Below the pieces are notes generated by a model, which did no database searches, had not been told where the DNA came from, and saw only the letters and a list, made by a program, of their open reading frames with translations. From positions 186,001 to 250,000 of the IMG/VR virus record IMGVR_UViG_3300013094_000017: 64,000 nucleotides of DNA; one strand, given 5' to 3'. Shown here piece after piece: positions 1-64,000 of the stretch. Numbering within the stretch: the first letter of the stretch is position 1; each line of letters opens with the position of its first letter. Both the position numbers and the translations under genes were made by a program.

Positions 1-1368
1 AACATTAGCAGAATCGAATAATACCCACCAACGGAAACCATCCCATTGTATGATATCATTTGCGTGAGCTATGGTTGCAACCACTGAATTATCATTAGGT
101 GGAGGTGTTCCTACTCCAGTCCACGCTTCGGTAACACCCTCGCCTTGATTAAGCACAACATCTTCTAAGATAAGATATCTAAGATCGACGTTTTCGCCTT
201 CTGTAGTGTGAGGATTAAATGTCTGAGGATTAATAATAGCATCAATGGTGCCTCGGCTTACCAAGTGAATGTGATCAGTTAAGATTGTGTTAGCAGGTAC
301 AGTATCTTGATCAAAGTTCAGTGCCATCAATGCTTCATTGGTTGGATTAAGACTAATGTAAGCAACTATCTCATTACCGTCTGGTTTGGTCAAGCGTATT
401 TGACTTAGCCCCGCATTAAATTTACCAGGATATAGATCCAATAAATTCATCCAACTTGGACGATCTGGCACTAGATTAGGATCAATCCAGCCCTCGCTGA
501 CATTCATATAATCGTGCGGAACTAATACCGCGGTATTGTTTAATACTAATAATCCGTAATCACCTGATGTAACAACAATCTTACTATCCGGAGTTAGTCC
601 GCCAAATATATTTCCACCATAGAACGCATCATCGTATCCGCCTGCATCGCCTGTGCCGGTTGGTTCAGCAAATACATTTGAAATAATTTTAGTAATGATA
701 CCGAGTTTCTTTACCTTGGCCGGTGGACTGATCCACGCAGGTGCTGTAAATTGTAAAGAAGCAATGCTAAGATCATTATTAAGGCCCTGAGGAATTGCAC
801 GTGATTCAAATGTAGATGTGTCCATCAGTTCAAGATAGCTCAGACTTGTCCAGTCAACATAGTTGTCTGTGGTCTGTAATTCAATTGCTGGATTAAACAA
901 TACAGTAATTTGTTCCCATAGTTGTAATTTTTGATCAAAATTTGATGTCCATATATCAGCCGTAAACGATATCATATAAGGAGTTGGCATCAATCTTTCA
1001 ATGGTATAATTGCCGCCTTGTATGTTTGCGTATTCATTGATAGTTTGTCCGTATGTTGGACTATTAGGATCTTCATCTTCGTATCCGTACTGTCTTTCAC
1101 GTATATTAAGTTTGCTTATATAAGTAGGATCCTGCATGCGCTCGCGATCAAATTTTAGTTCTTTAATATAGCAGGCAATAAACGGTGCGCTGGGCATTAC
1201 GTTTTCAGTATTTTTGTTTAAGATAGCACTAGCTTGTCTAGAAGCATCGCCGTAGCGCACAGGCACTCGAATTACATTGCCGCTTGCGTCTTTATAGGAA
1301 AAATTACTCATTAATCGCATAAACTGCGTTAGATAACGTCTTATTTGACCATCATAGAACCATTCGAT
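1..1368 (-). CDS. T4 gp15-like tail terminator/sheath stabiliser with C-terminal extension (runs off window start; probable non-AUG start)
   Basis: Manual translation: (I)EWFYDGQIRRYLTQFMRLMSNFSYKDASGNVIRVPVRYGDASRQ..., a gp15-like N-terminus next to gp14/gp13-like genes. In-frame TAA at 1384-1386 with no ATG/GTG/TTG between it and this motif. Confidence 0.6.
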   Translation of the reverse strand, partial: MEWFYDGQIRRYLTQFMRLMSNFSYKDASGNVIRVPVRYGDASRQASAILNKNTENVMPSAPFIACYIKELKFDRERMQDPTYISKLNIRERQYGYEDEDPNSPTYGQTINEYANIQGGNYTIERLMPTPYMISFTADIWTSNFDQKLQLWEQITVLFNPAIELQTTDNYVDWTSLSYLELMDTSTFESRAIPQGLNNDLSIASLQFTAPAWISPPAKVKKLGIITKIISNVFAEPTGTGDAGGYDDAFYGGNIFGGLTPDSKIVVTSGDYGLLVLNNTAVLVPHDYMNVSEGWIDPNLVPDRPSWMNLLDLYPGKFNAGLSQIRLTKPDGNEIVAYISLNPTNEALMALNFDQDTVPANTILTDHIHLVSRGTIDAIINPQTFNPHTTEGENVDLRYLILEDVVLNQGEGVTEAWTGVGTPPPNDNSVVATIAHANDIIQWDGFRWWVLFDSANV

Positions 1369-1420
1369 AATAGTACATCGGCGTTAAACCGAAGCTCCTT
1401 GTGTTTTCTGTATACGCATC

Positions 1421-2620
1421 TTAATTGTCTGCCTTAGGTTTCAATACTTGACTCAATGCTTGACGTTCCGGTACAACCTCGCCAGCGATTGTAGCAGTAT
1501 TATTATTATTGATAAAGCTAGTTTTTTGTGTTTGACGTGTTAGGCTATTGTCTGCCGGCAATCCGTCGACTGGTTTATTAGTCATTGTCATGCGCACATT
1601 ATCTTCAAATTTAATCCAATTTCTACCATTCCAACGGAACAGTCTGTTAGGGAAATAATCAGTGCGTAGATGGAATTGACCATCTACCACGCCATCTGGA
1701 AAACTAGCACCAAATGTATATGGAGCACCGTTAGGTGTTTTATTATCACCAGTTAAATATCCAACGTAGAAATCCTTATCTGGACTGCGTAATACCATGC
1801 TAGCATCAAGTGCAGCAGTTTCGCTGTCTACAGTATCAGTGTCATCGCTGGCATCTGCTGTGTTAACAATTCCGTTGTCACGGGTAGGAATAACATAGAA
1901 TTGATTTGTGTCGTAGCCACTTAACGGAGCATCTGCTTCTGCTTGGGCAATAATAGCATCATTGATAGCAATATTTTGATTGTATGTACTGATGATATCA
2001 CGTAGAGTTTTGTTGCCATCTCCTGCCGGAGCATTAAGAATCTCAGCAAACTCTTGGCTATCAACGAGTGGTTGACATTTAGCACGTAAGAGATGTGGAT
2101 ACCAAGTTTGACTGTAGCCTGTACTAGGACGGGTTACTTCTGTGATCACATAGTATCTGCGCAGGGCAACCATGGCATCATCTAATGCATATTCATCCTT
2201 TTGATGCGGCAATTCGATAACATCACCTGCCATTACCTTACGTCCCAAGGCTTCAAATGTGCTGCGTAAATGAAAGTGTACTAGGATCTCATCATTACTT
2301 AAGAATAGACCAAACTGTGCTAGATTAAACACGCTGTCCATCATTGTGTAAATACCGCGTAGTCTGTAGACATCTGGATCATAATGGCGATCACGGTTTT
2401 CCATAAACACTAGATCTTGTATGCCTAATTCTGGGATAGGATTGGTATTATTTGGAATACTTGGTGTAGCAGTTCCACCCACTTCGTCTGGATTTACGGG
2501 ACCTAAATATTTGTGTATCATACAGTCAGTACCGCCAACTTGAAACTGCTCGTTGATCACACGGTCTAATAATTTAAAGTCGTTGCCCTTCTCCGGGCGA
2601 TATAAGGAAAGTCTTGGCAT
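1421..2620 (-). CDS. Neck protein, T4 gp14-like, with C-terminal extension
   Basis: ENRDRHYD, FNLAQFGLFL, VMAGDVIELPH motifs; late TAAATA upstream at 2629-2634; divergent from gp13-like gene. Confidence 0.7.
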   Translation of the reverse strand: MPRLSLYRPEKGNDFKLLDRVINEQFQVGGTDCMIHKYLGPVNPDEVGGTATPSIPNNTNPIPELGIQDLVFMENRDRHYDPDVYRLRGIYTMMDSVFNLAQFGLFLSNDEILVHFHLRSTFEALGRKVMAGDVIELPHQKDEYALDDAMVALRRYYVITEVTRPSTGYSQTWYPHLLRAKCQPLVDSQEFAEILNAPAGDGNKTLRDIISTYNQNIAINDAIIAQAEADAPLSGYDTNQFYVIPTRDNGIVNTADASDDTDTVDSETAALDASMVLRSPDKDFYVGYLTGDNKTPNGAPYTFGASFPDGVVDGQFHLRTDYFPNRLFRWNGRNWIKFEDNVRMTMTNKPVDGLPADNSLTRQTQKTSFINNNNTATIAGEVVPERQALSQVLKPKADN

Positions 2621-2649
2621 AGTAATGTTATTTATGGCTAAATATCTGT

Positions 2650-3408
2650 ATGACTGAATTAGAAAACGAACGCCAGATAGTAATCGATTATATCAAAACC
2701 TTCTTAGGTGACGGAATCGTAGACGTAGAATTAGATCCTATCCACTATAATACTGCCATTGATCGAGCTCTTATGCGCTATCGCCAGCGCAGCCAAAACT
2801 CAACCGAAGAAAGTTTTGGATTTATAACCCTACAGGTAGACCAAAATGAATATTTCCTTCCTAAAGAAGTTATGGAAGTTCGTCAGTTATTCCGTCGTAG
2901 TATTGGTAGTCGTAGCGGAGGTGGCGATGGCGGTAGCTTGTTTGAACCGTTTAACCTAGCTTATTCAAATACTTACTTACTATCTAGCTCAAATATGGGC
3001 GGATTAGGCACATATTTTGCTTTTGCTAGTTATCAAAACCTAGTGGGCAAAATGTTTGGTAGCTTTATTAACTTTGATTTCAATCCAACAACAAAGAAAC
3101 TACGTATAGCACAACGTCCTAGAACAGAAGAAAGCGTGCTCATGTGGATGTATAACTATCGTCCAGATTTCAATTTATTCCAAGACAACTACGCAGGTAT
3201 TTGGATCAAGGATTATGCACTGGCCAATGCCAAGATTATGCTAGGCGAAGCACGTGAAAAATTCGCAACTATTGCAGGTCCACAGGGTGGTACTAGCCTA
3301 AATGGTGCGGCAATTAAAGCAGAAGGTACTGCAATGATTGAAAAACTTGACCTAGAATTAACCAATAACTTTGACGGACAAAAACCAATGACATTTGTTA
3401 TTGGCTAA
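2650..3408 (+). CDS. Neck protein, T4 gp13-like
   Basis: LGDGIVDVELD, WIKDYALANAKIMLGEAREKF, PQGGTSLNG motifs; late promoter upstream. Confidence 0.75.
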   Translation: MTELENERQIVIDYIKTFLGDGIVDVELDPIHYNTAIDRALMRYRQRSQNSTEESFGFITLQVDQNEYFLPKEVMEVRQLFRRSIGSRSGGGDGGSLFEPFNLAYSNTYLLSSSNMGGLGTYFAFASYQNLVGKMFGSFINFDFNPTTKKLRIAQRPRTEESVLMWMYNYRPDFNLFQDNYAGIWIKDYALANAKIMLGEAREKFATIAGPQGGTSLNGAAIKAEGTAMIEKLDLELTNNFDGQKPMTFVIG

Positions 3409-3414
3409 AATTAT

Positions 3415-3443
3415 TTGACATTGTAATCTAATTGTATTATAAT
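3415..3443 (+). promoter_or_regulatory. sigma70-type promoter for dNMP kinase
   Basis: TTGACA (3415-20), 17-nt spacer, TATAAT (3438-43); GGAG RBS downstream. Confidence 0.8.
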
Positions 3444-3461
3444 TGTGCATAGGAGACAATT

Positions 3462-4130
3462 ATGATCATTGGTATTTGCGGTTTCATTGGCGCGGGAAAA
3501 GACACTGCCGCCGACTACTTACAAAACTTCCACGAATTTAGACGCGAATCATTTGCCTGCACACTCAAAGATGCAGTTGCGGCTGTGTTCGGTTGGGATC
3601 GAACCTTGCTTGAAGGGCGGACAAAAGAAGCTCGCGAATGGCGAGAACAGGTAGATCCGTGGTGGGCCGAACGCTTAGGTATGCCAGATCTTACCCCACG
3701 TTGGGTATTACAATACTGGGGCACTGAAGTGTGCCGTCGAGGATTCCATGATGACATTTGGATCTCTAGCTTAGAAAACAAACTTCGCAATAGTAAAGAT
3801 AATGTGGTCATCAGTGACTGCCGTTTTCCAAATGAGATTAACGCAATCAAACGTGCAGGTGGTAAGATTATTTGGGTTACTAGAGGGCCGTTACCTGAAT
3901 GGTACGATGCTGCTGTTAGTATGAACCTAGGGCCAAAACGCAATATGAGTTGGGCTATTAGCACTCATAAGATTGAACAGTTAGGTATTCATGCCAGTGA
4001 AACTGCGTGGGTTGGTACTAAATTTGATGCGGTAATCGACAACGATGGCAGCATTCAAGACCTGTATGATCAGTTACAAGAGATTATTAATGATCAGGAG
4101 TTAGATCTCCCTGTCTCCAAGAAACATTAG
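3462..4130 (+). CDS. Deoxynucleoside monophosphate kinase (T4 gp1-like)
   Basis: IIGICGFIGAGKDT P-loop, TPRWVLQYWGTE, VISDCRFPNE. Confidence 0.9.
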   Translation: MIIGICGFIGAGKDTAADYLQNFHEFRRESFACTLKDAVAAVFGWDRTLLEGRTKEAREWREQVDPWWAERLGMPDLTPRWVLQYWGTEVCRRGFHDDIWISSLENKLRNSKDNVVISDCRFPNEINAIKRAGGKIIWVTRGPLPEWYDAAVSMNLGPKRNMSWAISTHKIEQLGIHASETAWVGTKFDAVIDNDGSIQDLYDQLQEIINDQELDLPVSKKH

Positions 4131-4422
4131 TAGAATGTAGTACTCGCTGGCAATTTGCGCAGACTGTCTTTAGATTATCATATCGGCAGTTACGTAAATT
4201 GCCATCAACATGATAGACATTAAACTGTTGTGGAAATTTACTAATATATCCACAGCGATCACATTTAAGTTTTTTCCTATATCCTGCCTTAAACCAACTA
4301 GGCATCCCTTCCTTAGATACTCGAGCACAATGGTCACACTGTGACCTATAATGTGGTTTACCCTCTTTATGGTAGTTAATTGCCACTGGTCTTTGCCCGC
4401 AGGTCTTACATAATTTTCGCAT
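4087..4422 (-). CDS. Small HNH endonuclease-like protein with Zn ribbons
   Basis: CDRCG...VYHVDGNLRNCRYDNLKTVCANC; start ATG 4422 preceded by GTAAATA. Confidence 0.65.
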   Translation of the reverse strand: MRKLCKTCGQRPVAINYHKEGKPHYRSQCDHCARVSKEGMPSWFKAGYRKKLKCDRCGYISKFPQQFNVYHVDGNLRNCRYDNLKTVCANCQRVLHSTNVSWRQGDLTPDH

Positions 4423-4537
4423 ATTGTATTTACACGCCCTTTGTCGCGCCCTTTGATCATGCATTTAACCGTGTATTTTTTCCACTTGCCACTAAATATA
4501 ACAAAGTAATATAGTAATCCATTAAGGAGATCAAGAA

Positions 4538-7500
4538 ATGGCAACATTACAATCACCAGGCGTACAGGTTCAAGTTATTGACGAAAGTTTCTACACCCCT
4601 GCTGCTCCAGGAACAGTTCCTCTAATATTTGTGGCAAGTGCTTCAAATAAAGAAAATGCTAGCGGCACAGGTACAGCAGCTGGTACATTAGCAGCTAACG
4701 CTGGTCAAGTTTGGACAATTACAAGTCAACGTGATTTAACAGATACATTCGGTACCCCAATTTTCTACACAGATTCAAACAGCAATCCACTTAACGGTGA
4801 CGAGCTAAACGAGTACGGTCTACAAGCTGCTTACAGTTTGTTAGGTGTAAGCTCAAAAGCCTATGTTGTTCGTGCTGATTTAGATCTAGGTCAATTAGTT
4901 CCACAGGCTAGTGTTCCGGAAGGTTCAGCAGTAAGTGGTACATATTGGGTAGATACCAGCAACACATTATACGGTGTTAACGAGTGGGATGCAGTTAACA
5001 AAGTATTTGTTACTAAAACTCCATTAGTTATTGACGACAGCAATGCTAGTACCGCAGCTGATTTAGTTAGCGAAACATATTTCCCTAAAGCAAGTTTTGG
5101 TGTTAAAGGCGATTACGCAGCCGTAGTTACTAAACAAGACACTAACCAAATTTGGTTTAAAAATAGCGATAACGTTTGGGTAGTAGTTGGTTCTAACGAA
5201 GAAACTAATTTCTCTTCAAGTGGCTTTACAAGTGCTTGCTGGCAAACCAGCTGGCCTGTTGCTACAAGCTCAGGATTCGGTGCTGTTACTACAGCTACAA
5301 CATTCTATGTAAACAGTATTCTTGTAACACTAGGTGGCGATGTAACTCCAACAGGAGTAGCAGCAAGTATTAATGCTGCAATGCACACATACGGAGTTGG
5401 CGCAAGAGTAAATTCATCAGGATACTTAGCTTTATATGCAGATGCTACTGCTAAATCAAATGGCACAGCAGTAGATGGTAAAATCTTATTAACACCTGGT
5501 ACATTAACAGATATTACCAAACTTGGACTAGCAACTACAACATACGGTGCTGTTACATTAACTGTAGCTTCGCACACACAAGTTCCACAATACGGTACAG
5601 GTAATAATCCTTCAGGAAGTGTTTACGTTAAAACAACAAGTCCTAATCTAGGTGCTAACTGGGCAATCAAGTATTACAATGGTGCTACACAAACATGGGG
5701 TACAGTAAGTGCTCCAATTTACGCATCATCAGAAGCAGCAATCTACGGTATCGATCAAGCAGGTGGCAAAAATATTGCTACAGGTACATTGTTTATTGAA
5801 AGCAATTATGATCACGGTGATGGTTCTACTGTTGATTCTCCTAAACTAGCAGAATTCAAAGTGTATCGTCGTTCAGCAGTTAGTCCTACAACTGTAAGCA
5901 CTGTGGCAACTACTTCAACATTTGGTAGCACATCAACATTTACAATTCAAGAAACACTAGCAGGTAGTGCAACATATTCTAATGCTGCTACTGTACATAT
6001 TGCTGCTGGCGCAAGTTTAGCAGATTTTGTTACTGCGGTTAGTGCAGCAGGATTAGTAAACGTTTCGGCTTCATACAACGCACTATCAGGCACAGTAAGT
6101 TTAAGCCATAAATTAGGCGGTGACTTTAAATTAGTAGATGGCACACATACTCCATTGGCAACAACATTAGGGTTTACTGCGTATGATTTAACCACACGTA
6201 CAGGTACTGCTAATCTTTATGGTCCTGCTGCGTTTGATACATTTACATTCAAAGCAAGTAACTGGAAACCATTAGCATACGAATCAAAATCAACTGCTCC
6301 GTACACTAATCCAGCAGATGGCCAATTATGGTACAGTTCAATCGTTGACGAAGTTGACGTATTATACCACAATGGTACAACATGGGTAGGTTACCAAGAT
6401 GCTACAGCGTTCCCAACAAGTGATCCAATGGGTCCACAAGTTGTTGCGCTAGCACCAACTACACAAAGCGATGGCACAGACCTAGTAGACGGCGATATCT
6501 GGATTAGCACAGCTGATACAGAAACATATGGCCAAAACATCTACGTTTGGAATGCTACTACATTAAAATGGATCAAACAAGATCCAGCAGATCAAACAAC
6601 ACCAAATGGTTGGTTGTTTGCAGATGCACGTTGGGCTACAAGTGGCCAAGCGTCAGATCCTGCTACAATCGTAGCATTGTTAGGTAGCAACTATTTAGAT
6701 CCAGATGCTCCAGATCCTGCACTATACCCACAAGGTATGCGTTTATGGAACACTCGTCGTAGTGGTTACAATGTTAAGAAATATGTTCAAAACTACATTA
6801 ACATCTATGCTAACAACGGTGAAAATGCTCGCTACGGTAATGATCCAATGGATGGTTCAAATATGACAGTCCCATACTTTGCTGATCGTTGGGTAACAGC
6901 AAGTCCAAATGCAGCAGACGGTTCAGGTTCATTCGGTCGTCACGCACAACGTAGTTTTGTTGTAGAAGGATTCAAAGCATTGATTGATACTAATCAAGCT
7001 ATCCGTGACACAGACACATTAGTGTTTAACTTAATTGCTTGCCCTGGTTATCCAGAAGCTATTCAAAACATGATCGCATTTAACACTGATCGCGGAATTA
7101 CAGCGTTCGTAGTTGGCGATACACCGTTCCGTTTAGCATCAGATGGCACTTCATTAGCTACTTGGGGTAATAACCTAAATAGCGCATTAGATAATAATGA
7201 TACCGGCGCAGTAAGTTACGATGACTTTATGGCTATGTTCTACCCAAGTGGTTACACAAATGACAACACAGGCAACTACATTGTTGTTCCACCAAGCCAT
7301 ATGATGTTACGTACAATTGCTAACAGTGATGCTAAATCATATCCATGGTTTGCTCCAGCAGGCCTACGTCGCGGTGGTGTTGACAATGCTACAGCAGTTG
7401 GTTACTTACTAAATGGTGAGTTCCAAGCAGCTCCACTACCGGAAGCAATTCGTGATGTATTAGCAGGTGTTAAAATTAATCCAATTGCTACATTCCCAGG

Positions 7501-7876
7501 TTCAGGTATTGTTAACTTTGGTAACTACACTCGTGCTAACGCAGCCAGCGCATTAGATCGTATTAACGTGGCTCGTTTAGTTTGCTACCTACGTAGACAA
7601 TTAGAAATCCTTGCTCGTCCGTTCTTATTTGAACCAAACGACAAGATTACACGTAACGAAATCAAATCAGCAACCGAAAGCCTATTGTTAGAATTAGTAG
7701 GACAACGTGCATTGTATGACTTCGTTGTAGTATGCGATGAGTCAAACAATACAAATGCTAGAATTGACCGTAGCGAATTATGGTTAGATATCGCTATAGA
7801 ACCAGTTAAGGCTGTAGAATTTATCTACATCCCACTACGTTTGAAAAATACTGGCGCTATCGCAGCTGGTCTATAA
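4538..7876 (+). CDS. Contractile tail sheath protein (gp18-like) with large inserted domains
   Basis: N-terminal SPGVQVQVIDES; C-terminal PWFAPAG, RINVARL, LFEPND, PVKAVEFIYI. Confidence 0.92.
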   Translation: MATLQSPGVQVQVIDESFYTPAAPGTVPLIFVASASNKENASGTGTAAGTLAANAGQVWTITSQRDLTDTFGTPIFYTDSNSNPLNGDELNEYGLQAAYSLLGVSSKAYVVRADLDLGQLVPQASVPEGSAVSGTYWVDTSNTLYGVNEWDAVNKVFVTKTPLVIDDSNASTAADLVSETYFPKASFGVKGDYAAVVTKQDTNQIWFKNSDNVWVVVGSNEETNFSSSGFTSACWQTSWPVATSSGFGAVTTATTFYVNSILVTLGGDVTPTGVAASINAAMHTYGVGARVNSSGYLALYADATAKSNGTAVDGKILLTPGTLTDITKLGLATTTYGAVTLTVASHTQVPQYGTGNNPSGSVYVKTTSPNLGANWAIKYYNGATQTWGTVSAPIYASSEAAIYGIDQAGGKNIATGTLFIESNYDHGDGSTVDSPKLAEFKVYRRSAVSPTTVSTVATTSTFGSTSTFTIQETLAGSATYSNAATVHIAAGASLADFVTAVSAAGLVNVSASYNALSGTVSLSHKLGGDFKLVDGTHTPLATTLGFTAYDLTTRTGTANLYGPAAFDTFTFKASNWKPLAYESKSTAPYTNPADGQLWYSSIVDEVDVLYHNGTTWVGYQDATAFPTSDPMGPQVVALAPTTQSDGTDLVDGDIWISTADTETYGQNIYVWNATTLKWIKQDPADQTTPNGWLFADARWATSGQASDPATIVALLGSNYLDPDAPDPALYPQGMRLWNTRRSGYNVKKYVQNYINIYANNGENARYGNDPMDGSNMTVPYFADRWVTASPNAADGSGSFGRHAQRSFVVEGFKALIDTNQAIRDTDTLVFNLIACPGYPEAIQNMIAFNTDRGITAFVVGDTPFRLASDGTSLATWGNNLNSALDNNDTGAVSYDDFMAMFYPSGYTNDNTGNYIVVPPSHMMLRTIANSDAKSYPWFAPAGLRRGGVDNATAVGYLLNGEFQAAPLPEAIRDVLAGVKINPIATFPGSGIVNFGNYTRANAASALDRINVARLVCYLRRQLEILARPFLFEPNDKITRNEIKSATESLLLELVGQRALYDFVVVCDESNNTNARIDRSELWLDIAIEPVKAVEFIYIPLRLKNTGAIAAGL

Positions 7877-7899
7877 TTAAAGGATAAGGAGCACTTACA

Positions 7900-8526
7900 A
7901 TGGCAATTTCAAGTTTAAGCAAGTTAGGGGTACCGTTAAGCGGTTCCCAAAGTGCTAGCAATCAAGGGTTGTTAATGCCGAAGCTGCAATATCGCTTCCG
8001 TGTATTATTTCAAAACTTCGGAGTTAGCAAACCAACAACAGAATTAACTAAACAGGTTATCTCTTCATCACGTCCGTCACCGGAATTTGAAGAAATCACT
8101 CTAGATGTTTACAACAGCAAGGTTAAACTAGCTGGTAAACCAAAATGGAATGATATCTCAGTAGTAGTACGTGATGATGCAGGTGGTGCAGTTAGCAAGT
8201 TAGTTGGCGAACAATTACAGAAACAATTCGACTTCTTTGAACAAAGTTCTGCATCTTCTGGTATTGATTACAAATTTACTACAGTTATTGAATTATTAGA
8301 CGGTGGTAATGGCGCATACGATCCAGTGGTATTAGAAACATTTGAATTGTATGGCTGCTATGTTAAGAAAGCAGAATACAAACAAGCTGAATACAAAACA
8401 AGTGAAGCAATGGATATCACATTAAGCATTGCTTACGATAACGCTTTACAAGTTAACTCAGCAGGTCAAGCAGTTGGTATTGGTGCAGCAGTTGGTCGTA
8501 CAGTACGTACACTAGCTACAGGCTAA
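7900..8526 (+). CDS. Tail tube protein (gp19-like)
   Basis: Follows sheath; MPKLQYRFRV, KLAGKPKWNDISV.VRDD, ITLSIAYDNA. Confidence 0.85.
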   Translation: MAISSLSKLGVPLSGSQSASNQGLLMPKLQYRFRVLFQNFGVSKPTTELTKQVISSSRPSPEFEEITLDVYNSKVKLAGKPKWNDISVVVRDDAGGAVSKLVGEQLQKQFDFFEQSSASSGIDYKFTTVIELLDGGNGAYDPVVLETFELYGCYVKKAEYKQAEYKTSEAMDITLSIAYDNALQVNSAGQAVGIGAAVGRTVRTLATG

Positions 8527-8541
8527 TAACAGAAACACAAG

Positions 8542-8570
8542 AAAGGGCGTATACTATACGCTCTTTTTTT
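8542..8570 (+). terminator. Rho-independent terminator
   Basis: GGGCGTAT/ATACGCTC stem followed by T7. Confidence 0.7.
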
Positions 8571-8586
8571 GCGACTAAATAATTGC

Positions 8587-9786
8587 ATGGCCAATGCTTT
8601 CGTAAATTTTCTTAGTGAAGCTGTAAATGCTTCCGGTAATCTTAGAGACTATCAACATGCTAGTAGATTGTATGTTAATAATTTCTACGACCTTGCTCCG
8701 AAGGCAGGGTGGATTTACTATGTGGTAATGAATGTTAATCCTGCAATAGCTGGGACAATCACTGATCCAGCAGTATCAGCAGCCTTTCAAACTTGGTATG
8801 CTAGATATCACGGTAGTGTGGGATTACTGGCTAAACAAGCAGATCTACCAAAGTTCACAATAGAAACAGAAGTATTAAATCAATACAACAGAAAGACAGT
8901 AATTCAAAAAAAGATTAATTACAATCCATTAAGTTTCACATTCCATGATGATATGGCTAATGCTACAACTAACCTATGGAAGAGTTATTATCAATATTAC
9001 TTTTCAGATAGTCTAGGTGCTAGCAATTCGGGAATCTCTACTTCAATTGTTCCAAAATATGTAGATACCAAGTACCAAGATACAAATGTAAATCAATACG
9101 GTTTAAACAACGGACAGACAGTTCCTTTCTTTATTTCAATTGACATGTATCAGTTAAATCGACAACAATTTACATCATTCAAAATTGTCAATCCGATAGT
9201 TAAAGAATGGGCGCATGATCAATTAGATCAAACACAAGGTAATAGAGTAATGTCAAGTAAGATGACTGTGGAATATGAAACAGTTATATATAATACCGAT
9301 CCTACTAATTTCAGCAGTTTACAAAATCCAGGATTCGCTGCCAGTCATTACGATAATACACCTAGTCCGTTAAGTATTGGCGGAGTAGGCACTAACAGTA
9401 TATTAGGCCCAGGCGGCATTATGGCAGGTGCTAGCGATGTATTTGGATCATTAGCCAACATCGGATCAGCAAGTCCATTAGACATATTAAATACCGCTAT
9501 CAAAGGCGCAAACCTAGTGAGAAATGCTAAGAGTATTTCCAGTGCAGGGATATCACAAGAAGCTAGCGGATTGGTAACAGGAGTGCTAGGTAACATCAGT
9601 GCAACTCCAGCAGGAGTAGTAAACTTAGATGGGACTATTTCACAGGTACCTGCTAGTAATAGAATATCTCAAGGTGTATCGCAATCAGCAGCCGGAATAC
9701 AGCAGGTAATAAGCCCAGCTGGAGTAAATCTACCGTCAATCGGCGGATCTACTAACATAGTGTCTGCTATCGCTAAAATATTATAG
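8587..9786 (+). CDS. Tube-fold baseplate/tube initiator protein (gp54/gp48-like)
   Basis: LAKQADLPKFTIETEVLNQYNRK, LSFTFHDD (gp19-like fold); start after late promoter at 8576. Confidence 0.5.
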   Translation: MANAFVNFLSEAVNASGNLRDYQHASRLYVNNFYDLAPKAGWIYYVVMNVNPAIAGTITDPAVSAAFQTWYARYHGSVGLLAKQADLPKFTIETEVLNQYNRKTVIQKKINYNPLSFTFHDDMANATTNLWKSYYQYYFSDSLGASNSGISTSIVPKYVDTKYQDTNVNQYGLNNGQTVPFFISIDMYQLNRQQFTSFKIVNPIVKEWAHDQLDQTQGNRVMSSKMTVEYETVIYNTDPTNFSSLQNPGFAASHYDNTPSPLSIGGVGTNSILGPGGIMAGASDVFGSLANIGSASPLDILNTAIKGANLVRNAKSISSAGISQEASGLVTGVLGNISATPAGVVNLDGTISQVPASNRISQGVSQSAAGIQQVISPAGVNLPSIGGSTNIVSAIAKIL

Positions 9787-9794
9787 GATATAAC

Positions 9795-10178
9795 ATGGCT
9801 GTAACATATAACAACGTACCTAAAGCACCTGCATCGTCGGCATCTAGTTCAGACCAAACCGTACAGGCATTTGATCAATATTATCAAACTCCTATCGCAT
9901 TAAACAATAATGACCTAGTAGCAATGACTGGATTCTTTGAGAAGCGAGGATTTGGAGTAGATTCAGCAGAGTCAACTGCATTGGTAATCCTACAACAGGC
10001 CAAGAAAGATGGGTTTAGTGCCATGCAGGTGATGGATACGTTATCTGGGTTGAACCCTGTAGAAATTAGTGCCCTAGTTGCTGAGATCTTAAATTACAAT
10101 AGATTTAAAACCAGCAGTCTTGGTACATCGCAGAATTATGCACCGTCATCGGAAGTTACAAGAAATATTATAGCATGA
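9795..10178 (+). CDS. Hypothetical virion-cluster protein
   Basis: 127-aa ORF with RBS in structural operon. Confidence 0.6.
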   Translation: MAVTYNNVPKAPASSASSSDQTVQAFDQYYQTPIALNNNDLVAMTGFFEKRGFGVDSAESTALVILQQAKKDGFSAMQVMDTLSGLNPVEISALVAEILNYNRFKTSSLGTSQNYAPSSEVTRNIIA

Positions 10179-10615
10179 GTTTAAAGTTTAGCCAAGGTGT
10201 TTATAAGGTAAAGAATCCTGAAAAATATGTAGGGTTAGGAAATCCTCGCTATCGCAGTTCGTGGGAAATATCCGTTATGAAGATGTGCGATGAAAATCCT
10301 GCCATCGTACAATGGGCCAGTGAAAGTGTTAAGATACCTTATAGAGATCCACTAACAGGCAAGGCAACAGTGTATGTACCAGACTTCCTTGTGGTGTTCG
10401 TGGACAACAAGAATAAGAAACGTGCTGAACTTTGGGAAGTAAAACCAATCAACCAAACTTTACTCGAGAAGGTAGGAAAGAATAAGTACAATCAAGCACA
10501 GTTCGTTAAGAACCAAGTGAAATGGGCAGCAGCTAAGAACTGGTGCAAACAGAATGGCCTAACATTTAGGATCATTACAGAACACGATTTATATCATCAA
10601 GGTAAAAAACTATGA
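10175..10615 (+). CDS. Head completion nuclease (T4 gp4-like, TnsA-like)
   Basis: YRSSWE, WASE...IPY, YVPDF, EVKP, N..KW.AA motifs. Confidence 0.85.
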   Translation: MSLKFSQGVYKVKNPEKYVGLGNPRYRSSWEISVMKMCDENPAIVQWASESVKIPYRDPLTGKATVYVPDFLVVFVDNKNKKRAELWEVKPINQTLLEKVGKNKYNQAQFVKNQVKWAAAKNWCKQNGLTFRIITEHDLYHQGKKL

Positions 10616-11088
10616 CTAAGAAATTAGAAGAGATCTTAGATATCAACCAAAAAGAAGAAACAGTAATTCCTTTATCAGAAGCACCAAAGGCACAGCCGAT
10701 CTTAGATCTACAAGAAAAGCTAGAAGAATTTGATAAGATTTCAGCAGCCTTGCCTAGAGTTAAAGGCCTCGGCGATATGGCAGATGATGAACTAGATGCT
10801 CTGGCTAATAAAGCAGAACAAGCATACGATGATCTAATGGATCTAGGCATGAATGTTGATGCACGCTATGGTTCAAAAATGTTTGAAGTAGCGGCAAATA
10901 TGCTTAATGCGGCTATTACAGCAAAGACAAATAAGATTGAAAAGAAACTTAAAATGGTTGATTTGCAGTTAAAGAAATACAATATTGACAAGAAAACTGC
11001 ACAAGATAACGGTACTGAAGTGCAGGGCGAAGGGTATATACTTACCGATCGTAACAGCATATTAGAGAAACTTAAGAATCTTAAATAA
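10612..11088 (+). CDS. Putative small terminase subunit (gp16-like)
   Basis: Helical 158-aa protein with a YDDLMDLG...SKMFEVAANML pattern reminiscent of gp16; near TerL. Confidence 0.45.
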   Translation: MTKKLEEILDINQKEETVIPLSEAPKAQPILDLQEKLEEFDKISAALPRVKGLGDMADDELDALANKAEQAYDDLMDLGMNVDARYGSKMFEVAANMLNAAITAKTNKIEKKLKMVDLQLKKYNIDKKTAQDNGTEVQGEGYILTDRNSILEKLKNLK

Positions 11089-11111
11089 ATAAAGCATAGG
11101 AACAAACAACC

Positions 11112-11726
11112 ATGACTAAACAATTTAAAGACTATCTAGCAGAAAGCACACGCAAATACGATTTCCGAATCAAAATTGCAGGTGAAGTATCTGCTGATAA
11201 AGAAGCACTTATTAAAGCATTGCTTGGAAAATTTCAATTAGCAGAATTTAAGAAAGCAGGAGTTACTCCAATTCAGGAGTTGCCATTAGACTTTCCTAAG
11301 ATTAAAAATGCTAGTGTGAATATCTATGAAGTAACATTAGATTATCCGGCTACACAGTGGGAACTATCAGAATACATTTGCGCCAATGCAAATATTGTTC
11401 CAGAATCAATTGTAGTGCGTCGCCCACACGAAGCATTAGAAGAATATCAACAACCGCAAGAAGCTCGCACAGAAGCACTATTAACAGATAGTGAATATAA
11501 AGAATCACCAAATGCTAACTTTGATGACTACTATGGCGACAAATACAACACAGGCTTCGTTAAAGAACTTAACGATATCTTAAAATTACAACGCAAAGAA
11601 CGCGGTGAAGAAATCCCAGAATCTAAAGCAGACGATGTTATTAAGAATCCAGGCAAAACTTCAAATGAAATTCCACAATACAAAAATAGTCCAATCAAAC
11701 AAACAGACTATGATCCAAGGAAATAA
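11112..11726 (+). CDS. Hypothetical late protein (possible internal head protein)
   Basis: Late promoter; N-terminal MTKQFKDYLAES resembles T4 capsid-targeting/processing sequences. Confidence 0.55.
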   Translation: MTKQFKDYLAESTRKYDFRIKIAGEVSADKEALIKALLGKFQLAEFKKAGVTPIQELPLDFPKIKNASVNIYEVTLDYPATQWELSEYICANANIVPESIVVRRPHEALEEYQQPQEARTEALLTDSEYKESPNANFDDYYGDKYNTGFVKELNDILKLQRKERGEEIPESKADDVIKNPGKTSNEIPQYKNSPIKQTDYDPRK

Positions 11727-11728
11727 TT

Positions 11729-13312
11729 ATGAACATGAACGATTTATTAAAAAAACTAGCCGGCTTAGATACTAAGAAAACTTCAGTATTGAAAGAAAGC
11801 GTTAACGAACGCGGTATGTCTATGAATGTAGATGAATGGGAAACAGATCCTGCTGCACACGATCAAGAGTTAATTGACTCATGGCATGATCAGGTAGTTG
11901 ATGCTTTAAATCAATACGAAATTGATGGCCCGCTATCGGATAAAGAATTAGAAGAACTTTGTCGCGCAGTGTCTAGTGATCTAAACGATGAAGTAGATCA
12001 CAAAACTGTTCATAAAATTATTGCAGGTGAATTAGACCAACGTGAACACGATCATGCTAATGATGGGTCATATGACAGCAGTGATGATGCAGCGGCATTG
12101 GCATCAGCAGGTCACGGCAGTGATGAAGATTACGGCACTTATGAAGAAGGTGCAGAGTTTGGCGCATACGATTACGAACAACTAGCACAAGCAGTATACG
12201 ATAAGATCCCACACTTAGATACCAGTGGAAGAGCTGCTGAACTTATCAGCACAGGACACATCTTTGCTAAAAAAATGTTTGGTGATAAAGAAGCCAACTA
12301 TTTGTTTAGACACGAAGACTTCCCTGCAGACTTCGTAAGTTCATATTCATATCTACAAAAACAACACGCAGGAAAAGAAAGCGCAGGTGCTCAAGGTGAC
12401 GTCGGTGGCGCACACGGTGAAGAAACAATCAGCCCAGTACATGGAGAAAGTATGGAAAAAGATCTATCAATGGAAAGTTTAAGAGTACTTTCTGGCTTGA
12501 ACAAAGCAATCAATGAATGTGGTATCCCATCTGCAATGGGCGCAAGCACACCGGCAAGTATTAATATTACCGCTGCCAATGGTTCAGAACTAACTGGAAT
12601 GTTAAAAGACATTATGAATTTAGCTGGCGTACAACAAGTTACTCCGCAACACATGCCGATTGATGTAATAGCATCTCCGGCAGAAGTTGATCATATGCCA
12701 GTAGCACAACACGAACCAGATATGGCCACGCTTATCAAAGCAGTCGACCAACCAGAAGCAAATACTGATAGCATGAATGATCATGAAGAAGAAACAGACG
12801 AATCAAGTGGCGAGAAAGAAGAGAATCGTCCTTGGGATTCTAGCCCACACGAAAAGATTCGTCAAGACGGTGTTCGTAAATTTGGTGATTCAAATTCAGG
12901 AGATGGTAAAGGACGTATTGGTACACAACCAAACGCACGTACAACAGAATCAGTTGCAGAACGTTTATACTCTGAATATAAAAAATTCGTAGCAGAAGCC
13001 GCAGCAGACGAACCAGCAGCTCCGGATGCAGATGCTATTGCTAAACGTAAACGTCTACAAGCAATTAAAGATCGTCAAGAAGATGCAGCAGCAGAAAAAT
13101 CATATAAGAAAGATAGCAATGTTCGCGTGCATCATGCTAAACACGATGATGCTGATATGGACGAAGGATACGATAGCCGTGATGCATATCAAAAGTCTGA
13201 TCCTAAACATCCAGATTTCAAAAAGAACTTTGAAAAGTATCATGCAGCAAATTCTCATAAATCAAGATCAGATGCACTAGCTGATTTTGTTAAGAAGATG
13301 AAATCAAGATAA
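11729..13312 (+). CDS. Acidic low-complexity protein, probably prohead core/internal protein
   Basis: 527 aa, very D/E-rich; repeated L-[AS]-G-[LV] motifs. Confidence 0.55.
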   Translation: MNMNDLLKKLAGLDTKKTSVLKESVNERGMSMNVDEWETDPAAHDQELIDSWHDQVVDALNQYEIDGPLSDKELEELCRAVSSDLNDEVDHKTVHKIIAGELDQREHDHANDGSYDSSDDAAALASAGHGSDEDYGTYEEGAEFGAYDYEQLAQAVYDKIPHLDTSGRAAELISTGHIFAKKMFGDKEANYLFRHEDFPADFVSSYSYLQKQHAGKESAGAQGDVGGAHGEETISPVHGESMEKDLSMESLRVLSGLNKAINECGIPSAMGASTPASINITAANGSELTGMLKDIMNLAGVQQVTPQHMPIDVIASPAEVDHMPVAQHEPDMATLIKAVDQPEANTDSMNDHEEETDESSGEKEENRPWDSSPHEKIRQDGVRKFGDSNSGDGKGRIGTQPNARTTESVAERLYSEYKKFVAEAAADEPAAPDADAIAKRKRLQAIKDRQEDAAAEKSYKKDSNVRVHHAKHDDADMDEGYDSRDAYQKSDPKHPDFKKNFEKYHAANSHKSRSDALADFVKKMKSR

Positions 13313-13332
13313 TACCTTAGACATAGTCAACC

Positions 13333-13360
13333 AAATAGCCTCTACGGAGGCTATTTTTTT
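13333..13360 (+). terminator. Rho-independent terminator
   Basis: AAATAGCCTC-TACG-GAGGCTATTT plus T tract. Confidence 0.85.
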
Positions 13361-13374
13361 CATTAAATAAACAT

Positions 13375-14964
13375 ATGGCAAGTAAATCATTAGACGGTAA
13401 CCTAGTAAAGAAAGCACACTCTACTCAGAAGTATACCAATCAACAAATTGAAGACCTTCTAAAGTGTAGCGATCCTAGTACGGGTCCGGCATATTTTCTA
13501 GCAAACTTTTTCTTTATACAGCATCCTACTAAAGGTAAGATCTCGTATAAAGCATTCCAATATCAGGAAGAATTATTAGAAAGCTATCACTCACATAGAT
13601 TCAGTGTAAACATGCTAGGTCGTCAGATGGGTAAAACGACCACTGCCGTGGGATATCTCTTATGGTATGCTATGTTTGTTGACAACAGCACTATCTTAAT
13701 TGCCGCACACAAATACACAGGTGCTAAAGAAATTATGCAACGCTTACGCTACGCATATGAAACTTGCCCAGATCATATTCGATGCGGTGTTACAAGTTAC
13801 AATAAAGAATCAATTGAATTTGACAACGGTAGCCGCATAGTAGCACAGACAACAACAGAAACAACAGGTCGTGGTATGTCACTATCACTACTATACTGTG
13901 ATGAGTTTGCGTTCGTTCCACCTAACGTAGCTTCTGAGTTTTGGACTTCAATATCTCCTACACTAGCCACAGGTGGTAAGGCTATTATTACAAGTACTCC
14001 AAACAGTGATGAAGATCAATTTGCACAGATTTGGAATGAAGCTAATAAGCGATTTGACGAATACGGTAACGAAACTGAAGTAGGACGTAACGGCTTTGCT
14101 CCTTACATGGCTATTTGGAATCAGCATCCAGATCGCGATGAAAAATGGAAAGCAGAAGAAATGTCGCGTGTGGGCGAAGAACGTTTCCGCCGTGAACATA
14201 ATTGCGAATTCTTAATCTTCGACGAAACCTTGGTTAACGCTATTAGCCTTTCTGATATGGAAGGCAGAGAACCTATTATGAAAATGGGGCAAGCACGTTG
14301 GTACAAGAAAATCAATCCTGCTAGCACATACATTGTATCATTAGATCCTAGCCTGGGCACAGGTGGAGATTATGCTGCTATTGAGATCTTAGAAGTACCT
14401 AGTATGGAACAAGTAGGTGAGTGGCATCATAATATGACACCCGTACAAGCACAAGCCCGTATACTACGAGACCTATTAAAGTATATCGAAGATCAATGTT
14501 CCTTACAGGGTGTTACCCCGAGCATTTATTATTCTATCGAAAACAATACAGTAGGCGAAGCTGCCTTGGTTGCTATTAATGAATTAGGTGAAGAATCATA
14601 CCCCGGCATGTTCTTAAGCGAGCCGATTAAGAAAGGACACGTTCGTCGTTTTCGTAAAGGATTTAACACAACACATTCGGCTAAAATCAATGCCTGTGCC
14701 AAACTAAAACAACTAATCGAATCACGCCAGCTTAAGGTGTACAGTAAGACCTTAATTAGCGAACTCAAAACATTTGTGGCTGCAGGTATTACCTACAAAG
14801 CCAAAACAGGACAGCACGACGACTTAGTTTCAAGCCTGTTGCTGGCCATGCGTATGATATTAATACTGCAAGATTGGGATCCAAGCATCTATGAAAAGAT
14901 GCGAGATCATACAGGGTTAGAGGAACACGATCTTCCTATGCCTATCTATATCAGCTCTTACTAA
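13375..14964 (+). CDS. terL: Terminase large subunit (gp17-like)
   Basis: GRQMGKTT Walker A, LLYCDEFAF Walker B, IITSTPN, RNase H-like SLDPSLG..GDY, HDDLV. Confidence 0.95.
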   Translation: MASKSLDGNLVKKAHSTQKYTNQQIEDLLKCSDPSTGPAYFLANFFFIQHPTKGKISYKAFQYQEELLESYHSHRFSVNMLGRQMGKTTTAVGYLLWYAMFVDNSTILIAAHKYTGAKEIMQRLRYAYETCPDHIRCGVTSYNKESIEFDNGSRIVAQTTTETTGRGMSLSLLYCDEFAFVPPNVASEFWTSISPTLATGGKAIITSTPNSDEDQFAQIWNEANKRFDEYGNETEVGRNGFAPYMAIWNQHPDRDEKWKAEEMSRVGEERFRREHNCEFLIFDETLVNAISLSDMEGREPIMKMGQARWYKKINPASTYIVSLDPSLGTGGDYAAIEILEVPSMEQVGEWHHNMTPVQAQARILRDLLKYIEDQCSLQGVTPSIYYSIENNTVGEAALVAINELGEESYPGMFLSEPIKKGHVRRFRKGFNTTHSAKINACAKLKQLIESRQLKVYSKTLISELKTFVAAGITYKAKTGQHDDLVSSLLLAMRMILILQDWDPSIYEKMRDHTGLEEHDLPMPIYISSY

Positions 14965-14973
14965 ATATACATT

Positions 14974-16944
14974 ATGGACGCTATCAATTTAATATCACAA
15001 GATTTATTCGACAAGGTGCGTAGCCGCTATTCTAACCTAGAAATGGGTGACGAAGATGGCAACGTAACGTCAGATCCTCGCGAAGCACGCTTTTTTGACT
15101 TTGATTACACTGTTGAAGGTAACAATATAGGCCGTGTTAGTATTTCAATCAACGAGCGCGGATCACTTAAAGTATTCTACGGACAAGGTATCTTAGAAGG
15201 TACTGATCCAATAACACAAGAAATGTGGTTTGATTTCTTAAGAGAAATGCGATTATTTGCCAAACGTAGATTAATGCGTTTTGATACACGCGATATTACC
15301 AAGTCCAATTTAGATAAAAACGATTTTCAATACCTAGCAAACACAGGGTCAAAGGAAGAGAACATGTCAGAAAGCAAAATGTACGGTAGCTCAAAAAGCA
15401 GTTACCTCCCACTAGAAAAAACACGCCTAATTATCCGTCACAACAAAGCAGTTGACGAAGAACAACGTGGATCACGTAGCCGCAACATCAACGCATTATA
15501 CGTTGAAAATGCCGAAGGCGAGCGTTTCAAATATCCATATATTCATCTAGCAGGTGCCAAAGCCATGCAACGCCATGTGGCCAACGGCGGTCGTCCGTAC
15601 GATGAGTGTGGCAATGCTATTATTAAAATGAGTGAACAGATTGCTCAGTTAAATGCTTTCAAACGTCACGTTGGTAAACATGATAGCATGCACAATGAAG
15701 CAAACGATATCATGGAAAAAGCCAGCATGAAGCTAGAACACCTACGTGGGCAGATCAATGCTTTATGCAAACAAGGACACTACGAAAGTTGGAAAGAAAG
15801 TTATATTCCAGAAGAAGGTGGCGAGATTGGCAACATTGATCAAGCAACTATGGAAAACTACAAGAGCAAATTTACAGTTAGTACATTTGCTGAAGACCTA
15901 GCACAGTACTTCCCACTTATACACTCTATTATGCAAGAAGCAGGTACAGTTGATTTAGATGACTATGTAGGCGAAGCTAAAGAAGAATATTGCGATAGTT
16001 GCGATAAAGTTATTAGCAAATGCACCTGCGATGAAGACGACCTAGACGAGCATGTAGGATTTGATGCATTTGAATCATGGGCTAACGCAGTAACTGAAGG
16101 CAAACTAACAGATGACGAAATTGCTAATTTGAAAGATTTGATCAGTGGCCAAGACTTTACTCTAGGAGTAGACGGTACTAATGCTATTGAATCATTACAG
16201 GATATCGGTATTGATGATCCTGATCTACTCGCAGCATTGGCAGAATTAGCCAACGTAAATTCAGAAGCAGATCCAAAACCAACTATTGGCGCATGGTTAA
16301 GTAAATTCGATCCAGATGCTGCTCACGCATTAGGATTAGAACATGAACAGTCTGCTGCCCCTGCTCCGGAAGAAGCACCAGCTGAAGAAGAAGGCTATGA
16401 AGATCATATGGCCACAAACAAATTTGCACATTATAATAAAATGAAAACAGCAGGTGCAAAACCAAAAGAGCCAAATTTAAGTGTGGGTCAAAAACTTAAG
16501 AGTATTGTTAAAGGTGCTCAAGCATGGGTTAACAATAAACCAGATAGCGACAGTGATTTGGATCTTGGTGAAGAAGATGAAATCGGTGGCGAAATGCCAC
16601 AAGAAGAAGTTACTCTACAAGATATTGCCGAAATGGTTAAGAGCTTCTATGATAGAGAAACTAAGAAGTTTCCACTAGGCAAAACCGGTGTTGTTACTAA
16701 AGTACGTAAAGAGATGGGCGACAATGCTGCCGAATTAGCAGAACGTTTAGTGGACCATTTAGAAGATACCTGCGATGAAGAGCAACAAAACGATATGGCA
16801 CTTGAACCAAACGATAGTCAAAGCCCAATACACGGCGGAGAACCACGCAGCCCAGAAACAGATGACAGAGGTTGGTTTGGTCACGACGAGGTAGAACAAG
16901 AAGCATTTGAAGATATTCTACGTTTATCAGGCATCAAAAAATAA
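14974..16944 (+). CDS. Conserved hypothetical late protein, acidic C-terminus
   Basis: 656-aa ORF under late promoter 14962; ends EDILRLSGIKK. Confidence 0.6.
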   Translation: MDAINLISQDLFDKVRSRYSNLEMGDEDGNVTSDPREARFFDFDYTVEGNNIGRVSISINERGSLKVFYGQGILEGTDPITQEMWFDFLREMRLFAKRRLMRFDTRDITKSNLDKNDFQYLANTGSKEENMSESKMYGSSKSSYLPLEKTRLIIRHNKAVDEEQRGSRSRNINALYVENAEGERFKYPYIHLAGAKAMQRHVANGGRPYDECGNAIIKMSEQIAQLNAFKRHVGKHDSMHNEANDIMEKASMKLEHLRGQINALCKQGHYESWKESYIPEEGGEIGNIDQATMENYKSKFTVSTFAEDLAQYFPLIHSIMQEAGTVDLDDYVGEAKEEYCDSCDKVISKCTCDEDDLDEHVGFDAFESWANAVTEGKLTDDEIANLKDLISGQDFTLGVDGTNAIESLQDIGIDDPDLLAALAELANVNSEADPKPTIGAWLSKFDPDAAHALGLEHEQSAAPAPEEAPAEEEGYEDHMATNKFAHYNKMKTAGAKPKEPNLSVGQKLKSIVKGAQAWVNNKPDSDSDLDLGEEDEIGGEMPQEEVTLQDIAEMVKSFYDRETKKFPLGKTGVVTKVRKEMGDNAAELAERLVDHLEDTCDEEQQNDMALEPNDSQSPIHGGEPRSPETDDRGWFGHDEVEQEAFEDILRLSGIKK

Positions 16945-16968
16945 CCGAAAATAATTGTCAATTAACCA

Positions 16969-16998
16969 TTGACATGATAAATAAAGCTGTGTTATAGT
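16969..16998 (+). promoter_or_regulatory. Nested sigma70 and late promoter for gene 32
   Basis: TTGACA 16969-74, extended -10 TGnTATAGT 16990-98, TAAATA 16978-83 inside the spacer. Confidence 0.7.
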
Positions 16999-17079
16999 TA
17001 ACGCTATGCACAGTTTTTTCTTTTAGTCAGTTGGCTTTAAGAGAATGGCACATTAAATTTTATAATAAGGAAAATCATT

Positions 17080-18102
17080 ATGGCAACACTCGCAGAAATC
17101 AGAGCAAAACTTCAAGCATCAAGTCAACAAAACGGCGACCGTCAAGGTGGCGGTGACAACGCAATTTACCCACATTGGAATATCGCAGAAGGAACAAACG
17201 CAACCGTACGTTTCTTACCTGACGCAGATCCAAACAACACTTTCTTCTGGATCGAACGAGCAATGATCAAATTGCCTTTCGCAGGAGTTAAAGGTGAAAC
17301 AAATAGTAAACCAGTAACTGTACAAGTACCTTGTATGGAAATGTGGGGCGAAACTTGTCCAATCTTAACTGAAGTACGTCCTTGGTTTAAGGATAAGAGT
17401 TTAGAAGAACAAGGTCGTAAGTACTGGAAAAAGAAATCATATCTATTCCAAGGCTTTGTGGTAGATAGTAGCTATCAAGAAACTGGTACACCACCAGCAA
17501 ATCCAATCCGTCGATTCATTATCGGAAGTCAAATCTTTAATATCGTTAAGGCAGCATTGCTTGACCCAGATATGGAAGAATTGCCAACAGATTATGTACG
17601 TGGCGTTGATTTCAAAATCACTAAGACATCGAAAGGTGGCTATGCAGATTACTCAACTTCAAATTGGGCTCGTCGTGAACGTGCGTTAAGCGAAGAAGAA
17701 TTGTCAGCAATTAAGACAAACAACTTGTTTAATCTCAAGGACTTCTTACCTAAGAAACCAGGTGATGTAGAACTTCAAGTTATGAAAGAAATGTTTGAAG
17801 CATCAGTAGATGGTGAAGCATATGACGCAGATCGTTGGGGTCAATACTTTAAACCTAGTGGTTACAATGCTCCAGCAGGCTCAGCAGCAGCGGCTCCAGT
17901 AGCTGAAAGTGCACCGGCAGCAGTGGCAGCACCTGTAGTTAAGGCAGCACCAATTCCTGAAATCAATGAAGATGAAGATTTACCATTTGACGCAGATGCT
18001 CCAGTAGCAACAGCCAGCGCACCTACTCCAACAGGTAGTGACAGTGCTAGCTCACGTGCTCAAGACATCTTAGCAGCAATCCGCAATCGCTCACAAGCGT
18101 AA
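17080..18102 (+). CDS. Single-stranded DNA-binding protein (T4 gp32-like)
   Basis: VRFLPD, PC.E.WG..CP, YWKKKSY, ADYSTS; acidic/Ala-rich tail. Confidence 0.9.
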   Translation: MATLAEIRAKLQASSQQNGDRQGGGDNAIYPHWNIAEGTNATVRFLPDADPNNTFFWIERAMIKLPFAGVKGETNSKPVTVQVPCMEMWGETCPILTEVRPWFKDKSLEEQGRKYWKKKSYLFQGFVVDSSYQETGTPPANPIRRFIIGSQIFNIVKAALLDPDMEELPTDYVRGVDFKITKTSKGGYADYSTSNWARRERALSEEELSAIKTNNLFNLKDFLPKKPGDVELQVMKEMFEASVDGEAYDADRWGQYFKPSGYNAPAGSAAAAPVAESAPAAVAAPVVKAAPIPEINEDEDLPFDADAPVATASAPTPTGSDSASSRAQDILAAIRNRSQA

Positions 18103-18112
18103 GGGGTGCTAA

Positions 18113-19174
18113 ATGAAATCATTTGATATCTCAAAATTCCGCAAGGGATTGACTAAAAGTATTGATGGTCTTGGTATTGGATTTAACGATCCAACCGATT
18201 GGATTTCAACTGGCAACTATGCACTAAACTATCTTATCTCAGGGGACTTCTTTAAGGGAGTTCCCCTTGGTAAGGTAACAGTGTTTGCTGGTGAATCTGG
18301 TGCAGGAAAATCATACATCTGTTCAGGTAACATTATCAAGGCAGCACAAGAGCAAGGCATTTACGTTATCTTAGTTGATAGCGAAAACGCACTTGACGAA
18401 GCATGGTTACATGCTTTAGGTGTTGATACTACAGAAGATAAACTTCTTAAGTTAAACATGGCTATGATTGATGATGTGGCAAAAACTATCAGTGAGTTTA
18501 TGAAAGAATATAAAGGTATGCCTGCAGAAGAGCGTCCAAAAGTATTATTTGTAATTGACTCATTAGGCATGTTATTAACTCCAACTGATGTAAATCAATT
18601 TGAAGCAGGTGAAATGAAAGGTGATATGGGTCGTAAACCTAAAGCACTTACAGCACTTGTACGTAATTGTGTAAATCAGTTTGGTACATATAATGTAGGT
18701 ATGGTGTGTACTAATCACACATACGCAAGTCAAGATATGTTTGATCCAGATGACAAAATTTCCGGCGGTCAGGGCTTTATCTATGCAAGTTCAATTGTAG
18801 TAGCAATGCGTAAATTGAAACTTAAAGTAGATGCAGACGGTAACAAAACTTCAGAAGTGCATGGCATTCGTTCGGCATGTAAGATCATGAAAACACGTTA
18901 TGCTAAACCTTTTGAAGCTGTTCAAGTTGAAATTCCTTACACAACAGGTATGGCACCAACTAGTGGACTAGTTGACCTATTTGAAGCAAAAGGTGTATTA
19001 ACTAAGAGCGGTAATAAGTTACAATATGTAAACAAAGCAACAGGTGAAATTACATCAGAGTTTCGTAAGAATTGGTCAGAAGAAAAACTAATGGCCATTA
19101 TGAAAGAATGGGATGATACTGCTACAACTGTTAGTAGCGAAGCATTAGTAGATACAGAAGGCGAGGACGCATAA
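18113..19174 (+). CDS. uvsX: RecA-like recombinase UvsX
   Basis: STGNYALNYLISG, GESGAGKS, FVIDSLGML, NHTY, ISGGQG. Confidence 0.95.
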   Translation: MKSFDISKFRKGLTKSIDGLGIGFNDPTDWISTGNYALNYLISGDFFKGVPLGKVTVFAGESGAGKSYICSGNIIKAAQEQGIYVILVDSENALDEAWLHALGVDTTEDKLLKLNMAMIDDVAKTISEFMKEYKGMPAEERPKVLFVIDSLGMLLTPTDVNQFEAGEMKGDMGRKPKALTALVRNCVNQFGTYNVGMVCTNHTYASQDMFDPDDKISGGQGFIYASSIVVAMRKLKLKVDADGNKTSEVHGIRSACKIMKTRYAKPFEAVQVEIPYTTGMAPTSGLVDLFEAKGVLTKSGNKLQYVNKATGEITSEFRKNWSEEKLMAIMKEWDDTATTVSSEALVDTEGEDA

Positions 19175-19175
19175 A

Positions 19176-19424
19176 ATGGATGACAGTTTAATTATGGAAA
19201 TATGGGATACATTCAAAGAGTATATCCCGGAAAAAAATAAAGACACAGCGGCAAATCATTATGTCGATTATCTGTTAGGTAAGGATGTAGAACCAAGTGT
19301 CTTAGAAACTTTCGTAGGTTACGATTCACATCTTGACGATGCTATTAAGGCAGTAGTTGAAGAAGAAAAAGGCTACGAGGAAGAAGAAAGTGATTGGAGT
19401 GATGACTCGGACGAGGATTACTAA
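19176..19424 (+). CDS. Hypothetical acidic protein
   Basis: Coupled ORF between uvsX and uvsY. Confidence 0.6.
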   Translation: MDDSLIMEIWDTFKEYIPEKNKDTAANHYVDYLLGKDVEPSVLETFVGYDSHLDDAIKAVVEEEKGYEEEESDWSDDSDEDY

Positions 19425-19882
19425 TGGCACACTGGTACGCAAAGGTTAGTAAGGACATTACTCACCTACCAGAGTGTATCGATCACTTCTATAAAGAACT
19501 GGAAGATGCTAAACGCGAAGTTAAGATCTATGGTAACATAGAAAAGGCCAGCGCGGCACTTCCAGGCATTGTAGAGCAACGTTTCAATCAGCTTCAAGAA
19601 ATTGAAGCTGTATTGGAATACCTAAACATTGAACTACGTCGGGTTAGATCTAAGACATTTAAGAAATATCTTGAGAACTATCAACGTGCGTTAAGTTCGC
19701 GTGATGTTGAAAAATATGTTGATGGAGAAGCAGACGTAGTTGATATGGAAAAGATCATTAACGAGTTTGCCCTACTACGCAACCAATGGATCGGCATTAT
19801 CAAAGCCGTTGACCAAAAGCAATGGCAAATTACTAATATTGTTAAACTGCGAGCAGCAGGCCTAGAAGACGCGAGTCTATAA
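19424..19882 (+). CDS. uvsY: Recombination mediator UvsY
   Basis: YQRALSSRDVEKYVDGEADV...KQWQITNIVKLRAAG. Confidence 0.85.
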   Translation: MAHWYAKVSKDITHLPECIDHFYKELEDAKREVKIYGNIEKASAALPGIVEQRFNQLQEIEAVLEYLNIELRRVRSKTFKKYLENYQRALSSRDVEKYVDGEADVVDMEKIINEFALLRNQWIGIIKAVDQKQWQITNIVKLRAAGLEDASL

Positions 19883-21081
19883 TGTACATTGAAGATTTGA
19901 TTGACCGTTTAGCCTGTTACGGGAATTACCTATTTCATTCTCCGTTGACTATTGCTTATGTCGATATTACTATCGTAACTAGTTTATCTGACCAGATACA
20001 ACGAGGCAACGCATACACTGAGAAGCAGCGTGGTTTGGCCTTACGGATAGTATCAAAGTATGTTGGAGTATTATCTGCCGATCTAGGATTTGATGTTGGC
20101 ACATTGTTAAAGAATCCACAGTTTAGTAATCCCATACGAGTAATATCTGGTATTAAATCTATCAGCATTGTAGACCGCGGGACTGGTCCAGTTCTAGCAG
20201 TACAGTTTCCGTATAATCAAGAGCTAGTTGATAATATTAAGAAATATAAAGACAGCTTAACAAATTTTCAAGCAATTAATATCAATTGGAATTCTGAAGA
20301 GAAATATTGGGAATTTGGTTTCACTGAACCTAATATTCAATTCTTATGTTCATTTATTGACATAGGGTTTGTTGCAGACGAGCAATTTCTAAAATACAGA
20401 ACTGAAATACAAGAAATAGAACATCGCATAGATGAATATGTTCCTATCGTAGAATATGTCAATGGACACTTTAGATATCGTAATGTAGTAGATCATATTC
20501 CACAACCTACTTCACTGAATCTTGTAGAAGTATTATTACATGCAAGGCGGCACGGTATTAATTGTTGGGACGAATCTATAGACATCGCATTAGAATCAGT
20601 TGATCCGGTAATATATAAATTTCTAAAGAATTCATCAGGTGAAGTTTCATTTCCGCCCGGTGAAACAGAATTAGATCAAATAAGTGATATACTTACCTTC
20701 TCAGAGAATGTATTATTTGTAATACCCGGCGGCACAGAGATAGATCACTTAAAGTATGTACATGAGTATCTAAACTCATCTAAGTATCAAAACGAACAAA
20801 TGACTGTGATGTTTAGATTAGACAGTAGCTCAGGTAGAATGTGTAATGAATATATTAAAGAACATAAACTAAACACACCACTGTCTGATAAGATTAAATT
20901 TGTTTTTGTTAGTGGTAAGATTCCTAAACCACTAATCGAATCGGGCAAGACCTTTGATGTCATTGTTCACTTTGGTACGAACAGTGCTCATTATACATTA
21001 AAGAATTTTGTTAAGAATCATCACAATGTTATTAGTATGAACCTACCTAACAGAAAAAATAGGGAAATAAATTTTGGCTAG
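19882..21081 (+). CDS. Hypothetical protein
   Basis: 399-aa ORF coupled to uvsY and uvsW. Confidence 0.6.
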   Translation: MYIEDLIDRLACYGNYLFHSPLTIAYVDITIVTSLSDQIQRGNAYTEKQRGLALRIVSKYVGVLSADLGFDVGTLLKNPQFSNPIRVISGIKSISIVDRGTGPVLAVQFPYNQELVDNIKKYKDSLTNFQAININWNSEEKYWEFGFTEPNIQFLCSFIDIGFVADEQFLKYRTEIQEIEHRIDEYVPIVEYVNGHFRYRNVVDHIPQPTSLNLVEVLLHARRHGINCWDESIDIALESVDPVIYKFLKNSSGEVSFPPGETELDQISDILTFSENVLFVIPGGTEIDHLKYVHEYLNSSKYQNEQMTVMFRLDSSSGRMCNEYIKEHKLNTPLSDKIKFVFVSGKIPKPLIESGKTFDVIVHFGTNSAHYTLKNFVKNHHNVISMNLPNRKNREINFG

Positions 21082-22528
21082 TTGTAAAATAGTAATTAAA
21101 GACGAAGTGAATATTAAGATTGAAAATCTCGATCTTGATACTCGCAAGGCCTTGGTTAGAAAATTCAAGTACGAAGATCCAACTGCACGCTATCGTCCTA
21201 GCTATAAATTAGGCAGATGGGATGGTGCGGTTAGTTTCTTTGGCCTAGGTGGTACAACATATCTGTATATGCTACCACAGGTACTTGAGGAACTTGAGAA
21301 ACGAAATTACTATATCGAAGTAGAAGATCTGCGCACTAGTCCGTTACTTGAATTTGATCTAGTAGATGAAGAATATTGGGGTGATTTATGCTGGCCCGAA
21401 GGACACAGATTTGCTGGTGAACCTATTAGACTGCGTGACGATCAGGTTGAAGTTGTAAACAAATTCTTGGAAAATCCGCAGTGTATCCAAGAAATCGCAA
21501 CGGGCTTTGGTAAGACAATTACTACTGCTACACTTGCTAAGATATGCGAAAAGTATGGACGTACTATTACTATTGTTCCAAACAAAAGTTTAGTTGAGCA
21601 AACAGAAGAAGACTTTATTAACTGTAGATTAGATGTAGGAGTGTACTATGGAGATCGTAAAGATTTAAACAAGACACATACTATCTGTACTTGGCAAAGT
21701 TTAAACATACTTGATAAGAAAAATCAAGATGATAACGAACTATTAAGTATTGCAGAATTCCTAGAAGGGGTTAGTACAGTAATGGTCGATGAAGTACATA
21801 TGGCCAAAGCAGAAGTCCTAAAGAAATTGTTAACACACAATATTTCTCATGCACCAATACGTTGGGGCCTGACTGGTACTGTGCCTAAAGCAGAAATTGA
21901 TCAACTAAACATCAAGGTGTCATTGGGCGAAGTTGTACACGAAGTCAAAGCTCACGAGTTACAAGAGAAGGGCGTGCTAAGTAATTGTCACGTTAACATC
22001 GTTCAAACCGCAGAATGGAAAGAGTTTGGAGGGTACGCTGAGGAACTAAAATACCTCGTAACTAATAAAGAGCGAATGGATTTTGTTACTAGATTAGTAC
22101 AGTCAATAGGTGATACAGGTAATACATTAGTTCTGGTTGACAGAATTGAAACAGGACGTATAATAACAGATGCTATCGAAGATTCAGTCTTCATCAGCGG
22201 CAACGTGAAAACTACTAAGAGAAAAGAAGAATATAATGAAGTGGCAATTAATGATAACAAGATTATTGTGGCGACTTACGGTGTGGCCGCTGTGGGTATT
22301 AATATCCCTCGTATTTTTAATATGGTTCTTTTGGAGCCCGGAAAGAGCTTTGTTCGAGTTATCCAAAGTATTGGACGAGGCATTAGAAAAGCCGACGACA
22401 AAGACTTCGTTCAAATATGGGACATCACTGCTAGCACAAAATACGCTAAACGACATTTAACAGAAAGAAAACGGTTCTATAAAGAAGCAAAGTATCCGTT
22501 TACAATTGACAAGGTAAAGTACCAATAA
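21074..22528 (+). CDS. uvsW: SF2 helicase UvsW
   Basis: TGFGKT, DEVH, GLTGT, QSIGRGIR; TTG start. Confidence 0.92.
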   Translation: MASCKIVIKDEVNIKIENLDLDTRKALVRKFKYEDPTARYRPSYKLGRWDGAVSFFGLGGTTYLYMLPQVLEELEKRNYYIEVEDLRTSPLLEFDLVDEEYWGDLCWPEGHRFAGEPIRLRDDQVEVVNKFLENPQCIQEIATGFGKTITTATLAKICEKYGRTITIVPNKSLVEQTEEDFINCRLDVGVYYGDRKDLNKTHTICTWQSLNILDKKNQDDNELLSIAEFLEGVSTVMVDEVHMAKAEVLKKLLTHNISHAPIRWGLTGTVPKAEIDQLNIKVSLGEVVHEVKAHELQEKGVLSNCHVNIVQTAEWKEFGGYAEELKYLVTNKERMDFVTRLVQSIGDTGNTLVLVDRIETGRIITDAIEDSVFISGNVKTTKRKEEYNEVAINDNKIIVATYGVAAVGINIPRIFNMVLLEPGKSFVRVIQSIGRGIRKADDKDFVQIWDITASTKYAKRHLTERKRFYKEAKYPFTIDKVKYQ

Positions 22529-23245
22529 TTAAGTGGCTCGTTTAGAATCCCAATATGCTTTCCGTGCTGCTGACATTCGTTGTTTAGTTTCGTTAGACAT
22601 TACTCTGCCTTTCATTTTATTAGACATGTCTTTTTTCTGAGCATCTGTTTTAGCAGGCATAGATTTACCCTTGTTACCTTTTGATATTTTTTGTTTAGTT
22701 TCTTCAGAGTGTTTATACCCTTTTCTTGATTCTAATATTTTATCAACTGTTGATTGGGCAACAACCTTTCCTTTATGTGATTCTGATAATTTTAGTTTTT
22801 GTTTATCGGACATTGATTTGCCTTTATTTGGACTAGGTTTGCCTTTACGGGCTGCTGACATTTTTTGTCGTGTTTCTGCTGAAACGATTTTACCTGCGTG
22901 ACGTATAGACATTGCCTGGGAAAAGTTTAATTTTGCTATTTCGTAGAATTTACCTTTAGATACATGCCTTATTTGATTGGAATTTTCTACCCGTAGTACC
23001 ATCCACGCAGCGTACCACATCTTGTTAATGTGATCTATATCCTCTAACATTTTTGGCAATAGTATGTGAACTAATCGATGTTCTTGTGCTGTGAGAGAAA
23101 CTAAATTATTTTTATTATTCCCTCCACCTAGACATTTTGGAATAATGTGATGAATTTCTTTATATGTTTCTTTTGATAATTCTCTTGATCTTGCTCGATC
23201 AATGATGCTATAATAACACTTAGTATACTTGTTATCTAAATACAT
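22529..23245 (-). mobile_element. Free-standing HNH homing endonuclease with NUMOD3 repeats
   Basis: EIHHIIPKCLGGGNNKNNLVSLTAQEHRLVH; repeated xSxETxxKMS; own TAAATA and RBS. Confidence 0.85.
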
Positions 23246-23295
23246 AGGTAATGTCCTTTTGTAAAATATAGTATACGTATTTACGGAGATTTAAA

Positions 23296-23799
23296 ATTCA
23301 AATCCTAACTTTAGAAAATAAAACGTACTACCTAAATGATCTACCAGATGAAGTAGATGATGATCTCAGATTTAGTGTATTAGATAATAGTGATTCGAAT
23401 AATCCAGATTACTTTTTCATTCCACTGATCTTCTTAGAATCATTTACCGCGCCGGCAGCAGTATTGAAAGTTGGTCCTTACGAAATTACTATGCCATTAG
23501 ATTGGTGTACTATTGTAGGTGATGCAGACGGTCCTGAGATGGAAGTATTACCATTGACCAGTTTAAATGATAGAGGATTCAAAACATTTTGTTTCAATCC
23601 ATTAGAATCATTTCGCCCGGAACTACTAGAGATTGATATCATTAATGTCTATCAAGATGTCAAATGGTATTTTCCAAAGATGAAACCCGGACAATTATTA
23701 TGCACTCCCTTACACAGCGGTGAGAATCCAACGTGTGCTTATTTTGTTAAAGAAGTAAGTCGTCAGAGTGAAATAGTAGATTACACCAAGTGTTGGTAA
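23296..23799 (+). CDS. Conserved hypothetical protein downstream of uvsW; ATT start
   Basis: Frame is open 56 codons upstream of the track's TTG (IQILTLENKTYYLNDLPDEVDDD...); GGAG RBS 7 nt before ATT; in-frame TAG at 23269. Confidence 0.7.
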   Translation: MQILTLENKTYYLNDLPDEVDDDLRFSVLDNSDSNNPDYFFIPLIFLESFTAPAAVLKVGPYEITMPLDWCTIVGDADGPEMEVLPLTSLNDRGFKTFCFNPLESFRPELLEIDIINVYQDVKWYFPKMKPGQLLCTPLHSGENPTCAYFVKEVSRQSEIVDYTKCW

Positions 23800-23800
23800 T

Positions 23801-24019
23801 ATGATATTTAATAATACAACTGGTCACTATAACACAGTAGTCGGAAATCATGCCTTATCTAACAACAACACAGGAAATTATAATGTTGCATTTGGATATC
23901 AGGCAATGGGATATGTTACTCCTGCAGAACCGTTTACTGAATGGTATAAAGCCGCAGTTAAAGAAAAAGGATTAACTCCACATAAGGTAGATGAAGATGG
24001 CAGAACATTTGGATATTAA
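23801..24019 (+). CDS. Small protein with NTTGxxNxxxG repeats
   Basis: NTTGHYNTVVG / NNTGNYNVAFG. Confidence 0.5.
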   Translation: MIFNNTTGHYNTVVGNHALSNNNTGNYNVAFGYQAMGYVTPAEPFTEWYKAAVKEKGLTPHKVDEDGRTFGY

Positions 24020-24458
24020 ACGAGAACTAGCAGGGGTAGATCTTAGGAACTACAATTTCTACGACAACCTAACTGAAGGTGAAAAGAAATCATTTAGTCC
24101 TTATATCCTGATGCGATACGTTAGTAATTCGGACGGGGACAGAGAAATACAAGAATGGTTTATTGAGATGACCAATGAGCTAGTGAATAAAGATCACTGG
24201 AATCTTAGTAAGAATCATAAAGCTCTACTATGGAAACTATTTGCAGGTGTAGGAGTTGGTGCTCATATGCGCCATCAATATCTTAAAGCTGGCGCAAAAG
24301 AAAAAGCAAATAAGATTGAAAAACTACTATGCGAACTCTATCCAGCGATGAAAATGAGTGATATTAAATTGCTTGCTAGTATGATGACCAAAGAAGATAA
24401 ACAAGAGTTATTTGACAAAATGGGCTTTGATAAGAAGCAAAGAAAGGAGTATGAATAA
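23997..24458 (+). CDS. Putative clamp-loader small subunit (gp62-like)
   Basis: KKSFSPYILMRYVS...EMTNELVN pattern; replication cluster. Confidence 0.5.
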   Translation: MAEHLDIKRELAGVDLRNYNFYDNLTEGEKKSFSPYILMRYVSNSDGDREIQEWFIEMTNELVNKDHWNLSKNHKALLWKLFAGVGVGAHMRHQYLKAGAKEKANKIEKLLCELYPAMKMSDIKLLASMMTKEDKQELFDKMGFDKKQRKEYE

Positions 24459-24763
24459 TGGAAAATCCAAATCGTTGGGTTATTGTAGAAATTAAGACAC
24501 CTAAGGAAACTATCCAAAAAGTATTTGCTGGATGGAGTGGTGGATACTTAGATGGTGACAGTTGGAAACTTAATAGCGGTATTGTAGAAGCCAAAGAAGA
24601 TGGCGACTATTGGTTATTCACTGGCCACAGTGGCAATGTATATCGCTGTTTCAAATATGGTTACGGCATGACCAATTATATGGGCAGTATTTACAGCAGT
24701 TGGATTAACCAACTGCCTGAAGACACAACTATGACTATATTAGACAATTATCCTGCAGCCTAA
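24458..24763 (+). CDS. Hypothetical phage protein
   Basis: RWVIVEI...WSGGYLDGDSWKLNSGI; coupled ORF. Confidence 0.65.
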   Translation: MENPNRWVIVEIKTPKETIQKVFAGWSGGYLDGDSWKLNSGIVEAKEDGDYWLFTGHSGNVYRCFKYGYGMTNYMGSIYSSWINQLPEDTTMTILDNYPAA

Positions 24764-25458
24764 TGATTAAACTAGAAGAGCAACCATTCGGATGTGTGCA
24801 TTGTGGCAAGAGTTTTATGAAAGAAAAAACTCTGATTGCTCACATGTGCGAGCAAAAAAGACGAGCTCTTCAAAAAGATGAGAAGCGGGTACTAACAGGT
24901 ATGATTACCTATAACCGATTCTATCAATTGACTCAAAATGCCAAGAAGAACAAGACCTATGAAGAATTCTGTAAGAGTTCTTATTACAATGCGTTTGTTA
25001 AATTTGGCAGCTTTGTTAACAATGTAAATCCATTGTATCCAGATAAGTTTATCGACTTTGTGATCAAAAGCGGAGTTAAACTAGATCACTGGTGTCGTGA
25101 CGAACTGTACGAAACATACTTGTACGAGATGTTGAAAGTAGAACCAGTTGAGGCAGCAGTACAGCGCACACTTACAACCATGATGGAATGGGGTGATATC
25201 AGCCAAGCGCAGTTCAATCATTACTTTAACTATGTTAATCATAATCGAGCAGTTAGTGATATACGCAATGGCAAGATTAGTCCGTGGGTTATGTTAAATT
25301 GTAAGAGTGGCAAAGATATGGTCAGTGGGTTTAATGATGAGCAGTTAGAAATGATAGCACCTGCGTTTGATGTACCATTTTGGTTAAAGAAGTTCAAGAC
25401 AACACCAGCAGACGTTACCCTAGTTAAAGAGATATGCAAGGAAGCAGGCATAGCATGA
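24763..25458 (+). CDS. C2H2 Zn-finger-containing hypothetical protein
   Basis: FGCVHCGKSF....L..HMC at N-terminus. Confidence 0.65.
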   Translation: MIKLEEQPFGCVHCGKSFMKEKTLIAHMCEQKRRALQKDEKRVLTGMITYNRFYQLTQNAKKNKTYEEFCKSSYYNAFVKFGSFVNNVNPLYPDKFIDFVIKSGVKLDHWCRDELYETYLYEMLKVEPVEAAVQRTLTTMMEWGDISQAQFNHYFNYVNHNRAVSDIRNGKISPWVMLNCKSGKDMVSGFNDEQLEMIAPAFDVPFWLKKFKTTPADVTLVKEICKEAGIA

Positions 25459-26051
25459 GAGTACAATGCGACATTGATATAGACTTTGCCAATAGAGAAG
25501 ATATCCTGGCCAAAATACCTCATGTGATTGCCACTCGCAACGACAAGGGTGAAATTAAGAAACACAACACAGGTGTATATCTACAAAAGATTCCTGTAGA
25601 TCCCATGACCAATATGGCCACTATTGATTACGAGACTGCAGAAGCTCGAGGATACTTTAAGATAGATTTCTTAAATGTTAATGTCTATCAGGGTGTTAAG
25701 AACGAAGAGCATATTAACCAATTGATGAGTGTTGAGCCGCTTTGGGATTTACTATATGAAAAAGAAGTATGTGATCAACTATTTCATGTCAACGGATATG
25801 ATAGATTACTAGCAGGACTCAAACCTACAAGTATATTAGAGCTTGCCACAGTGTTGGCACTTATACGTCCAGGTAAGAAACATCTAGTGGTTAAATGTGC
25901 GGCTGAAGGATTTGATAGTATACAAGATGAGGTATGGGCCAAGACTGATGAAGGGTACAGCTTTAAACGTTCTCACGGAGTAGCCTACGCACATGTGATT
26001 GTAATGCAGTTAAATCTTATCTGTGAAAGAGTTAGTTACGGTTTTTCTTAA
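25455..26051 (+). CDS. Miniature DnaE (C-family polymerase) catalytic-core-like protein
   Basis: DIDIDF, KHNTGVY, GYFKIDFL, LALIRPG, FKRSHGVAY motifs in about 198 aa. Confidence 0.75.
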   Translation: MRVQCDIDIDFANREDILAKIPHVIATRNDKGEIKKHNTGVYLQKIPVDPMTNMATIDYETAEARGYFKIDFLNVNVYQGVKNEEHINQLMSVEPLWDLLYEKEVCDQLFHVNGYDRLLAGLKPTSILELATVLALIRPGKKHLVVKCAAEGFDSIQDEVWAKTDEGYSFKRSHGVAYAHVIVMQLNLICERVSYGFS

Positions 26052-26415
26052 CGCTACGAATTAACTGAATTGATTTACGTTTAACTCTTTTCTCAGCTAG
26101 CTCGCTTAAATTAACAATCGGCCCAAATACTATTTCAATATCTTTGCTGTTGAATGTTTTGATGTATTCACGATAAGGAATCATATCCTGCTTTAAGAAT
26201 ATGTTAATTGGAATTTTTCTATTAGACTCCCACCACCATACTTCGCCGGATTCTAAGAATGCTTTCTTTTCTTCTTCAGTTCGTATAATAGCAAAATCGT
26301 ATATGCTAGTTACATTTGAATCGAAGTTGATTAGTATGCCTATGTATTCTAGATCATTTGATCTAACACAGGTCATAAAAGGATAATTGGTTTTGAACTC
26401 GTTTCTAGTTGTCAT
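26032..26415 (-). CDS. Hypothetical protein
   Basis: Start ATG 26415; WWWESNRKIPINIFL. Confidence 0.6.
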   Translation of the reverse strand: MTTRNEFKTNYPFMTCVRSNDLEYIGILINFDSNVTSIYDFAIIRTEEEKKAFLESGEVWWWESNRKIPINIFLKQDMIPYREYIKTFNSKDIEIVFGPIVNLSELAEKRVKRKSIQLIRSVKKNRN

Positions 26416-26435
26416 TGATCGCCATAAATACACAT

Positions 26436-27272
26436 ATGAAATTACCAGTCTATTTATATACCAACCTATTCGAAGTAATACTAGATTTGGACAACAACAA
26501 TAGGATTAACAACGTTATGTATCAACGCGAGCTAAAATTACAAAAAGGACTGAAGAATACAGTACAGCTCCAGTTCAAAAATAGTGACCAAAAACTGTTA
26601 AATATCTCCTCAAATCAATTCGTTTTCACTCTATTTGACACCGTAAATCAACGAAATCTGATCGAAAAGGATGTAGAAATTTTAGACGATGGTACTACCC
26701 TAGCTTTGCGTGGATTAGGTCAAGTTACATTAACGGAAAGTGATTTAGAAGGTTGCGAAAGTGTATATTATAGTGCTGCTATTAAAGCATTAGACAGTGA
26801 CGGAAGTTATGTTCCTACGTATGCTAACACCTATTACGGCGTTGGTGCTACTGTAGAAGTGCGTCACGATATATTTCCTGTGCTACTACCTAGCCAAGAA
26901 GTTAATAACTTCGATGTGTATTTCAACGCAGATCAAAATGCACAGCGGTACGAATACTACAGTGGCAACCTAAACGGGCATCCAGAGTTCAAATCAAACG
27001 TAGCATTGCACACAGTGGCCACATACATGACCAAATATAAAGGACAGGTCATTATCGAAGGTACCTTAGAAAACGATCCAGCTACATTTGGTAATTATGC
27101 TGTTATCAGCACCAAAACATATAATGGCGCTTCGGGTATCGATTACACAAACTTTAACGGATTATTTTCAAAGATACGTATCCGTTACATACCAGCAAAG
27201 AATCCAGTAACACAATTAAACAATGATACCGTATATGCAGGAACGGTTGACAGAGTGCTCTATAGAAGTTAA
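26436..27272 (+). CDS. Hypothetical late (likely structural, beta-rich) protein
   Basis: Late promoter at 26425; ATG 26436. Confidence 0.6.
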   Translation: MKLPVYLYTNLFEVILDLDNNNRINNVMYQRELKLQKGLKNTVQLQFKNSDQKLLNISSNQFVFTLFDTVNQRNLIEKDVEILDDGTTLALRGLGQVTLTESDLEGCESVYYSAAIKALDSDGSYVPTYANTYYGVGATVEVRHDIFPVLLPSQEVNNFDVYFNADQNAQRYEYYSGNLNGHPEFKSNVALHTVATYMTKYKGQVIIEGTLENDPATFGNYAVISTKTYNGASGIDYTNFNGLFSKIRIRYIPAKNPVTQLNNDTVYAGTVDRVLYRS

Positions 27273-27298
27273 AATATTTGTTTTAACTGTGAGTTGAC

Positions 27299-27357
27299 TA
27301 AATAAGAATGTAGTTCGCGGGCGTCGGAACCCCAACTACTTTAACATTATTAAGGAA
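27299..27357 (+). promoter_or_regulatory. Late promoter plus conserved structured leader of homing endonuclease
   Basis: TAAATA, then GTAGTT-CGC-GGG-N8-CCCC-AACTAC hairpin, TAACA, AAGGAA RBS; near-identical copy at 60248-60307. Confidence 0.7.
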
Positions 27358-27364
27358 TGTCAAC

Positions 27365-28123
27365 GTGATTATTTACCCTTCATCAAGAGTATTACCGTAT
27401 GTTTACATCGGAATACATAAAATAACTGGTCATATCTATATCGGATCAAGAACTGCAGAGAATTTAAAATTACCGTCTCATTTAGATTTATTTAGATACC
27501 GAACTTCTTCTAAAACAGTTAGACCCGAGTTTGATCAATATAATTGGACGATTGTAGCAGAGTTTTTCAATGGGAACGACGCATATGATTTCGAACAAGA
27601 ATTAATTTATTGTAATTGGCACAACCTATTACTTATGAACAAAAATTGTCATTACAATAGCAAAAAAAGATTTAAAGCCGTTAAAGGAATACCTAAACCG
27701 GAAGGATTTGGACAAATAGTTCGTGATAGAATGATAGGTAAATGCAAAGGCCCACAATCTAAAGATCATATAGAGAAAAGAGCAAATTCTCGCAGAGGGA
27801 AAACCGCGACCGATGAACAAAAACAAAAATATAGTTTAGCCCAACAAAAGAGGTACAGTACAACAGCAGATTCTGAAATAACTAGAAAAAGAAAAAGCGA
27901 TTCACATAACGGGGTCTATGAAATAAAATCCCCAGATGGTAGAGTTTGGATAACTGATGTTGGATTAAAAGAGTTTGCTACGATACATCAGGATGAATTA
28001 AAGATTTCATATTGGCAGTTGTTCAATGCTTATAGAAAGTGCTATAATAATACTAGCACCATCCGTAAAAGAAAAGATAACAACAATTGGCAGGTAACTA
28101 GAATTGACAAATTTGATAACTGA
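27365..28123 (+). mobile_element. GIY-YIG (Seg-like) homing endonuclease with NUMOD3
   Basis: YVYIGIHKITGHIYIGSR, AYDFEQELI, QSKDHIEKR; overlaps primase start. Confidence 0.8.
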
Positions 28124-29108
28124 TACAGTACTCCTACTCTGGAAAACAGGAAGAAAAACAAAACAGACTTCTAGCGGATGGATTTCCGGAAATGCTCCTT
28201 GTTGTGTACATCGAGGAGAAAAACCAGATCGAAGAGGTCGTGGCGGAATCTTGACTGCAAGTGGAGGGTTCCAGTGGCACTGTTTCAATTGCGGATTTAA
28301 AGCAGGATGGCAACCAGGTAAGCTACTCAGCAAGAACACTAAAGATTTACTCACATGGATGGGTCTACCCGACACCGAGCTCAACAAACTAAACTTAGAA
28401 GCCCTACGTGAAAAAGACGCAATACCCGCACCTACTAAGACATTTTCATTTGAACTACTAGATGTAGCCTTGCCTGAAGAGTGCAAGCCCATACTTGAGT
28501 GGGCTGCCGAGGGGTGTACCGAGTCCGACCTAGCAGATGTTATAGAGTACATACTAAGTAGAGGACTAACACTAGAAGACTATACGTGGCATTGGAGTGC
28601 GGCTGCTGGCTATCGTGATAGGGTCATTATACCCTTCTATGCTGGTAAAGGACAGATAGTAGGCTACACTGGTCGTAAGATTAAAGATGGCAAGCCCAAA
28701 TACCTTACCCATGCTCAAAATGGGTATGTGTTTAATCTAGATGCCCAAACCAACGATAGGAAGTATTGCATAGTAGTAGAAGGTCAATTTGACGCCATAG
28801 CTATAAGCGGTGTTGCTATTATGCATAACGATCCTAACGACATACAGGTAGCACGCATTAACGCATTAGCACGTGAAGTAATAGTGGTACCAGACAGAGA
28901 CAGAGCTGGCGCTAAGATGTTAAATGCCGCAATAGCTAATGGGTGGAGCATGAGTCTACCACCGTGGGGTGATGATGTTAAGGATGTAGCGGACGCAGTG
29001 AAGAAATATGGCAAGGTCTATACCCTAGCCACAATCTTACACTATCGAGAATCAAATAAGATTAAATTAGAGATACAAAAGAAAAAACTAGAGAGCCTAC
29101 ATGACTAA
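28104..29108 (+). CDS. DNA primase (gp61-like; Zn finger plus TOPRIM)
   Basis: NAPCCVH...HCFNCG, VVEGQFDA, VPDRDRAG, DVKDVAD. Confidence 0.85.
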   Translation: MTNLITDTVLLLWKTGRKTKQTSSGWISGNAPCCVHRGEKPDRRGRGGILTASGGFQWHCFNCGFKAGWQPGKLLSKNTKDLLTWMGLPDTELNKLNLEALREKDAIPAPTKTFSFELLDVALPEECKPILEWAAEGCTESDLADVIEYILSRGLTLEDYTWHWSAAAGYRDRVIIPFYAGKGQIVGYTGRKIKDGKPKYLTHAQNGYVFNLDAQTNDRKYCIVVEGQFDAIAISGVAIMHNDPNDIQVARINALAREVIVVPDRDRAGAKMLNAAIANGWSMSLPPWGDDVKDVADAVKKYGKVYTLATILHYRESNKIKLEIQKKKLESLHD

Positions 29109-30555
29109 TACAGATTACAGCTATGATATACAGAAACTATACTTGGAGATGTTCTTAAGCGACGCAGAAACGTTTGTTCGCTGTCAAAGCATCTTTGAGC
29201 CCGAAAACTTTGATCAAAAGTTACGTGAGACAGCCAAGTTTATGACTGAGTATGTAGATCAATACAAAGTTATGCCAGAGGCAAGTATTATCAATGCTAG
29301 CTGTAAGATGACATTAGAACCAGCAGTATTACCTAAACAAAACTACGAGTGGTTACTAACAGAGTTTGAAAACTTTAGTCGTCACAAGGGACTTGAGCGT
29401 GCTATTCTTAAATCAGCTGACCTGCTTGAAAAGGGCGATTACGGTCCTGTAGAAAAGCTAGTTAAGGATGCTATACAGATTAGCCTAACCAAAGACATGG
29501 GCACAGACTACTGGCATGACCCTAGAGCACGCCTAATGAAGCTCAAAGACAATGCAGGACAGGTCAGTACAGGTTGGCCCACTGTAGATCGTAAACTATA
29601 CGGCGGCTTTAAACGCGGCGAATTAAACATTTGGTGTGCAGGTTCAGGGGGTGGTAAGAGTTTATTCCTTGCTAACTTGGGCGTTAACTTTGCACTTGCT
29701 GGACTCAATGTCATTTACTTTACATTCGAGTTGAGCGAAGAACTAGTGGGCATGCGTGTGGACAGTATGGTTACAGGTGTAGCCACACGTGATGTATTCA
29801 AGAGCTTAGATGATGTGGAAATGAAGGTTAAATTGACGGGTCGGAAGGCAGGAGGAATGCAGATAAAATACATGCCTTCTGGGAAGAATTGTAATGATTT
29901 GAGGTCGTATTTGAAGGAATATGAAGTCAAAACAGGCAAAAAACCTGACATATTATTAGTGGACTACTTAGACCTTATGATGCCTCTATCGGTGAAGGTT
30001 AGTCCAAGTGATTTATTTGTTAAAGACAAGTATGTAAGTGAAGAACTACGTAACCTTGCCATGGAAAGTCAAACAGTGGTTGTAACTGCGGCACAGTTGA
30101 ATCGTGCGGCTGTAGAAGAGATTGAGTTTGATCACAGTCATATTAGTGGCGGGTTAAGTAAGATTCAAACAGCAGATAACGTAATTGGTATCTTTACTAG
30201 CCGTGCTATGAAAGAACGCGGTCGCTATCAAATACAGTTTATGAAAACACGTAGTTCAAGCGGTGTTGGACAGAAAGTAGATCTAGAGTTTAATGTAGAC
30301 AGTCTACGCATCAGCGACCTAGGTGAAGAAGAAGGTGAGCAATCCTTTAATCAACAACGTACTGGCACTACAGCTAATATTGTAAATCAGTTTAAAAAGA
30401 CCAGCACAGTAACAGCCAACAACGTAGATACCGAAACAGGTGAGATACGCAGTGCTGATCCAGCAGATGGTGTAGCAGTGGGCAAGGTACGAGGATCAGC
30501 TGGTAGTAGCAAGATTCGCGAGATGCTGGCTAATCTAAACTCAGAAAAAGATTAA
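29101..30555 (+). CDS. Replicative helicase (gp41/DnaB-like)
   Basis: STGWPTVD, AGSGGGKSL, LVDYLDLM, AAQLNR, KTRSS. Confidence 0.92.
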   Translation: MTNTDYSYDIQKLYLEMFLSDAETFVRCQSIFEPENFDQKLRETAKFMTEYVDQYKVMPEASIINASCKMTLEPAVLPKQNYEWLLTEFENFSRHKGLERAILKSADLLEKGDYGPVEKLVKDAIQISLTKDMGTDYWHDPRARLMKLKDNAGQVSTGWPTVDRKLYGGFKRGELNIWCAGSGGGKSLFLANLGVNFALAGLNVIYFTFELSEELVGMRVDSMVTGVATRDVFKSLDDVEMKVKLTGRKAGGMQIKYMPSGKNCNDLRSYLKEYEVKTGKKPDILLVDYLDLMMPLSVKVSPSDLFVKDKYVSEELRNLAMESQTVVVTAAQLNRAAVEEIEFDHSHISGGLSKIQTADNVIGIFTSRAMKERGRYQIQFMKTRSSSGVGQKVDLEFNVDSLRISDLGEEEGEQSFNQQRTGTTANIVNQFKKTSTVTANNVDTETGEIRSADPADGVAVGKVRGSAGSSKIREMLANLNSEKD

Positions 30556-30563
30556 ATAGTCAT

Positions 30564-31247
30564 ATGACTAAGTTTGCCCCACCTATTGAACCACATAAAG
30601 AACTAAATCCTGCTCTATGGGATGGTAACACCATTAAACCCGAAGTACAGGTTGCACTGCTACGCATTGCCAAGGAGTTCTTTAAGTTCCTTGAGATCAA
30701 TACCAAGATCAACGATATAGTTATTTCGGGCAGCCAAGCAAACTATAACTACACCAGTCATAGTGATATTGACCTACACTTAATAGTTCCAATGGAAAAT
30801 ATCCAATGTGACGAACCAATTGAAGCACTGTTTGATACCAAACGCAAACTATGGAAGGCCAAACATACTATTGATATCTACGGTATTCCAGTAGAGTGTT
30901 ACGCAGAAGATCGTGCCAAACCGGCTGTTAGCTCCAGCTACAGTCTAATACATAATAAGTGGATTAAAGAACCAGACAGCAGTCGTGTAGAATATAACAG
31001 ATCACAAGTAGAACACTCTGTCAAGGTGTGGACTACATTGATCGATCACGCAGTTGGTACTCAAGACCTAACAGAGCTACAACGACTAACAGAACTACTA
31101 ATGACCTATCGTAAAGTTGGACTGGCCCAGCAGGGTGAGTTTGGTCCAGCTAATCTTACGTTTAAGAGCCTACGTAATGCAGGCACCCTTGAGCGCCTAC
31201 ATACTGCATTGAATCAAACTCGAGACAACGACCTTAGCTTGGATTAG
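30564..31247 (+). CDS. Pol-beta superfamily nucleotidyltransferase
   Basis: ISGSQANYNYTSHSDIDLH (GS...DxD); late promoter 30553. Confidence 0.75.
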   Translation: MTKFAPPIEPHKELNPALWDGNTIKPEVQVALLRIAKEFFKFLEINTKINDIVISGSQANYNYTSHSDIDLHLIVPMENIQCDEPIEALFDTKRKLWKAKHTIDIYGIPVECYAEDRAKPAVSSSYSLIHNKWIKEPDSSRVEYNRSQVEHSVKVWTTLIDHAVGTQDLTELQRLTELLMTYRKVGLAQQGEFGPANLTFKSLRNAGTLERLHTALNQTRDNDLSLD

Positions 31248-31896
31248 CGGGAACTACCTGCGGGATATATTTCATAGCTAGATTTACACGCATCTGCGGA
31301 CTTTGTCCGGGCCAGTGCATGATCCAATCGCCCGGCTGCCATTGACCACTGGTGCCTAATTTATCCAACTGACTATCAGCATCGGTATGACAGCCATCGG
31401 AAAAGCAGGCCGCATTAAGTGTACGCTGCGGCACAATCTTAACAATATCCTTGTATTCTTCTAGAGTATCAATCATAACCTGCTGTTCTTTCCAATCATG
31501 GTGTTGATATTGAGGCATCTTGCTCATGATCATTTCTAACCAGCCGCGCCCTTGTTCTGTATTACGAACCATGAGCATGCCCGCATTGATACCGTTCCAA
31601 TAGGTGGCCAGCATCACATGATAGTTGTTATCAGCTACATCTTCTATCTTGGTGCTGAAGTTTGTGATCAGTGCATCGCAGTCTTTCCATAGAATCCATT
31701 CTACCTCGGGATTCATGCGACAAATAGCCAGTAGGCCGTCTATCTTGGCAAAGCCCGGAGGCATGCCGTAGTTGCTGTCCAGCACAGCAAATGGATAGCC
31801 ATGTGCTTCACAGTACTTTAATCCATTTTGATCCCAGGTCAAAGGACTGAGATAAGCGTATCCTTGATCGTGCATAGTTGCCACTGCCATTACCAT
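31234..31896 (-). CDS. Glycosyltransferase, GT34 (GMA12/MNN10)-like
   Basis: YCEAHGY, FAKI, WILWKDCDALITN, INAGMLMVRN, EQQVM. Confidence 0.75.
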   Translation of the reverse strand: MVMAVATMHDQGYAYLSPLTWDQNGLKYCEAHGYPFAVLDSNYGMPPGFAKIDGLLAICRMNPEVEWILWKDCDALITNFSTKIEDVADNNYHVMLATYWNGINAGMLMVRNTEQGRGWLEMIMSKMPQYQHHDWKEQQVMIDTLEEYKDIVKIVPQRTLNAACFSDGCHTDADSQLDKLGTSGQWQPGDWIMHWPGQSPQMRVNLAMKYIPQVVPANPS

Positions 31897-31906
31897 ATTA
31901 GGTTCC

Positions 31907-32683
31907 TTAAAAGTAAAATATATTTGGACGCCATGGATAGTTAACTTCCAAGCGTTCTAGTGTTTCGTTCTTGCGTGTTTCTATCCACATGGTCTTGCCC
32001 AGAGCCAGCCCCACAGCGCAGGGGCTACTCATACTGGTGATCAGCATTTCGCTGCCCTGTATGACCTGTGCCATGTTATAGAATGTGGGCGTAACATGGT
32101 GAGGTACAGAAACATTCATAGTGGAGCAGAACCAATCGTGATCCTCTTTGAGTCCAATGAACACTGCTTGATCAGCTAGCCCCCAATCCAACCAACTGCG
32201 CCATTGAGGGCTTTCCACTGCATTGCCTTCTTGATAGCGAGGGCCCCGGAAGATCACATAGGGACGGCCGGGAATCTTAATGGGCTCGCGACATTCCATG
32301 TAGGGTTCAACCTGTAGGGGTATGCGATACTGATCTAGGTCCATGCCCAGAGCTCGAGCATATTGATTGGCAAAGTTACGGGGAAATACACCAGTTTCAT
32401 GATGTCGAGCCGCTTCGTCTAGATCATAGTCCACTGGTTCACCCTGCCAGACGGTAAAGCCCGAGATATAAGGTTGATGCAGAATAAAATCCCGCATGCT
32501 GTCAAAGTCCTCAATACGCATGCGACCTCGATGCACACCAACATCACCCCAACCTAGTTTTTCTCGCACCATCTGCTCTAGATTGTGTAGTTTAAGATAT
32601 AAGTGTCCCCCACCTAGAGCTCGCACCACGCTCAGAGAGTTGAACACATCCCCTGTAGTACCTGAATGGCTGAATGTTTTCAT
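31907..32683 (-). CDS. GT9-like glycosyltransferase-related protein
   Basis: SHSGTTGDVFNSL; paralogue of 59448-60233; late promoter upstream. Confidence 0.55.
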   Translation of the reverse strand: MKTFSHSGTTGDVFNSLSVVRALGGGHLYLKLHNLEQMVREKLGWGDVGVHRGRMRIEDFDSMRDFILHQPYISGFTVWQGEPVDYDLDEAARHHETGVFPRNFANQYARALGMDLDQYRIPLQVEPYMECREPIKIPGRPYVIFRGPRYQEGNAVESPQWRSWLDWGLADQAVFIGLKEDHDWFCSTMNVSVPHHVTPTFYNMAQVIQGSEMLITSMSSPCAVGLALGKTMWIETRKNETLERLEVNYPWRPNIFYF

Positions 32684-32796
32684 ATAGACTATTTAAACGG
32701 GGGTCAGGACAGGCTGCCAAGATCCGAGCGCGAAGCGCCTAGCGCGAAAAAATTCTAGGTCTTTAACTGCGCAGTTAACTCCAGCTGGATCAGTCT

Positions 32797-33009
32797 CTAG
32801 CCCAGGTCCTGTCCCTGGTTTAACAGCTCTATAGCATCAACTACCTGATCGTGGTCCACATAGTAACGTATATGCTGCTGTCCTCGGGGATCCTGCCAAC
32901 GTAAGAGCCACGTGGTGCCAATCTCAGCCACAGCAAATACATAGCCTAATTGATTACGTATGGGTCCTATACGCCAGTGTGTGACAGCGTGAAAATCGTG
33001 ATCGAACAT
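32797..33009 (-). CDS. Hypothetical protein
   Basis: TTAAATA immediately upstream. Confidence 0.5.
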   Translation of the reverse strand: MFDHDFHAVTHWRIGPIRNQLGYVFAVAEIGTTWLLRWQDPRGQQHIRYYVDHDQVVDAIELLNQGQDLG

Positions 33010-33086
33010 ATGGTTATTTAACTCGAGTTGACAGCAGGACTAAGATAGTGTATAATATAAGCTCACAATCTGATATAAGGTGTTAT

Positions 33087-33275
33087 ATGAGCAATCCCTG
33101 TCAACACTGCCGTAAGGACATGCCATTCGGAGCCATGATATGTCCATGGTGTAGAAGTAGAGTAGATACATTAGATACTGGTATCATTGGATGGTTTCTA
33201 TTGGTCATAGCCTTGGCTTGGATTTGGGTCAACTGGTTACTGCCCTTATGGCATTGGCTCACACACATATTCTGA
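33087..33275 (+). CDS. Double Zn-ribbon plus TM small protein
   Basis: CQHC...CPWC then hydrophobic helix; sigma70 promoter upstream; paralogue at 49488. Confidence 0.65.
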   Translation: MSNPCQHCRKDMPFGAMICPWCRSRVDTLDTGIIGWFLLVIALAWIWVNWLLPLWHWLTHIF

Positions 33276-33346
33276 TCTATATATAGACCAAAAAAAATTG
33301 TGCAAAAAAATTTTAAACCATGAAATCTATTCCTTAAGGACTAATC

Positions 33347-33589
33347 TTGTACATACAACTGACCAACAGTCATCCAGACTACCTAAATGAACCTATTATA
33401 ATTAACACACATAACATAGTGACTGTCTACACACAAGAAGTGGCACCTAACCTTAGAGTAACATGTATACACTGTCCTCCCTACGGTACTTGGAATGTGC
33501 AGGAAAGCATAAGTGAAGTAAGAGCCAGGTTAGACCGGGTAACGCCTAGTGAAAGGCAAAAGGCTGTACCTGAGGTTAAGAGTGCATAA
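33347..33589 (+). CDS. Hypothetical (FlbD-like small beta protein)
   Basis: YIQLTN...IIINTHNI...VQESISEV; TTG start with AAGGA RBS. Confidence 0.55.
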   Translation: MYIQLTNSHPDYLNEPIIINTHNIVTVYTQEVAPNLRVTCIHCPPYGTWNVQESISEVRARLDRVTPSERQKAVPEVKSA

Positions 33590-33884
33590 GCATAGAGTCA
33601 CCCTGTATAGTGAGAACATATACGTATGGGATGCTTTGAGCCTATACGATACTTACTCGAATATGCCTACTCCTAGAGCTAACCTGCCCGTAGATGATCT
33701 AACTGTGATCGAATACTTTAGTCATACCCGAGAAGCAGCATGGGCAGAGCAGCAGGCTGATATTCAGCTAATACTGGTCAAAGATGAAGTCAAGCATGCT
33801 TATACTTGTGAAGTTAGTATATGTGCGGACCTAACTGATAGACAGTATGCGGACTATATACTCCGAGGCCTACGTATAGAGTAA
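33582..33884 (+). CDS. Hypothetical protein
   Basis: GTG start coupled to previous gene; ends ADLTDRQYADYILR, a possible distant LKW-family member. Confidence 0.55.
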   Translation: MHKHRVTLYSENIYVWDALSLYDTYSNMPTPRANLPVDDLTVIEYFSHTREAAWAEQQADIQLILVKDEVKHAYTCEVSICADLTDRQYADYILRGLRIE

Positions 33885-34059
33885 AAAAATTGCCGCGCAA
33901 AAATTTAAATGGTTGGAGAACCATGGCCATGGTGATTGCGCTCCACTGATGGAAGATTTGGCAAGCTAGCTGCTGCTGCAAGCATGCTTGTAGCATGTAT
34001 ACCGGTCCACCCCACCTGGCCCCACCATCCCCCACCACCCCCCACCTGGTGCCTCAAGC

Positions 34060-34085
34060 CAAAAAAAAGGGCACCTAAGTGCCCC
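34060..34085 (-). terminator. Rho-independent terminator closing the early cassette array
   Basis: - strand GGGGCAC-TTAG-GTGCCC plus T9. Confidence 0.85.
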
Positions 34086-34100
34086 CTAATGACCTCAGCT

Positions 34101-34451
34101 CTAATCTAATCTACTGCCACCATAGGCCTTCAAGCCTAGCTCGTTAACTAATACTTCAGCGTAGGCATACGCACCCGCTTCCTTAACGCTAACGCTCTGC
34201 GTAGGATAGCCTGCTGGATCCCACAACTGTAAGCCTCCATTGTATGCTTTACGGAAGCCTACACTGGCTAACCACTTGCCCAACTTGCTGTTCGTGCGCA
34301 CATCGTATACAGTGACCCAACCAAAGCCACATGCATCACGCTCGCCTACCTTGCTGTACATGTCAGCAGCCGCTAGCTTGCTTACTGCTAGAGCCTTGGC
34401 TAATACTTGTTCTACGAAGTCTTGCTTTAGTTCAGTTGCTTTTAGTTCCAT
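34101..34451 (-). CDS. Early hypothetical protein
   Basis: Cassette leader; CGFGWV...TQSVSVKEAGAYAYA. Confidence 0.7.
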   Translation of the reverse strand: MELKATELKQDFVEQVLAKALAVSKLAAADMYSKVGERDACGFGWVTVYDVRTNSKLGKWLASVGFRKAYNGGLQLWDPAGYPTQSVSVKEAGAYAYAEVLVNELGLKAYGGSRLD

Positions 34452-34515
34452 TTTGTTTCTCCGTTGTGTTAGTGTATACGTAGTATAATATCAAACCTGC
34501 CAGCTGTCAACTACT

Positions 34516-34830
34516 TTATGCCAACTCCTTAAGCTCACGCTGTAGCTTCTTCAATTGCTTCTGTAAGTCCTTAAGCTTCACAGCCGCGCTAATATCAATC
34601 GCATGCTTAAACTTCTTATTCTCCCAATCTCTGTCACTAACAATAGCATCCACATACATGTCAACAATAGTCTTTAGTGTAGCGTTCCACTTAGCACCGT
34701 CTAAGCACGTGTCCCAACATTCAATCTCATACTTGTCTGCAATGTAGTCATCAAGCTCACTTAAGCGTTCAATCACTTCTGTTTCAATGTCGTTAGCTAC
34801 ATCGTCAATTGTTTTAATTTTCTTAGCCAT
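34516..34830 (-). CDS. Early hypothetical protein
   Basis: Cassette leader. Confidence 0.65.
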   Translation of the reverse strand: MAKKIKTIDDVANDIETEVIERLSELDDYIADKYEIECWDTCLDGAKWNATLKTIVDMYVDAIVSDRDWENKKFKHAIDISAAVKLKDLQKQLKKLQRELKELA

Positions 34831-34891
34831 TTTGTTTACCTCGTTGCGTTAGTGTCTGTGTAGTATACTATCGATTAAACCCTAAGTCAAC

Positions 34892-35086
34892 CTATTTCTT
34901 TACTCGAACAGTGAATAGACTGCCTAGTAGGGCTGTGGCTAACCAAGTGTTGAATGTGTAGGGAATAGCCAATGCGGGGAATAAAGTATCCAATGACCAT
35001 ATGGTTAAGATAGGTCCTAGAATGACTGCTAAGATACCTAATACTACTAGGCCTAGTACGCCAAAGGCTTTGGTGGATGATTTCAT
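34892..35086 (-). CDS. Early small membrane protein
   Basis: Two hydrophobic segments. Confidence 0.6.
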   Translation of the reverse strand: MKSSTKAFGVLGLVVLGILAVILGPILTIWSLDTLFPALAIPYTFNTWLATALLGSLFTVRVKK

Positions 35087-35385
35087 TAGTTTAGATCCTT
35101 ATGATAGAATTGGTCCATTTGGTATAGGCTCACACAGGTTAGTACGAGGATACCTAATAGTCCCAATGTTGAGGGTGTGTTAACTTCATATGCTATAAGA
35201 GCAAGTAGCAAGGCCTTGCTGGTATATATCTTAATCATTTAATTTCTCCTAGTGTTGTAATGCATGAGTGCATTATATAGTCTAAGCGGCCTTATGTCAA
35301 CTTCGGATGGCACGGATGCCTAGGGTGAGGATGAGGCCAAACACTAGGATCACTGCTATAGGTATTAGGGCTACTAGGTTGTACA

Positions 35386-35649
35386 TTATAATACTCCTTC
35401 TGATTCTAGTTCAGCTACTGCTTCGTTGAATAGGCTTTCTAGGTCGCGGACTTGGTTGGCCACTCTAATGTCTTTCCGACGCTTACGGAGTGCTGTGCCT
35501 TTCTGATACATTAAAGGGTGATGCAGTTTACAGTATACTGCACCATCCACTAGGTCCTTTGATCCACACTCGGTTGGATTATCGCCAAGCCATTGACATC
35601 CGAGTGCTCTAACCAGGGCTAGATCAAGTACCGGATTATTTGTTTTCAT
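35386..35649 (-). CDS. Early Zn-finger protein
   Basis: CQWLG...CG......YC..H (GcrA C-terminal-like finger). Confidence 0.6.
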   Translation of the reverse strand: MKTNNPVLDLALVRALGCQWLGDNPTECGSKDLVDGAVYCKLHHPLMYQKGTALRKRRKDIRVANQVRDLESLFNEAVAELESEGVL

Positions 35650-35872
35650 TGTTAACCATCTTCTTTACTAGTTTTTCAGTATCGATGCCCATATCTTTTA
35701 ATATGATCAGCATGACTGTTGATGTTTCTACTCGGCCGGCAGTGCGTTCCTGGTGTGCAATGATCACCAAGAGGGCAATCAAACTCCACCACTGCCAACC
35801 CCAACCTAAGTTGAGGGTGGCCAGTACTAGACCGTAGGTTAGATATAATGCTACGTTTAATATCTTATCCAT
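35636..35872 (-). CDS. Early small membrane protein
   Basis: Hydrophobic N-half; coupled. Confidence 0.55.
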   Translation of the reverse strand: MDKILNVALYLTYGLVLATLNLGWGWQWWSLIALLVIIAHQERTAGRVETSTVMLIILKDMGIDTEKLVKKMVNNENK

Positions 35873-36732
35873 TAGGCACGACGCATACAGGTTGTTGAAG
35901 CCATAGCCTGCCAGTTGCTGGGAAAGCTCTTGCGCAGGTCAGCTACCTTAAGTACCATGCGTAGGCTTAGCTCTCTGAGCTTGGCCGCGTTCACAGTGAT
36001 GAAGTTAACGATCTCATCTTTGGTCACCTGTTCAAACTCATAGTCATCTAACATACCTTCATTAACAATCTGCTTGATGCGCAGGATCTTCTCGCGGTCT
36101 GTGTCCATCTCTAAGTCGATGTAATGGCAACGACTTTCGAGCGCATCTAAGTGGTCCTTCAATCGTTTGCTTTTCACATGATGGAATTTAATATTAGTGA
36201 TAAAGATCGCCGCACCTTTGAACTCAAACCTGTCTGGAATGCCTTCACTGCGTAGCATACGGCTGTCAGTGTTCCAAGCAATGTATCGCTTCTTGCTACT
36301 ATCTAATGCGCCCTTGAGGATGTTAAGGCTAAGGTCTTCCATAAGAATACTGTCGCAGTCATCGAACACTATAACGTTGCCTTCGTCTGCGAATTCGTAT
36401 AACTTAGCATATAGTCCGAGGCTACTCATCGCACCTTTGACCACTTCGTATTTAGGTTTCTTATTACCTAACGTGTTGAATAGATCGTCCTTGCTGAGTA
36501 CTGCCTCAACACCAAAGCTCTTACCTACACCTGGGGGACCACTTACGATCATAGCACGTACATCGCCATGCTTGACTGCTTTGGTCATGTCAGTTAAGAT
36601 ACTGAAGCGAGCACTTAGGCGTTCAATGATCTCTTCGTCAGTCTCTAAAGCCACTGATAGTTCTAAGGCCTTAATCGCATCGGTATCAAACTCTAGTACT
36701 GATACGCCACCACTCTTATTTGCTTTTGCCAT
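35872..36732 (-). CDS. AAA+ ATPase
   Basis: SGPPGVGKS Walker A, IVFDDCD Walker B, IFITN, LESRC. Confidence 0.85.
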   Translation of the reverse strand: MAKANKSGGVSVLEFDTDAIKALELSVALETDEEIIERLSARFSILTDMTKAVKHGDVRAMIVSGPPGVGKSFGVEAVLSKDDLFNTLGNKKPKYEVVKGAMSSLGLYAKLYEFADEGNVIVFDDCDSILMEDLSLNILKGALDSSKKRYIAWNTDSRMLRSEGIPDRFEFKGAAIFITNIKFHHVKSKRLKDHLDALESRCHYIDLEMDTDREKILRIKQIVNEGMLDDYEFEQVTKDEIVNFITVNAAKLRELSLRMVLKVADLRKSFPSNWQAMASTTCMRRA

Positions 36733-36994
36733 TTGCTTTCCTTGTTTTGTTAGTGTAAGTGTGTATTATAACACCTAGCCTAGGCCTTGTCAACCACTTC
36801 TTTTTCAACAGTGGCGCCTGTATACTTCTGGCCTGCCTTGTGAATCAATCCCCAAGGATAGTATGTAATAGTTCCGCCCGAAGCAGAAGTTTTTGTAGTG
36901 CCTGGTGTGTTCATGTTATACTCCGAATACCAATTTGCCTAATAAGAACCCTGCAAAAAACAGGGCCACCCAACCTACTAAACGATCTCCCCAG

Positions 36995-37201
36995 TTAGGC
37001 TCCATAGTATTCTGCTCCTTCATCATACTCGTCGGCAGTGTCTTCGTCTTCTTCAAAGAAGCCTTCCAACTCAGTAGCGCAGAAGTCCTCGACAGCCGCT
37101 TCGCTCATTGTGGTCATTAAGCTGGTTGCCAACCACATTGGGTCAACGATGCCTTCTACCATTAGATCATAAAGCCTGTTAGTGTATTTGCGTGTTGCCA
37201 T
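36995..37201 (-). CDS. Early acidic hypothetical protein
   Basis: Cassette leader. Confidence 0.65.
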   Translation of the reverse strand: MATRKYTNRLYDLMVEGIVDPMWLATSLMTTMSEAAVEDFCATELEGFFEEDEDTADEYDEGAEYYGA

Positions 37202-37261
37202 TTTGTTTCTCCGTTGTGTTAGTGTAAGTGCATTATAGCAGGAGTTAGCCCAAATGTCAAC

Positions 37262-37417
37262 CTATGTTCTTGCTATGATAGCCTGTGAGTAGATGATAGA
37301 TCCCAGAACCTCTGCGGAGGAGGTCACTCCACCTTGTAGCTCCCAACCATTGGCCAAGGCTGCACGTATTTCCTTTTCAACCTCTGCTAAGGTACCTGTG
37401 ACAATCTTGTATCGCAT
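37262..37417 (-). CDS. DUF1737-like small protein
   Basis: Manual translation MRYKIVTGTLAEVEKEIRAALANGWELQGGV...YSQAII. Confidence 0.6.
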   Translation of the reverse strand: MRYKIVTGTLAEVEKEIRAALANGWELQGGVTSSAEVLGSIIYSQAIIART

Positions 37418-37418
37418 A

Positions 37419-37676
37419 TTAACCTTTCTCTGCTAGTTCCTGACACCAGACGCATCGTGTGCAGCCTAGGATGGCCTGTCTGCGAGGTTCCGGAATGGCC
37501 TCACCACAGTCCTCACACTCGGTTAGACTTGGTTGTGCCGCTTGCTCTGCTAGTCGACGCTGAACATCAGCTACCGCGTTCATGTTTAGGTGGATGGCGT
37601 GAATCTGGCCTAACTCTTCTTCGGCTCTGTTATCCATGAAGTTATCTTCTTGGTGCAATACATCTTTAGTTGTCAT
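37419..37676 (-). CDS. DksA/TraR-family C4 Zn-finger protein
   Basis: CEDCGEAIPEPRRQAILGCTRCVWCQ. Confidence 0.85.
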   Translation of the reverse strand: MTTKDVLHQEDNFMDNRAEEELGQIHAIHLNMNAVADVQRRLAEQAAQPSLTECEDCGEAIPEPRRQAILGCTRCVWCQELAEKG

Positions 37677-37812
37677 TAGATTTGCCTTTGTGTTTGGTCT
37701 TGCGGGTGAACTTGGTACGGTCCTTCTCTACCTTTGCTTTGAAAGGAAGATCCTTGTTGAATAGTGCATAGTGTCTGCGTACTGTCATTTTAATCTTTCT
37801 GCTCGTTTTCAT
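37666..37812 (-). CDS. Basic 48-aa protein, ArfA-like
   Basis: Manual translation ...LFNKDLPFKAKVEKDRTKFTRKTKHK; own promoter. Confidence 0.5.
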   Translation of the reverse strand: MKTSRKIKMTVRRHYALFNKDLPFKAKVEKDRTKFTRKTKHKGKSNDN

Positions 37813-37996
37813 AGTGTAAGTATTATACTACCTTAAACCTCTGATGTCAACCCCTAAATGAGGTCAAGAGAAAGCCCGCAACATGCAGGCTTTTTCTTAG
37901 GTCTAGCTATATGTTAGGTTTAGTAACTTTACATACCATGCCCTTTCTTCAAAATTGATTTAAGTGTTATCTCTTACTAAACTACATTATACTATC

Positions 37997-38440
37997 TTAA
38001 ACGAATCCTGTCAATGCTCGTTGGTATCGTTCCTCTTGGTGTCGTGCCCAACTCATCTCTAGGCCATGCTGTATACGCTCCCTATCAAACCATTCAGCTA
38101 GGGCAGGAAACTCGATTAACGGTAGTTCTATACCATAGTCATCTTCGAACCAATCTGTTCTGATCTTCCAGGTCTCTGGTACCAAGTTTCGATGCACACC
38201 GATGTTGGTTTCGATCATTAATCGTTTCCATTTGCGAACCAATGTGTTTATGGTATTGGTCCAATAGGTATTGGCCCATGTGTTTGGTTGTGTCCTGGAC
38301 AATGCTTCTCGAGCTTGGTCTAATCGAATGCCCAAGGCATCCAACTCATACTCAGTGGGGAATAGGTTCTTAGGTTCCCAATCGCCTAGATCTAAGGGCA
38401 ATACCACTGCCTCTGGCTCTTTAGGTTTAAACCAACGCAT
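37997..38440 (-). CDS. Early hypothetical protein
   Basis: 147-aa ORF. Confidence 0.6.
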   Translation of the reverse strand: MRWFKPKEPEAVVLPLDLGDWEPKNLFPTEYELDALGIRLDQAREALSRTQPNTWANTYWTNTINTLVRKWKRLMIETNIGVHRNLVPETWKIRTDWFEDDYGIELPLIEFPALAEWFDRERIQHGLEMSWARHQEERYQRALTGFV

Positions 38441-38711
38441 CTTCTAACTCCTCGGGAATGTCATTTAGGACCTTGCGCTTCTTAGTCTCTGCTATCAAGC
38501 AGGCCTGCACTTCTGCATTGCCGTTGGCAAAGCCTATGGCGAATAGGAATGCCAGTGCATCCTCTTTGGTGCTGGGATACTTAAGTTCCACTAGGTCGAT
38601 GTCCTTGTGTCCGCATTTGATTAGGATCTTTACTCGGTGATAACTGTTGGCATATCGAACTTTGAGTTTACCGTCGAGTCTACTAACGCCTGCGTGTGTG
38701 TATGATTTCAT
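38427..38711 (-). CDS. Early hypothetical protein
   Basis: YTHAGVSRLDGKLKVRYAN...IDLVEL. Confidence 0.65.
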   Translation of the reverse strand: MKSYTHAGVSRLDGKLKVRYANSYHRVKILIKCGHKDIDLVELKYPSTKEDALAFLFAIGFANGNAEVQACLIAETKKRKVLNDIPEELEDALV

Positions 38712-38766
38712 AGGTCTTTCCTGTTCTATCAGTGTATAGCTAGTATACTACCATTAGCCCAAAATG

Positions 38767-38940
38767 TCAATAGACTTCTTTGGTGATATAGAATACTTCC
38801 GCGGGATACTTCTCTTTGAACTCATCCGTGCCTGTGAACTTGTTCAGTTCAGTAGCATTGAAGAATACCTTATGCAATGCTGTCTTATGTGTCTTACGAT
38901 CACTGACCGTTAGATAAACTGATGTGGCGCGTCCTGCCAT
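38767..38940 (-). CDS. Early hypothetical protein (57 aa)
   Basis: Manual translation MAGRATSVYLTV...; its TGA stop lies inside the next -35 box. Confidence 0.6.
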   Translation of the reverse strand: MAGRATSVYLTVSDRKTHKTALHKVFFNATELNKFTGTDEFKEKYPAEVFYITKEVY

Positions 38941-38941
38941 G

Positions 38942-39139
38942 TTAGACCTCTTCTATTGAATGTGGAGGAAAGCTGAACTTCAAACTGTTCCTGCCTGTGT
39001 TGGCTGCCTCTGCACGTTTGAATGCTTCAAGTGCGCCTTCTTTAGTATCTGCTTCTACGACGATGTGATCAGTCTCAGTGTGGTTAAATTCATCCCATCC
39101 CGGCATCTCATATTCGTAGCGTACAATGTATCTTGCCAT
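38942..39139 (-). CDS. Early hypothetical protein
   Basis: Start at cassette ATG 39139. Confidence 0.65.
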   Translation of the reverse strand: MARYIVRYEYEMPGWDEFNHTETDHIVVEADTKEGALEAFKRAEAANTGRNSLKFSFPPHSIEEV

Positions 39140-39199
39140 TTTGTTTCTCCGTTGCGCTAGTGTATGTGTTATTATAGCATACACTAGCCCAAAAGTCAA

Positions 39200-39457
39200 C
39201 TAGTATTGCACCACACGCACAATCTGCGTTAAGTAAGCCCAACGCGGCTCACCTTTAGTGTCTGTGTAGTCACAACCTGCACGTCCATTCTTAATGTCTG
39301 CTTCTACGTTTTCTAACGTAACAGTTTCTGCAGGCTCACTGCCAAACCCACTGCGTATAACTACCACGCTACCTGCACGTACATCATCAATGTCAACGCC
39401 AGTGCCAGCAATGCCACTGCGTCTAATTGCGCTAATTAAATCTAATGTGTTGCTCAT
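39200..39457 (-). CDS. Early hypothetical (SH3-like) protein
   Basis: Start at cassette ATG 39457. Confidence 0.65.
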   Translation of the reverse strand: MSNTLDLISAIRRSGIAGTGVDIDDVRAGSVVVIRSGFGSEPAETVTLENVEADIKNGRAGCDYTDTKGEPRWAYLTQIVRVVQY

Positions 39458-39519
39458 TTTGTTTCTCCGTTTTGTTAGTGTAAGTGCATTATAGCGCATT
39501 TCTGCGCTATTGTCAACCA

Positions 39520-39729
39520 TTATTTTTCTTGCATTACAATGTTGTTAGTGCGTAATTGTTCTGCAGCCTGCGCAAATGCACGCACAACATCTTCTTCGTT
39601 GTTATAATCGCTACTAATAAAGCTAGCGTTACGTTGTGTTAGCGTGTCGTATGTAAAGCCTACAATAAGTCTAAACAGACCCTTGTTTGTTTTTAATACT
39701 TTTGCGTGTGCTAGTGTGTTTGTTTGCAT
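39520..39729 (-). CDS. Early hypothetical protein
   Basis: Cassette leader. Confidence 0.65.
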   Translation of the reverse strand: MQTNTLAHAKVLKTNKGLFRLIVGFTYDTLTQRNASFISSDYNNEEDVVRAFAQAAEQLRTNNIVMQEK

Positions 39730-39794
39730 TTGTGTTGCTCCGTTTTGTTAGTGTAAGTGCATTATAGCACCCACACTAACATTTGTCAACCTCT

Positions 39795-40064
39795 TTATGC
39801 CTGTACGCAGGTACCTCTGACCATGTGAAGGCTTCTGCGCCCAGTGCGTGTGCTGGCAGTTAACCCATGTGCATTTAACAATGCTTCCGTCCTTCCTGCT
39901 ACCTTCTCGCCTAGCCCGTGATATACCACCATGCCCACATAGCGTTTACTTTCCCAGGTGCGGTGGTTTGCGCTGTCAGTCCATGCCATGCCTAGCTCTG
40001 CGCCCAATTGTTTGGCCGCGGTTCTTACTGCATTACGGAATTCTAATGTGTTTGCTGTTTGCAT
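39795..40064 (-). CDS. Early hypothetical protein
   Basis: Cassette leader. Confidence 0.65.
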   Translation of the reverse strand: MQTANTLEFRNAVRTAAKQLGAELGMAWTDSANHRTWESKRYVGMVVYHGLGEKVAGRTEALLNAHGLTASTRTGRRSLHMVRGTCVQA

Positions 40065-40122
40065 TTGTTTCTCCATTTGTTTAGTGTAAGTGTATTATAA
40101 CACAGGTATTACCAAAAGTCAA

Positions 40123-40377
40123 CTATCTTTTGGGCCATATGGCGTCTAGAGTCTCTACCTTCTGGCGATTCATTTCCTGGGTGATCTGTTCGTCCTTACC
40201 ATATACTCGTTCGCGGTACATGCGTTCGAAGCAACGACCCAGACCTTCTGCACTCTTATTACCCCAGGAGGTTTCGTAGCGACCATCGTCATTGGTCTTT
40301 AGATCTAACATCTGGGCTATCTCTAGCCCAAATGCTTCTGCTTCTGCGGATGTAGAAAATTTACTTACGATCATCAC
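40123..40377 (-). CDS. Early hypothetical protein
   Basis: AGGAG RBS; GRYETSWGNKS. Confidence 0.6.
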   Translation of the reverse strand: MMIVSKFSTSAEAEAFGLEIAQMLDLKTNDDGRYETSWGNKSAEGLGRCFERMYRERVYGKDEQITQEMNRQKVETLDAIWPKR

Positions 40378-40382
40378 TGCTC

Positions 40383-40706
40383 CTATGCTAGGTTATAACG
40401 ATAGATGATGCCCTGTGGAGTAACCTTCTTAACAAAGCCCAGCTCTGTCCAGTCCTCTTCCAACCAAGCCAATGTCTTAGGATTCTTAAGCCATCCTCCA
40501 TCAATCTTAATGCTCACACCCTTCTTACCATATGCTTCATAAATTTTGCCAGTGGTAATCTCGCCTAATGCCACCATCATCGCATCAACTTGACGGCGTA
40601 GAGAAAATGGATAGTGACTCTTGTTGTTTAGATTGCGTTGACGAGCGTCTTGTGATGCCCACCATTTGTTTGGTGCTTCTTCAGTGTTGAGTAATAGTGT
40701 TTTCAT
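40383..40706 (-). CDS. Early hypothetical protein
   Basis: Cassette leader. Confidence 0.65.
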   Translation of the reverse strand: MKTLLLNTEEAPNKWWASQDARQRNLNNKSHYPFSLRRQVDAMMVALGEITTGKIYEAYGKKGVSIKIDGGWLKNPKTLAWLEEDWTELGFVKKVTPQGIIYRYNLA

Positions 40707-40878
40707 TTTGTTGCTCCGTTGTGTTAGTGTAAGTGCATTATAGCATAGGTATTACCTGTTGTCAACCCCTATCTTATGCCAAGAGAAAGGGCTGTGAACA
40801 ACATTATGTCCACAGCCCTTATGATAGGGTGGGCTTACCGTAAGCCACTACCTCACAAACCACACCCCACGGAGCAAC

Positions 40879-41319
40879 CTATGCAAAGTCTTTGTTATAT
40901 TGATTACGCTTTGCCTCACACTTGTCTTTAAACTCTGCCCAAGTGCCTGAAAAAATTACGTTGTCGTTGTTAGTGCCAACAGTGACAACCTCAACCTTGT
41001 TCTTGTAAACATGGTACTCATATTCCTGCCAATTGTCCACACCTGGCTTAGGTGGATACAAGTAGAACTGCCCTGGACCATCTTTAAAGTGTGCTACCAA
41101 CTGCGCGGCCAAACATCCCATACCATTGGCAACCTTTTCTGTCTTAGCACCCAAACCATTTACAATTGCAATTGGGCTAAGGAATTCAGCAAGCTCTAAA
41201 CCATGTCCTTCCATGTAGCCATCATATTGGCGATATAACTTAATGATTGGCGTGTGCTTCTCTTTGCCATTCTTTTGAGTGTAAGTGTCATAAACCCATG
41301 TTAAACTGCGTGTACCCAT
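40879..41319 (-). CDS. Early conserved phage protein (MGTRS... type)
   Basis: MGTRSLT..YRQYDGY..GHG..L, NGMGCLAAQLVAHFK. Confidence 0.7.
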   Translation of the reverse strand: MGTRSLTWVYDTYTQKNGKEKHTPIIKLYRQYDGYMEGHGLELAEFLSPIAIVNGLGAKTEKVANGMGCLAAQLVAHFKDGPGQFYLYPPKPGVDNWQEYEYHVYKNKVEVVTVGTNNDNVIFSGTWAEFKDKCEAKRNQYNKDFA

Positions 41320-41400
41320 TTTGCTTCTCCGTGTTGTTAGTGTAAGTGCATTATAGCACCCCCTAGGGGTTTTGTCAACCCCTTTAAGCGGGGTCTTACT

Positions 41401-41835
41401 CTAGGAGTCTTGTTCTTCTTCCTCGTACTCAGGTTCATCGTACGGTGGGTCAGTGTCAATAACAACCTTACCGAATGTAAGCTCAGCACCATCACTGCCT
41501 ACTGCAAACTGCTCTTCGAAGTCTACTACGTTGCCACCTTCCATCCATAGGCTGTCCGAAGTATCGTTGATGTCACTAAGTAGGATACACCCAATGCCAC
41601 CTGCATCCACAGGATACTCACGGCCTTGCTCATCCTCATAGTTACCATCACCGTGGGCGGTACTGAAGTAAGCAAAGCGAACACCATTGGCTAATTTGAA
41701 TACACCTTGTGCACCGCGCCAGTTGTCTTGTCCCTTAGGAAAGAACAGCTCACACGCTTCTTGCCACTGTGGGTGCATTACATAGCACAAGTCACCGATC
41801 CAATACTTTCCTGCTGGCATAGTTCCGTAATTCAT
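41401..41835 (-). CDS. Early hypothetical protein
   Basis: YWIGDLCYV...TAHGDG.Y...VDAGGIG. Confidence 0.7.
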   Translation of the reverse strand: MNYGTMPAGKYWIGDLCYVMHPQWQEACELFFPKGQDNWRGAQGVFKLANGVRFAYFSTAHGDGNYEDEQGREYPVDAGGIGCILLSDINDTSDSLWMEGGNVVDFEEQFAVGSDGAELTFGKVVIDTDPPYDEPEYEEEEQDS

Positions 41836-41897
41836 TTTGTTTCTCCGTTGTGTTAGTGTAAGTACATTATAACATCGGTATTACCACTTGTCAACCC

Positions 41898-42113
41898 CTA
41901 GATAGCATCAGCCTCTTCAACGTTATACTGCGTGATGTCGTCCTCAAGGATCTCAATAGCCGTCACACGCACTTCGTTATCAGTGGTCATACCGCCGAGG
42001 ACATTCTTGTAGTCCAAGAGTTCTTGTGCATACTCAAGAGCCTGGTCTCGGTTATCGAACGGTTCGTCGTGTGTGATCTCAGCACGCACTGTGGTGTAGA
42101 TGACTGTCTTCAT
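41898..42113 (-). CDS. Early hypothetical protein
   Basis: Coupled ORF. Confidence 0.6.
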   Translation of the reverse strand: MKTVIYTTVRAEITHDEPFDNRDQALEYAQELLDYKNVLGGMTTDNEVRVTAIEILEDDITQYNVEEADAI

Positions 42114-42316
42114 TCTGCTGTCTCCATTGACATCTCTTGCAAGCGGTCATACGCATTAACAAAGTCCTCGCAAAGCAGACGCATACGATGCATAGCCTGC
42201 TCTTCGCTGTCGCTTAGGCCAATGTCTTCAAAGTCGTAACCGTCTTCTAGAACATTAACGCAATCGCGCAAATCACCTAAGGTGTTTTCGAACCTGCAAT
42301 AACTCATATTAGCCAT
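42110..42316 (-). CDS. Early hypothetical protein
   Basis: MANMSYCRFENT..DL; cassette leader. Confidence 0.7.
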   Translation of the reverse strand: MANMSYCRFENTLGDLRDCVNVLEDGYDFEDIGLSDSEEQAMHRMRLLCEDFVNAYDRLQEMSMETAE

Positions 42317-42378
42317 TTTGTTTCTCCGTTGTGTTAGTGTAAGTGCATTATAGCAGGTAAAACCTGCTATGTCAACCC

Positions 42379-42579
42379 CTAATTAGCAAACTCTTCTATG
42401 CAATCTAATACTTCTTCTAACTGCATAATAACATCTTCGATGTTGTTGTGGATAGTGTAGCAGACATCCTCGTCTTCAGGAAGTGCATCTTTGTAGACTG
42501 CAAATGCTTTCTGTTGCAAGCGGTTTGCAGTGTGAAGTGCTTCGATAGCGGCTTCTAGGTGTTGTTTGGCTAGTGACAT
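42379..42579 (-). CDS. Early hypothetical protein
   Basis: Cassette leader. Confidence 0.65.
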   Translation of the reverse strand: MSLAKQHLEAAIEALHTANRLQQKAFAVYKDALPEDEDVCYTIHNNIEDVIMQLEEVLDCIEEFAN

Positions 42580-42634
42580 AATGTTTCTCCGTTGTGTTAG
42601 TGTAAAGCTATTATAGCACCAATGGTAAAACCTG

Positions 42635-42856
42635 TCAACCGATATAGTGAACTATTAATCCAACTACGCCTGTGAGCAGCATCACACCGTTCACAACGAT
42701 TAAGCTGGCCTTGCGCCATTCTATAGCTATAGCAAACCATATAGCACCGCCTACGCACAGCAACAGGGGCCCTTGTGGGTAGTATCCTAAGCTGTTAACT
42801 GCTGTGCCAACGATTAAGATCGTTGTAGCTATCCATTCTAATATTAAGATTCTCAT
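42635..42856 (-). CDS. Small 3-TM membrane protein
   Basis: Start ATG 42856; three hydrophobic helices. Confidence 0.6.
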   Translation of the reverse strand: MRILILEWIATTILIVGTAVNSLGYYPQGPLLLCVGGAIWFAIAIEWRKASLIVVNGVMLLTGVVGLIVHYIG

Positions 42857-43437
42857 ATGTCTAAAGTACTTCCTAATCCTTTGTGATAGAACAAATGTTG
42901 TCCCACCTTGGTTATATACTGCGTACGGTCTGCCCAAGCCGGCGATACATATGATGCATGATACATTAAAGCCTGCTGTAGGGGTCTTACACGTACCTTA
43001 TCCACCAGCACGCTATGCGCAATCATTTGACTCTCAGCCCACAACACACCCTTGGGCTTGTCCAACTTCTTCTTAAGTGTCCACGAGAACTGTGCCTTTG
43101 CGTGGACTACCTTGCACACACTGTTACCCCAATGGCCCGTCTTGAGTCTGTTTAAGGTTACCTGTGCAACTGCGTATTTGCCCTGCACCGGCTCCACCCC
43201 AGCTTCGTAGTATACATTCTCTGCTAGACAAGTCAAGTCATTTTTTGTGTAATGGACATTCTCATCTGTCTGCACAAGAAAAGCCTTGATCTCACGGACC
43301 TCATTGTGGACCTCAGTGATCTCACGTTGCTGGAACGACAGCAATGCTACCACTGCCGTTCCAGTTGCCGCTATGAGTAAATTACTCTTCGTCAACACTG
43401 TCTGCTTCCCACATCTCTTGGTTTTCGGAGATGGCAA
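42853..43437 (-). CDS. Cell wall hydrolase SleB/Hydrolase_2
   Basis: CLAENVYYEAG, AVAQVTLNR, QFSWT, ALMYHA, VGQHLFY; exact start uncertain. Confidence 0.85.
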   Translation of the reverse strand: MPSPKTKRCGKQTVLTKSNLLIAATGTAVVALLSFQQREITEVHNEVREIKAFLVQTDENVHYTKNDLTCLAENVYYEAGVEPVQGKYAVAQVTLNRLKTGHWGNSVCKVVHAKAQFSWTLKKKLDKPKGVLWAESQMIAHSVLVDKVRVRPLQQALMYHASYVSPAWADRTQYITKVGQHLFYHKGLGSTLDI

Positions 43438-43954
43438 AAGTATCGTCTAACTCTTGCGGTAGTTGATCACGAGCGCCTTGTGCATCACCCCAGTCTTGGT
43501 AGTAGTCATCATTGCCGTCTTGATAGATGCCAGCGAACTGCATACCACCTTCATAGTAGTAGCCAAGCACATCAAAGCCCGCTTCTTCCAAGAACGCATA
43601 AGCGCCTACTGGCGGAGCCCAAGCACTGTCAAAGTGCAGGGTGATGCTGTGGAAGCCGTCAATGGTCTCATTGATCTCGTAGTATTCATCCTCACTGCCA
43701 ACATCCCACTTGGTTCCCCAATTGCTCACGCACCAGTCATACCAAGTGCTGTAGCCATATTTCTCAAGGTTGGCTTCATATAGGGCCTGTAGTTCAGCAT
43801 CATCAGTACCTGGAGCACTGGTGATCATCAAAGCCTCGGGCACAGGAGCGAACTCCTGTAGCAATACCCCACGCTTAAAGGCCTCTTCGACACGCTGGAT
43901 CTGACCAGCATCTTTGTGAGTAAGTGTTACGATATTCTGGCACCAGTTTGGAAT
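43382..43954 (-). CDS. YubB/DUF1281-like ferredoxin-fold protein; ATT start
   Basis: (I)PNWCQNIV...WYDWCVSNWGTKWD...FDSAWAPP; in-frame TAG 4 codons upstream of ATT. Confidence 0.75.
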   Translation of the reverse strand: MPNWCQNIVTLTHKDAGQIQRVEEAFKRGVLLQEFAPVPEALMITSAPGTDDAELQALYEANLEKYGYSTWYDWCVSNWGTKWDVGSEDEYYEINETIDGFHSITLHFDSAWAPPVGAYAFLEEAGFDVLGYYYEGGMQFAGIYQDGNDDYYQDWGDAQGARDQLPQELDDTFAISENQEMWEADSVDEE

Positions 43955-44022
43955 TTTGGGTTCCTACCTTTCTTAATTTGTTAGTGTAAGTGCATTATAG
44001 CACCTTTCGGTGCTATGGTCAA

Positions 44023-44277
44023 CTAGCATTCGTAAAGTTTAACTCCAGGATCTAACTGCTTCAACTCATTCGCCGCCTGTGTTAGAAACTTAAAATTCCT
44101 ACGAACAGTGGCCGCATCTAGCTCGCCATCACAGGTCAAGTTCTCTGGTGATAGTTTGCCATCGATGATATCTGCAATGTGTTGTCGGTCTTGGGCAGTG
44201 GCCAACGACAGAGGTTTATTCCCCCATATGGCACGCCATTGGTTTTCTGCTTGGATAAAGGACTTTAGTGTTTTCAT
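44023..44277 (-). CDS. Early hypothetical protein
   Basis: LSPENLTCDGE motif; cassette leader. Confidence 0.7.
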   Translation of the reverse strand: MKTLKSFIQAENQWRAIWGNKPLSLATAQDRQHIADIIDGKLSPENLTCDGELDAATVRRNFKFLTQAANELKQLDPGVKLYEC

Positions 44278-44343
44278 TACGTTTCTCCGTGTTGTTAGTG
44301 TAAGTGCATTATAGCACCTACACTAATCTCTGTCAACCTCTAT

Positions 44344-44616
44344 CTAGGCCATCTCTACCATGTTAGCAGGCACACGCCAAGCACCTTGTGGTGTATCGAT
44401 AACGATGTTCTTAATAGCGATCTTCTTAACGGTGCCTCGAATGGTTTGACGGCTACGGCTTGAAGTAAACTGGACAGCGTCACCTACACGGAATGTTCTT
44501 AGGTTCAATCGAGCGTTACGGCTTCGGACATACTTGATTGACTCTACGATTGAGTTGATATCCGCATCAGTCAATTCTGAAGTTAGGATTAGTTCATTGA
44601 TTTTGGCTACTGACAT
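44344..44616 (-). CDS. Early SH3-like protein
   Basis: FRVGDAVQF...GTVKKI...WRVP. Confidence 0.65.
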   Translation of the reverse strand: MSVAKINELILTSELTDADINSIVESIKYVRSRNARLNLRTFRVGDAVQFTSSRSRQTIRGTVKKIAIKNIVIDTPQGAWRVPANMVEMA

Positions 44617-44669
44617 AGTCTGCTCCTTAAGTGTTTAAGTGTGTAGTATAACATCGGTATTACCAAATG

Positions 44670-44951
44670 TCAACCTAAAAAGAATTCAATCTCTTTAATA
44701 AGATCTTCCTTCACTGGCTTGTCTTCGTCGCCATGCACATACGCGGCGAACTCCTCTTCATGCCAGCGTTCAAATGTGCTAGTCATTAGCCAATTGAATA
44801 TCTTTTCTGCTGACTCCTGCTTAACCTTAGCGCGGAACGCTTCCAATGCCTTAGCACTGTCGCCTTCTGTCCAGTAGGTAAGTCCGTCTTGCTCAACTAG
44901 CAGGCCTGCTTCGATTGCTAGTTGTTCTGTTGCGGAAAAGGTTGTGCTCAT
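44670..44951 (-). CDS. Early hypothetical protein
   Basis: AAGGAG RBS. Confidence 0.6.
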   Translation of the reverse strand: MSTTFSATEQLAIEAGLLVEQDGLTYWTEGDSAKALEAFRAKVKQESAEKIFNWLMTSTFERWHEEEFAAYVHGDEDKPVKEDLIKEIEFFLG

Positions 44952-45075
44952 GCCATTACTCCTTGTTTAACCTTGCGCCAATCCCAACGTGCCTGTGTGT
45001 ATGCACGACGGCTAAGTGTAAAGCCTGGGCAGTTCTTGCAGGCCCAAGCTACGAAGTGAACTTGCTCTACGTTAC

Positions 45076-45231
45076 TCATAAGCCACAAGCCTCGTAGAAG
45101 CGTCCATAGTCAAAGCGACTGTTCATTGCCTTAGCAACATCTGCAAAAGCCTTAGCCGCTTGCTTGCGTGCATCCAAGTCTGCGATACCTGCTAGTTCTT
45201 TTGCCATTGCAATAAAGTGTTTACGTGACAT
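45076..45231 (-). CDS. Early 51-aa protein
   Basis: Manual translation MSRKHFIAMA...NSRFDYGRFYEACGL; cassette leader. Confidence 0.65.
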   Translation of the reverse strand: MSRKHFIAMAKELAGIADLDARKQAAKAFADVAKAMNSRFDYGRFYEACGL

Positions 45232-45284
45232 CTTGTGTTTCTCCGTTTTGTTAGTGTGTAGCTATTATAACACCGGTTTTACCT

Positions 45285-45530
45285 TTAGTCAACCTCAATT
45301 AACTTTAATTCGTAGAACATATCCTGCGCCAAGTCTACGCTGACAAAGTCAATAGCATACTCTTCGCCACTCTCTTCACCTGTACCGTAGAAGCGACCTG
45401 TACTGAGATCCTCTCCCAGATCTAATAAGTCCTGGTCAGTATCCCAATAGTCAATGCGGATGCCCTCGCAATTGAATGGAACATACACTGCGGCACGGCC
45501 TACGATCTCTTTAACCTTATCTAAGCTCAT
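45285..45530 (-). CDS. Early acidic hypothetical protein
   Basis: Coupled ORF. Confidence 0.6.
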   Translation of the reverse strand: MSLDKVKEIVGRAAVYVPFNCEGIRIDYWDTDQDLLDLGEDLSTGRFYGTGEESGEEYAIDFVSVDLAQDMFYELKLIEVD

Positions 45531-45913
45531 ACCTTCTCCTTTGCAACAATCTTAGGTTCACGTCCACTGCCATCGCTGATGTAGCCTAACACTAAGGTCT
45601 CCATAGCCCGCTTAGCCTCTTGCACGGCTTCCCAAGCAAGGTCTTCTGCGGTGCCGTCTTTGAATACTTCCATGGCATCCTCGTACAAGAAGCCACCTAC
45701 ATAAGCATCACCTAGCTCGATGTCCTTGTAGTAGGCCACAGCGCGAAGCATGAACCAATCTAATTCATACGCATCAATCTTGCGACAAAGGTCTTCAACG
45801 TCTGTTACAGTGTCATCAAAGCAGTCTCTGGGGCTAATATCTTCCCAGGACTTTTCGATCTTAACAGTAAAGCCATCCATTTCAAGCTGGCCTAGTGTTT
45901 CCCAATGGCGCAT
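45527..45913 (-). CDS. Early hypothetical protein
   Basis: Cassette leader. Confidence 0.65.
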   Translation of the reverse strand: MRHWETLGQLEMDGFTVKIEKSWEDISPRDCFDDTVTDVEDLCRKIDAYELDWFMLRAVAYYKDIELGDAYVGGFLYEDAMEVFKDGTAEDLAWEAVQEAKRAMETLVLGYISDGSGREPKIVAKEKV

Positions 45914-45967
45914 ATCATTCTCCGTTTGTTTAGTTTAAGTGCATTATAGCACAGGTATTACCAAAGG

Positions 45968-46129
45968 TCAATCCCAAAATTTATTAATAATCTCTTCTGC
46001 TTCCCTCATAGCACCATCAAAGTCACCAGCACCTAAGCAGAAGATCTCTCCGCTGTAGTGTAAGCACCAGCAGTTCAAGTGTAGATCAAATTCTACATCG
46101 TAACCAGTTTCTAATACATGTACAGCCAT
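45968..46129 (-). CDS. Early small protein
   Basis: AAGGAG RBS before ATG 46129. Confidence 0.55.
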   Translation of the reverse strand: MAVHVLETGYDVEFDLHLNCWCLHYSGEIFCLGAGDFDGAMREAEEIINKFWD

Positions 46130-46139
46130 AATATTCTCC

Positions 46140-46307
46140 TTATAAACTTGCGGTATCAATTTCTACGTCCGCTAGGACAATAGTAACATCCCACGGCTTC
46201 TTAGCACCTAGTAGGCCTGCTGCGAGTCTTTGTGCGGCAAAGCTAGACTCTGCTTTCACTTCAATCTTCTTGCTCTTGTAGAACGCTATATACATATATG
46301 TTCGCAT
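46140..46307 (-). CDS. Early 55-aa protein
   Basis: Manual translation MRTYVYIAFYKSKKIEVKAESSFAAQ...; cassette leader. Confidence 0.6.
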   Translation of the reverse strand: MRTYMYIAFYKSKKIEVKAESSFAAQRLAAGLLGAKKPWDVTIVLADVEIDTASL

Positions 46308-46447
46308 AGTGTACTCCTTGTTGTTAGTGTGTAAACATTATAGCGTAGGTTTTTCCATTTGTCAAGCATTATATTGGTAATATTTTGGTTGACAGGTATT
46401 ACCAGCGATGCTATACTACGTATACACTAACAACACGGAGAACTAAA

Positions 46448-46642
46448 ATGGGTACACCACTAATTGGAATGACGCTTGCAGATGCCTGCAGTATTGTTAA
46501 GGCCTATGCTGATCTACAAGGCTTACCGTTCTTAGAAGGTTTGATGGAAATGGATGCAGGCTATGATGACTTGGACCTTGAGGATCAAAGGGCCTGCAAC
46601 ATGGTATTGAAAGCTGGTCGAGAGATGTTTGCCCCAGTGTAG
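46448..46642 (+). CDS. Early hypothetical protein (inverted cassette)
   Basis: TTGACA-17-TATACT plus ACACTAACAACACGGAGAACTAAAATG. Confidence 0.65.
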   Translation: MGTPLIGMTLADACSIVKAYADLQGLPFLEGLMEMDAGYDDLDLEDQRACNMVLKAGREMFAPV

Positions 46643-46647
46643 TATAG

Positions 46648-46856
46648 TGGGAGTAGGTACGCAGGACACATCCTACTCCCCCGTCCTGCTTGTTTTGGGC
46701 TAACATAGGCCACTACCTAACCACTGATCAGAACGTGGTCGCAGGTTAACACAGGCGCGGCATCACTATGTATAGCCTCATAGGGTTTCCTATAGGAGCA
46801 ATCGATCAGCATCCTCCTAACTCTCTCCCTCTTTATGCCTGACGTTCACGGTTTAC
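46648..46856 (-). ncRNA. Candidate structured ncRNA downstream of tRNA
   Basis: No credible ORF; multiple stems and a 9-bp + 7-bp H-type pseudoknot. Confidence 0.45.
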
Positions 46857-46933
46857 TGGTGCTCCGTCAGGGATTCGAACCCTGCCTCCCACGTTATGAG
46901 CATGGTACTCTCTACCTAGTGAGTTACCAGAGC
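46857..46933 (-). tRNA. tRNA with CAU anticodon (elongator Met or Ile2)
   Basis: GCTCTGG acceptor, ACTC/GAGT D stem, CCATG-CTCATAA-CGTGG, CAGGG-TTCGAAT-CCCTG, encoded ACCA. G1-C72 pair and no 3GC anticodon stem, so not initiator-type. sigma70 promoter upstream. Confidence 0.9.
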
Positions 46934-46985
46934 AAAAACTTATACATTAATAATACTATATCTATTCAGTTTTGTCAACTGTTAG

Positions 46986-47706
46986 TGGGCCTACCTTGAC
47001 TCGAACTAAATACTATTATGAAACTAGAACTTACTCCGCAGCGTATTGCAGCTAACAAAAAGAACTGCCTACTAGGAGGAGCAGCATTTGCCGCTAAAAT
47101 GTCATCAGCATATAATGCTAATCCCAGCTATTGTAATCAATGCAGCACTATATTACCTCAGAGCAAGAAAAACAATAAATTCTGTAATTCCTCTTGTTCT
47201 GCAAAATATAGCAATGCACGCAAGGACTATTCAAAGTTCACACCAGGACCTGTTCCTAAACCTAAAGATCCTACAGCGGGGTCAGCACCCTATAGTACAT
47301 TATTCCGTTGTGAGTGTAAACATTGCGGAGTAATTAAGCTGTATCGATCTCAAACCAAGTATTGTCCTGAACACAGGGATCTTTATAGCCACGCAGGCCG
47401 AGCTAAGTATTGGTTCACATTTAACGTGTTTCATTACCCTGATCTGTTTGATCTAAACTGGGTTAACTCTGTGGGATTTCGAAGCTCTTCTAATCCCAAT
47501 GGAGTTACTAGGGATCATAAAGTAAGTGTCAATGACGCCATTCGAAACAACTATGATCCCTATTACATAAAGCACGTACTCAACTGTGAGCTAATGCTAT
47601 TCGCTGAAAATAATAAAAAGAAAACCAAGTCCTCTATCACCTATGCAGAGCTAGTCATACAAGTTAACCTGTATGATCAGTCTCTGACCAACTGAGCTAC
47701 AGGCCC
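46986..47706 (-). pseudogene. tRNA (Ile-like) split by HNH endonuclease insertion
   Basis: 5' half GGGCCTGTAGCTCAGTTGGTCAGAG (47706-47682); 3' half GTTCGAGTCAAGGTAGGCCCA (47006-46986); anticodon arm absent. Confidence 0.75.
47018..47695 (+). mobile_element. HNH homing endonuclease with N-terminal Zn fingers
   Basis: CNQC...FCNSSC, CKHC...YCPEH, TRDHKVSV...NCELMLFAENNKK; TAAATA 4 nt before ATG. Confidence 0.75.
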
Positions 47707-47716
47707 TAAAACTACA

Positions 47717-47794
47717 GTGTGAGATCCCAAAGTATCCTTATGGGACGATTTATCTATCCGCTGCGCAGTACTATGTACATCGCCAATCTCACAC
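47717..47794 (-). ncRNA. Candidate 78-nt three-way-junction RNA under perfect late promoter
   Basis: 9-bp terminal stem GTGTGAGAT/ATCTCACAC; TATAAATA 5 nt upstream. Confidence 0.5.
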
Positions 47795-47846
47795 TTCTTT
47801 ATTTATAACTCAAATGATGTTATACTACACTATATGACTTATAGTA

Positions 47847-48125
47847 TTACCTAGAATAAGTTAACTTGTTCAACAGTTCCTGCCCACAGACTCCCTCAGC
47901 AATGTCCATGAGTGCAGCCACAGTAGGTTGATGAGCATGTACTTGAGTGGGATCATTTCGCCCAGAGATTAATCTAGCAGTCTGAATCTCACGAGCTCGA
48001 ACACTGGCACCTAGAATCAAATAGAATGATTCATTGGCGAACCGCTCCATGGCAGGAGTATTATCATATACCTGCTGAACTTTTCTCACTATCTTCTTTG
48101 GTTTATATACTTTAACTTCACTCAT
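47847..48125 (-). CDS. Hypothetical protein
   Basis: AAGGA RBS. Confidence 0.6.
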   Translation of the reverse strand: MSEVKVYKPKKIVRKVQQVYDNTPAMERFANESFYLILGASVRAREIQTARLISGRNDPTQVHAHQPTVAALMDIAEGVCGQELLNKLTYSR

Positions 48126-48144
48126 ATCATTTCCTTAAGGTTAT

Positions 48145-48680
48145 GCAGCGGGGTCACTACATATATAGTGTTATACTATAAGATACATTATACACTATAT
48201 ACACTAGTAAGTCAATGTATACTGTATATAGTATAGAATATAAGCTATTAAGATATAGTGAGTATAGTATATAGTATAAGAGATCTATATATACTATACA
48301 GCGGGGTCACTACATATACAGTAATATAGTATACAGTAATACAGTATACTGTATATACGGTGGGACCTATCGATATATAAGAGGGTATTAGGCAAGGTCA
48401 GAACCGCTAGGCCAAGGTCTAAATATGGTCAAGAATGGTGGCCAAATGGTGGATTCATGGGAGGTTTTTCTGTGAGATTATGGTAAAATCACTATAGAAA
48501 CTGTGGGAAAATTGCTGCAAAATTTTTTGAAGGTGGGTGGGGAGAGAGGCTATGCTAGAATACTTCCCCAATGGTTCACCTATTTTCTCATACCTTGTTC
48601 ACCTATTTTCTCATACCTTGTTCACCTATTTTCTCATACCCTGTTCTTACTATTCTCACAGTTCTCATGCAGCGGGGTCA
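48145..48680. repeat. Dispersed (G)CAGCGGGGTCA(CTACATATA) repeat x3
   Basis: Copies at 48145-48165, 48299-48318, 48669-48680. Confidence 0.85.
48574..48642. repeat. 23-bp tandem repeat x3 (GTTCACCTATTTTCTCATACCTT)
   Basis: Read directly; third copy has one substitution. Confidence 0.9.
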
Positions 48681-49215
48681 TACTGTATATAGTATATATA
48701 GTAATAAGTTCCCACTATAGCAAAAGCTCTTTAACTAGGTGTATAGTTCTAGCATACTCTCTTATACTGTATATAGTGTGTATACACTGCATGTATTAGA
48801 TATACTGCATATAAGGTTATATGTATTAGATATAGTGTATATAGTGTATAGTATTGACTTCTAGTAGTATATAGTGTATACTGACTGTATGTATAGATTA
48901 TGAGTAGCAGAGTATATATAGATACCAGCACTTATACATAGTCTATTAATATTGTCCTCACCCACTCAAGGATCTACTATGTTTGCCATATGGTCAGCTA
49001 TTATACTATTATTGCTTAATGGTTCTATACTCAGTGCAGTATTTGTTTTAACCATATACATGATCAAGTGCGGTTAATGAACCTATTAGATTTCGTATAG
49101 TTTAATTTATTCACTGTATATAAACTCATAGTTTAGTTATACGTATATATTTAAACTCTCAAGATCTTCCTCTAACTCCTAGAGTATCTAGTAAATATCC
49201 ATTTGGATCCTGCCT

Positions 49216-49425
49216 ATGTTATTATTCTTTAGTTTATACATTATCTTTGGTCTAGCCCTGGCTGCTCTTGCACACTACCTACTGGATCAGGACCTGATCA
49301 CTGAACAGCATATGGTTCTGCACTTTGGTCTAATTGTTCTAGTCAGTTTGATCTTTAGTCTTCCATTTATAGTCTATGTGTTGGTCAATGCGTTATGGAA
49401 CTGCTTTAGTGAGTCTAAGCTCTAG
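49216..49425 (+). CDS. Small 2-TM membrane protein
   Basis: Hydrophobic; TAAATA upstream. Confidence 0.5.
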   Translation: MLLFFSLYIIFGLALAALAHYLLDQDLITEQHMVLHFGLIVLVSLIFSLPFIVYVLVNALWNCFSESKL

Positions 49426-49487
49426 CCTCTTGACCCCGTGAGTCATTTAGTCTATACTATAAGTGACTTCACTTAAGGAAAATTCTC

Positions 49488-49643
49488 ATGCGCCCATGTC
49501 CCCACTGCACCCGAAGGGTTGATGACTCAGCTAATCGGTGTCCCTACTGCACCAGTTGGATCACTCCCGTACCCAATACTGAGGTCAGGGATCTAATTGG
49601 TCTGGTCATAGTCATATGGCTCATATATAAGTTTTGGGGCTAA
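49488..49643 (+). CDS. Double Zn-ribbon plus TM small protein
   Basis: Manual translation MRPCPHC...CPYCTSW...LIGLVIVIWLIYKFWG; promoter and RBS upstream. Confidence 0.65.
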   Translation: MRPCPHCTRRVDDSANRCPYCTSWITPVPNTEVRDLIGLVIVIWLIYKFWG

Positions 49644-49644
49644 C

Positions 49645-49893
49645 ATGACTTGGCGTAGGGATCTTGATGTACTGCAAAAGAACTTCACCAATTGGATCTT
49701 CACCAATTGGATGCTGATACCTCTTGTTAATAAGGCCAGTGGACTAGCTGATGTTAATCAAAGGATGCAGGCCCTGTACCCTGGTCCCTATAGTGTAATA
49801 GAAAAATTTGATCCCCGTCGAGGGTTGTTTGTTCTAGACCTAGAGTTTGCTAGCCCTCAAGCTCGTACTTTATGGCTACTCAAGTGGAGTTAA
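49645..49893 (+). CDS. LKW-motif family protein
   Basis: Ends FASPQARTLWLLKWS. Confidence 0.65.
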   Translation: MTWRRDLDVLQKNFTNWIFTNWMLIPLVNKASGLADVNQRMQALYPGPYSVIEKFDPRRGLFVLDLEFASPQARTLWLLKWS

Positions 49894-49894
49894 T

Positions 49895-50137
49895 ATGAAA
49901 TACTTTTGGCCCGGACCCGGTGCAGATCCTGTACTCACCCACAGATTTAAAGTTAGCCTAGTCACTGATGAAATGTGGCTGTGGTGCGAACAATATGATA
50001 GTGGTCTGAGTGTAGACCGTGACTTTAGACGTTGGAATATTGAGTTTGGCCAGAACCGAGGCCGTGACCATGATGTCATACAGTTTGAATGGGAGCAGGC
50101 GGCAATTATGTTTGCTCTAAAGTTTGAGACCCTATAA
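49895..50137 (+). CDS. LKW-motif family protein
   Basis: Ends FEWEQAAIMFALKFETL. Confidence 0.65.
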   Translation: MKYFWPGPGADPVLTHRFKVSLVTDEMWLWCEQYDSGLSVDRDFRRWNIEFGQNRGRDHDVIQFEWEQAAIMFALKFETL

Positions 50138-50523
50138 TGTGGGATAAGATTCAGGACTGGTATCTAACCTGGCGCACTGGCCGACCTCGCCAGGTACGTG
50201 AGTTTGAAGCATGGGCAGAAGTTACAATAGTCAAGCGTGCTAACACAGCCGAGGCTATGTTTAGGAACTTCAAGTATGTGTTTACAGTTGACTACAACAA
50301 GTTCTTTTTTGATGCTGGCATGTTTATGGAGTTAGACCCAGGAACTAAACCATATATGTTTCCACAGCGTGAGTTAGGTGATAACTTAGTCTATGCTCAC
50401 CTGCGTGGAGAGGAAATGCCAATTGGCCTGTTTCTTATAACTGACTTAGGTGATGAAGATAGACTTTATGTTGCCACAAACAACGGCAAGGATGCTACTA
50501 TGATAGCACTATTATACGGTTGA
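50137..50523 (+). CDS. LKW-motif family protein (divergent)
   Basis: Ends TNNGKDATMIALLYG. Confidence 0.6.
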   Translation: MWDKIQDWYLTWRTGRPRQVREFEAWAEVTIVKRANTAEAMFRNFKYVFTVDYNKFFFDAGMFMELDPGTKPYMFPQRELGDNLVYAHLRGEEMPIGLFLITDLGDEDRLYVATNNGKDATMIALLYG

Positions 50524-50815
50524 CTTTTTTGGTAATACCGTGTATACTTAATTTTTGTTAATAGAAAGCTCTATATGAAAAAGATCTCTCGACTAAGTGA
50601 TTTCCCTTATTCGATTCTTAAAACGAGAAAAGGACCTAACATGGTTCAGATTATGGCAAGGAAACTAACATGCGAGAAATATTTGCACTAACAGTATTGT
50701 TTATGGTGTTTATTGGAATTCCATTGATCTTATACTGGCACTACATTACCCTAGCCTCTAAAGCAGAATCCGATATTGAACAGTTTACTCGTCAACTACG
50801 TGAAGAAAGAAACAA

Positions 50816-51001
50816 ATGAAAATCTACTTTGAAAAATTAAATTGGGCCCGTGCGATTGCAATCGCATTTACTATTTGGGGCAGTGTATGCAACTATCCAG
50901 AACGCGGCCTATGGGGCATTGTTGATGCTGTAGTTCTTGTTTGGCTATTATACGCTTTAGGCTATTGGGCCGCGGAGACCGATCGTGCGTCACAAGATTA
51001 A
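50816..51001 (+). CDS. Small membrane protein
   Basis: Hydrophobic ORF. Confidence 0.5.
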   Translation: MKIYFEKLNWARAIAIAFTIWGSVCNYPERGLWGIVDAVVLVWLLYALGYWAAETDRASQD

Positions 51002-51138
51002 CACACCAACTGTGTACACTTTACCTTCGGCGGGCGAAGCACATGCTTTCGTTAAAGGAGTTAACGTTGGATCAAAAAGTAAGGATAAAACTATAGTTGT
51101 TTACCCTTGGGGTCGAGAGGAAGTTGAGGTAATAGTAT

Positions 51139-51396
51139 ATGCGTCATAGAACTAAAACCTTACGCGAAGGCCGTTGGTACAAACTATTCAAAAGTACTAA
51201 TCCTAAAACTGGTCGATCCAGCTATACCATACAGGTTGATGTGTATAATTTACGAGCGTGGGATAATGATGTGATACGCAAGCATTTTGACCCAGCAGGC
51301 AATCGTGGTAGTAAACACGGCACACGTTGGAAGTACGGTAATAAAGAAACGGCAGAAAAAGTATTGCTAATGGCAATGATAAAATTTGGAGAATAA
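51139..51396 (+). CDS. Hypothetical protein
   Basis: GAGGT RBS. Confidence 0.6.
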   Translation: MRHRTKTLREGRWYKLFKSTNPKTGRSSYTIQVDVYNLRAWDNDVIRKHFDPAGNRGSKHGTRWKYGNKETAEKVLLMAMIKFGE

Positions 51397-51397
51397 T

Positions 51398-51661
51398 ATG
51401 GATTACAAAAGATTTCGATTTTGGTTTATGCTGTCATTCTGTGTAAATTTTCTAATAGGATTCTCCCAACTGATCTTTGGCTACAATCATTACATTGATC
51501 ACAAATGGTTACTGTTAAGAGTTAGTCTAATTCTTAGTACCTGTAATTTTGTCTGTGCCAAAGTAATGTACACTAGATATAAGCAGGTCATCCAAGATGA
51601 AAAGGATGAAGTGTGGAGAATCTTATCAACTAACTATGAACATCAAATGGAGACCTTCTAA
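51398..51661 (+). CDS. 2-TM membrane protein
   Basis: GGAG RBS; two hydrophobic helices. Confidence 0.55.
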   Translation: MDYKRFRFWFMLSFCVNFLIGFSQLIFGYNHYIDHKWLLLRVSLILSTCNFVCAKVMYTRYKQVIQDEKDEVWRILSTNYEHQMETF

Positions 51662-51823
51662 TGGAAATGTTTTTTGGATTTGCCATGGGCCTGGGAACAG
51701 GGGTATGGGCAATGAATTATCTTTGGGAAGAAAAAATCCGAGAGATTATTCGTACAGGCGAGTATACCAGTCTGGTCAACCCTCCAGTTGACAAACCCTA
51801 ACATCTAGTATATACTATACAAT

Positions 51824-52027
51824 ATGAATGTACAAAGATTAAGCGAATTAATTAATAACGCACATATTCTAGCTCGGGTATGCGTGGCCAACCCTCGATT
51901 GACCAAAGATGAACAGGATATATGTGAGAGTAATCTACGCACCTTAATTGCAGGGCTGTATGCAGAACTAAACGAATCAGCCCCGAATCATGAACGGCTA
52001 CCGGACTCTATAAAGAGTGATTACTAA
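51824..52027 (+). CDS. Hypothetical protein, probably leaderless transcript
   Basis: TTGACA-17-TATACT-7 nt-ATG, no RBS. Confidence 0.6.
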   Translation: MNVQRLSELINNAHILARVCVANPRLTKDEQDICESNLRTLIAGLYAELNESAPNHERLPDSIKSDY

Positions 52028-52214
52028 TATGCATGAACTATCTCCTTGGATTGCTAGCCTACTTGCTGCCGTGGTAGCAGTGAATATATTTGCTTTGGTA
52101 TTCCTTATCATATATGGGCTAGCACACCTATGGGAACGTAAATACAAGGAAGAGGATCAATGAGATATAAGAAAATCTACATAGCGGTTATGGCCGCACT
52201 TCACGGGCATAAGC

Positions 52215-52448
52215 GTGATCCACTTGCGTCCTCACACTGGTACTAATATCATGCTAGATCCTATTCGTCAACAAGTATTAACTATTGCTAATAATAACTC
52301 GATGATGTATGTTCACGAAACATATCTTGTTCGTTACACCCGTGATATTGTATTAGCCACTATTGCAGATTTAGAGCTCAACGGCTATGACGATGCAGCC
52401 AATCAACTCAGAGTTACATGGAAAGGACTCCTAGATGACCCCCAATAA
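52215..52448 (+). CDS. Hypothetical protein
   Basis: ORF in coupled operon; start uncertain. Confidence 0.5.
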   Translation: MIHLRPHTGTNIMLDPIRQQVLTIANNNSMMYVHETYLVRYTRDIVLATIADLELNGYDDAANQLRVTWKGLLDDPQ

Positions 52449-52671
52449 ACTTCATGCATTAAAGGGTATTGCTTTTCTTTTGGTAGTAGTAATATCAGTA
52501 CTGATCCTAGTATGTCACCTAGGAGTAACACCTAGACTGTCAGATGATCAGCGGGCTAAGAATGCCGCAGAAGATCTGGGCTGTGAGTACCTGGGTCGCA
52601 CCCATGATGTACCTCGTGTGGGCTTTATGGACTGCGGTGACGGTGACATTCAAATGATGAGGGTATACTAA
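52435..52671 (+). CDS. Membrane-anchored small protein
   Basis: N-terminal TM; Cys pair. Confidence 0.55.
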   Translation: MTPNKLHALKGIAFLLVVVISVLILVCHLGVTPRLSDDQRAKNAAEDLGCEYLGRTHDVPRVGFMDCGDGDIQMMRVY

Positions 52672-52898
52672 TGAAACCTGTAATTAAACAAATGTGGCAG
52701 GATGCATTTGATTATGCATTTGATGTCAGTGAACGAGGTCCTAACCTCAGCATGGCCCATATGAATGAAGTGGCATTAGAAAAGTTTGCTGAACTGGTTG
52801 TTCGAGATTGTGCTGATCATATACTCAACTGTACTGATAGATATCGTAAAGAGTATTTTGCACACTTAATTTTAGACCAATATGGGATTAAAGAATAA
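52671..52898 (+). CDS. Hypothetical protein
   Basis: LEKFAELVVRDCA motif common in phage small proteins. Confidence 0.65.
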   Translation: MKPVIKQMWQDAFDYAFDVSERGPNLSMAHMNEVALEKFAELVVRDCADHILNCTDRYRKEYFAHLILDQYGIKE

Positions 52899-53086
52899 TG
52901 GAATGTGTATATAGTTTAGGGCCTTTTTGTTGGCATACTGCTCTCAAGTTTTATATTTGGTTGGCTGGTATTATAATGATTTGGACCATGGTGGGTGTTA
53001 ACTGGTATGTGAGTTACAAAAATAATCAACGCATTAAAGAACTACGTGCTCGTATTAGAGCTCGTGAAGGAAAGGATAGCATATGA
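52898..53086 (+). CDS. Small membrane protein
   Basis: Coupled ORF. Confidence 0.5.
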   Translation: MECVYSLGPFCWHTALKFYIWLAGIIMIWTMVGVNWYVSYKNNQRIKELRARIRAREGKDSI

Positions 53087-53274
53087 ATCGTAGCGCATGG
53101 TGGTTGTATTGGGTATCGATGATTTATCTAACAGTGGGTATGTTTGATATATTCATCTACAGGTTTTGTCGTACAGGGTATATCCAAGCAGTATGGGTAG
53201 TGGTATTAAGTTTGCCATTATGGATTAGACCATTGGCACGCAAGTTAAACATGAAATGTGTCTGGGAGGCATGA
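53083..53274 (+). CDS. Small membrane protein
   Basis: Coupled ORF. Confidence 0.5.
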   Translation: MNRSAWWLYWVSMIYLTVGMFDIFIYRFCRTGYIQAVWVVVLSLPLWIRPLARKLNMKCVWEA

Positions 53275-53441
53275 TGAGTCATTTTAGAGATTGGTATCAA
53301 GAAAACGATGTAGAGATTACTTGGGCCTTAATTGGTTCTTTAACTGCATTTGGTATTACAGAACTAGGTCAAGGTGATTACCTGTGGGCTACTTTTGATT
53401 TTGCCTTTGCCTGTATTAATTTTATGTTTAGAAAGGCATAA
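53271..53441 (+). CDS. Small membrane protein
   Basis: GGAGG RBS. Confidence 0.5.
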   Translation: MMSHFRDWYQENDVEITWALIGSLTAFGITELGQGDYLWATFDFAFACINFMFRKA

Positions 53442-53442
53442 T

Positions 53443-53664
53443 ATGGCTTATGTTGACGTTGAAGTAGAAGTAGAGTTAGATATGTTCAGTGATAAGGAAC
53501 TTATCGAAGAATGTAAATTACGTGGAATGTCTGTTGATGGGGGTGTAGAACATTACTCTGCTCATGATGTCATCCGTGACATCTATAATGCCAAGGCCCG
53601 TGGACAAGACTACGAGCCTTTGTTACGTGATCTATTCTATCGCACACTTGGACGGGTATGCTAA
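53443..53664 (+). CDS. Hypothetical protein
   Basis: VEVELDMFSDKELIEECKLRG...LFYRTLGR. Confidence 0.65.
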   Translation: MAYVDVEVEVELDMFSDKELIEECKLRGMSVDGGVEHYSAHDVIRDIYNAKARGQDYEPLLRDLFYRTLGRVC

Positions 53665-55265
53665 CTGATATAGAAATTAATCAAGGGTACAAGCCCTTAA
53701 AGCTCTCAAAGCTGGCCTCTGGGCTAGGCATTGGGGGTAGCGTACAAGAGTGGGGGCCAAATAAGGCCAAGATAGCATTTGATGAAGTTAAGAGCCTTAC
53801 CCAGGGTAAATTGATCTTAGTCACAGCCATCACCCCCACCCCCGCAGGTGAGGGTAAGACCACAACCACCATAGGCCTAGCTGATGGGCTACGCAAATTA
53901 AACTACTCAAGCATAGTATGCCTACGTGAGCCAGCCCTGGGCCCGGTGTTTGGTATGAAGGGTGGGGCTACCGGGGGTGGTCATGCCCAGGTCTACCCTA
54001 TGGAGGATATCAACTTACACTTTACAGGTGACTTCCACGCAGTTGCCTGCGCACACAACTTACTCAGCAGTATGATTGATAATCACTTACATTGGGGCAA
54101 TGCGCTACGGTTAGACACTAGCAAGATCACATGGCGCAGAGTCAGCGAAATGAATGACCGTAGCTTACGCAGTACAGTAGTAGGGTTAGGAGCTCATAAC
54201 AGCATCACCCGTGAAGAGGGCTTTGATATAGTAGTAGCCTCTGAGGTAATGGCTATATTGTGTCTAGCTGAAGATTTCAAAGACCTAAAGAAACGTCTGG
54301 GTAAGATCACAGTTGGGTATACCTTAGATGGTAAGCCCGTTACAGCTAAACAGTTAAAGGCGCATGGGGCTATGGCAGCCTTACTTAAAGATGCTGTCAA
54401 CCCTAACCTAGTACAGACTTTAGAAGGTACCCCAGCACTAGTTCATGGCGGCCCATTTGCTAACATAGCACACGGATGTAATAGTGTTATTGCTACCAAG
54501 TTAGGTTTGAAACTTGCTGACTATGTGGTAACAGAAGCAGGCTTTGGTGCTGACCTAGGTGCTGAGAAGTTTATTAATATTAAGTGTCGTAAGAGTGGAT
54601 TACGGCCAGATGCAGTAGTCCTTGTGGCCACTGTTAGAGCAATTAAGTACTGGGGTAATTATGATAATTTGGACAAACATATGGCTAACATCAAAGGTTG
54701 GTATAACTTACCTTGTATCGTGGCTATTAATCGTTTTGCAGACGATTCTGATGAAGATATTGCTGAACTAATAGAACATTGTCGAGAAAGAGATGTTGAA
54801 GCAGTAGAGTGTACACATTTTGCAGATGGCGGGGTAGGTGCTCAAGAACTAGCACACGAAGTTGTCTTGGCCATTGACCAATCAAGCAAGCAGATGGAAT
54901 TGACCTATGCTGATGAAGATACATTATGGACTAAGATAAATCATATTGCCAAGAGAATATACGGTGCCGAAGGTGTTCATATGGATGCTAAAGTATCAGC
55001 ACAGTTAGATCTACTACAGAAACATTATGGAAAGTATCCAATCTGTATTGCCAAAACACAGAGCAGTTTCAGTGATGATCCTACAGATAAGAACTCAGCA
55101 ACAGACATACACACACTAACTGTGCGTGAGCTACGCCTGTGTACCGGAGCAGAGTTTATTGTGGCAGTATGCGGTAACATCATGACCATGCCAGGACTAC
55201 CAGAACGGCCAAACGCTGAACGTATTGGTATTGACCGACAAGGGCGTATTGAGGGATTAGACTAA
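53658..55265 (+). CDS. fhs: Formate--tetrahydrofolate ligase
   Basis: TAITPTPAGEGKTTT, LREPALGPVFGMKGGATGGG, INLHFTGDFHA, GPFANIAHGCNSV, EAGFGADLGAEKF, IMTMPGLP. Confidence 0.97.
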   Translation: MLTDIEINQGYKPLKLSKLASGLGIGGSVQEWGPNKAKIAFDEVKSLTQGKLILVTAITPTPAGEGKTTTTIGLADGLRKLNYSSIVCLREPALGPVFGMKGGATGGGHAQVYPMEDINLHFTGDFHAVACAHNLLSSMIDNHLHWGNALRLDTSKITWRRVSEMNDRSLRSTVVGLGAHNSITREEGFDIVVASEVMAILCLAEDFKDLKKRLGKITVGYTLDGKPVTAKQLKAHGAMAALLKDAVNPNLVQTLEGTPALVHGGPFANIAHGCNSVIATKLGLKLADYVVTEAGFGADLGAEKFINIKCRKSGLRPDAVVLVATVRAIKYWGNYDNLDKHMANIKGWYNLPCIVAINRFADDSDEDIAELIEHCRERDVEAVECTHFADGGVGAQELAHEVVLAIDQSSKQMELTYADEDTLWTKINHIAKRIYGAEGVHMDAKVSAQLDLLQKHYGKYPICIAKTQSSFSDDPTDKNSATDIHTLTVRELRLCTGAEFIVAVCGNIMTMPGLPERPNAERIGIDRQGRIEGLD

Positions 55266-55507
55266 TGGCAGTTGTTTGGGAAAATAGAGAAAAGAGTAGA
55301 TTCTTAGTATCAGGACCTTTCGATGAAAGTATGCCTAATCTATATGTTATTATTGCTGATTTTGGTTGGTATATCGAGCATACTGACGAAATAGAATATT
55401 GGATGGATCAGCATTTGCCTCAAGGAAGACATCATCGAGAGGGGATGGTTATATCGTTTGATAATCCCAAAGACTGTTCGCATTTCTTATTAAGGTGGAT
55501 GGTTTGA
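55265..55507 (+). CDS. LKW-motif family protein
   Basis: Ends FDNPKDCSHFLLRWMV. Confidence 0.65.
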   Translation: MAVVWENREKSRFLVSGPFDESMPNLYVIIADFGWYIEHTDEIEYWMDQHLPQGRHHREGMVISFDNPKDCSHFLLRWMV

Positions 55508-55812
55508 GTCATTCTGCCTATAGAGAAATTACAAAACCTTATTGGGATCATCATGACGATGTATATGCCGATGAAGTAGAAAATGGTTGGGAGCCAAAGT
55601 TTACATCTTGGTATCAACACACTATTGTAAACGACATTGCCCGTGGTGGATTTGATTGGCATTTTGATACCTACGAACAGATTGCCAAATGGATTCCTGA
55701 GAACGTGGAAGATTGGGCTAACAATGCACAATGGCTCAAGGTCAGTGATTGCATCTATGTTAGATTTAAGCGTGAAAAAGATTATGTTTGGTTTATGTTG
55801 AAGTGGGGCTAA
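55495..55812 (+). CDS. LKW-motif family protein
   Basis: Ends FKREKDYVWFMLKWG. Confidence 0.65.
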   Translation: MDGLSHSAYREITKPYWDHHDDVYADEVENGWEPKFTSWYQHTIVNDIARGGFDWHFDTYEQIAKWIPENVEDWANNAQWLKVSDCIYVRFKREKDYVWFMLKWG

Positions 55813-55813
55813 T

Positions 55814-56029
55814 ATGCCAAGAAACGGCGAATACGAATTGTTTACCTATAAAGGTACAATTGTCTGCATGGATGACCCGGATATCCCGAGAATAGAATTC
55901 TCTGAAGAAATTGCCGAGTGGATACGTGAGCAAGACCATTTAATGTGGCGTTCATTATCACCGCCCAATCAAGATATATTCTACCTAAAACCTAAACTAT
56001 ATATGATGTGGAAGTTAAAGTGGGTATGA
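55814..56029 (+). CDS. LKW-motif family protein
   Basis: Ends LKPKLYMMWKLKWV. Confidence 0.65.
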   Translation: MPRNGEYELFTYKGTIVCMDDPDIPRIEFSEEIAEWIREQDHLMWRSLSPPNQDIFYLKPKLYMMWKLKWV

Positions 56030-56229
56030 ATGGTTTCCAACAATCAGTACAATCAATAAAGGAAAATTTTGCTTGGTCTACAATCTGTAGCAGCCGAGAC
56101 TTTAGACATCAAGCTCAATGGGTTATTGATAATCTAGGCCCGCAAGGTATTAGATGGGAATATTCTCAAACAAAATACTACTTAAAAACAGAACAAGACA
56201 AATTATTATTTCTATTGAGGTGGAGTTAA
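56026..56229 (+). CDS. LKW-motif family protein
   Basis: Ends LKTEQDKLLFLLRWS. Confidence 0.65.
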   Translation: MNGFQQSVQSIKENFAWSTICSSRDFRHQAQWVIDNLGPQGIRWEYSQTKYYLKTEQDKLLFLLRWS

Positions 56230-56414
56230 TGCTAATACCTGTTGAAACTGTACATAAGGCTGTTAGGGATCTCGAATCTCACGGGGATATAACCCAAACT
56301 ATGTTTGAAGATCGTTATCGCTGTAGTCTTTGTCCCAGCGATAGTCTAGAGCATTATGATGTTATTTTTGATACACCTCAAGCTGCTATTATGTTTATAA
56401 TGAAATGGTCATGA
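56229..56414 (+). CDS. LKW-motif family protein
   Basis: Ends FDTPQAAIMFIMKWS. Confidence 0.65.
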   Translation: MLIPVETVHKAVRDLESHGDITQTMFEDRYRCSLCPSDSLEHYDVIFDTPQAAIMFIMKWS

Positions 56415-56415
56415 G

Positions 56416-56739
56416 ATGAAAACAATTTGGTTAAAGAGTCCTATTGCAGAACTATGGTGGAAGTTCTGGCCTGGGAAGATCATTGACCTACCGATGCCAG
56501 ATGGCTTTATGTCTGAAATTGTATGGGGTGTTGTAACAGTAGGAACAAATATGTCTGAGCAGTATTACAATATGCTGGTCTGGATGGAAGAACATGTAGG
56601 AGTAAAAGGACGTGATTGGAATTGGCAAATTCATACAACTACTGAATTATTACACTATAAATCTGAAACTAGATTAGCTATTAAACTTCGACGTGGTAAA
56701 GAAAAACAAGCAAGTATAATAGCATTAAAATTCTCATGA
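56416..56739 (+). CDS. LKW-motif family protein
   Basis: WMEEHVGVKGRDWNW...KQASIIALKFS. Confidence 0.65.
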   Translation: MKTIWLKSPIAELWWKFWPGKIIDLPMPDGFMSEIVWGVVTVGTNMSEQYYNMLVWMEEHVGVKGRDWNWQIHTTTELLHYKSETRLAIKLRRGKEKQASIIALKFS

Positions 56740-57038
56740 TATTAAATCGTACACAATTTGCCATACACTTTAACAATCTGCAACCTGGACTAGGTAATCG
56801 CAGTAGTGCCTTATGGAGTCCCGAAGAATATCTTAGAGTAAACAAATCTGTGGCATTTGTTTGTGTTAAACCTATTAACGTATCGGCGATAGGAAAAATA
56901 GTATATTGGAACTGGTGCAAGAAACACTTACAAGGAAAAGTAGCCTGCTACAGCAGCGATGATATTAACGAAGAAGAATGGTGGGGATTTACTAATCCCG
57001 ATGATATTGTATTTTGGATGCTAAGATGGGCGAACTAA
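56736..57038 (+). CDS. LKW-motif family protein
   Basis: Ends FTNPDDIVFWMLRWAN. Confidence 0.65.
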   Translation: MILNRTQFAIHFNNLQPGLGNRSSALWSPEEYLRVNKSVAFVCVKPINVSAIGKIVYWNWCKKHLQGKVACYSSDDINEEEWWGFTNPDDIVFWMLRWAN

Positions 57039-57316
57039 TAAACTCAAATACATTCGCTGATAATACAGAGAACTCTAAAGACAGAGAAGATTGGTTACTT
57101 AGACGTAACAGATACTGGATGAGATTGCGTGCAGTCCATCGTGAGTTTAATGCTCTTAAAGGTGGGAATTACTCAGCAGGTGACGAACTTTTTGTCAAAT
57201 ACCTGCAAGATACCTACGGAGTTCAAATGCATGTTGAAAACACCCATATTACTGCCCTCTACAATGTAGTAGACAAATCAAAATATCTGTTATTCTTAAT
57301 GAAATTTGATGTATGA
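57026..57316 (+). CDS. LKW-motif family protein
   Basis: Ends VVDKSKYLLFLMKFDV. Confidence 0.65.
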   Translation: MGELINSNTFADNTENSKDREDWLLRRNRYWMRLRAVHREFNALKGGNYSAGDELFVKYLQDTYGVQMHVENTHITALYNVVDKSKYLLFLMKFDV

Positions 57317-57705
57317 GTTTTGGCGGCTTTTCGTTACCGTTTATAGGCACTAAAGAGGAATATCAAGAGCTAATGGCCAAACAAGAAATAGCAAAACGTA
57401 CACTCAATCTGTATAAGAATCTATTATGGCGGTATCGTCTTAGGACTGAGATCTCTATCAAGTGGCCCATTGGGTGGACACCACAGGATCATTTGGGCAA
57501 TAGTGCTGAAAGCTCAGACCCTAATGTTTGGTACCGTGATTGGTTTGAACAGCATGCTGGTCGTCAAGGATGGGCATGGGATTGGCGTATTGGTCAAACG
57601 CATACTTACGAACTTGATCCATTAGTTGAGGTGCATGATACATTACGCATTAAGTTTCGTGACCCAAAAATAGCAACCTTGTTTATATTAACTTGGGTAA
57701 GATAA
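57313..57705 (+). CDS. LKW-motif family protein
   Basis: WFEQHAGRQGWAWDW...FRDPKIATLFILTWVR. Confidence 0.65.
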   Translation: MSFGGFSLPFIGTKEEYQELMAKQEIAKRTLNLYKNLLWRYRLRTEISIKWPIGWTPQDHLGNSAESSDPNVWYRDWFEQHAGRQGWAWDWRIGQTHTYELDPLVEVHDTLRIKFRDPKIATLFILTWVR

Positions 57706-58017
57706 ATGGCAAAAAGTAGTTTTGAAGAGAGTCTTGAGGATATGATAATTCAGGAATGGTCTGAAAGTTGGGATCATGCCGTCTTAGATGAGCTATGGGG
57801 AAATACACCTAAGACCTACAGCATAAAAAAATCTTGGCGTGATCGCAGAGGCAGACAGATGCATCGCATTTCGGTCAGCGGTCGTGTGCTGGAATGGTTA
57901 GAAACTACACAGTCACAATACGGTAAATCAAATCCAGAATGGTGGAAGTTCCAAAATGAGATCAACATCACAGATAAGATGTTAAGTATGTTGATACTAA
58001 GATGGGGTAAGGAATGA
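57706..58017 (+). CDS. LKW-motif family protein
   Basis: Ends ITDKMLSMLILRWGKE. Confidence 0.65.
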   Translation: MAKSSFEESLEDMIIQEWSESWDHAVLDELWGNTPKTYSIKKSWRDRRGRQMHRISVSGRVLEWLETTQSQYGKSNPEWWKFQNEINITDKMLSMLILRWGKE

Positions 58018-58283
58018 TGTATAAAGTAACAAAATTAGATGGTAGATTTGCTGGATCAGATCGATACAAGTATTACATCAGCCCTAAGGGAAGAACTCCG
58101 TTTAATATAGTTAAACCTTTGTTCAACGATTGGCGCACATGGTGTTGGGCCACATGGGGACCAGCTAGCGAACGTGATTGGTATGCAAATGTTGACTGGG
58201 CATGGGATACTGAACACAATCATCTACGCATCTATCTGCGCAGTGATAAACAATTATCTATGTTCCACCTCAAGTGGGGTTAA
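58014..58283 (+). CDS. LKW-motif family protein
   Basis: WCWATWGP...LRSDKQLSMFHLKWG. Confidence 0.65.
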   Translation: MMYKVTKLDGRFAGSDRYKYYISPKGRTPFNIVKPLFNDWRTWCWATWGPASERDWYANVDWAWDTEHNHLRIYLRSDKQLSMFHLKWG

Positions 58284-58291
58284 ATAGTCGT

Positions 58292-58480
58292 ATGAGCAAC
58301 TACAACAAAGTACAGAATCAGATCAAACTGTTAGAAATCAAATTGAATAAATTTAGATTATACGAGCAAGAGATAAGATCAACAGATCAATGGAATACGA
58401 GACGTATTGATGATTGTGTTAAATCTCAGGAGAAATTAGTTGAGATGATCAAGTACTGGCGTGGTAAATTGCCTAGCTAG
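58292..58480 (+). CDS. Small late coiled-coil protein
   Basis: TTAAATA at 58280-58286. Confidence 0.5.
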   Translation: MSNYNKVQNQIKLLEIKLNKFRLYEQEIRSTDQWNTRRIDDCVKSQEKLVEMIKYWRGKLPS

Positions 58481-59234
58481 CAGCAAATATTACCTGTGCC
58501 GCGCCACTACCTGCTGGCGCATCTAAGATAGTCCAATCCATGCCCAAGACTGGTGTTTGGTGTATATGGCTACGTGGTATCCAATACTTATCTACATCAA
58601 TCTTAAGTTGATCAACGATATTGCTAAACACACTGTCCAAACAGATAACTGCCTGAGCGCCTTCGATTACCTTAAGCCAATCAAACACACAATCAGTAAT
58701 ACCTTCTGTGATATTAATCACTTGCCAGTCAGCGGGAACATTACTTAGATCTGGTTCACATTTAAACGAACTACCTTCTGTATGAGTTACAATGTAGTTT
58801 TTGTTCTTAACTACTCGATCATATAGAGCTGTTTCACGTGCAGGATTGCGGGTAATACATTCATCTAATTTCCATTTGTTTAGGAATGGAACACCTGCTT
58901 TGGTATATTTGAATTCATCAAAGTGTTGTATTTGAAAATAAGGAACTTGAGCAAGTTCCGGAACTGCATTAAGACTTTGGTACAAGCAAATAGTTTCTGT
59001 TACGCCCAATGCTTTGAGTCGTTTCATTGGTTCAGAATAAAAGAAATCACCTCGACTATCGACTGGGATTGGAATCCAGTTGACCCAGGGCGCCACATCG
59101 CGCACACTGGACCAAAAGGGTTCACAAATTGGCCAATAAATTTCATTTCCTTGATCTGCATAGTATTTGGCAATAGGAAGACCTATAACTAAATCCCCCA
59201 GCCCTCTCGATTGTAGTATTCCTAATTTACTCAT
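58473..59234 (-). CDS. GT9 (heptosyltransferase)-like glycosyltransferase
   Basis: QSRGLGDLVIGLPIAKYY, VICLDSVFSNI. Confidence 0.7.
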   Translation of the reverse strand: MSKLGILQSRGLGDLVIGLPIAKYYADQGNEIYWPICEPFWSSVRDVAPWVNWIPIPVDSRGDFFYSEPMKRLKALGVTETICLYQSLNAVPELAQVPYFQIQHFDEFKYTKAGVPFLNKWKLDECITRNPARETALYDRVVKNKNYIVTHTEGSSFKCEPDLSNVPADWQVINITEGITDCVFDWLKVIEGAQAVICLDSVFSNIVDQLKIDVDKYWIPRSHIHQTPVLGMDWTILDAPAGSGAAQVIFAAS

Positions 59235-59383
59235 TAATAATTGTCCATCCATACTGATAAAACATTAGCCTGTCCGTATATAGCATAGGCTTGTTGTGTT
59301 GCTTCGTAATTGTTACGGGCTGAAACTACAGTCTCACCCCAACCACCATTTGGAAAACGATAACGTACCTTAAAGCTAAACAT
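59234..59383 (-). CDS. 49-aa early-type protein
   Basis: Manual translation MFSFKVRYRFPNGGWGETVVSARNNYEATQQAYAIYG; own sigma70 promoter. Confidence 0.55.
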   Translation of the reverse strand: MFSFKVRYRFPNGGWGETVVSARNNYEATQQAYAIYGQANVLSVWMDNY

Positions 59384-59447
59384 AATATGCCCTTTCTAAG
59401 TTAACAGCATAAACATATTATAGTATCTATTACCGGTTTTGTCAACC

Positions 59448-60233
59448 TTAAAAGTAGTGTAATCCCGGGTGTTCTTTGAAGTAACATTCATTTCTAGTTA
59501 TCTCTAAATCTCTACGTGCTTCACACCAAATTTCCTGATGTCCTAGTCCAATTGCCACGCTGAGCGCCACGCTTTGATTGCCTATAAATGCATCAGCACC
59601 TGCGATGTATTCAGCTACTTCAAGTAGAGAGCCTGTAGGTTGATAAGGAATTTCCCAACCTGTTGCAGATTTAAATGCTTCGTACTCTTCTGGCAAGCCC
59701 AAAAAGAATGCTCGATCTTCAAAACCCTGTAAGGCCCAATCATTCCAAATAGGACTTAACTGAGGTGGTAACCATCGTGCAGTACGATTGATAGCAATGT
59801 TACGTCCTTCAACAGTCTTAATATCTGGTACTGTGAGCCAAGCATTATTTCGTAGTTCTGTTAACACTTCCGGATCTACAATACCAAACGCAGCCCCATA
59901 TACATCTACATAATTGCCCGGATGACGAATAAACAGTGGACGAAACTTATCTAGGTTATGTGTGATTTCGTCTACTGAAGGATTTAATTTAGCAAACTTT
60001 GTGATATAAGGTTGTGCTTCTAACAGACCTTTGATGAATTCGTAGTCCGTGTCGTTCATACGCCCTGCATGGAATGAGGGACTTTCTACACCATAATAAT
60101 GTCGACTAAGAAAGTCAATTTGGTCCATGTGTAGATAAAACGCACCACCACCAAAATGTTGTACTATGGGCAAACTGTAGATTAAGTCACCTGTTGTACC
60201 GCTATGGACGAAAGAGTTTGAAGTAATAATCAT
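59448..60233 (-). CDS. GT9-like glycosyltransferase-related protein
   Basis: HSGTTGDLIYSLP, LLEAQPYI, FIGNQS; paralogue of 31907-32683. Confidence 0.6.
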   Translation of the reverse strand: MIITSNSFVHSGTTGDLIYSLPIVQHFGGGAFYLHMDQIDFLSRHYYGVESPSFHAGRMNDTDYEFIKGLLEAQPYITKFAKLNPSVDEITHNLDKFRPLFIRHPGNYVDVYGAAFGIVDPEVLTELRNNAWLTVPDIKTVEGRNIAINRTARWLPPQLSPIWNDWALQGFEDRAFFLGLPEEYEAFKSATGWEIPYQPTGSLLEVAEYIAGADAFIGNQSVALSVAIGLGHQEIWCEARRDLEITRNECYFKEHPGLHYF

Positions 60234-60247
60234 AATATTCCTTAATA

Positions 60248-60307
60248 TATAAATATGTGTAGTTCGCGGGATTGGCGTCCCCAACTACTCTAACAGTTTA
60301 CAAGGAA
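60248..60307 (+). promoter_or_regulatory. Late promoter plus conserved structured leader of homing endonuclease
   Basis: TATAAATA; GTAGTT-CGC-GGGA-TTGGCG-TCCC-C-AACTAC; TAACA; AAGGAA. Confidence 0.7.
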
Positions 60308-60316
60308 CTATCAGCA

Positions 60317-61108
60317 ATGACTATTTACTACCTATATATCAAGACCCACAAAATAACTGGACTTAAATATCTCGGGCAAACATCTGCATCTGATCCGCAT
60401 AAGTATCCTGGCTCAGGAGTTGATTGGAAAAATCATCTTAAAGAACACGGATATAACTATACTACTGAAATTCTAAGAGAATGTCAATCAAAAGACGAAC
60501 GTAGAGAATGGGGATTATATTATAGTAATTTATGGAATGTAGTAGAAAGTGAAGAATGGGCTAATCGTATTCCAGAAACTGGCGGCGGTGGCAATATCAC
60601 CCCAGAAGGTTGTGCAAAAGCAGTTAATACTAGAAAACAAAAAGGAAGTTATAAACGAAATGAATCTGCTATTGCAAAAGGATTAGAAACAAGATTACTA
60701 AAATACGGAACAACAAATACCTCAACTCCTGCTGGTATAGTCAAAGGACTTGAAACTAAAAAACGAAATGGAACATCTGGTAATAATTTAACTCCTGAAC
60801 GTATTGCTAAATGTTTAGAGACTAAGAAGAAAAATGGTACAATGAATAGCAATACCCCTGAGTCAATTGCTAAAGGACTTAATACTAAAACAATTAACAG
60901 AAATACACCAAATTCACCCACGGTAATATCTAAGGCACTTGAAACTCGCCGTCGAAATGGCACCATGAATACATCAACTCCTGAATCGATTGCAAAACGA
61001 ACAGAAACTCGCAAAAAACGCATACAAGAAGGTACAGACGGAGTAATAATGAAGGTAGTTTGTCCACATTGTAATAAAGAAGGCGGGCAATCGATTATGG
61101 CACTTTGA
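60317..61108 (+). mobile_element. GIY-YIG (Seg-like) homing endonuclease with about 7 internal repeats; frameshifted C-terminus
   Basis: YYLYIKTHKITGLKYLGQT, YPGSG..W, WANRIPE; repeats TPExIAKxLETxxxNGT. Confidence 0.8.
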
Positions 61109-61246
61109 TAATTGCAAAAATCGCAATACTTGACAGATCTTGAGCAAGGTGTTATTATATATAAAGTTATCTCAGGGAGGTAAATGGGATAACTAAACTT
61201 GCGTCACCAAAATATCGGTGGTGCTAAACAAAGGGAGGTGCAAAGT

Positions 61247-61768
61247 ATGAGAGTATTTTTCTCAAAGATAGCGGCCTTGGTCGTAGCTCTAACAATATGT
61301 ATGACAGCTAGAGCGAATGAAGTAACCGACGTGCAGTTAACACGTCAGCTAACATGTTTAGCACAAAACATTTACCATGAAGCAGGCAGTGAAAGTATTC
61401 AAGGTAAAGTGGCTGTAGCACAAGTGACAATTAACCGTGCCAACAGTGGTAGATTTCCTAGTACCATATGTGGTGTAGTAAATCAAAAGACAGTCGTAGC
61501 AGATAAAACAATCTGCCAGTTCGATTGGGCCTGTGACCCTATTGCTCTAAACCGCAGAATATATAATGCGGCCTATCAAGAGAGTTACAGGGTAGCAGAG
61601 TTAGTTCTACTAGGTGGTAAGAGAGTAGAAGAGCTAGGCGAAAAGACCATGTATTTTCATAATACACAATCTAATCCACACTGGCCATTGCAACGTATTG
61701 CCCGCATAGGCAACCACGTATTCTATACCAGTGATACAGAAACAAGAAAGGTAGCATATAATAAATAA
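61247..61768 (+). CDS. Cell wall hydrolase SleB/Hydrolase_2
   Basis: CLAQNIYHEAGSE, AVAQVTINR, CQFDW, MYFHN, IGNHVFY; GGGAGGT RBS before ATG 61247. Confidence 0.9.
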   Translation: MRVFFSKIAALVVALTICMTARANEVTDVQLTRQLTCLAQNIYHEAGSESIQGKVAVAQVTINRANSGRFPSTICGVVNQKTVVADKTICQFDWACDPIALNRRIYNAAYQESYRVAELVLLGGKRVEELGEKTMYFHNTQSNPHWPLQRIARIGNHVFYTSDTETRKVAYNK

Positions 61769-61772
61769 GACT

Positions 61773-62453
61773 ATGAGAGCTAGAGAATTTATTATTGAAA
61801 ACAAGCGAGGTACACCAGAGGTTTTCCTAGATATGGATGGTGTCCTTGCTGACTTTTTTGCAGAGTATGCTAACCTAGCAGGAGTGAAAAGCGGTAGCTA
61901 TCGTGACATTCCTCCAGCTAAAGCAGATCCAACGCTACAAAAAATGGTGGGCACTGATTTCTTTGCCCGCCTTCCTAAATTTCCAAGTACTGACAGTCTA
62001 GTCAGTATGACAGTAAAGATGTTTGGACACTATCATATTTGCAGTAGCCCATTACGTGGCGACTTTGAAGGTAGTGAAAAATACAAAAAGATTTGGATCA
62101 AACAACATTTGAATCCACAACCAGTAGACATCCTTATTACACCAAACAAAGCCAAATATGCAGTACAAGCAGATGGTACTCCAAACATCTTAATTGATGA
62201 CCGTGGTAGTAACATCAGTGCTTGGGAAGCCGCAGGCGGAGTTGGTATTAAATATCAAGCAGATGAAGATGGTCTTGATGTAGTATTAGCAGGCTTCAAG
62301 CGTGCAGTAGATATCGTCAAAGGTCGTATGAAACACGAGCCACAGCAACTGACCAGCAAAGATAGATCAAGTGGCAAACTAATTGCCAAGAGTGGCGATG
62401 AAGAAGAACATCCAAGTTCGCCAGCAGATCTAAAGAATAAAGAAGTAGCATAA
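61773..62453 (+). CDS. HAD-family 5'(3')-deoxyribonucleotidase (NT5C-like)
   Basis: FLDMDGVLADF, K..WI..HL, ILIDDRGSNISAWEAAGG.GI. Confidence 0.85.
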   Translation: MRAREFIIENKRGTPEVFLDMDGVLADFFAEYANLAGVKSGSYRDIPPAKADPTLQKMVGTDFFARLPKFPSTDSLVSMTVKMFGHYHICSSPLRGDFEGSEKYKKIWIKQHLNPQPVDILITPNKAKYAVQADGTPNILIDDRGSNISAWEAAGGVGIKYQADEDGLDVVLAGFKRAVDIVKGRMKHEPQQLTSKDRSSGKLIAKSGDEEEHPSSPADLKNKEVA

Positions 62454-62466
62454 GGTAAATACTTGT

Positions 62467-63174
62467 ATGAGAGCAAATGAATTAATATCAGAAATGGGTT
62501 GGGGCGCAGACAGCCAAAAAGCAGGCACTGAACAAAATGCCCGTGATTGGGAACATGTTATGGCCAAACATACTAACAGTAGCCCAGAGGTCAAAACAAT
62601 CTTAAAGATGCTACGCCAAGGCAATTGGAAAGCAGCCTACGCTGAGAAAGAAGCCCTAGGTAACGGTGGCAAGAGTGTTGACTTTTGGCTAGCACATGCC
62701 AAGAAACAAGGCTATACAGAATCACTTGAAAAACGTCTTGCAGAAGAAATCGATCAAGACGAGTATACCAACGAAGCAGACATGGTGCAGAGTAATTTAC
62801 ACACTATTATCCGTATGGCAGAAGAATTAAGCAAGATCCTAGAAGTTAACGAAGATATGGCAGAATGGGCTCAAGAAAAGATTGCCGTGGTTAAATCTAT
62901 GATTGTTACTGTTGGAGATTATATCATCAGCCAACATGAACAGGGTAATGTACAACATACAGACGAAGAATTTGAACTAGATGAAAAGACATCACCTAAA
63001 CTATGCCGCAGTGGTAAACGTCTAGGACGTAGCGACTATTCAAGTTGCGTATCACAAGGGTTAAGAGCCCACACATCAAAAGGTAAAGGCCATACAGATG
63101 GACATGGCAACTATCTAAAAGGTAAGAAAGCCAAAAGTACTAGATACGGTGGCGATGTACCTGACTACAGCTAA
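62467..63174 (+). CDS. Probable internal head protein
   Basis: Late promoter; MRANELISE N-terminus; modular acidic/basic composition. Confidence 0.55.
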   Translation: MRANELISEMGWGADSQKAGTEQNARDWEHVMAKHTNSSPEVKTILKMLRQGNWKAAYAEKEALGNGGKSVDFWLAHAKKQGYTESLEKRLAEEIDQDEYTNEADMVQSNLHTIIRMAEELSKILEVNEDMAEWAQEKIAVVKSMIVTVGDYIISQHEQGNVQHTDEEFELDEKTSPKLCRSGKRLGRSDYSSCVSQGLRAHTSKGKGHTDGHGNYLKGKKAKSTRYGGDVPDYS

Positions 63175-63273
63175 CACAAATAATCAAGCCCATTTAGGGC
63201 TTGACTTATATCTGCATCTATGCTACTATTATGTTATAAATATCTTTAGTAAACCTTTTCAAGGAGTAAGATA

Positions 63274-63612
63274 ATGAAAAAACTATTAGTAGCTCTAGTA
63301 TTAACAATGTTCGCAACATCAGCAATGGCACATGGATACGGTCGCGGAGGATATTATGGCGGGTACCACGGTGGATACGGTGGCGGTTATGGTTGGGTCG
63401 CACCATTAGCAATCGGCGGGTTGATTGGATATGAATTATCACAACCACGAACAGTCGTAGTTACACCTCCTCCTGTGGTATATCAACAACAACCTATTAT
63501 CGTACAACAAGCCCCTAGTGTGTTGCCTCCAGCACCGTACGGTTATCACTACGAAAATATGTTAGATGCTAATTGTAACTGCTATAAAACTGTGTTAGTA
63601 GTCAATCAATAA
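63274..63612 (+). CDS. Secreted Gly/Pro-rich protein (PXPV-like)
   Basis: Signal peptide ending SAMA; GY-rich and P/V-rich tracts. Confidence 0.7.
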
Positions 63613-63944
63613 TGGTACCTACAATAACAGTAACTGAATCAGCAGTTAATAAAGTAAGCAAACTATTAGCCGACGAAGGTAATCCCAATCTTAAACTACG
63701 CATCTTTGTCGAAGGTGGCGGATGCACAGGATTCCAATATGGATTTACCTTTGAAGAAAATCAAAACGATGATGACTTTGTTATCACTCAAAATGAAGTT
63801 ACATTCTTAGTTGATACTATGAGCTATCAGTATATGGTTGGTTCGGAAATAGATTATACAGAAAGTCTAATGGGTAGCCAATTCCAAATACGTAATCCTA
63901 ATAGTATCGGAACTTGCGGTTGCGGAAGTAGTTTCGCAGTATAA
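63612..63944 (+). CDS. erpA: Fe-S cluster insertion protein ErpA/IscA family
   Basis: [23 protein letters not shown]...TCGCGSSF. Confidence 0.92.
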
Positions 63945-64000
63945 TGCTATATCAAGCACTGAAACCATATTCTATCCTATTGCAACATGACGAAACTCGC

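What the first reader, a model, noticed from the sequence alone, without database searches (positions are those of the whole stretch)
55265..58283. Tandem array of 11 translationally coupled proteins sharing only a C-terminal F-x-L-[KR]-W motif
Seen: 11 consecutive 61-130 aa ORFs with overlapping or abutting stop/start codons. Their N-termini are highly divergent, but each ends within 0-4 residues of a motif of the form [FLY]-x-[DNST]-x-x-[DQ]-x-x-x-F-x-L-[KR]-[WF] (FLLRW, FMLKW, WKLKW, FLLRW, FIMKW, IALKF, WMLRW, FLMKF, FILTW, LILRW, FHLKW). Several also carry W-x-x-E-[HN]-x-G...W. Inference: an expanded paralogue family with a variable front end and a conserved docking C-terminus. This fits an effector arsenal (anti-defence, RNA/DNA-binding or adaptor) in which many variable modules plug into one shared partner. 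I know of no characterised family with this motif.
Basis: partly seen in the sequence, partly recalled or inferred. Interest (0 to 1): 0.82.

Follow-up and report, generated by a model that had tools for sequence, protein, structure and literature searches.

The report
Tandem array of unnamed small phage proteins
Eleven back-to-back small genes in a large uncultured phage belong to a big, undescribed virus-only protein family that other phages carry in arrays of up to about 38 copies, and each gene's last codons also serve as the ribosome-binding site of the next gene; what the proteins do is still unknown.

Summary
Eleven co-oriented ORFs (55265-58283) follow a phage formate-tetrahydrofolate ligase gene, with junctions from -13 to +1 nt. 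They share a C-terminal domain of about 45-55 residues, not just a 5-residue tail. AlphaFold models of g4 and g8 both give a helix-hairpin-helix core; g4 adds a leading strand. Neither model has a significant PDB match.

No Pfam, PHROG, NCBIfam or PADLOC family matches, and four tblastn queries found nothing in 50,697 cultured-phage records. A profile search found 327 clusters (50% identity) of 43-140 aa proteins with the domain at the extreme C-terminus. In 56 IMG/VR loci I counted 521 copies (median 8, maximum 26 per 12 kb or less); one 14-kb contig carries about 38.

The Arg of the terminal L-R-W is AGG in 75% of cases, against 9% elsewhere in the same genes (p = 3e-109). The next ATG usually overlaps the stop, so each tail carries a Shine-Dalgarno-like sequence for the next gene.

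The array lies in a block with over-represented sigma-70-like promoters. Orthologues are under purifying selection, but copy number and order differ between close relatives (11 versus 4). My best guess is a battery of early small binder proteins for host takeover or counter-defence. The "docking tail" idea is not supported.

The parts
53658..55265 (+). Formate-tetrahydrofolate ligase gene (535 aa) directly upstream of the array. Its stop overlaps the ATG of g1 (TAATG).
   Evidence: ORF. PF01268 on the 85%-identical orthologue in L001/L002. Junction sequence.
55265..55507 (+). g1, 80 aa, tail FLLRW-MV. Family member with an orthologue in relative L002 (77% aa identity).
   Evidence: Independent HMM E = 6.9e-8. 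Orthologue.
55504..55812 (+). g2, 102 aa from TTG 55504 (TTGA overlap with g1's stop; GTG 55495 is an alternative start). Tail FMLKW-G.
   Evidence: Independent HMM E = 4.1e-10. P0015, 102 aa. Sequence.
55814..56029 (+). g3, 71 aa, tail WKLKW-V. Marginal by profile.
   Evidence: Independent HMM E = 3.8e-3. Tail motif.
56026..56229 (+). g4, 67 aa, tail FLLRW-S encoded AGGTGGAGTTAATG. The member closest to the family consensus.
   Evidence: HMM E = 2.8e-15. AlphaFold2 pLDDT 79, about 90 in the domain: strand 17-20, helix 23-37, strands 44-47 and 50-53, helix 56-66.
56229..56414 (+). g5, 61 aa, tail FIMKW-S. Its best match in L002 is the 70-aa gene at 7483-7695.
   Evidence: HMM E = 1.3e-5. Local alignment score 83 against 24-44.5 for the other ten genes.
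56416..56739 (+). g6, 107 aa, tail IALKF-S, with WMEEHVGVKGRDWNW.
   Evidence: HMM E = 2.4e-8.
56736..57038 (+). g7, 100 aa, tail WMLRW-AN. The weakest member, from the 'EEWWGF' sub-branch that also occurs in arrays L007 and L008.
   Evidence: HMM E = 0.058. Similar tails in L007 6474-6785 and L008 4562-4885.
57026..57316 (+). g8, 96 aa, tail FLMKF-DV, from the 'WG[IV]...V-x-D-x-x-K-Y-x-L-F-L-L-K-F' sub-branch.
   Evidence: hhalign of the sub-branch against the main family: 95.6%, E = 1.3e-8. AlphaFold2 with its own 12-sequence alignment, pLDDT 76: helix 54-64, strands 66-71 and 74-81, helix 84-93.
57313..57705 (+). g9, 130 aa, tail FILTW-VR, with WFEQHAGRQGWAWDW.
   Evidence: HMM E = 4.3e-11.
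57706..58017 (+). g10, 103 aa, tail LILRW-GKE. Orthologue in L002 (62% aa identity, dN/dS 0.09).
   Evidence: HMM E = 8.2e-4..
58014..58283 (+). g11, 89 aa (88 aa from ATG 58017), tail FHLKW-G. Orthologue in L002 (81% aa identity, dN/dS 0.06).
   Evidence: HMM E = 7.3e-12..
49645..49893 (+). Additional family member outside the array, 82 aa, tail WLLKW-S.
   Evidence: Independent HMM E = 0.013.
49895..50137 (+). Additional family member, 80 aa, tail FALKF-ETL, one base after the previous gene.
   Evidence: Independent HMM E = 2.7e-7..
51139..51396 (+). Possible distant member, 85 aa, tail MAMIKF-GE. Its L002 orthologue ends LALLKW-GA.
   Evidence: HMM E = 0.07-0.2. Not significant.
51788..51816 (+). 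Nearest upstream copy of the promoter-like motif TTGAC-N18-TATACT. Other + strand copies are at 46389, 48854, 49430 and 50520.
   Evidence: Nine exact copies in the window against 0.11 expected..

Best explanation
Shown: the 11 ORFs are real, co-oriented genes for members of a large, unnamed, apparently virus-only family of small soluble proteins. Each protein is essentially one C-terminal mini-domain of about 45-55 residues with a predicted helix-hairpin-helix core (an extra leading strand in g4), and its near-invariant residues are three Trp, a Gly, a Phe and a Leu. A short, non-conserved N-terminal extension precedes it.

Shown statistically: the last codons (L-[R/K]-W-x-stop, typically AGG-TGG-NNA-TGA) also carry a Shine-Dalgarno-like sequence, and the next gene's start usually overlaps the stop.

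Inferred: each gene is therefore a self-contained cassette that can be added, lost or moved without breaking downstream translation. The array is read as one polycistronic early transcript from host-type promoters further upstream, running through the FTHFS gene.

Inferred, least certain: the proteins are a battery of small binders made early in infection. Each paralogue would use its own surface and N-terminal extension to neutralise or redirect a different host protein (host takeover or counter-defence).
For: The genes are real. Orthologues in a related phage give dN/dS of 0.06-0.09 for g10 and g11 (g1: 77% aa identity, dS saturated). 23 orthologue pairs between three other relatives give a median of 0.16.

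The family is real. Evidence comes from the independent HMM, hhalign, 327 representative clusters, and 521 copies in 56 IMG/VR loci, 516 with the domain at the C-terminus and 517 co-oriented. L007 carries about 38 in a row.

The fold is shared. Two AlphaFold runs on separate alignments give the same helix-hairpin-helix core.

The tail is dual-coded. AGG is 205/274 of the motif Arg codons against 115/1270 elsewhere in the same genes (p = 3e-109). 338/417 members have exactly one residue after [KR][WFY], and the nearest ATG lies at -4 (ATGA) in 205 cases. The last 17 nt pair with the anti-SD at -4.7 against -2.1 kcal/mol.

Early context. TTGAC-N18-TATACT occurs 9 times against 0.11 expected, in two divergent small-gene blocks.

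Cassette turnover. There are 11 genes here and 4 in the relative whose FTHFS is 85% identical. In L010-L012, identical genes sit next to genes with dS above 2, and order is reshuffled with duplicated copies.

The proteins look soluble: no hydrophobic segments, pI 4.8-9.5.
Against: There is no functional evidence at all. No characterised homologue exists, neither model has a significant PDB match, and no partner has been identified.

Orthologue dN/dS is not raised over neighbouring genes (0.156 against 0.150), so there is no sign of a residue-level arms race. That control set includes spurious antisense ORFs.

The promoter motif is only a consensus match, and no copy lies directly in front of the array.

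Host, expression timing and the host's anti-SD sequence are unknown. In the window itself only 2 of the 4 motif Arg codons are AGG.
Confidence: 0.45

Rival explanations
1. One reading: variable N-terminal effector modules are all delivered to one shared partner by a conserved C-terminal docking motif.
For: The conserved part is always at the extreme C-terminus (516/521). N-termini differ in length and sequence. About 1% of members elsewhere carry a recognisable borrowed module, a capsid-protein segment, in front of the domain.
Against: Median length is 78 aa, with a median of only 29 residues before helix 1. The shortest members (43-55 aa) have no front module. The conserved residues are aromatic or aliphatic and fit a domain core. 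Tail conservation is partly explained by its Shine-Dalgarno role.
Confidence: 0.15
2. They are small nucleic-acid-binding regulators whose helix-hairpin-helix core acts like the recognition helix, wing and C-terminal helix of a winged-helix protein.
For: The top Foldseek PDB hits for the g8 model are nearly all winged-helix regulators (ArsR/SmtB, RTP, MarR, RosR). An ArsR cluster also appears among the Atlas structural neighbours.
Against: None of these hits is significant (best E = 0.33, TM about 0.3). The g4 model gives different, equally insignificant hits. The models lack the three-helix HTH core. Net charge is mixed, and six of the 11 are acidic to near neutral.
Confidence: 0.12
3. They act in capsid assembly or as decoys for host sensors of phage structural proteins. 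The domain would be a carrier for peptides copied from core phage proteins.
For: The N-terminal 50 residues of P0162 match gp23-type major capsid proteins of 329 phages at 41-48% identity. The match covers residues 85-134 of a gp23 homologue. About 10 of 808 family sequences, from at least 7 contigs, carry this stretch. The Lit protease is known to be triggered by the Gol peptide of T4 gp23 (PMC8829019). That Gol lies at about residues 93-122 is from my memory.
Against: Only about 1% of members carry it, and none of the 11 window genes does. The genomic context looks early rather than late or structural. A similar-looking terminase Walker-A stretch is not significant (E = 0.068 pairwise, no tblastn hit).
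Confidence: 0.1
4. The tail motif is purely a nucleotide-level ribosome-binding signal, and the ORFs are unrelated or non-coding.
For: Strong AGG-TGG bias in the tail and overlapping starts.
Against: Similarity extends over 40-55 residues. Lys encoded AAA, which gives no Shine-Dalgarno-like sequence, is accepted at the same position (78 of 143 Lys codons). Confident models share a core. Orthologues are under purifying selection.
Confidence: 0.02

Closest known systems
Small accessory ORFs in the plastic early regions of T4-type phages, for example the T4 internal protein IPI* that blocks a restriction system (from my own knowledge, not tested here)
   Same: Small, soluble, non-essential-looking proteins in a T4-type myovirus. 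They vary in presence between close relatives and lie in blocks of small genes with host-type promoters.
   Different: No sequence or fold match was found. T4 internal proteins share an N-terminal capsid-targeting leader, whereas here the N-termini are unrelated and the C-terminal domain is shared. No T4-type family reaches dozens of tandem paralogues.
Bacterial polyimmunity loci: tandem arrays of small divergent immunity proteins such as the SUKH and Imm families (from my own knowledge)
   Same: Runs of many co-oriented, highly divergent paralogues of 70-130 aa built on one compact fold, with rapid gain and loss.
   Different: Those are cellular and sit next to polymorphic toxin genes. Here the family seems virus-only, no toxin gene is adjacent, and there is no Pfam match to any Imm or SUKH family.
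Multigene families of large eukaryotic DNA viruses, such as baculovirus bro and African swine fever virus MGF (from my own knowledge)
   Same: Expanded, copy-number-variable viral paralogue families thought to deal with host factors.
   Different: Different viruses and folds. Those genes are not translationally coupled cassettes.
Ferredoxin-like / RRM-like beta-alpha-beta-beta-alpha-beta fold
   Same: The g4 model has the first five elements in the same order. Atlas structural neighbours of a related cluster include the ferredoxin-like YajQ and SPOR domains at TM 0.44-0.47.
   Different: There is no fourth strand. g8 has a long helix in place of strand 1. No Foldseek PDB hit is significant.
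Translational coupling through overlapping stop/start (ATGA) with a Shine-Dalgarno sequence inside the upstream gene
   Same: The same general mechanism, common in phage operons.
   Different: Here the signal is built into a conserved protein motif and repeated at every unit of a paralogue array, with an about 8-fold shift to the AGG codon at one residue.

Membership tests
Unnamed 'LRW-tail' mini-domain family (defined here by alignments A3, A4 and A6) | Match to a family profile trained without any window sequence | tested here: met
   eight of 11 genes at E = 3e-15 to 1e-5 among 713 ORFs. g10, g8 and g3 score 8e-4 to 4e-3 and g7 scores 0.058, so g7 is weak. The g8 sub-branch matches at hhalign 95.6%.
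Unnamed 'LRW-tail' mini-domain family | Domain at the extreme C-terminus, ending [FWLI]-x-[LM]-[KR(T)]-[WF] plus 0-4 residues | tested here: met
   All 11 genes. Family-wide, 516/521 copies.
Unnamed 'LRW-tail' mini-domain family | Predicted helix-hairpin-helix core | tested here: met
   g4 and g8 were modelled from separate alignments. The other nine were not modelled.
Unnamed 'LRW-tail' mini-domain family | Co-oriented tandem arrays with overlapping or abutting stop and start | tested here: met
   Window junctions. Other arrays.
Any curated family in Pfam-A, PHROGs v4, NCBIfam 20 or PADLOC-DB | Score above the family cut-off or a significant E-value | tested here: not met
   Only chance-level hits, for example NDUF_B5 at 17 bits against a cut-off of 25.
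Winged helix-turn-helix regulators (ArsR/SmtB-like) | Significant structural match and a three-helix HTH core before the wing | tested here: not met
   Best Foldseek E = 0.33, TM about 0.3. The g4 model has only two long helices (23-37 and 56-66) and no three-helix HTH core.
Ferredoxin-like / RRM-like fold | beta-alpha-beta-beta-alpha-beta order with a four-stranded sheet | tested here: inconclusive
   g4 shows the first five elements. No fourth strand and no significant PDB hit.
T4 internal proteins (IPI-III) | Shared N-terminal capsid-targeting leader (as I recall it); sequence similarity | tested here: not met
   The N-termini of the 11 share no leader. tblastn of g9 and g11 against 50,697 phage records found no match.
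Polyimmunity-locus immunity proteins (SUKH, Imm families) | Pfam match to an immunity family; adjacent polymorphic toxin gene | tested here: not met
   No such Pfam hit in 148 family members. The neighbours are FTHFS, cell-wall hydrolase and NT5C.
Known anti-defence proteins (anti-CRISPR, Ocr and similar) | Match to a curated anti-defence family | not testable with these tools
   No anti-defence library is on hand. PADLOC holds defence systems only.

The most novel reading that the evidence does not exclude
The family is a cassette system for making and shuffling many small decoy or inhibitor proteins. A common Trp-core scaffold with a built-in ribosome-binding tail lets the phage string together dozens of units. 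The front ends, in some lineages copied from the phage's own major capsid protein (the segment that I recall contains the Gol trigger of the Lit protease), would jam host immune sensors that recognise conserved phage proteins.
Probability: 0.1. Interest if true: 0.85.

Novelty: new variant of a known kind. Interest (0 to 1): 0.62.

Why it matters
Large environmental phages devote kilobases to this family, up to about 10 kb and 38 genes in one contig, yet it has no name, no solved structure and no known function. A family this amplified, kept under purifying selection and reshuffled between close relatives is a prime candidate for host-takeover or counter-defence functions. Those are the functions that have yielded anti-CRISPRs and other useful inhibitors. 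The dual-coded tail is a clean, testable example of a protein motif and a translation signal evolving together, and it may explain how such arrays grow and shrink without losing expression. At the least, the family merits a database entry so that hundreds of "hypothetical proteins" can be linked.

Tried and rejected
- **Curated libraries.** Pfam, PHROGs, PADLOC and NCBIfam scans of window members and of consensus-like relatives found nothing.
- **Cultured phages.** A blastn search of the region matched only within the FTHFS gene. tblastn of g9, g11, P0025 and P0050 found no match.
- **Solved structures.** The PDB sequence profile search gave only chance hits. Foldseek against the PDB gave nothing significant for either model.
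- **Locus finders.** The search for related loci failed with the broad alignments A2 and A4, and with A7 on genome contigs, because no column stretch was conserved enough.
- **Cellular genomes.** One narrow DNA pattern (D-A-T-M-F-x-L-R-W) scanned over 185,579 species genomes gave 5 hits. None has the domain beyond the pattern. This suggests a virus-only family, but the test is narrow.
- **Mimicry inside the window.** The N-terminal parts of the 11 genes do not resemble other window proteins; the best E-value is 0.012.
- **Recent duplication.** The array has no DNA-level repeats longer than 30 nt, so I rejected recent duplication.
- **Late promoters and RNAs.** The T4 late-promoter motif TATAAATA is not enriched. 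Rfam finds only the tRNA.
- **Positive selection.** Orthologue dN/dS is no higher than in neighbouring genes.
- **Terminase-like N-terminus.** The resemblance in some long members is not significant.
- **Literature.** Five full-text searches found no description of the family or of the metagenome project. A sixth concerned the Gol/Lit lead.

Full report
**Context.** The window comes from a large T4-type myovirus. It encodes a tail sheath, a T4-type large terminase, gp32, a RecA/UvsX-like protein, a DnaB-type helicase, a primase and tail tube proteins. The terminase is 55% identical to that of Pseudomonas jumbo phage PA5oct and 48% to that of Agrobacterium phage Atu_ph07. The proteins of the array occur on a 259-kb contig, and close relatives occur on 200-488-kb metagenome scaffolds.

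**The observation.** Eleven + strand ORFs of 61-130 aa fill 55265-58283 with no intergenic space.
- Using the database start calls for g2 (TTG 55504) and g8 (ATG 57026), the junctions are -4, +1, -4, -1, +1, -4, -13, -4, 0 and -4 nt.
- g1's ATG overlaps the stop of the upstream formate-tetrahydrofolate ligase gene.
- A tail pattern [FWLIYM]-x-[LMI]-[KRT]-[WF] plus 0-3 residues is found in 15 of 713 stop-to-stop ORFs, against about 1.9 expected. Thirteen of the 15 lie in two clusters.
- The observation therefore holds and is far beyond chance.

**What is shared.** Anchoring the sequences on the tail shows a common region of 45-60 residues:
- a helix carrying a Trp (W-x-x-E-x-x-G);
- a G-x-x-G loop;
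- a Trp-containing strand;
- a second strand (h-x-h-x-F);
- a capping acidic residue and a final helix, F-x-L-[KR]-W.

Pairwise similarity is weak (16-36% identity to g1). A leave-one-out profile built from the other ten recovers only six of the 11 at E of 0.002 or better. I therefore looked outside the window.

**The wider family.** A profile of 19 domain sequences was searched against 1.84 billion representative proteins.
- It found 327 clusters at E of 1e-3 or better. Apart from three repeat artefacts at the top, these are proteins of 43-140 aa with the match ending at or within a few residues of the C-terminus.
- Their consensus is sharper than in the window: E-I-x-x-W-C-x-E-x-F-G-P-x-G-x-x-x-R-W ... 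I-Y-F-[KR]-D-E-K-D-A-T-L-F-L-L-R-W.
- An HMM trained on 118 of these, none close to a window protein, retrieves g4, g11, g9, g2, g6, g1 and g5 at E = 3e-15 to 1e-5 among the window's 713 ORFs. It also retrieves the ORF at 49844-50137.
- g10, g8 and g3 score 8e-4 to 4e-3, and g7 scores 0.058, with noise starting at 0.014.
- The g8 sub-branch aligns to the main family by hhalign with 95.6% probability, E = 1.3e-8. g7 has look-alike tails in other arrays.
- Two more members lie 5 kb upstream (49645-49893 and 49895-50137), and two further ORFs are possible distant members.

**Fold.** Two AlphaFold2 runs used separate alignments.
- g4, with a 148-sequence family alignment, gives mean pLDDT 79 and about 90 across the domain. 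The elements are strand 17-20, helix 23-37, strands 44-47 and 50-53, and helix 56-66.
- g8, with only its own 12-sequence sub-branch alignment, gives pLDDT 76. It has the same helix-hairpin-helix core (54-64, 66-71, 74-81, 84-93), preceded by a long helix instead of the first strand.
- The near-invariant positions (W32, G38, W44, F62, L64 and W66 in g4) look like core and capping residues. That is my inference, because the model coordinates could not be inspected.
- Foldseek finds no significant PDB match for either model. The best E-values are 0.69 and 0.33, and g8's top hits are winged-helix regulators at TM about 0.3.
- Against predicted viral structures, g4 hits mostly "uncharacterized protein [uncultured Caudovirales phage]" entries.

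**Is it known?**
- No Pfam, PHROG, NCBIfam or PADLOC family matches the window genes or consensus-like relatives.
- tblastn of four members against 50,697 cultured-phage records finds nothing.
- A narrow DNA pattern scanned over 185,579 bacterial and archaeal species genomes gave five chance hits and no true member.
- A similar peptide pattern in IMG/VR gave 58 confirmed hits.
- Five literature searches found no description.
- I conclude that the family is undescribed and, as far as tested, confined to uncultured viruses.

**Arrays elsewhere.**

| Source | Members found |
|---|---|
| 56 IMG/VR loci, 614 kb in total | 521 at E of 0.01 or better: median 8 per locus of 12 kb or less, maximum 26, runs of up to 14 adjacent |
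| L007, a 14-kb contig | about 38 in a row |
| L005, a 328-kb NCBI assembly | 6 at E of 1e-3 or better, plus weaker candidates |
| L010-L012, three 39-278-kb relatives | 13-16 per 12 kb |

- Of the 521 IMG/VR copies, 516 have the domain at the C-terminus and 517 lie on the same strand as the seed gene.
- Median protein length is 78 aa, with a median of 29 residues before helix 1. Most members are little more than the domain.

**Evolution.**
- The relative whose FTHFS is 85% identical has only four genes in the same position. They correspond to g1, g5, g10 and g11, and a 213-aa gene absent from the window follows them.
- g10 and g11 have dN/dS below 0.1. For g1, dS was saturated.
- Among L010-L012, 23 family orthologue pairs have median dN/dS of 0.16, no higher than neighbouring ORFs. 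That control set is imperfect.
- In those loci, identical genes sit beside genes with dS above 2, positions are reshuffled and some copies are duplicated.
- The window array has no DNA repeats longer than 30 nt, so its paralogues are old.
- The picture is purifying selection on each gene together with turnover of whole cassettes.

**The tail has two jobs.**
- In five loci, the last 17 nt of family genes pair with the canonical anti-Shine-Dalgarno sequence at -4.7 kcal/mol, against -2.1 for other ORF ends (p = 6e-10).
- In 417 non-identical IMG/VR members, the Arg of the final [KR]-W is AGG in 205 of 274 cases. Elsewhere in the last 60 codons of the same genes it is 115 of 1270 (odds ratio 30, p = 3e-109).
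- 338 of the 417 have exactly one residue after the aromatic. The nearest ATG is at -4 (ATGA) in 205 cases and at -1 in 41.
- The typical gene end is therefore AGG-TGG-NNA-TGA: a Shine-Dalgarno-like AGGTGG, two bases, and a start codon overlapping the stop.
- Lys encoded AAA is also accepted (78 of 143). A basic residue is thus required at the protein level, and the codon choice adds a nucleotide-level signal.
- In the window, g1 and g4 use AGG; g7 and g10 use AGA; g2, g3 and g11 use AAG.
- I infer that every unit brings the translation signal for its neighbour, which would let arrays expand, contract and reshuffle without loss of expression. This is testable with synonymous changes.

**Expression context.**
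- The motif TTGAC-N18-TATACT occurs nine times in the window, against 0.11 expected. Four copies are on the - strand at 34.4-44.7 kb and five on the + strand at 46.4-51.8 kb.
- The + strand copies at 49430, 50520 and 51788 lie in gaps before genes.
- This looks like two divergent early regions read by host RNA polymerase. The + block runs to about 58.5 kb, where a convergent gene begins.
- No copy lies immediately before the array, so the array would be read through from upstream, via the FTHFS gene. This is an inference from sequence only.

**Function.**
- Nothing points to catalysis, because the conserved residues look structural.
- The proteins have no hydrophobic segments and a mixed pI of 4.8-9.5.
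- The most economical reading is a set of small binder proteins made early, each with its own surface. This matches what is known of small early phage proteins in general.
- I give this 0.45. That figure is mostly confidence in the anatomy and the coupling, and much less in the function.

The rivals, with my confidence in each:

| Rival | Confidence |
|---|---|
| Winged-helix-like nucleic-acid binders | 0.12 |
| A capsid-related or decoy role | 0.10 |
| A purely nucleotide-level motif | 0.02 |

**A lead seen outside the window.**
- About 10 of 808 family sequences, from at least seven contigs, begin with a stretch that matches the major capsid proteins of 329 T4-type phages at 41-48% identity.
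- For P0162 the match covers residues 85-134 of a gp23 homologue.
- As I recall, the Gol peptide of T4 gp23 lies at about residues 93-122. Gol triggers the Lit abortive-infection protease (PMC8829019).
- This is the only hint that the front ends can be functional modules, and it motivates the decoy hypothesis in the novel case.
- None of the 11 window genes has such a stretch.

**Verdict.** The finding is genuine. It is a new, large, virus-restricted family of small proteins in tandem, translationally coupled cassettes. A compact fold is predicted and the function is unknown.

Noticed in passing
window 53658-55265 (+): The phage encodes a full-length formate-tetrahydrofolate ligase (535 aa, PF01268 on the orthologue). 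It sits directly in front of the array and is joined to it by a TAATG overlap. The same gene, 85% identical, is in the related phage L001/L002, so it appears to be a folate one-carbon auxiliary metabolic gene.
   Followed up: partly
window 34482-34510, 34862-34890, 38742-38770, 44645-44673 (-); 46389-46417, 48854-48882, 49430-49458, 50520-50548, 51788-51816 (+): There are nine exact copies of TTGAC-N18-TATACT, against 0.11 expected. They are arranged as two divergent sets around 45-46 kb, which suggests host-type early promoters for two blocks of small genes.
   Followed up: partly
P0162, P0053, P0083, P0133; L007:3716-4000; L061:5737-6153; L037:4826-5197; L046:163-561; L036:7059-7469: Some family members in other phages start with a copy of the conserved segment of the T4-type major capsid protein (residues 85-134 of a gp23 homologue, '...VGVQPM..P...IF..R..Y'), fused to the family domain. 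From memory, this segment includes the Gol peptide that triggers the Lit protease.
   Followed up: partly
L022:3079-3549, L017:7010-7501: The longest family members (152-157 aa) share an N-terminal module. Its 'QYQ...GRQTGKS' stretch lines up with the Q-motif and Walker A of the window's large terminase. The similarity is not significant (pairwise E = 0.068, no tblastn hit).
   Followed up: partly
L002:8272-8913 versus window 58283-58292: The related phage has a 213-aa gene between the last array gene and the conserved 62-aa coiled-coil gene. The window has only 8 bases there.
   Followed up: no
window 48311-48357 and 48574-48646: Short tandem repeats lie in a stretch of about 1 kb with no convincing genes, between the 92-aa - strand gene and the + strand small-gene block. 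A 23-nt unit occurs 3.2 times at 98% identity, and a 15-nt unit occurs 2.9 times.
   Followed up: no
window 46857-46933 (-): A single tRNA-Met (CAT) gene lies between the two divergent small-gene blocks.
   Followed up: no
window 4538-7876 (+): The tail sheath protein is unusually long at 1112 aa. Only its last 100 residues match the sheath C-terminal domain.
   Followed up: no
window 33000-46000 (-): A second block of many small - strand ORFs has higher G+C (about 45% against about 40%) and negative GC skew. It contains no member of the family.
   Followed up: no
L010-L012 (for example L011:5147-5353 and 5971-6204; L011:5562-5792 and 6616-6867): Related phages carry two copies of the same family gene within one array. 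They also have identical genes next to genes with dS above 2, which points to recent duplication and cassette exchange.
   Followed up: partly
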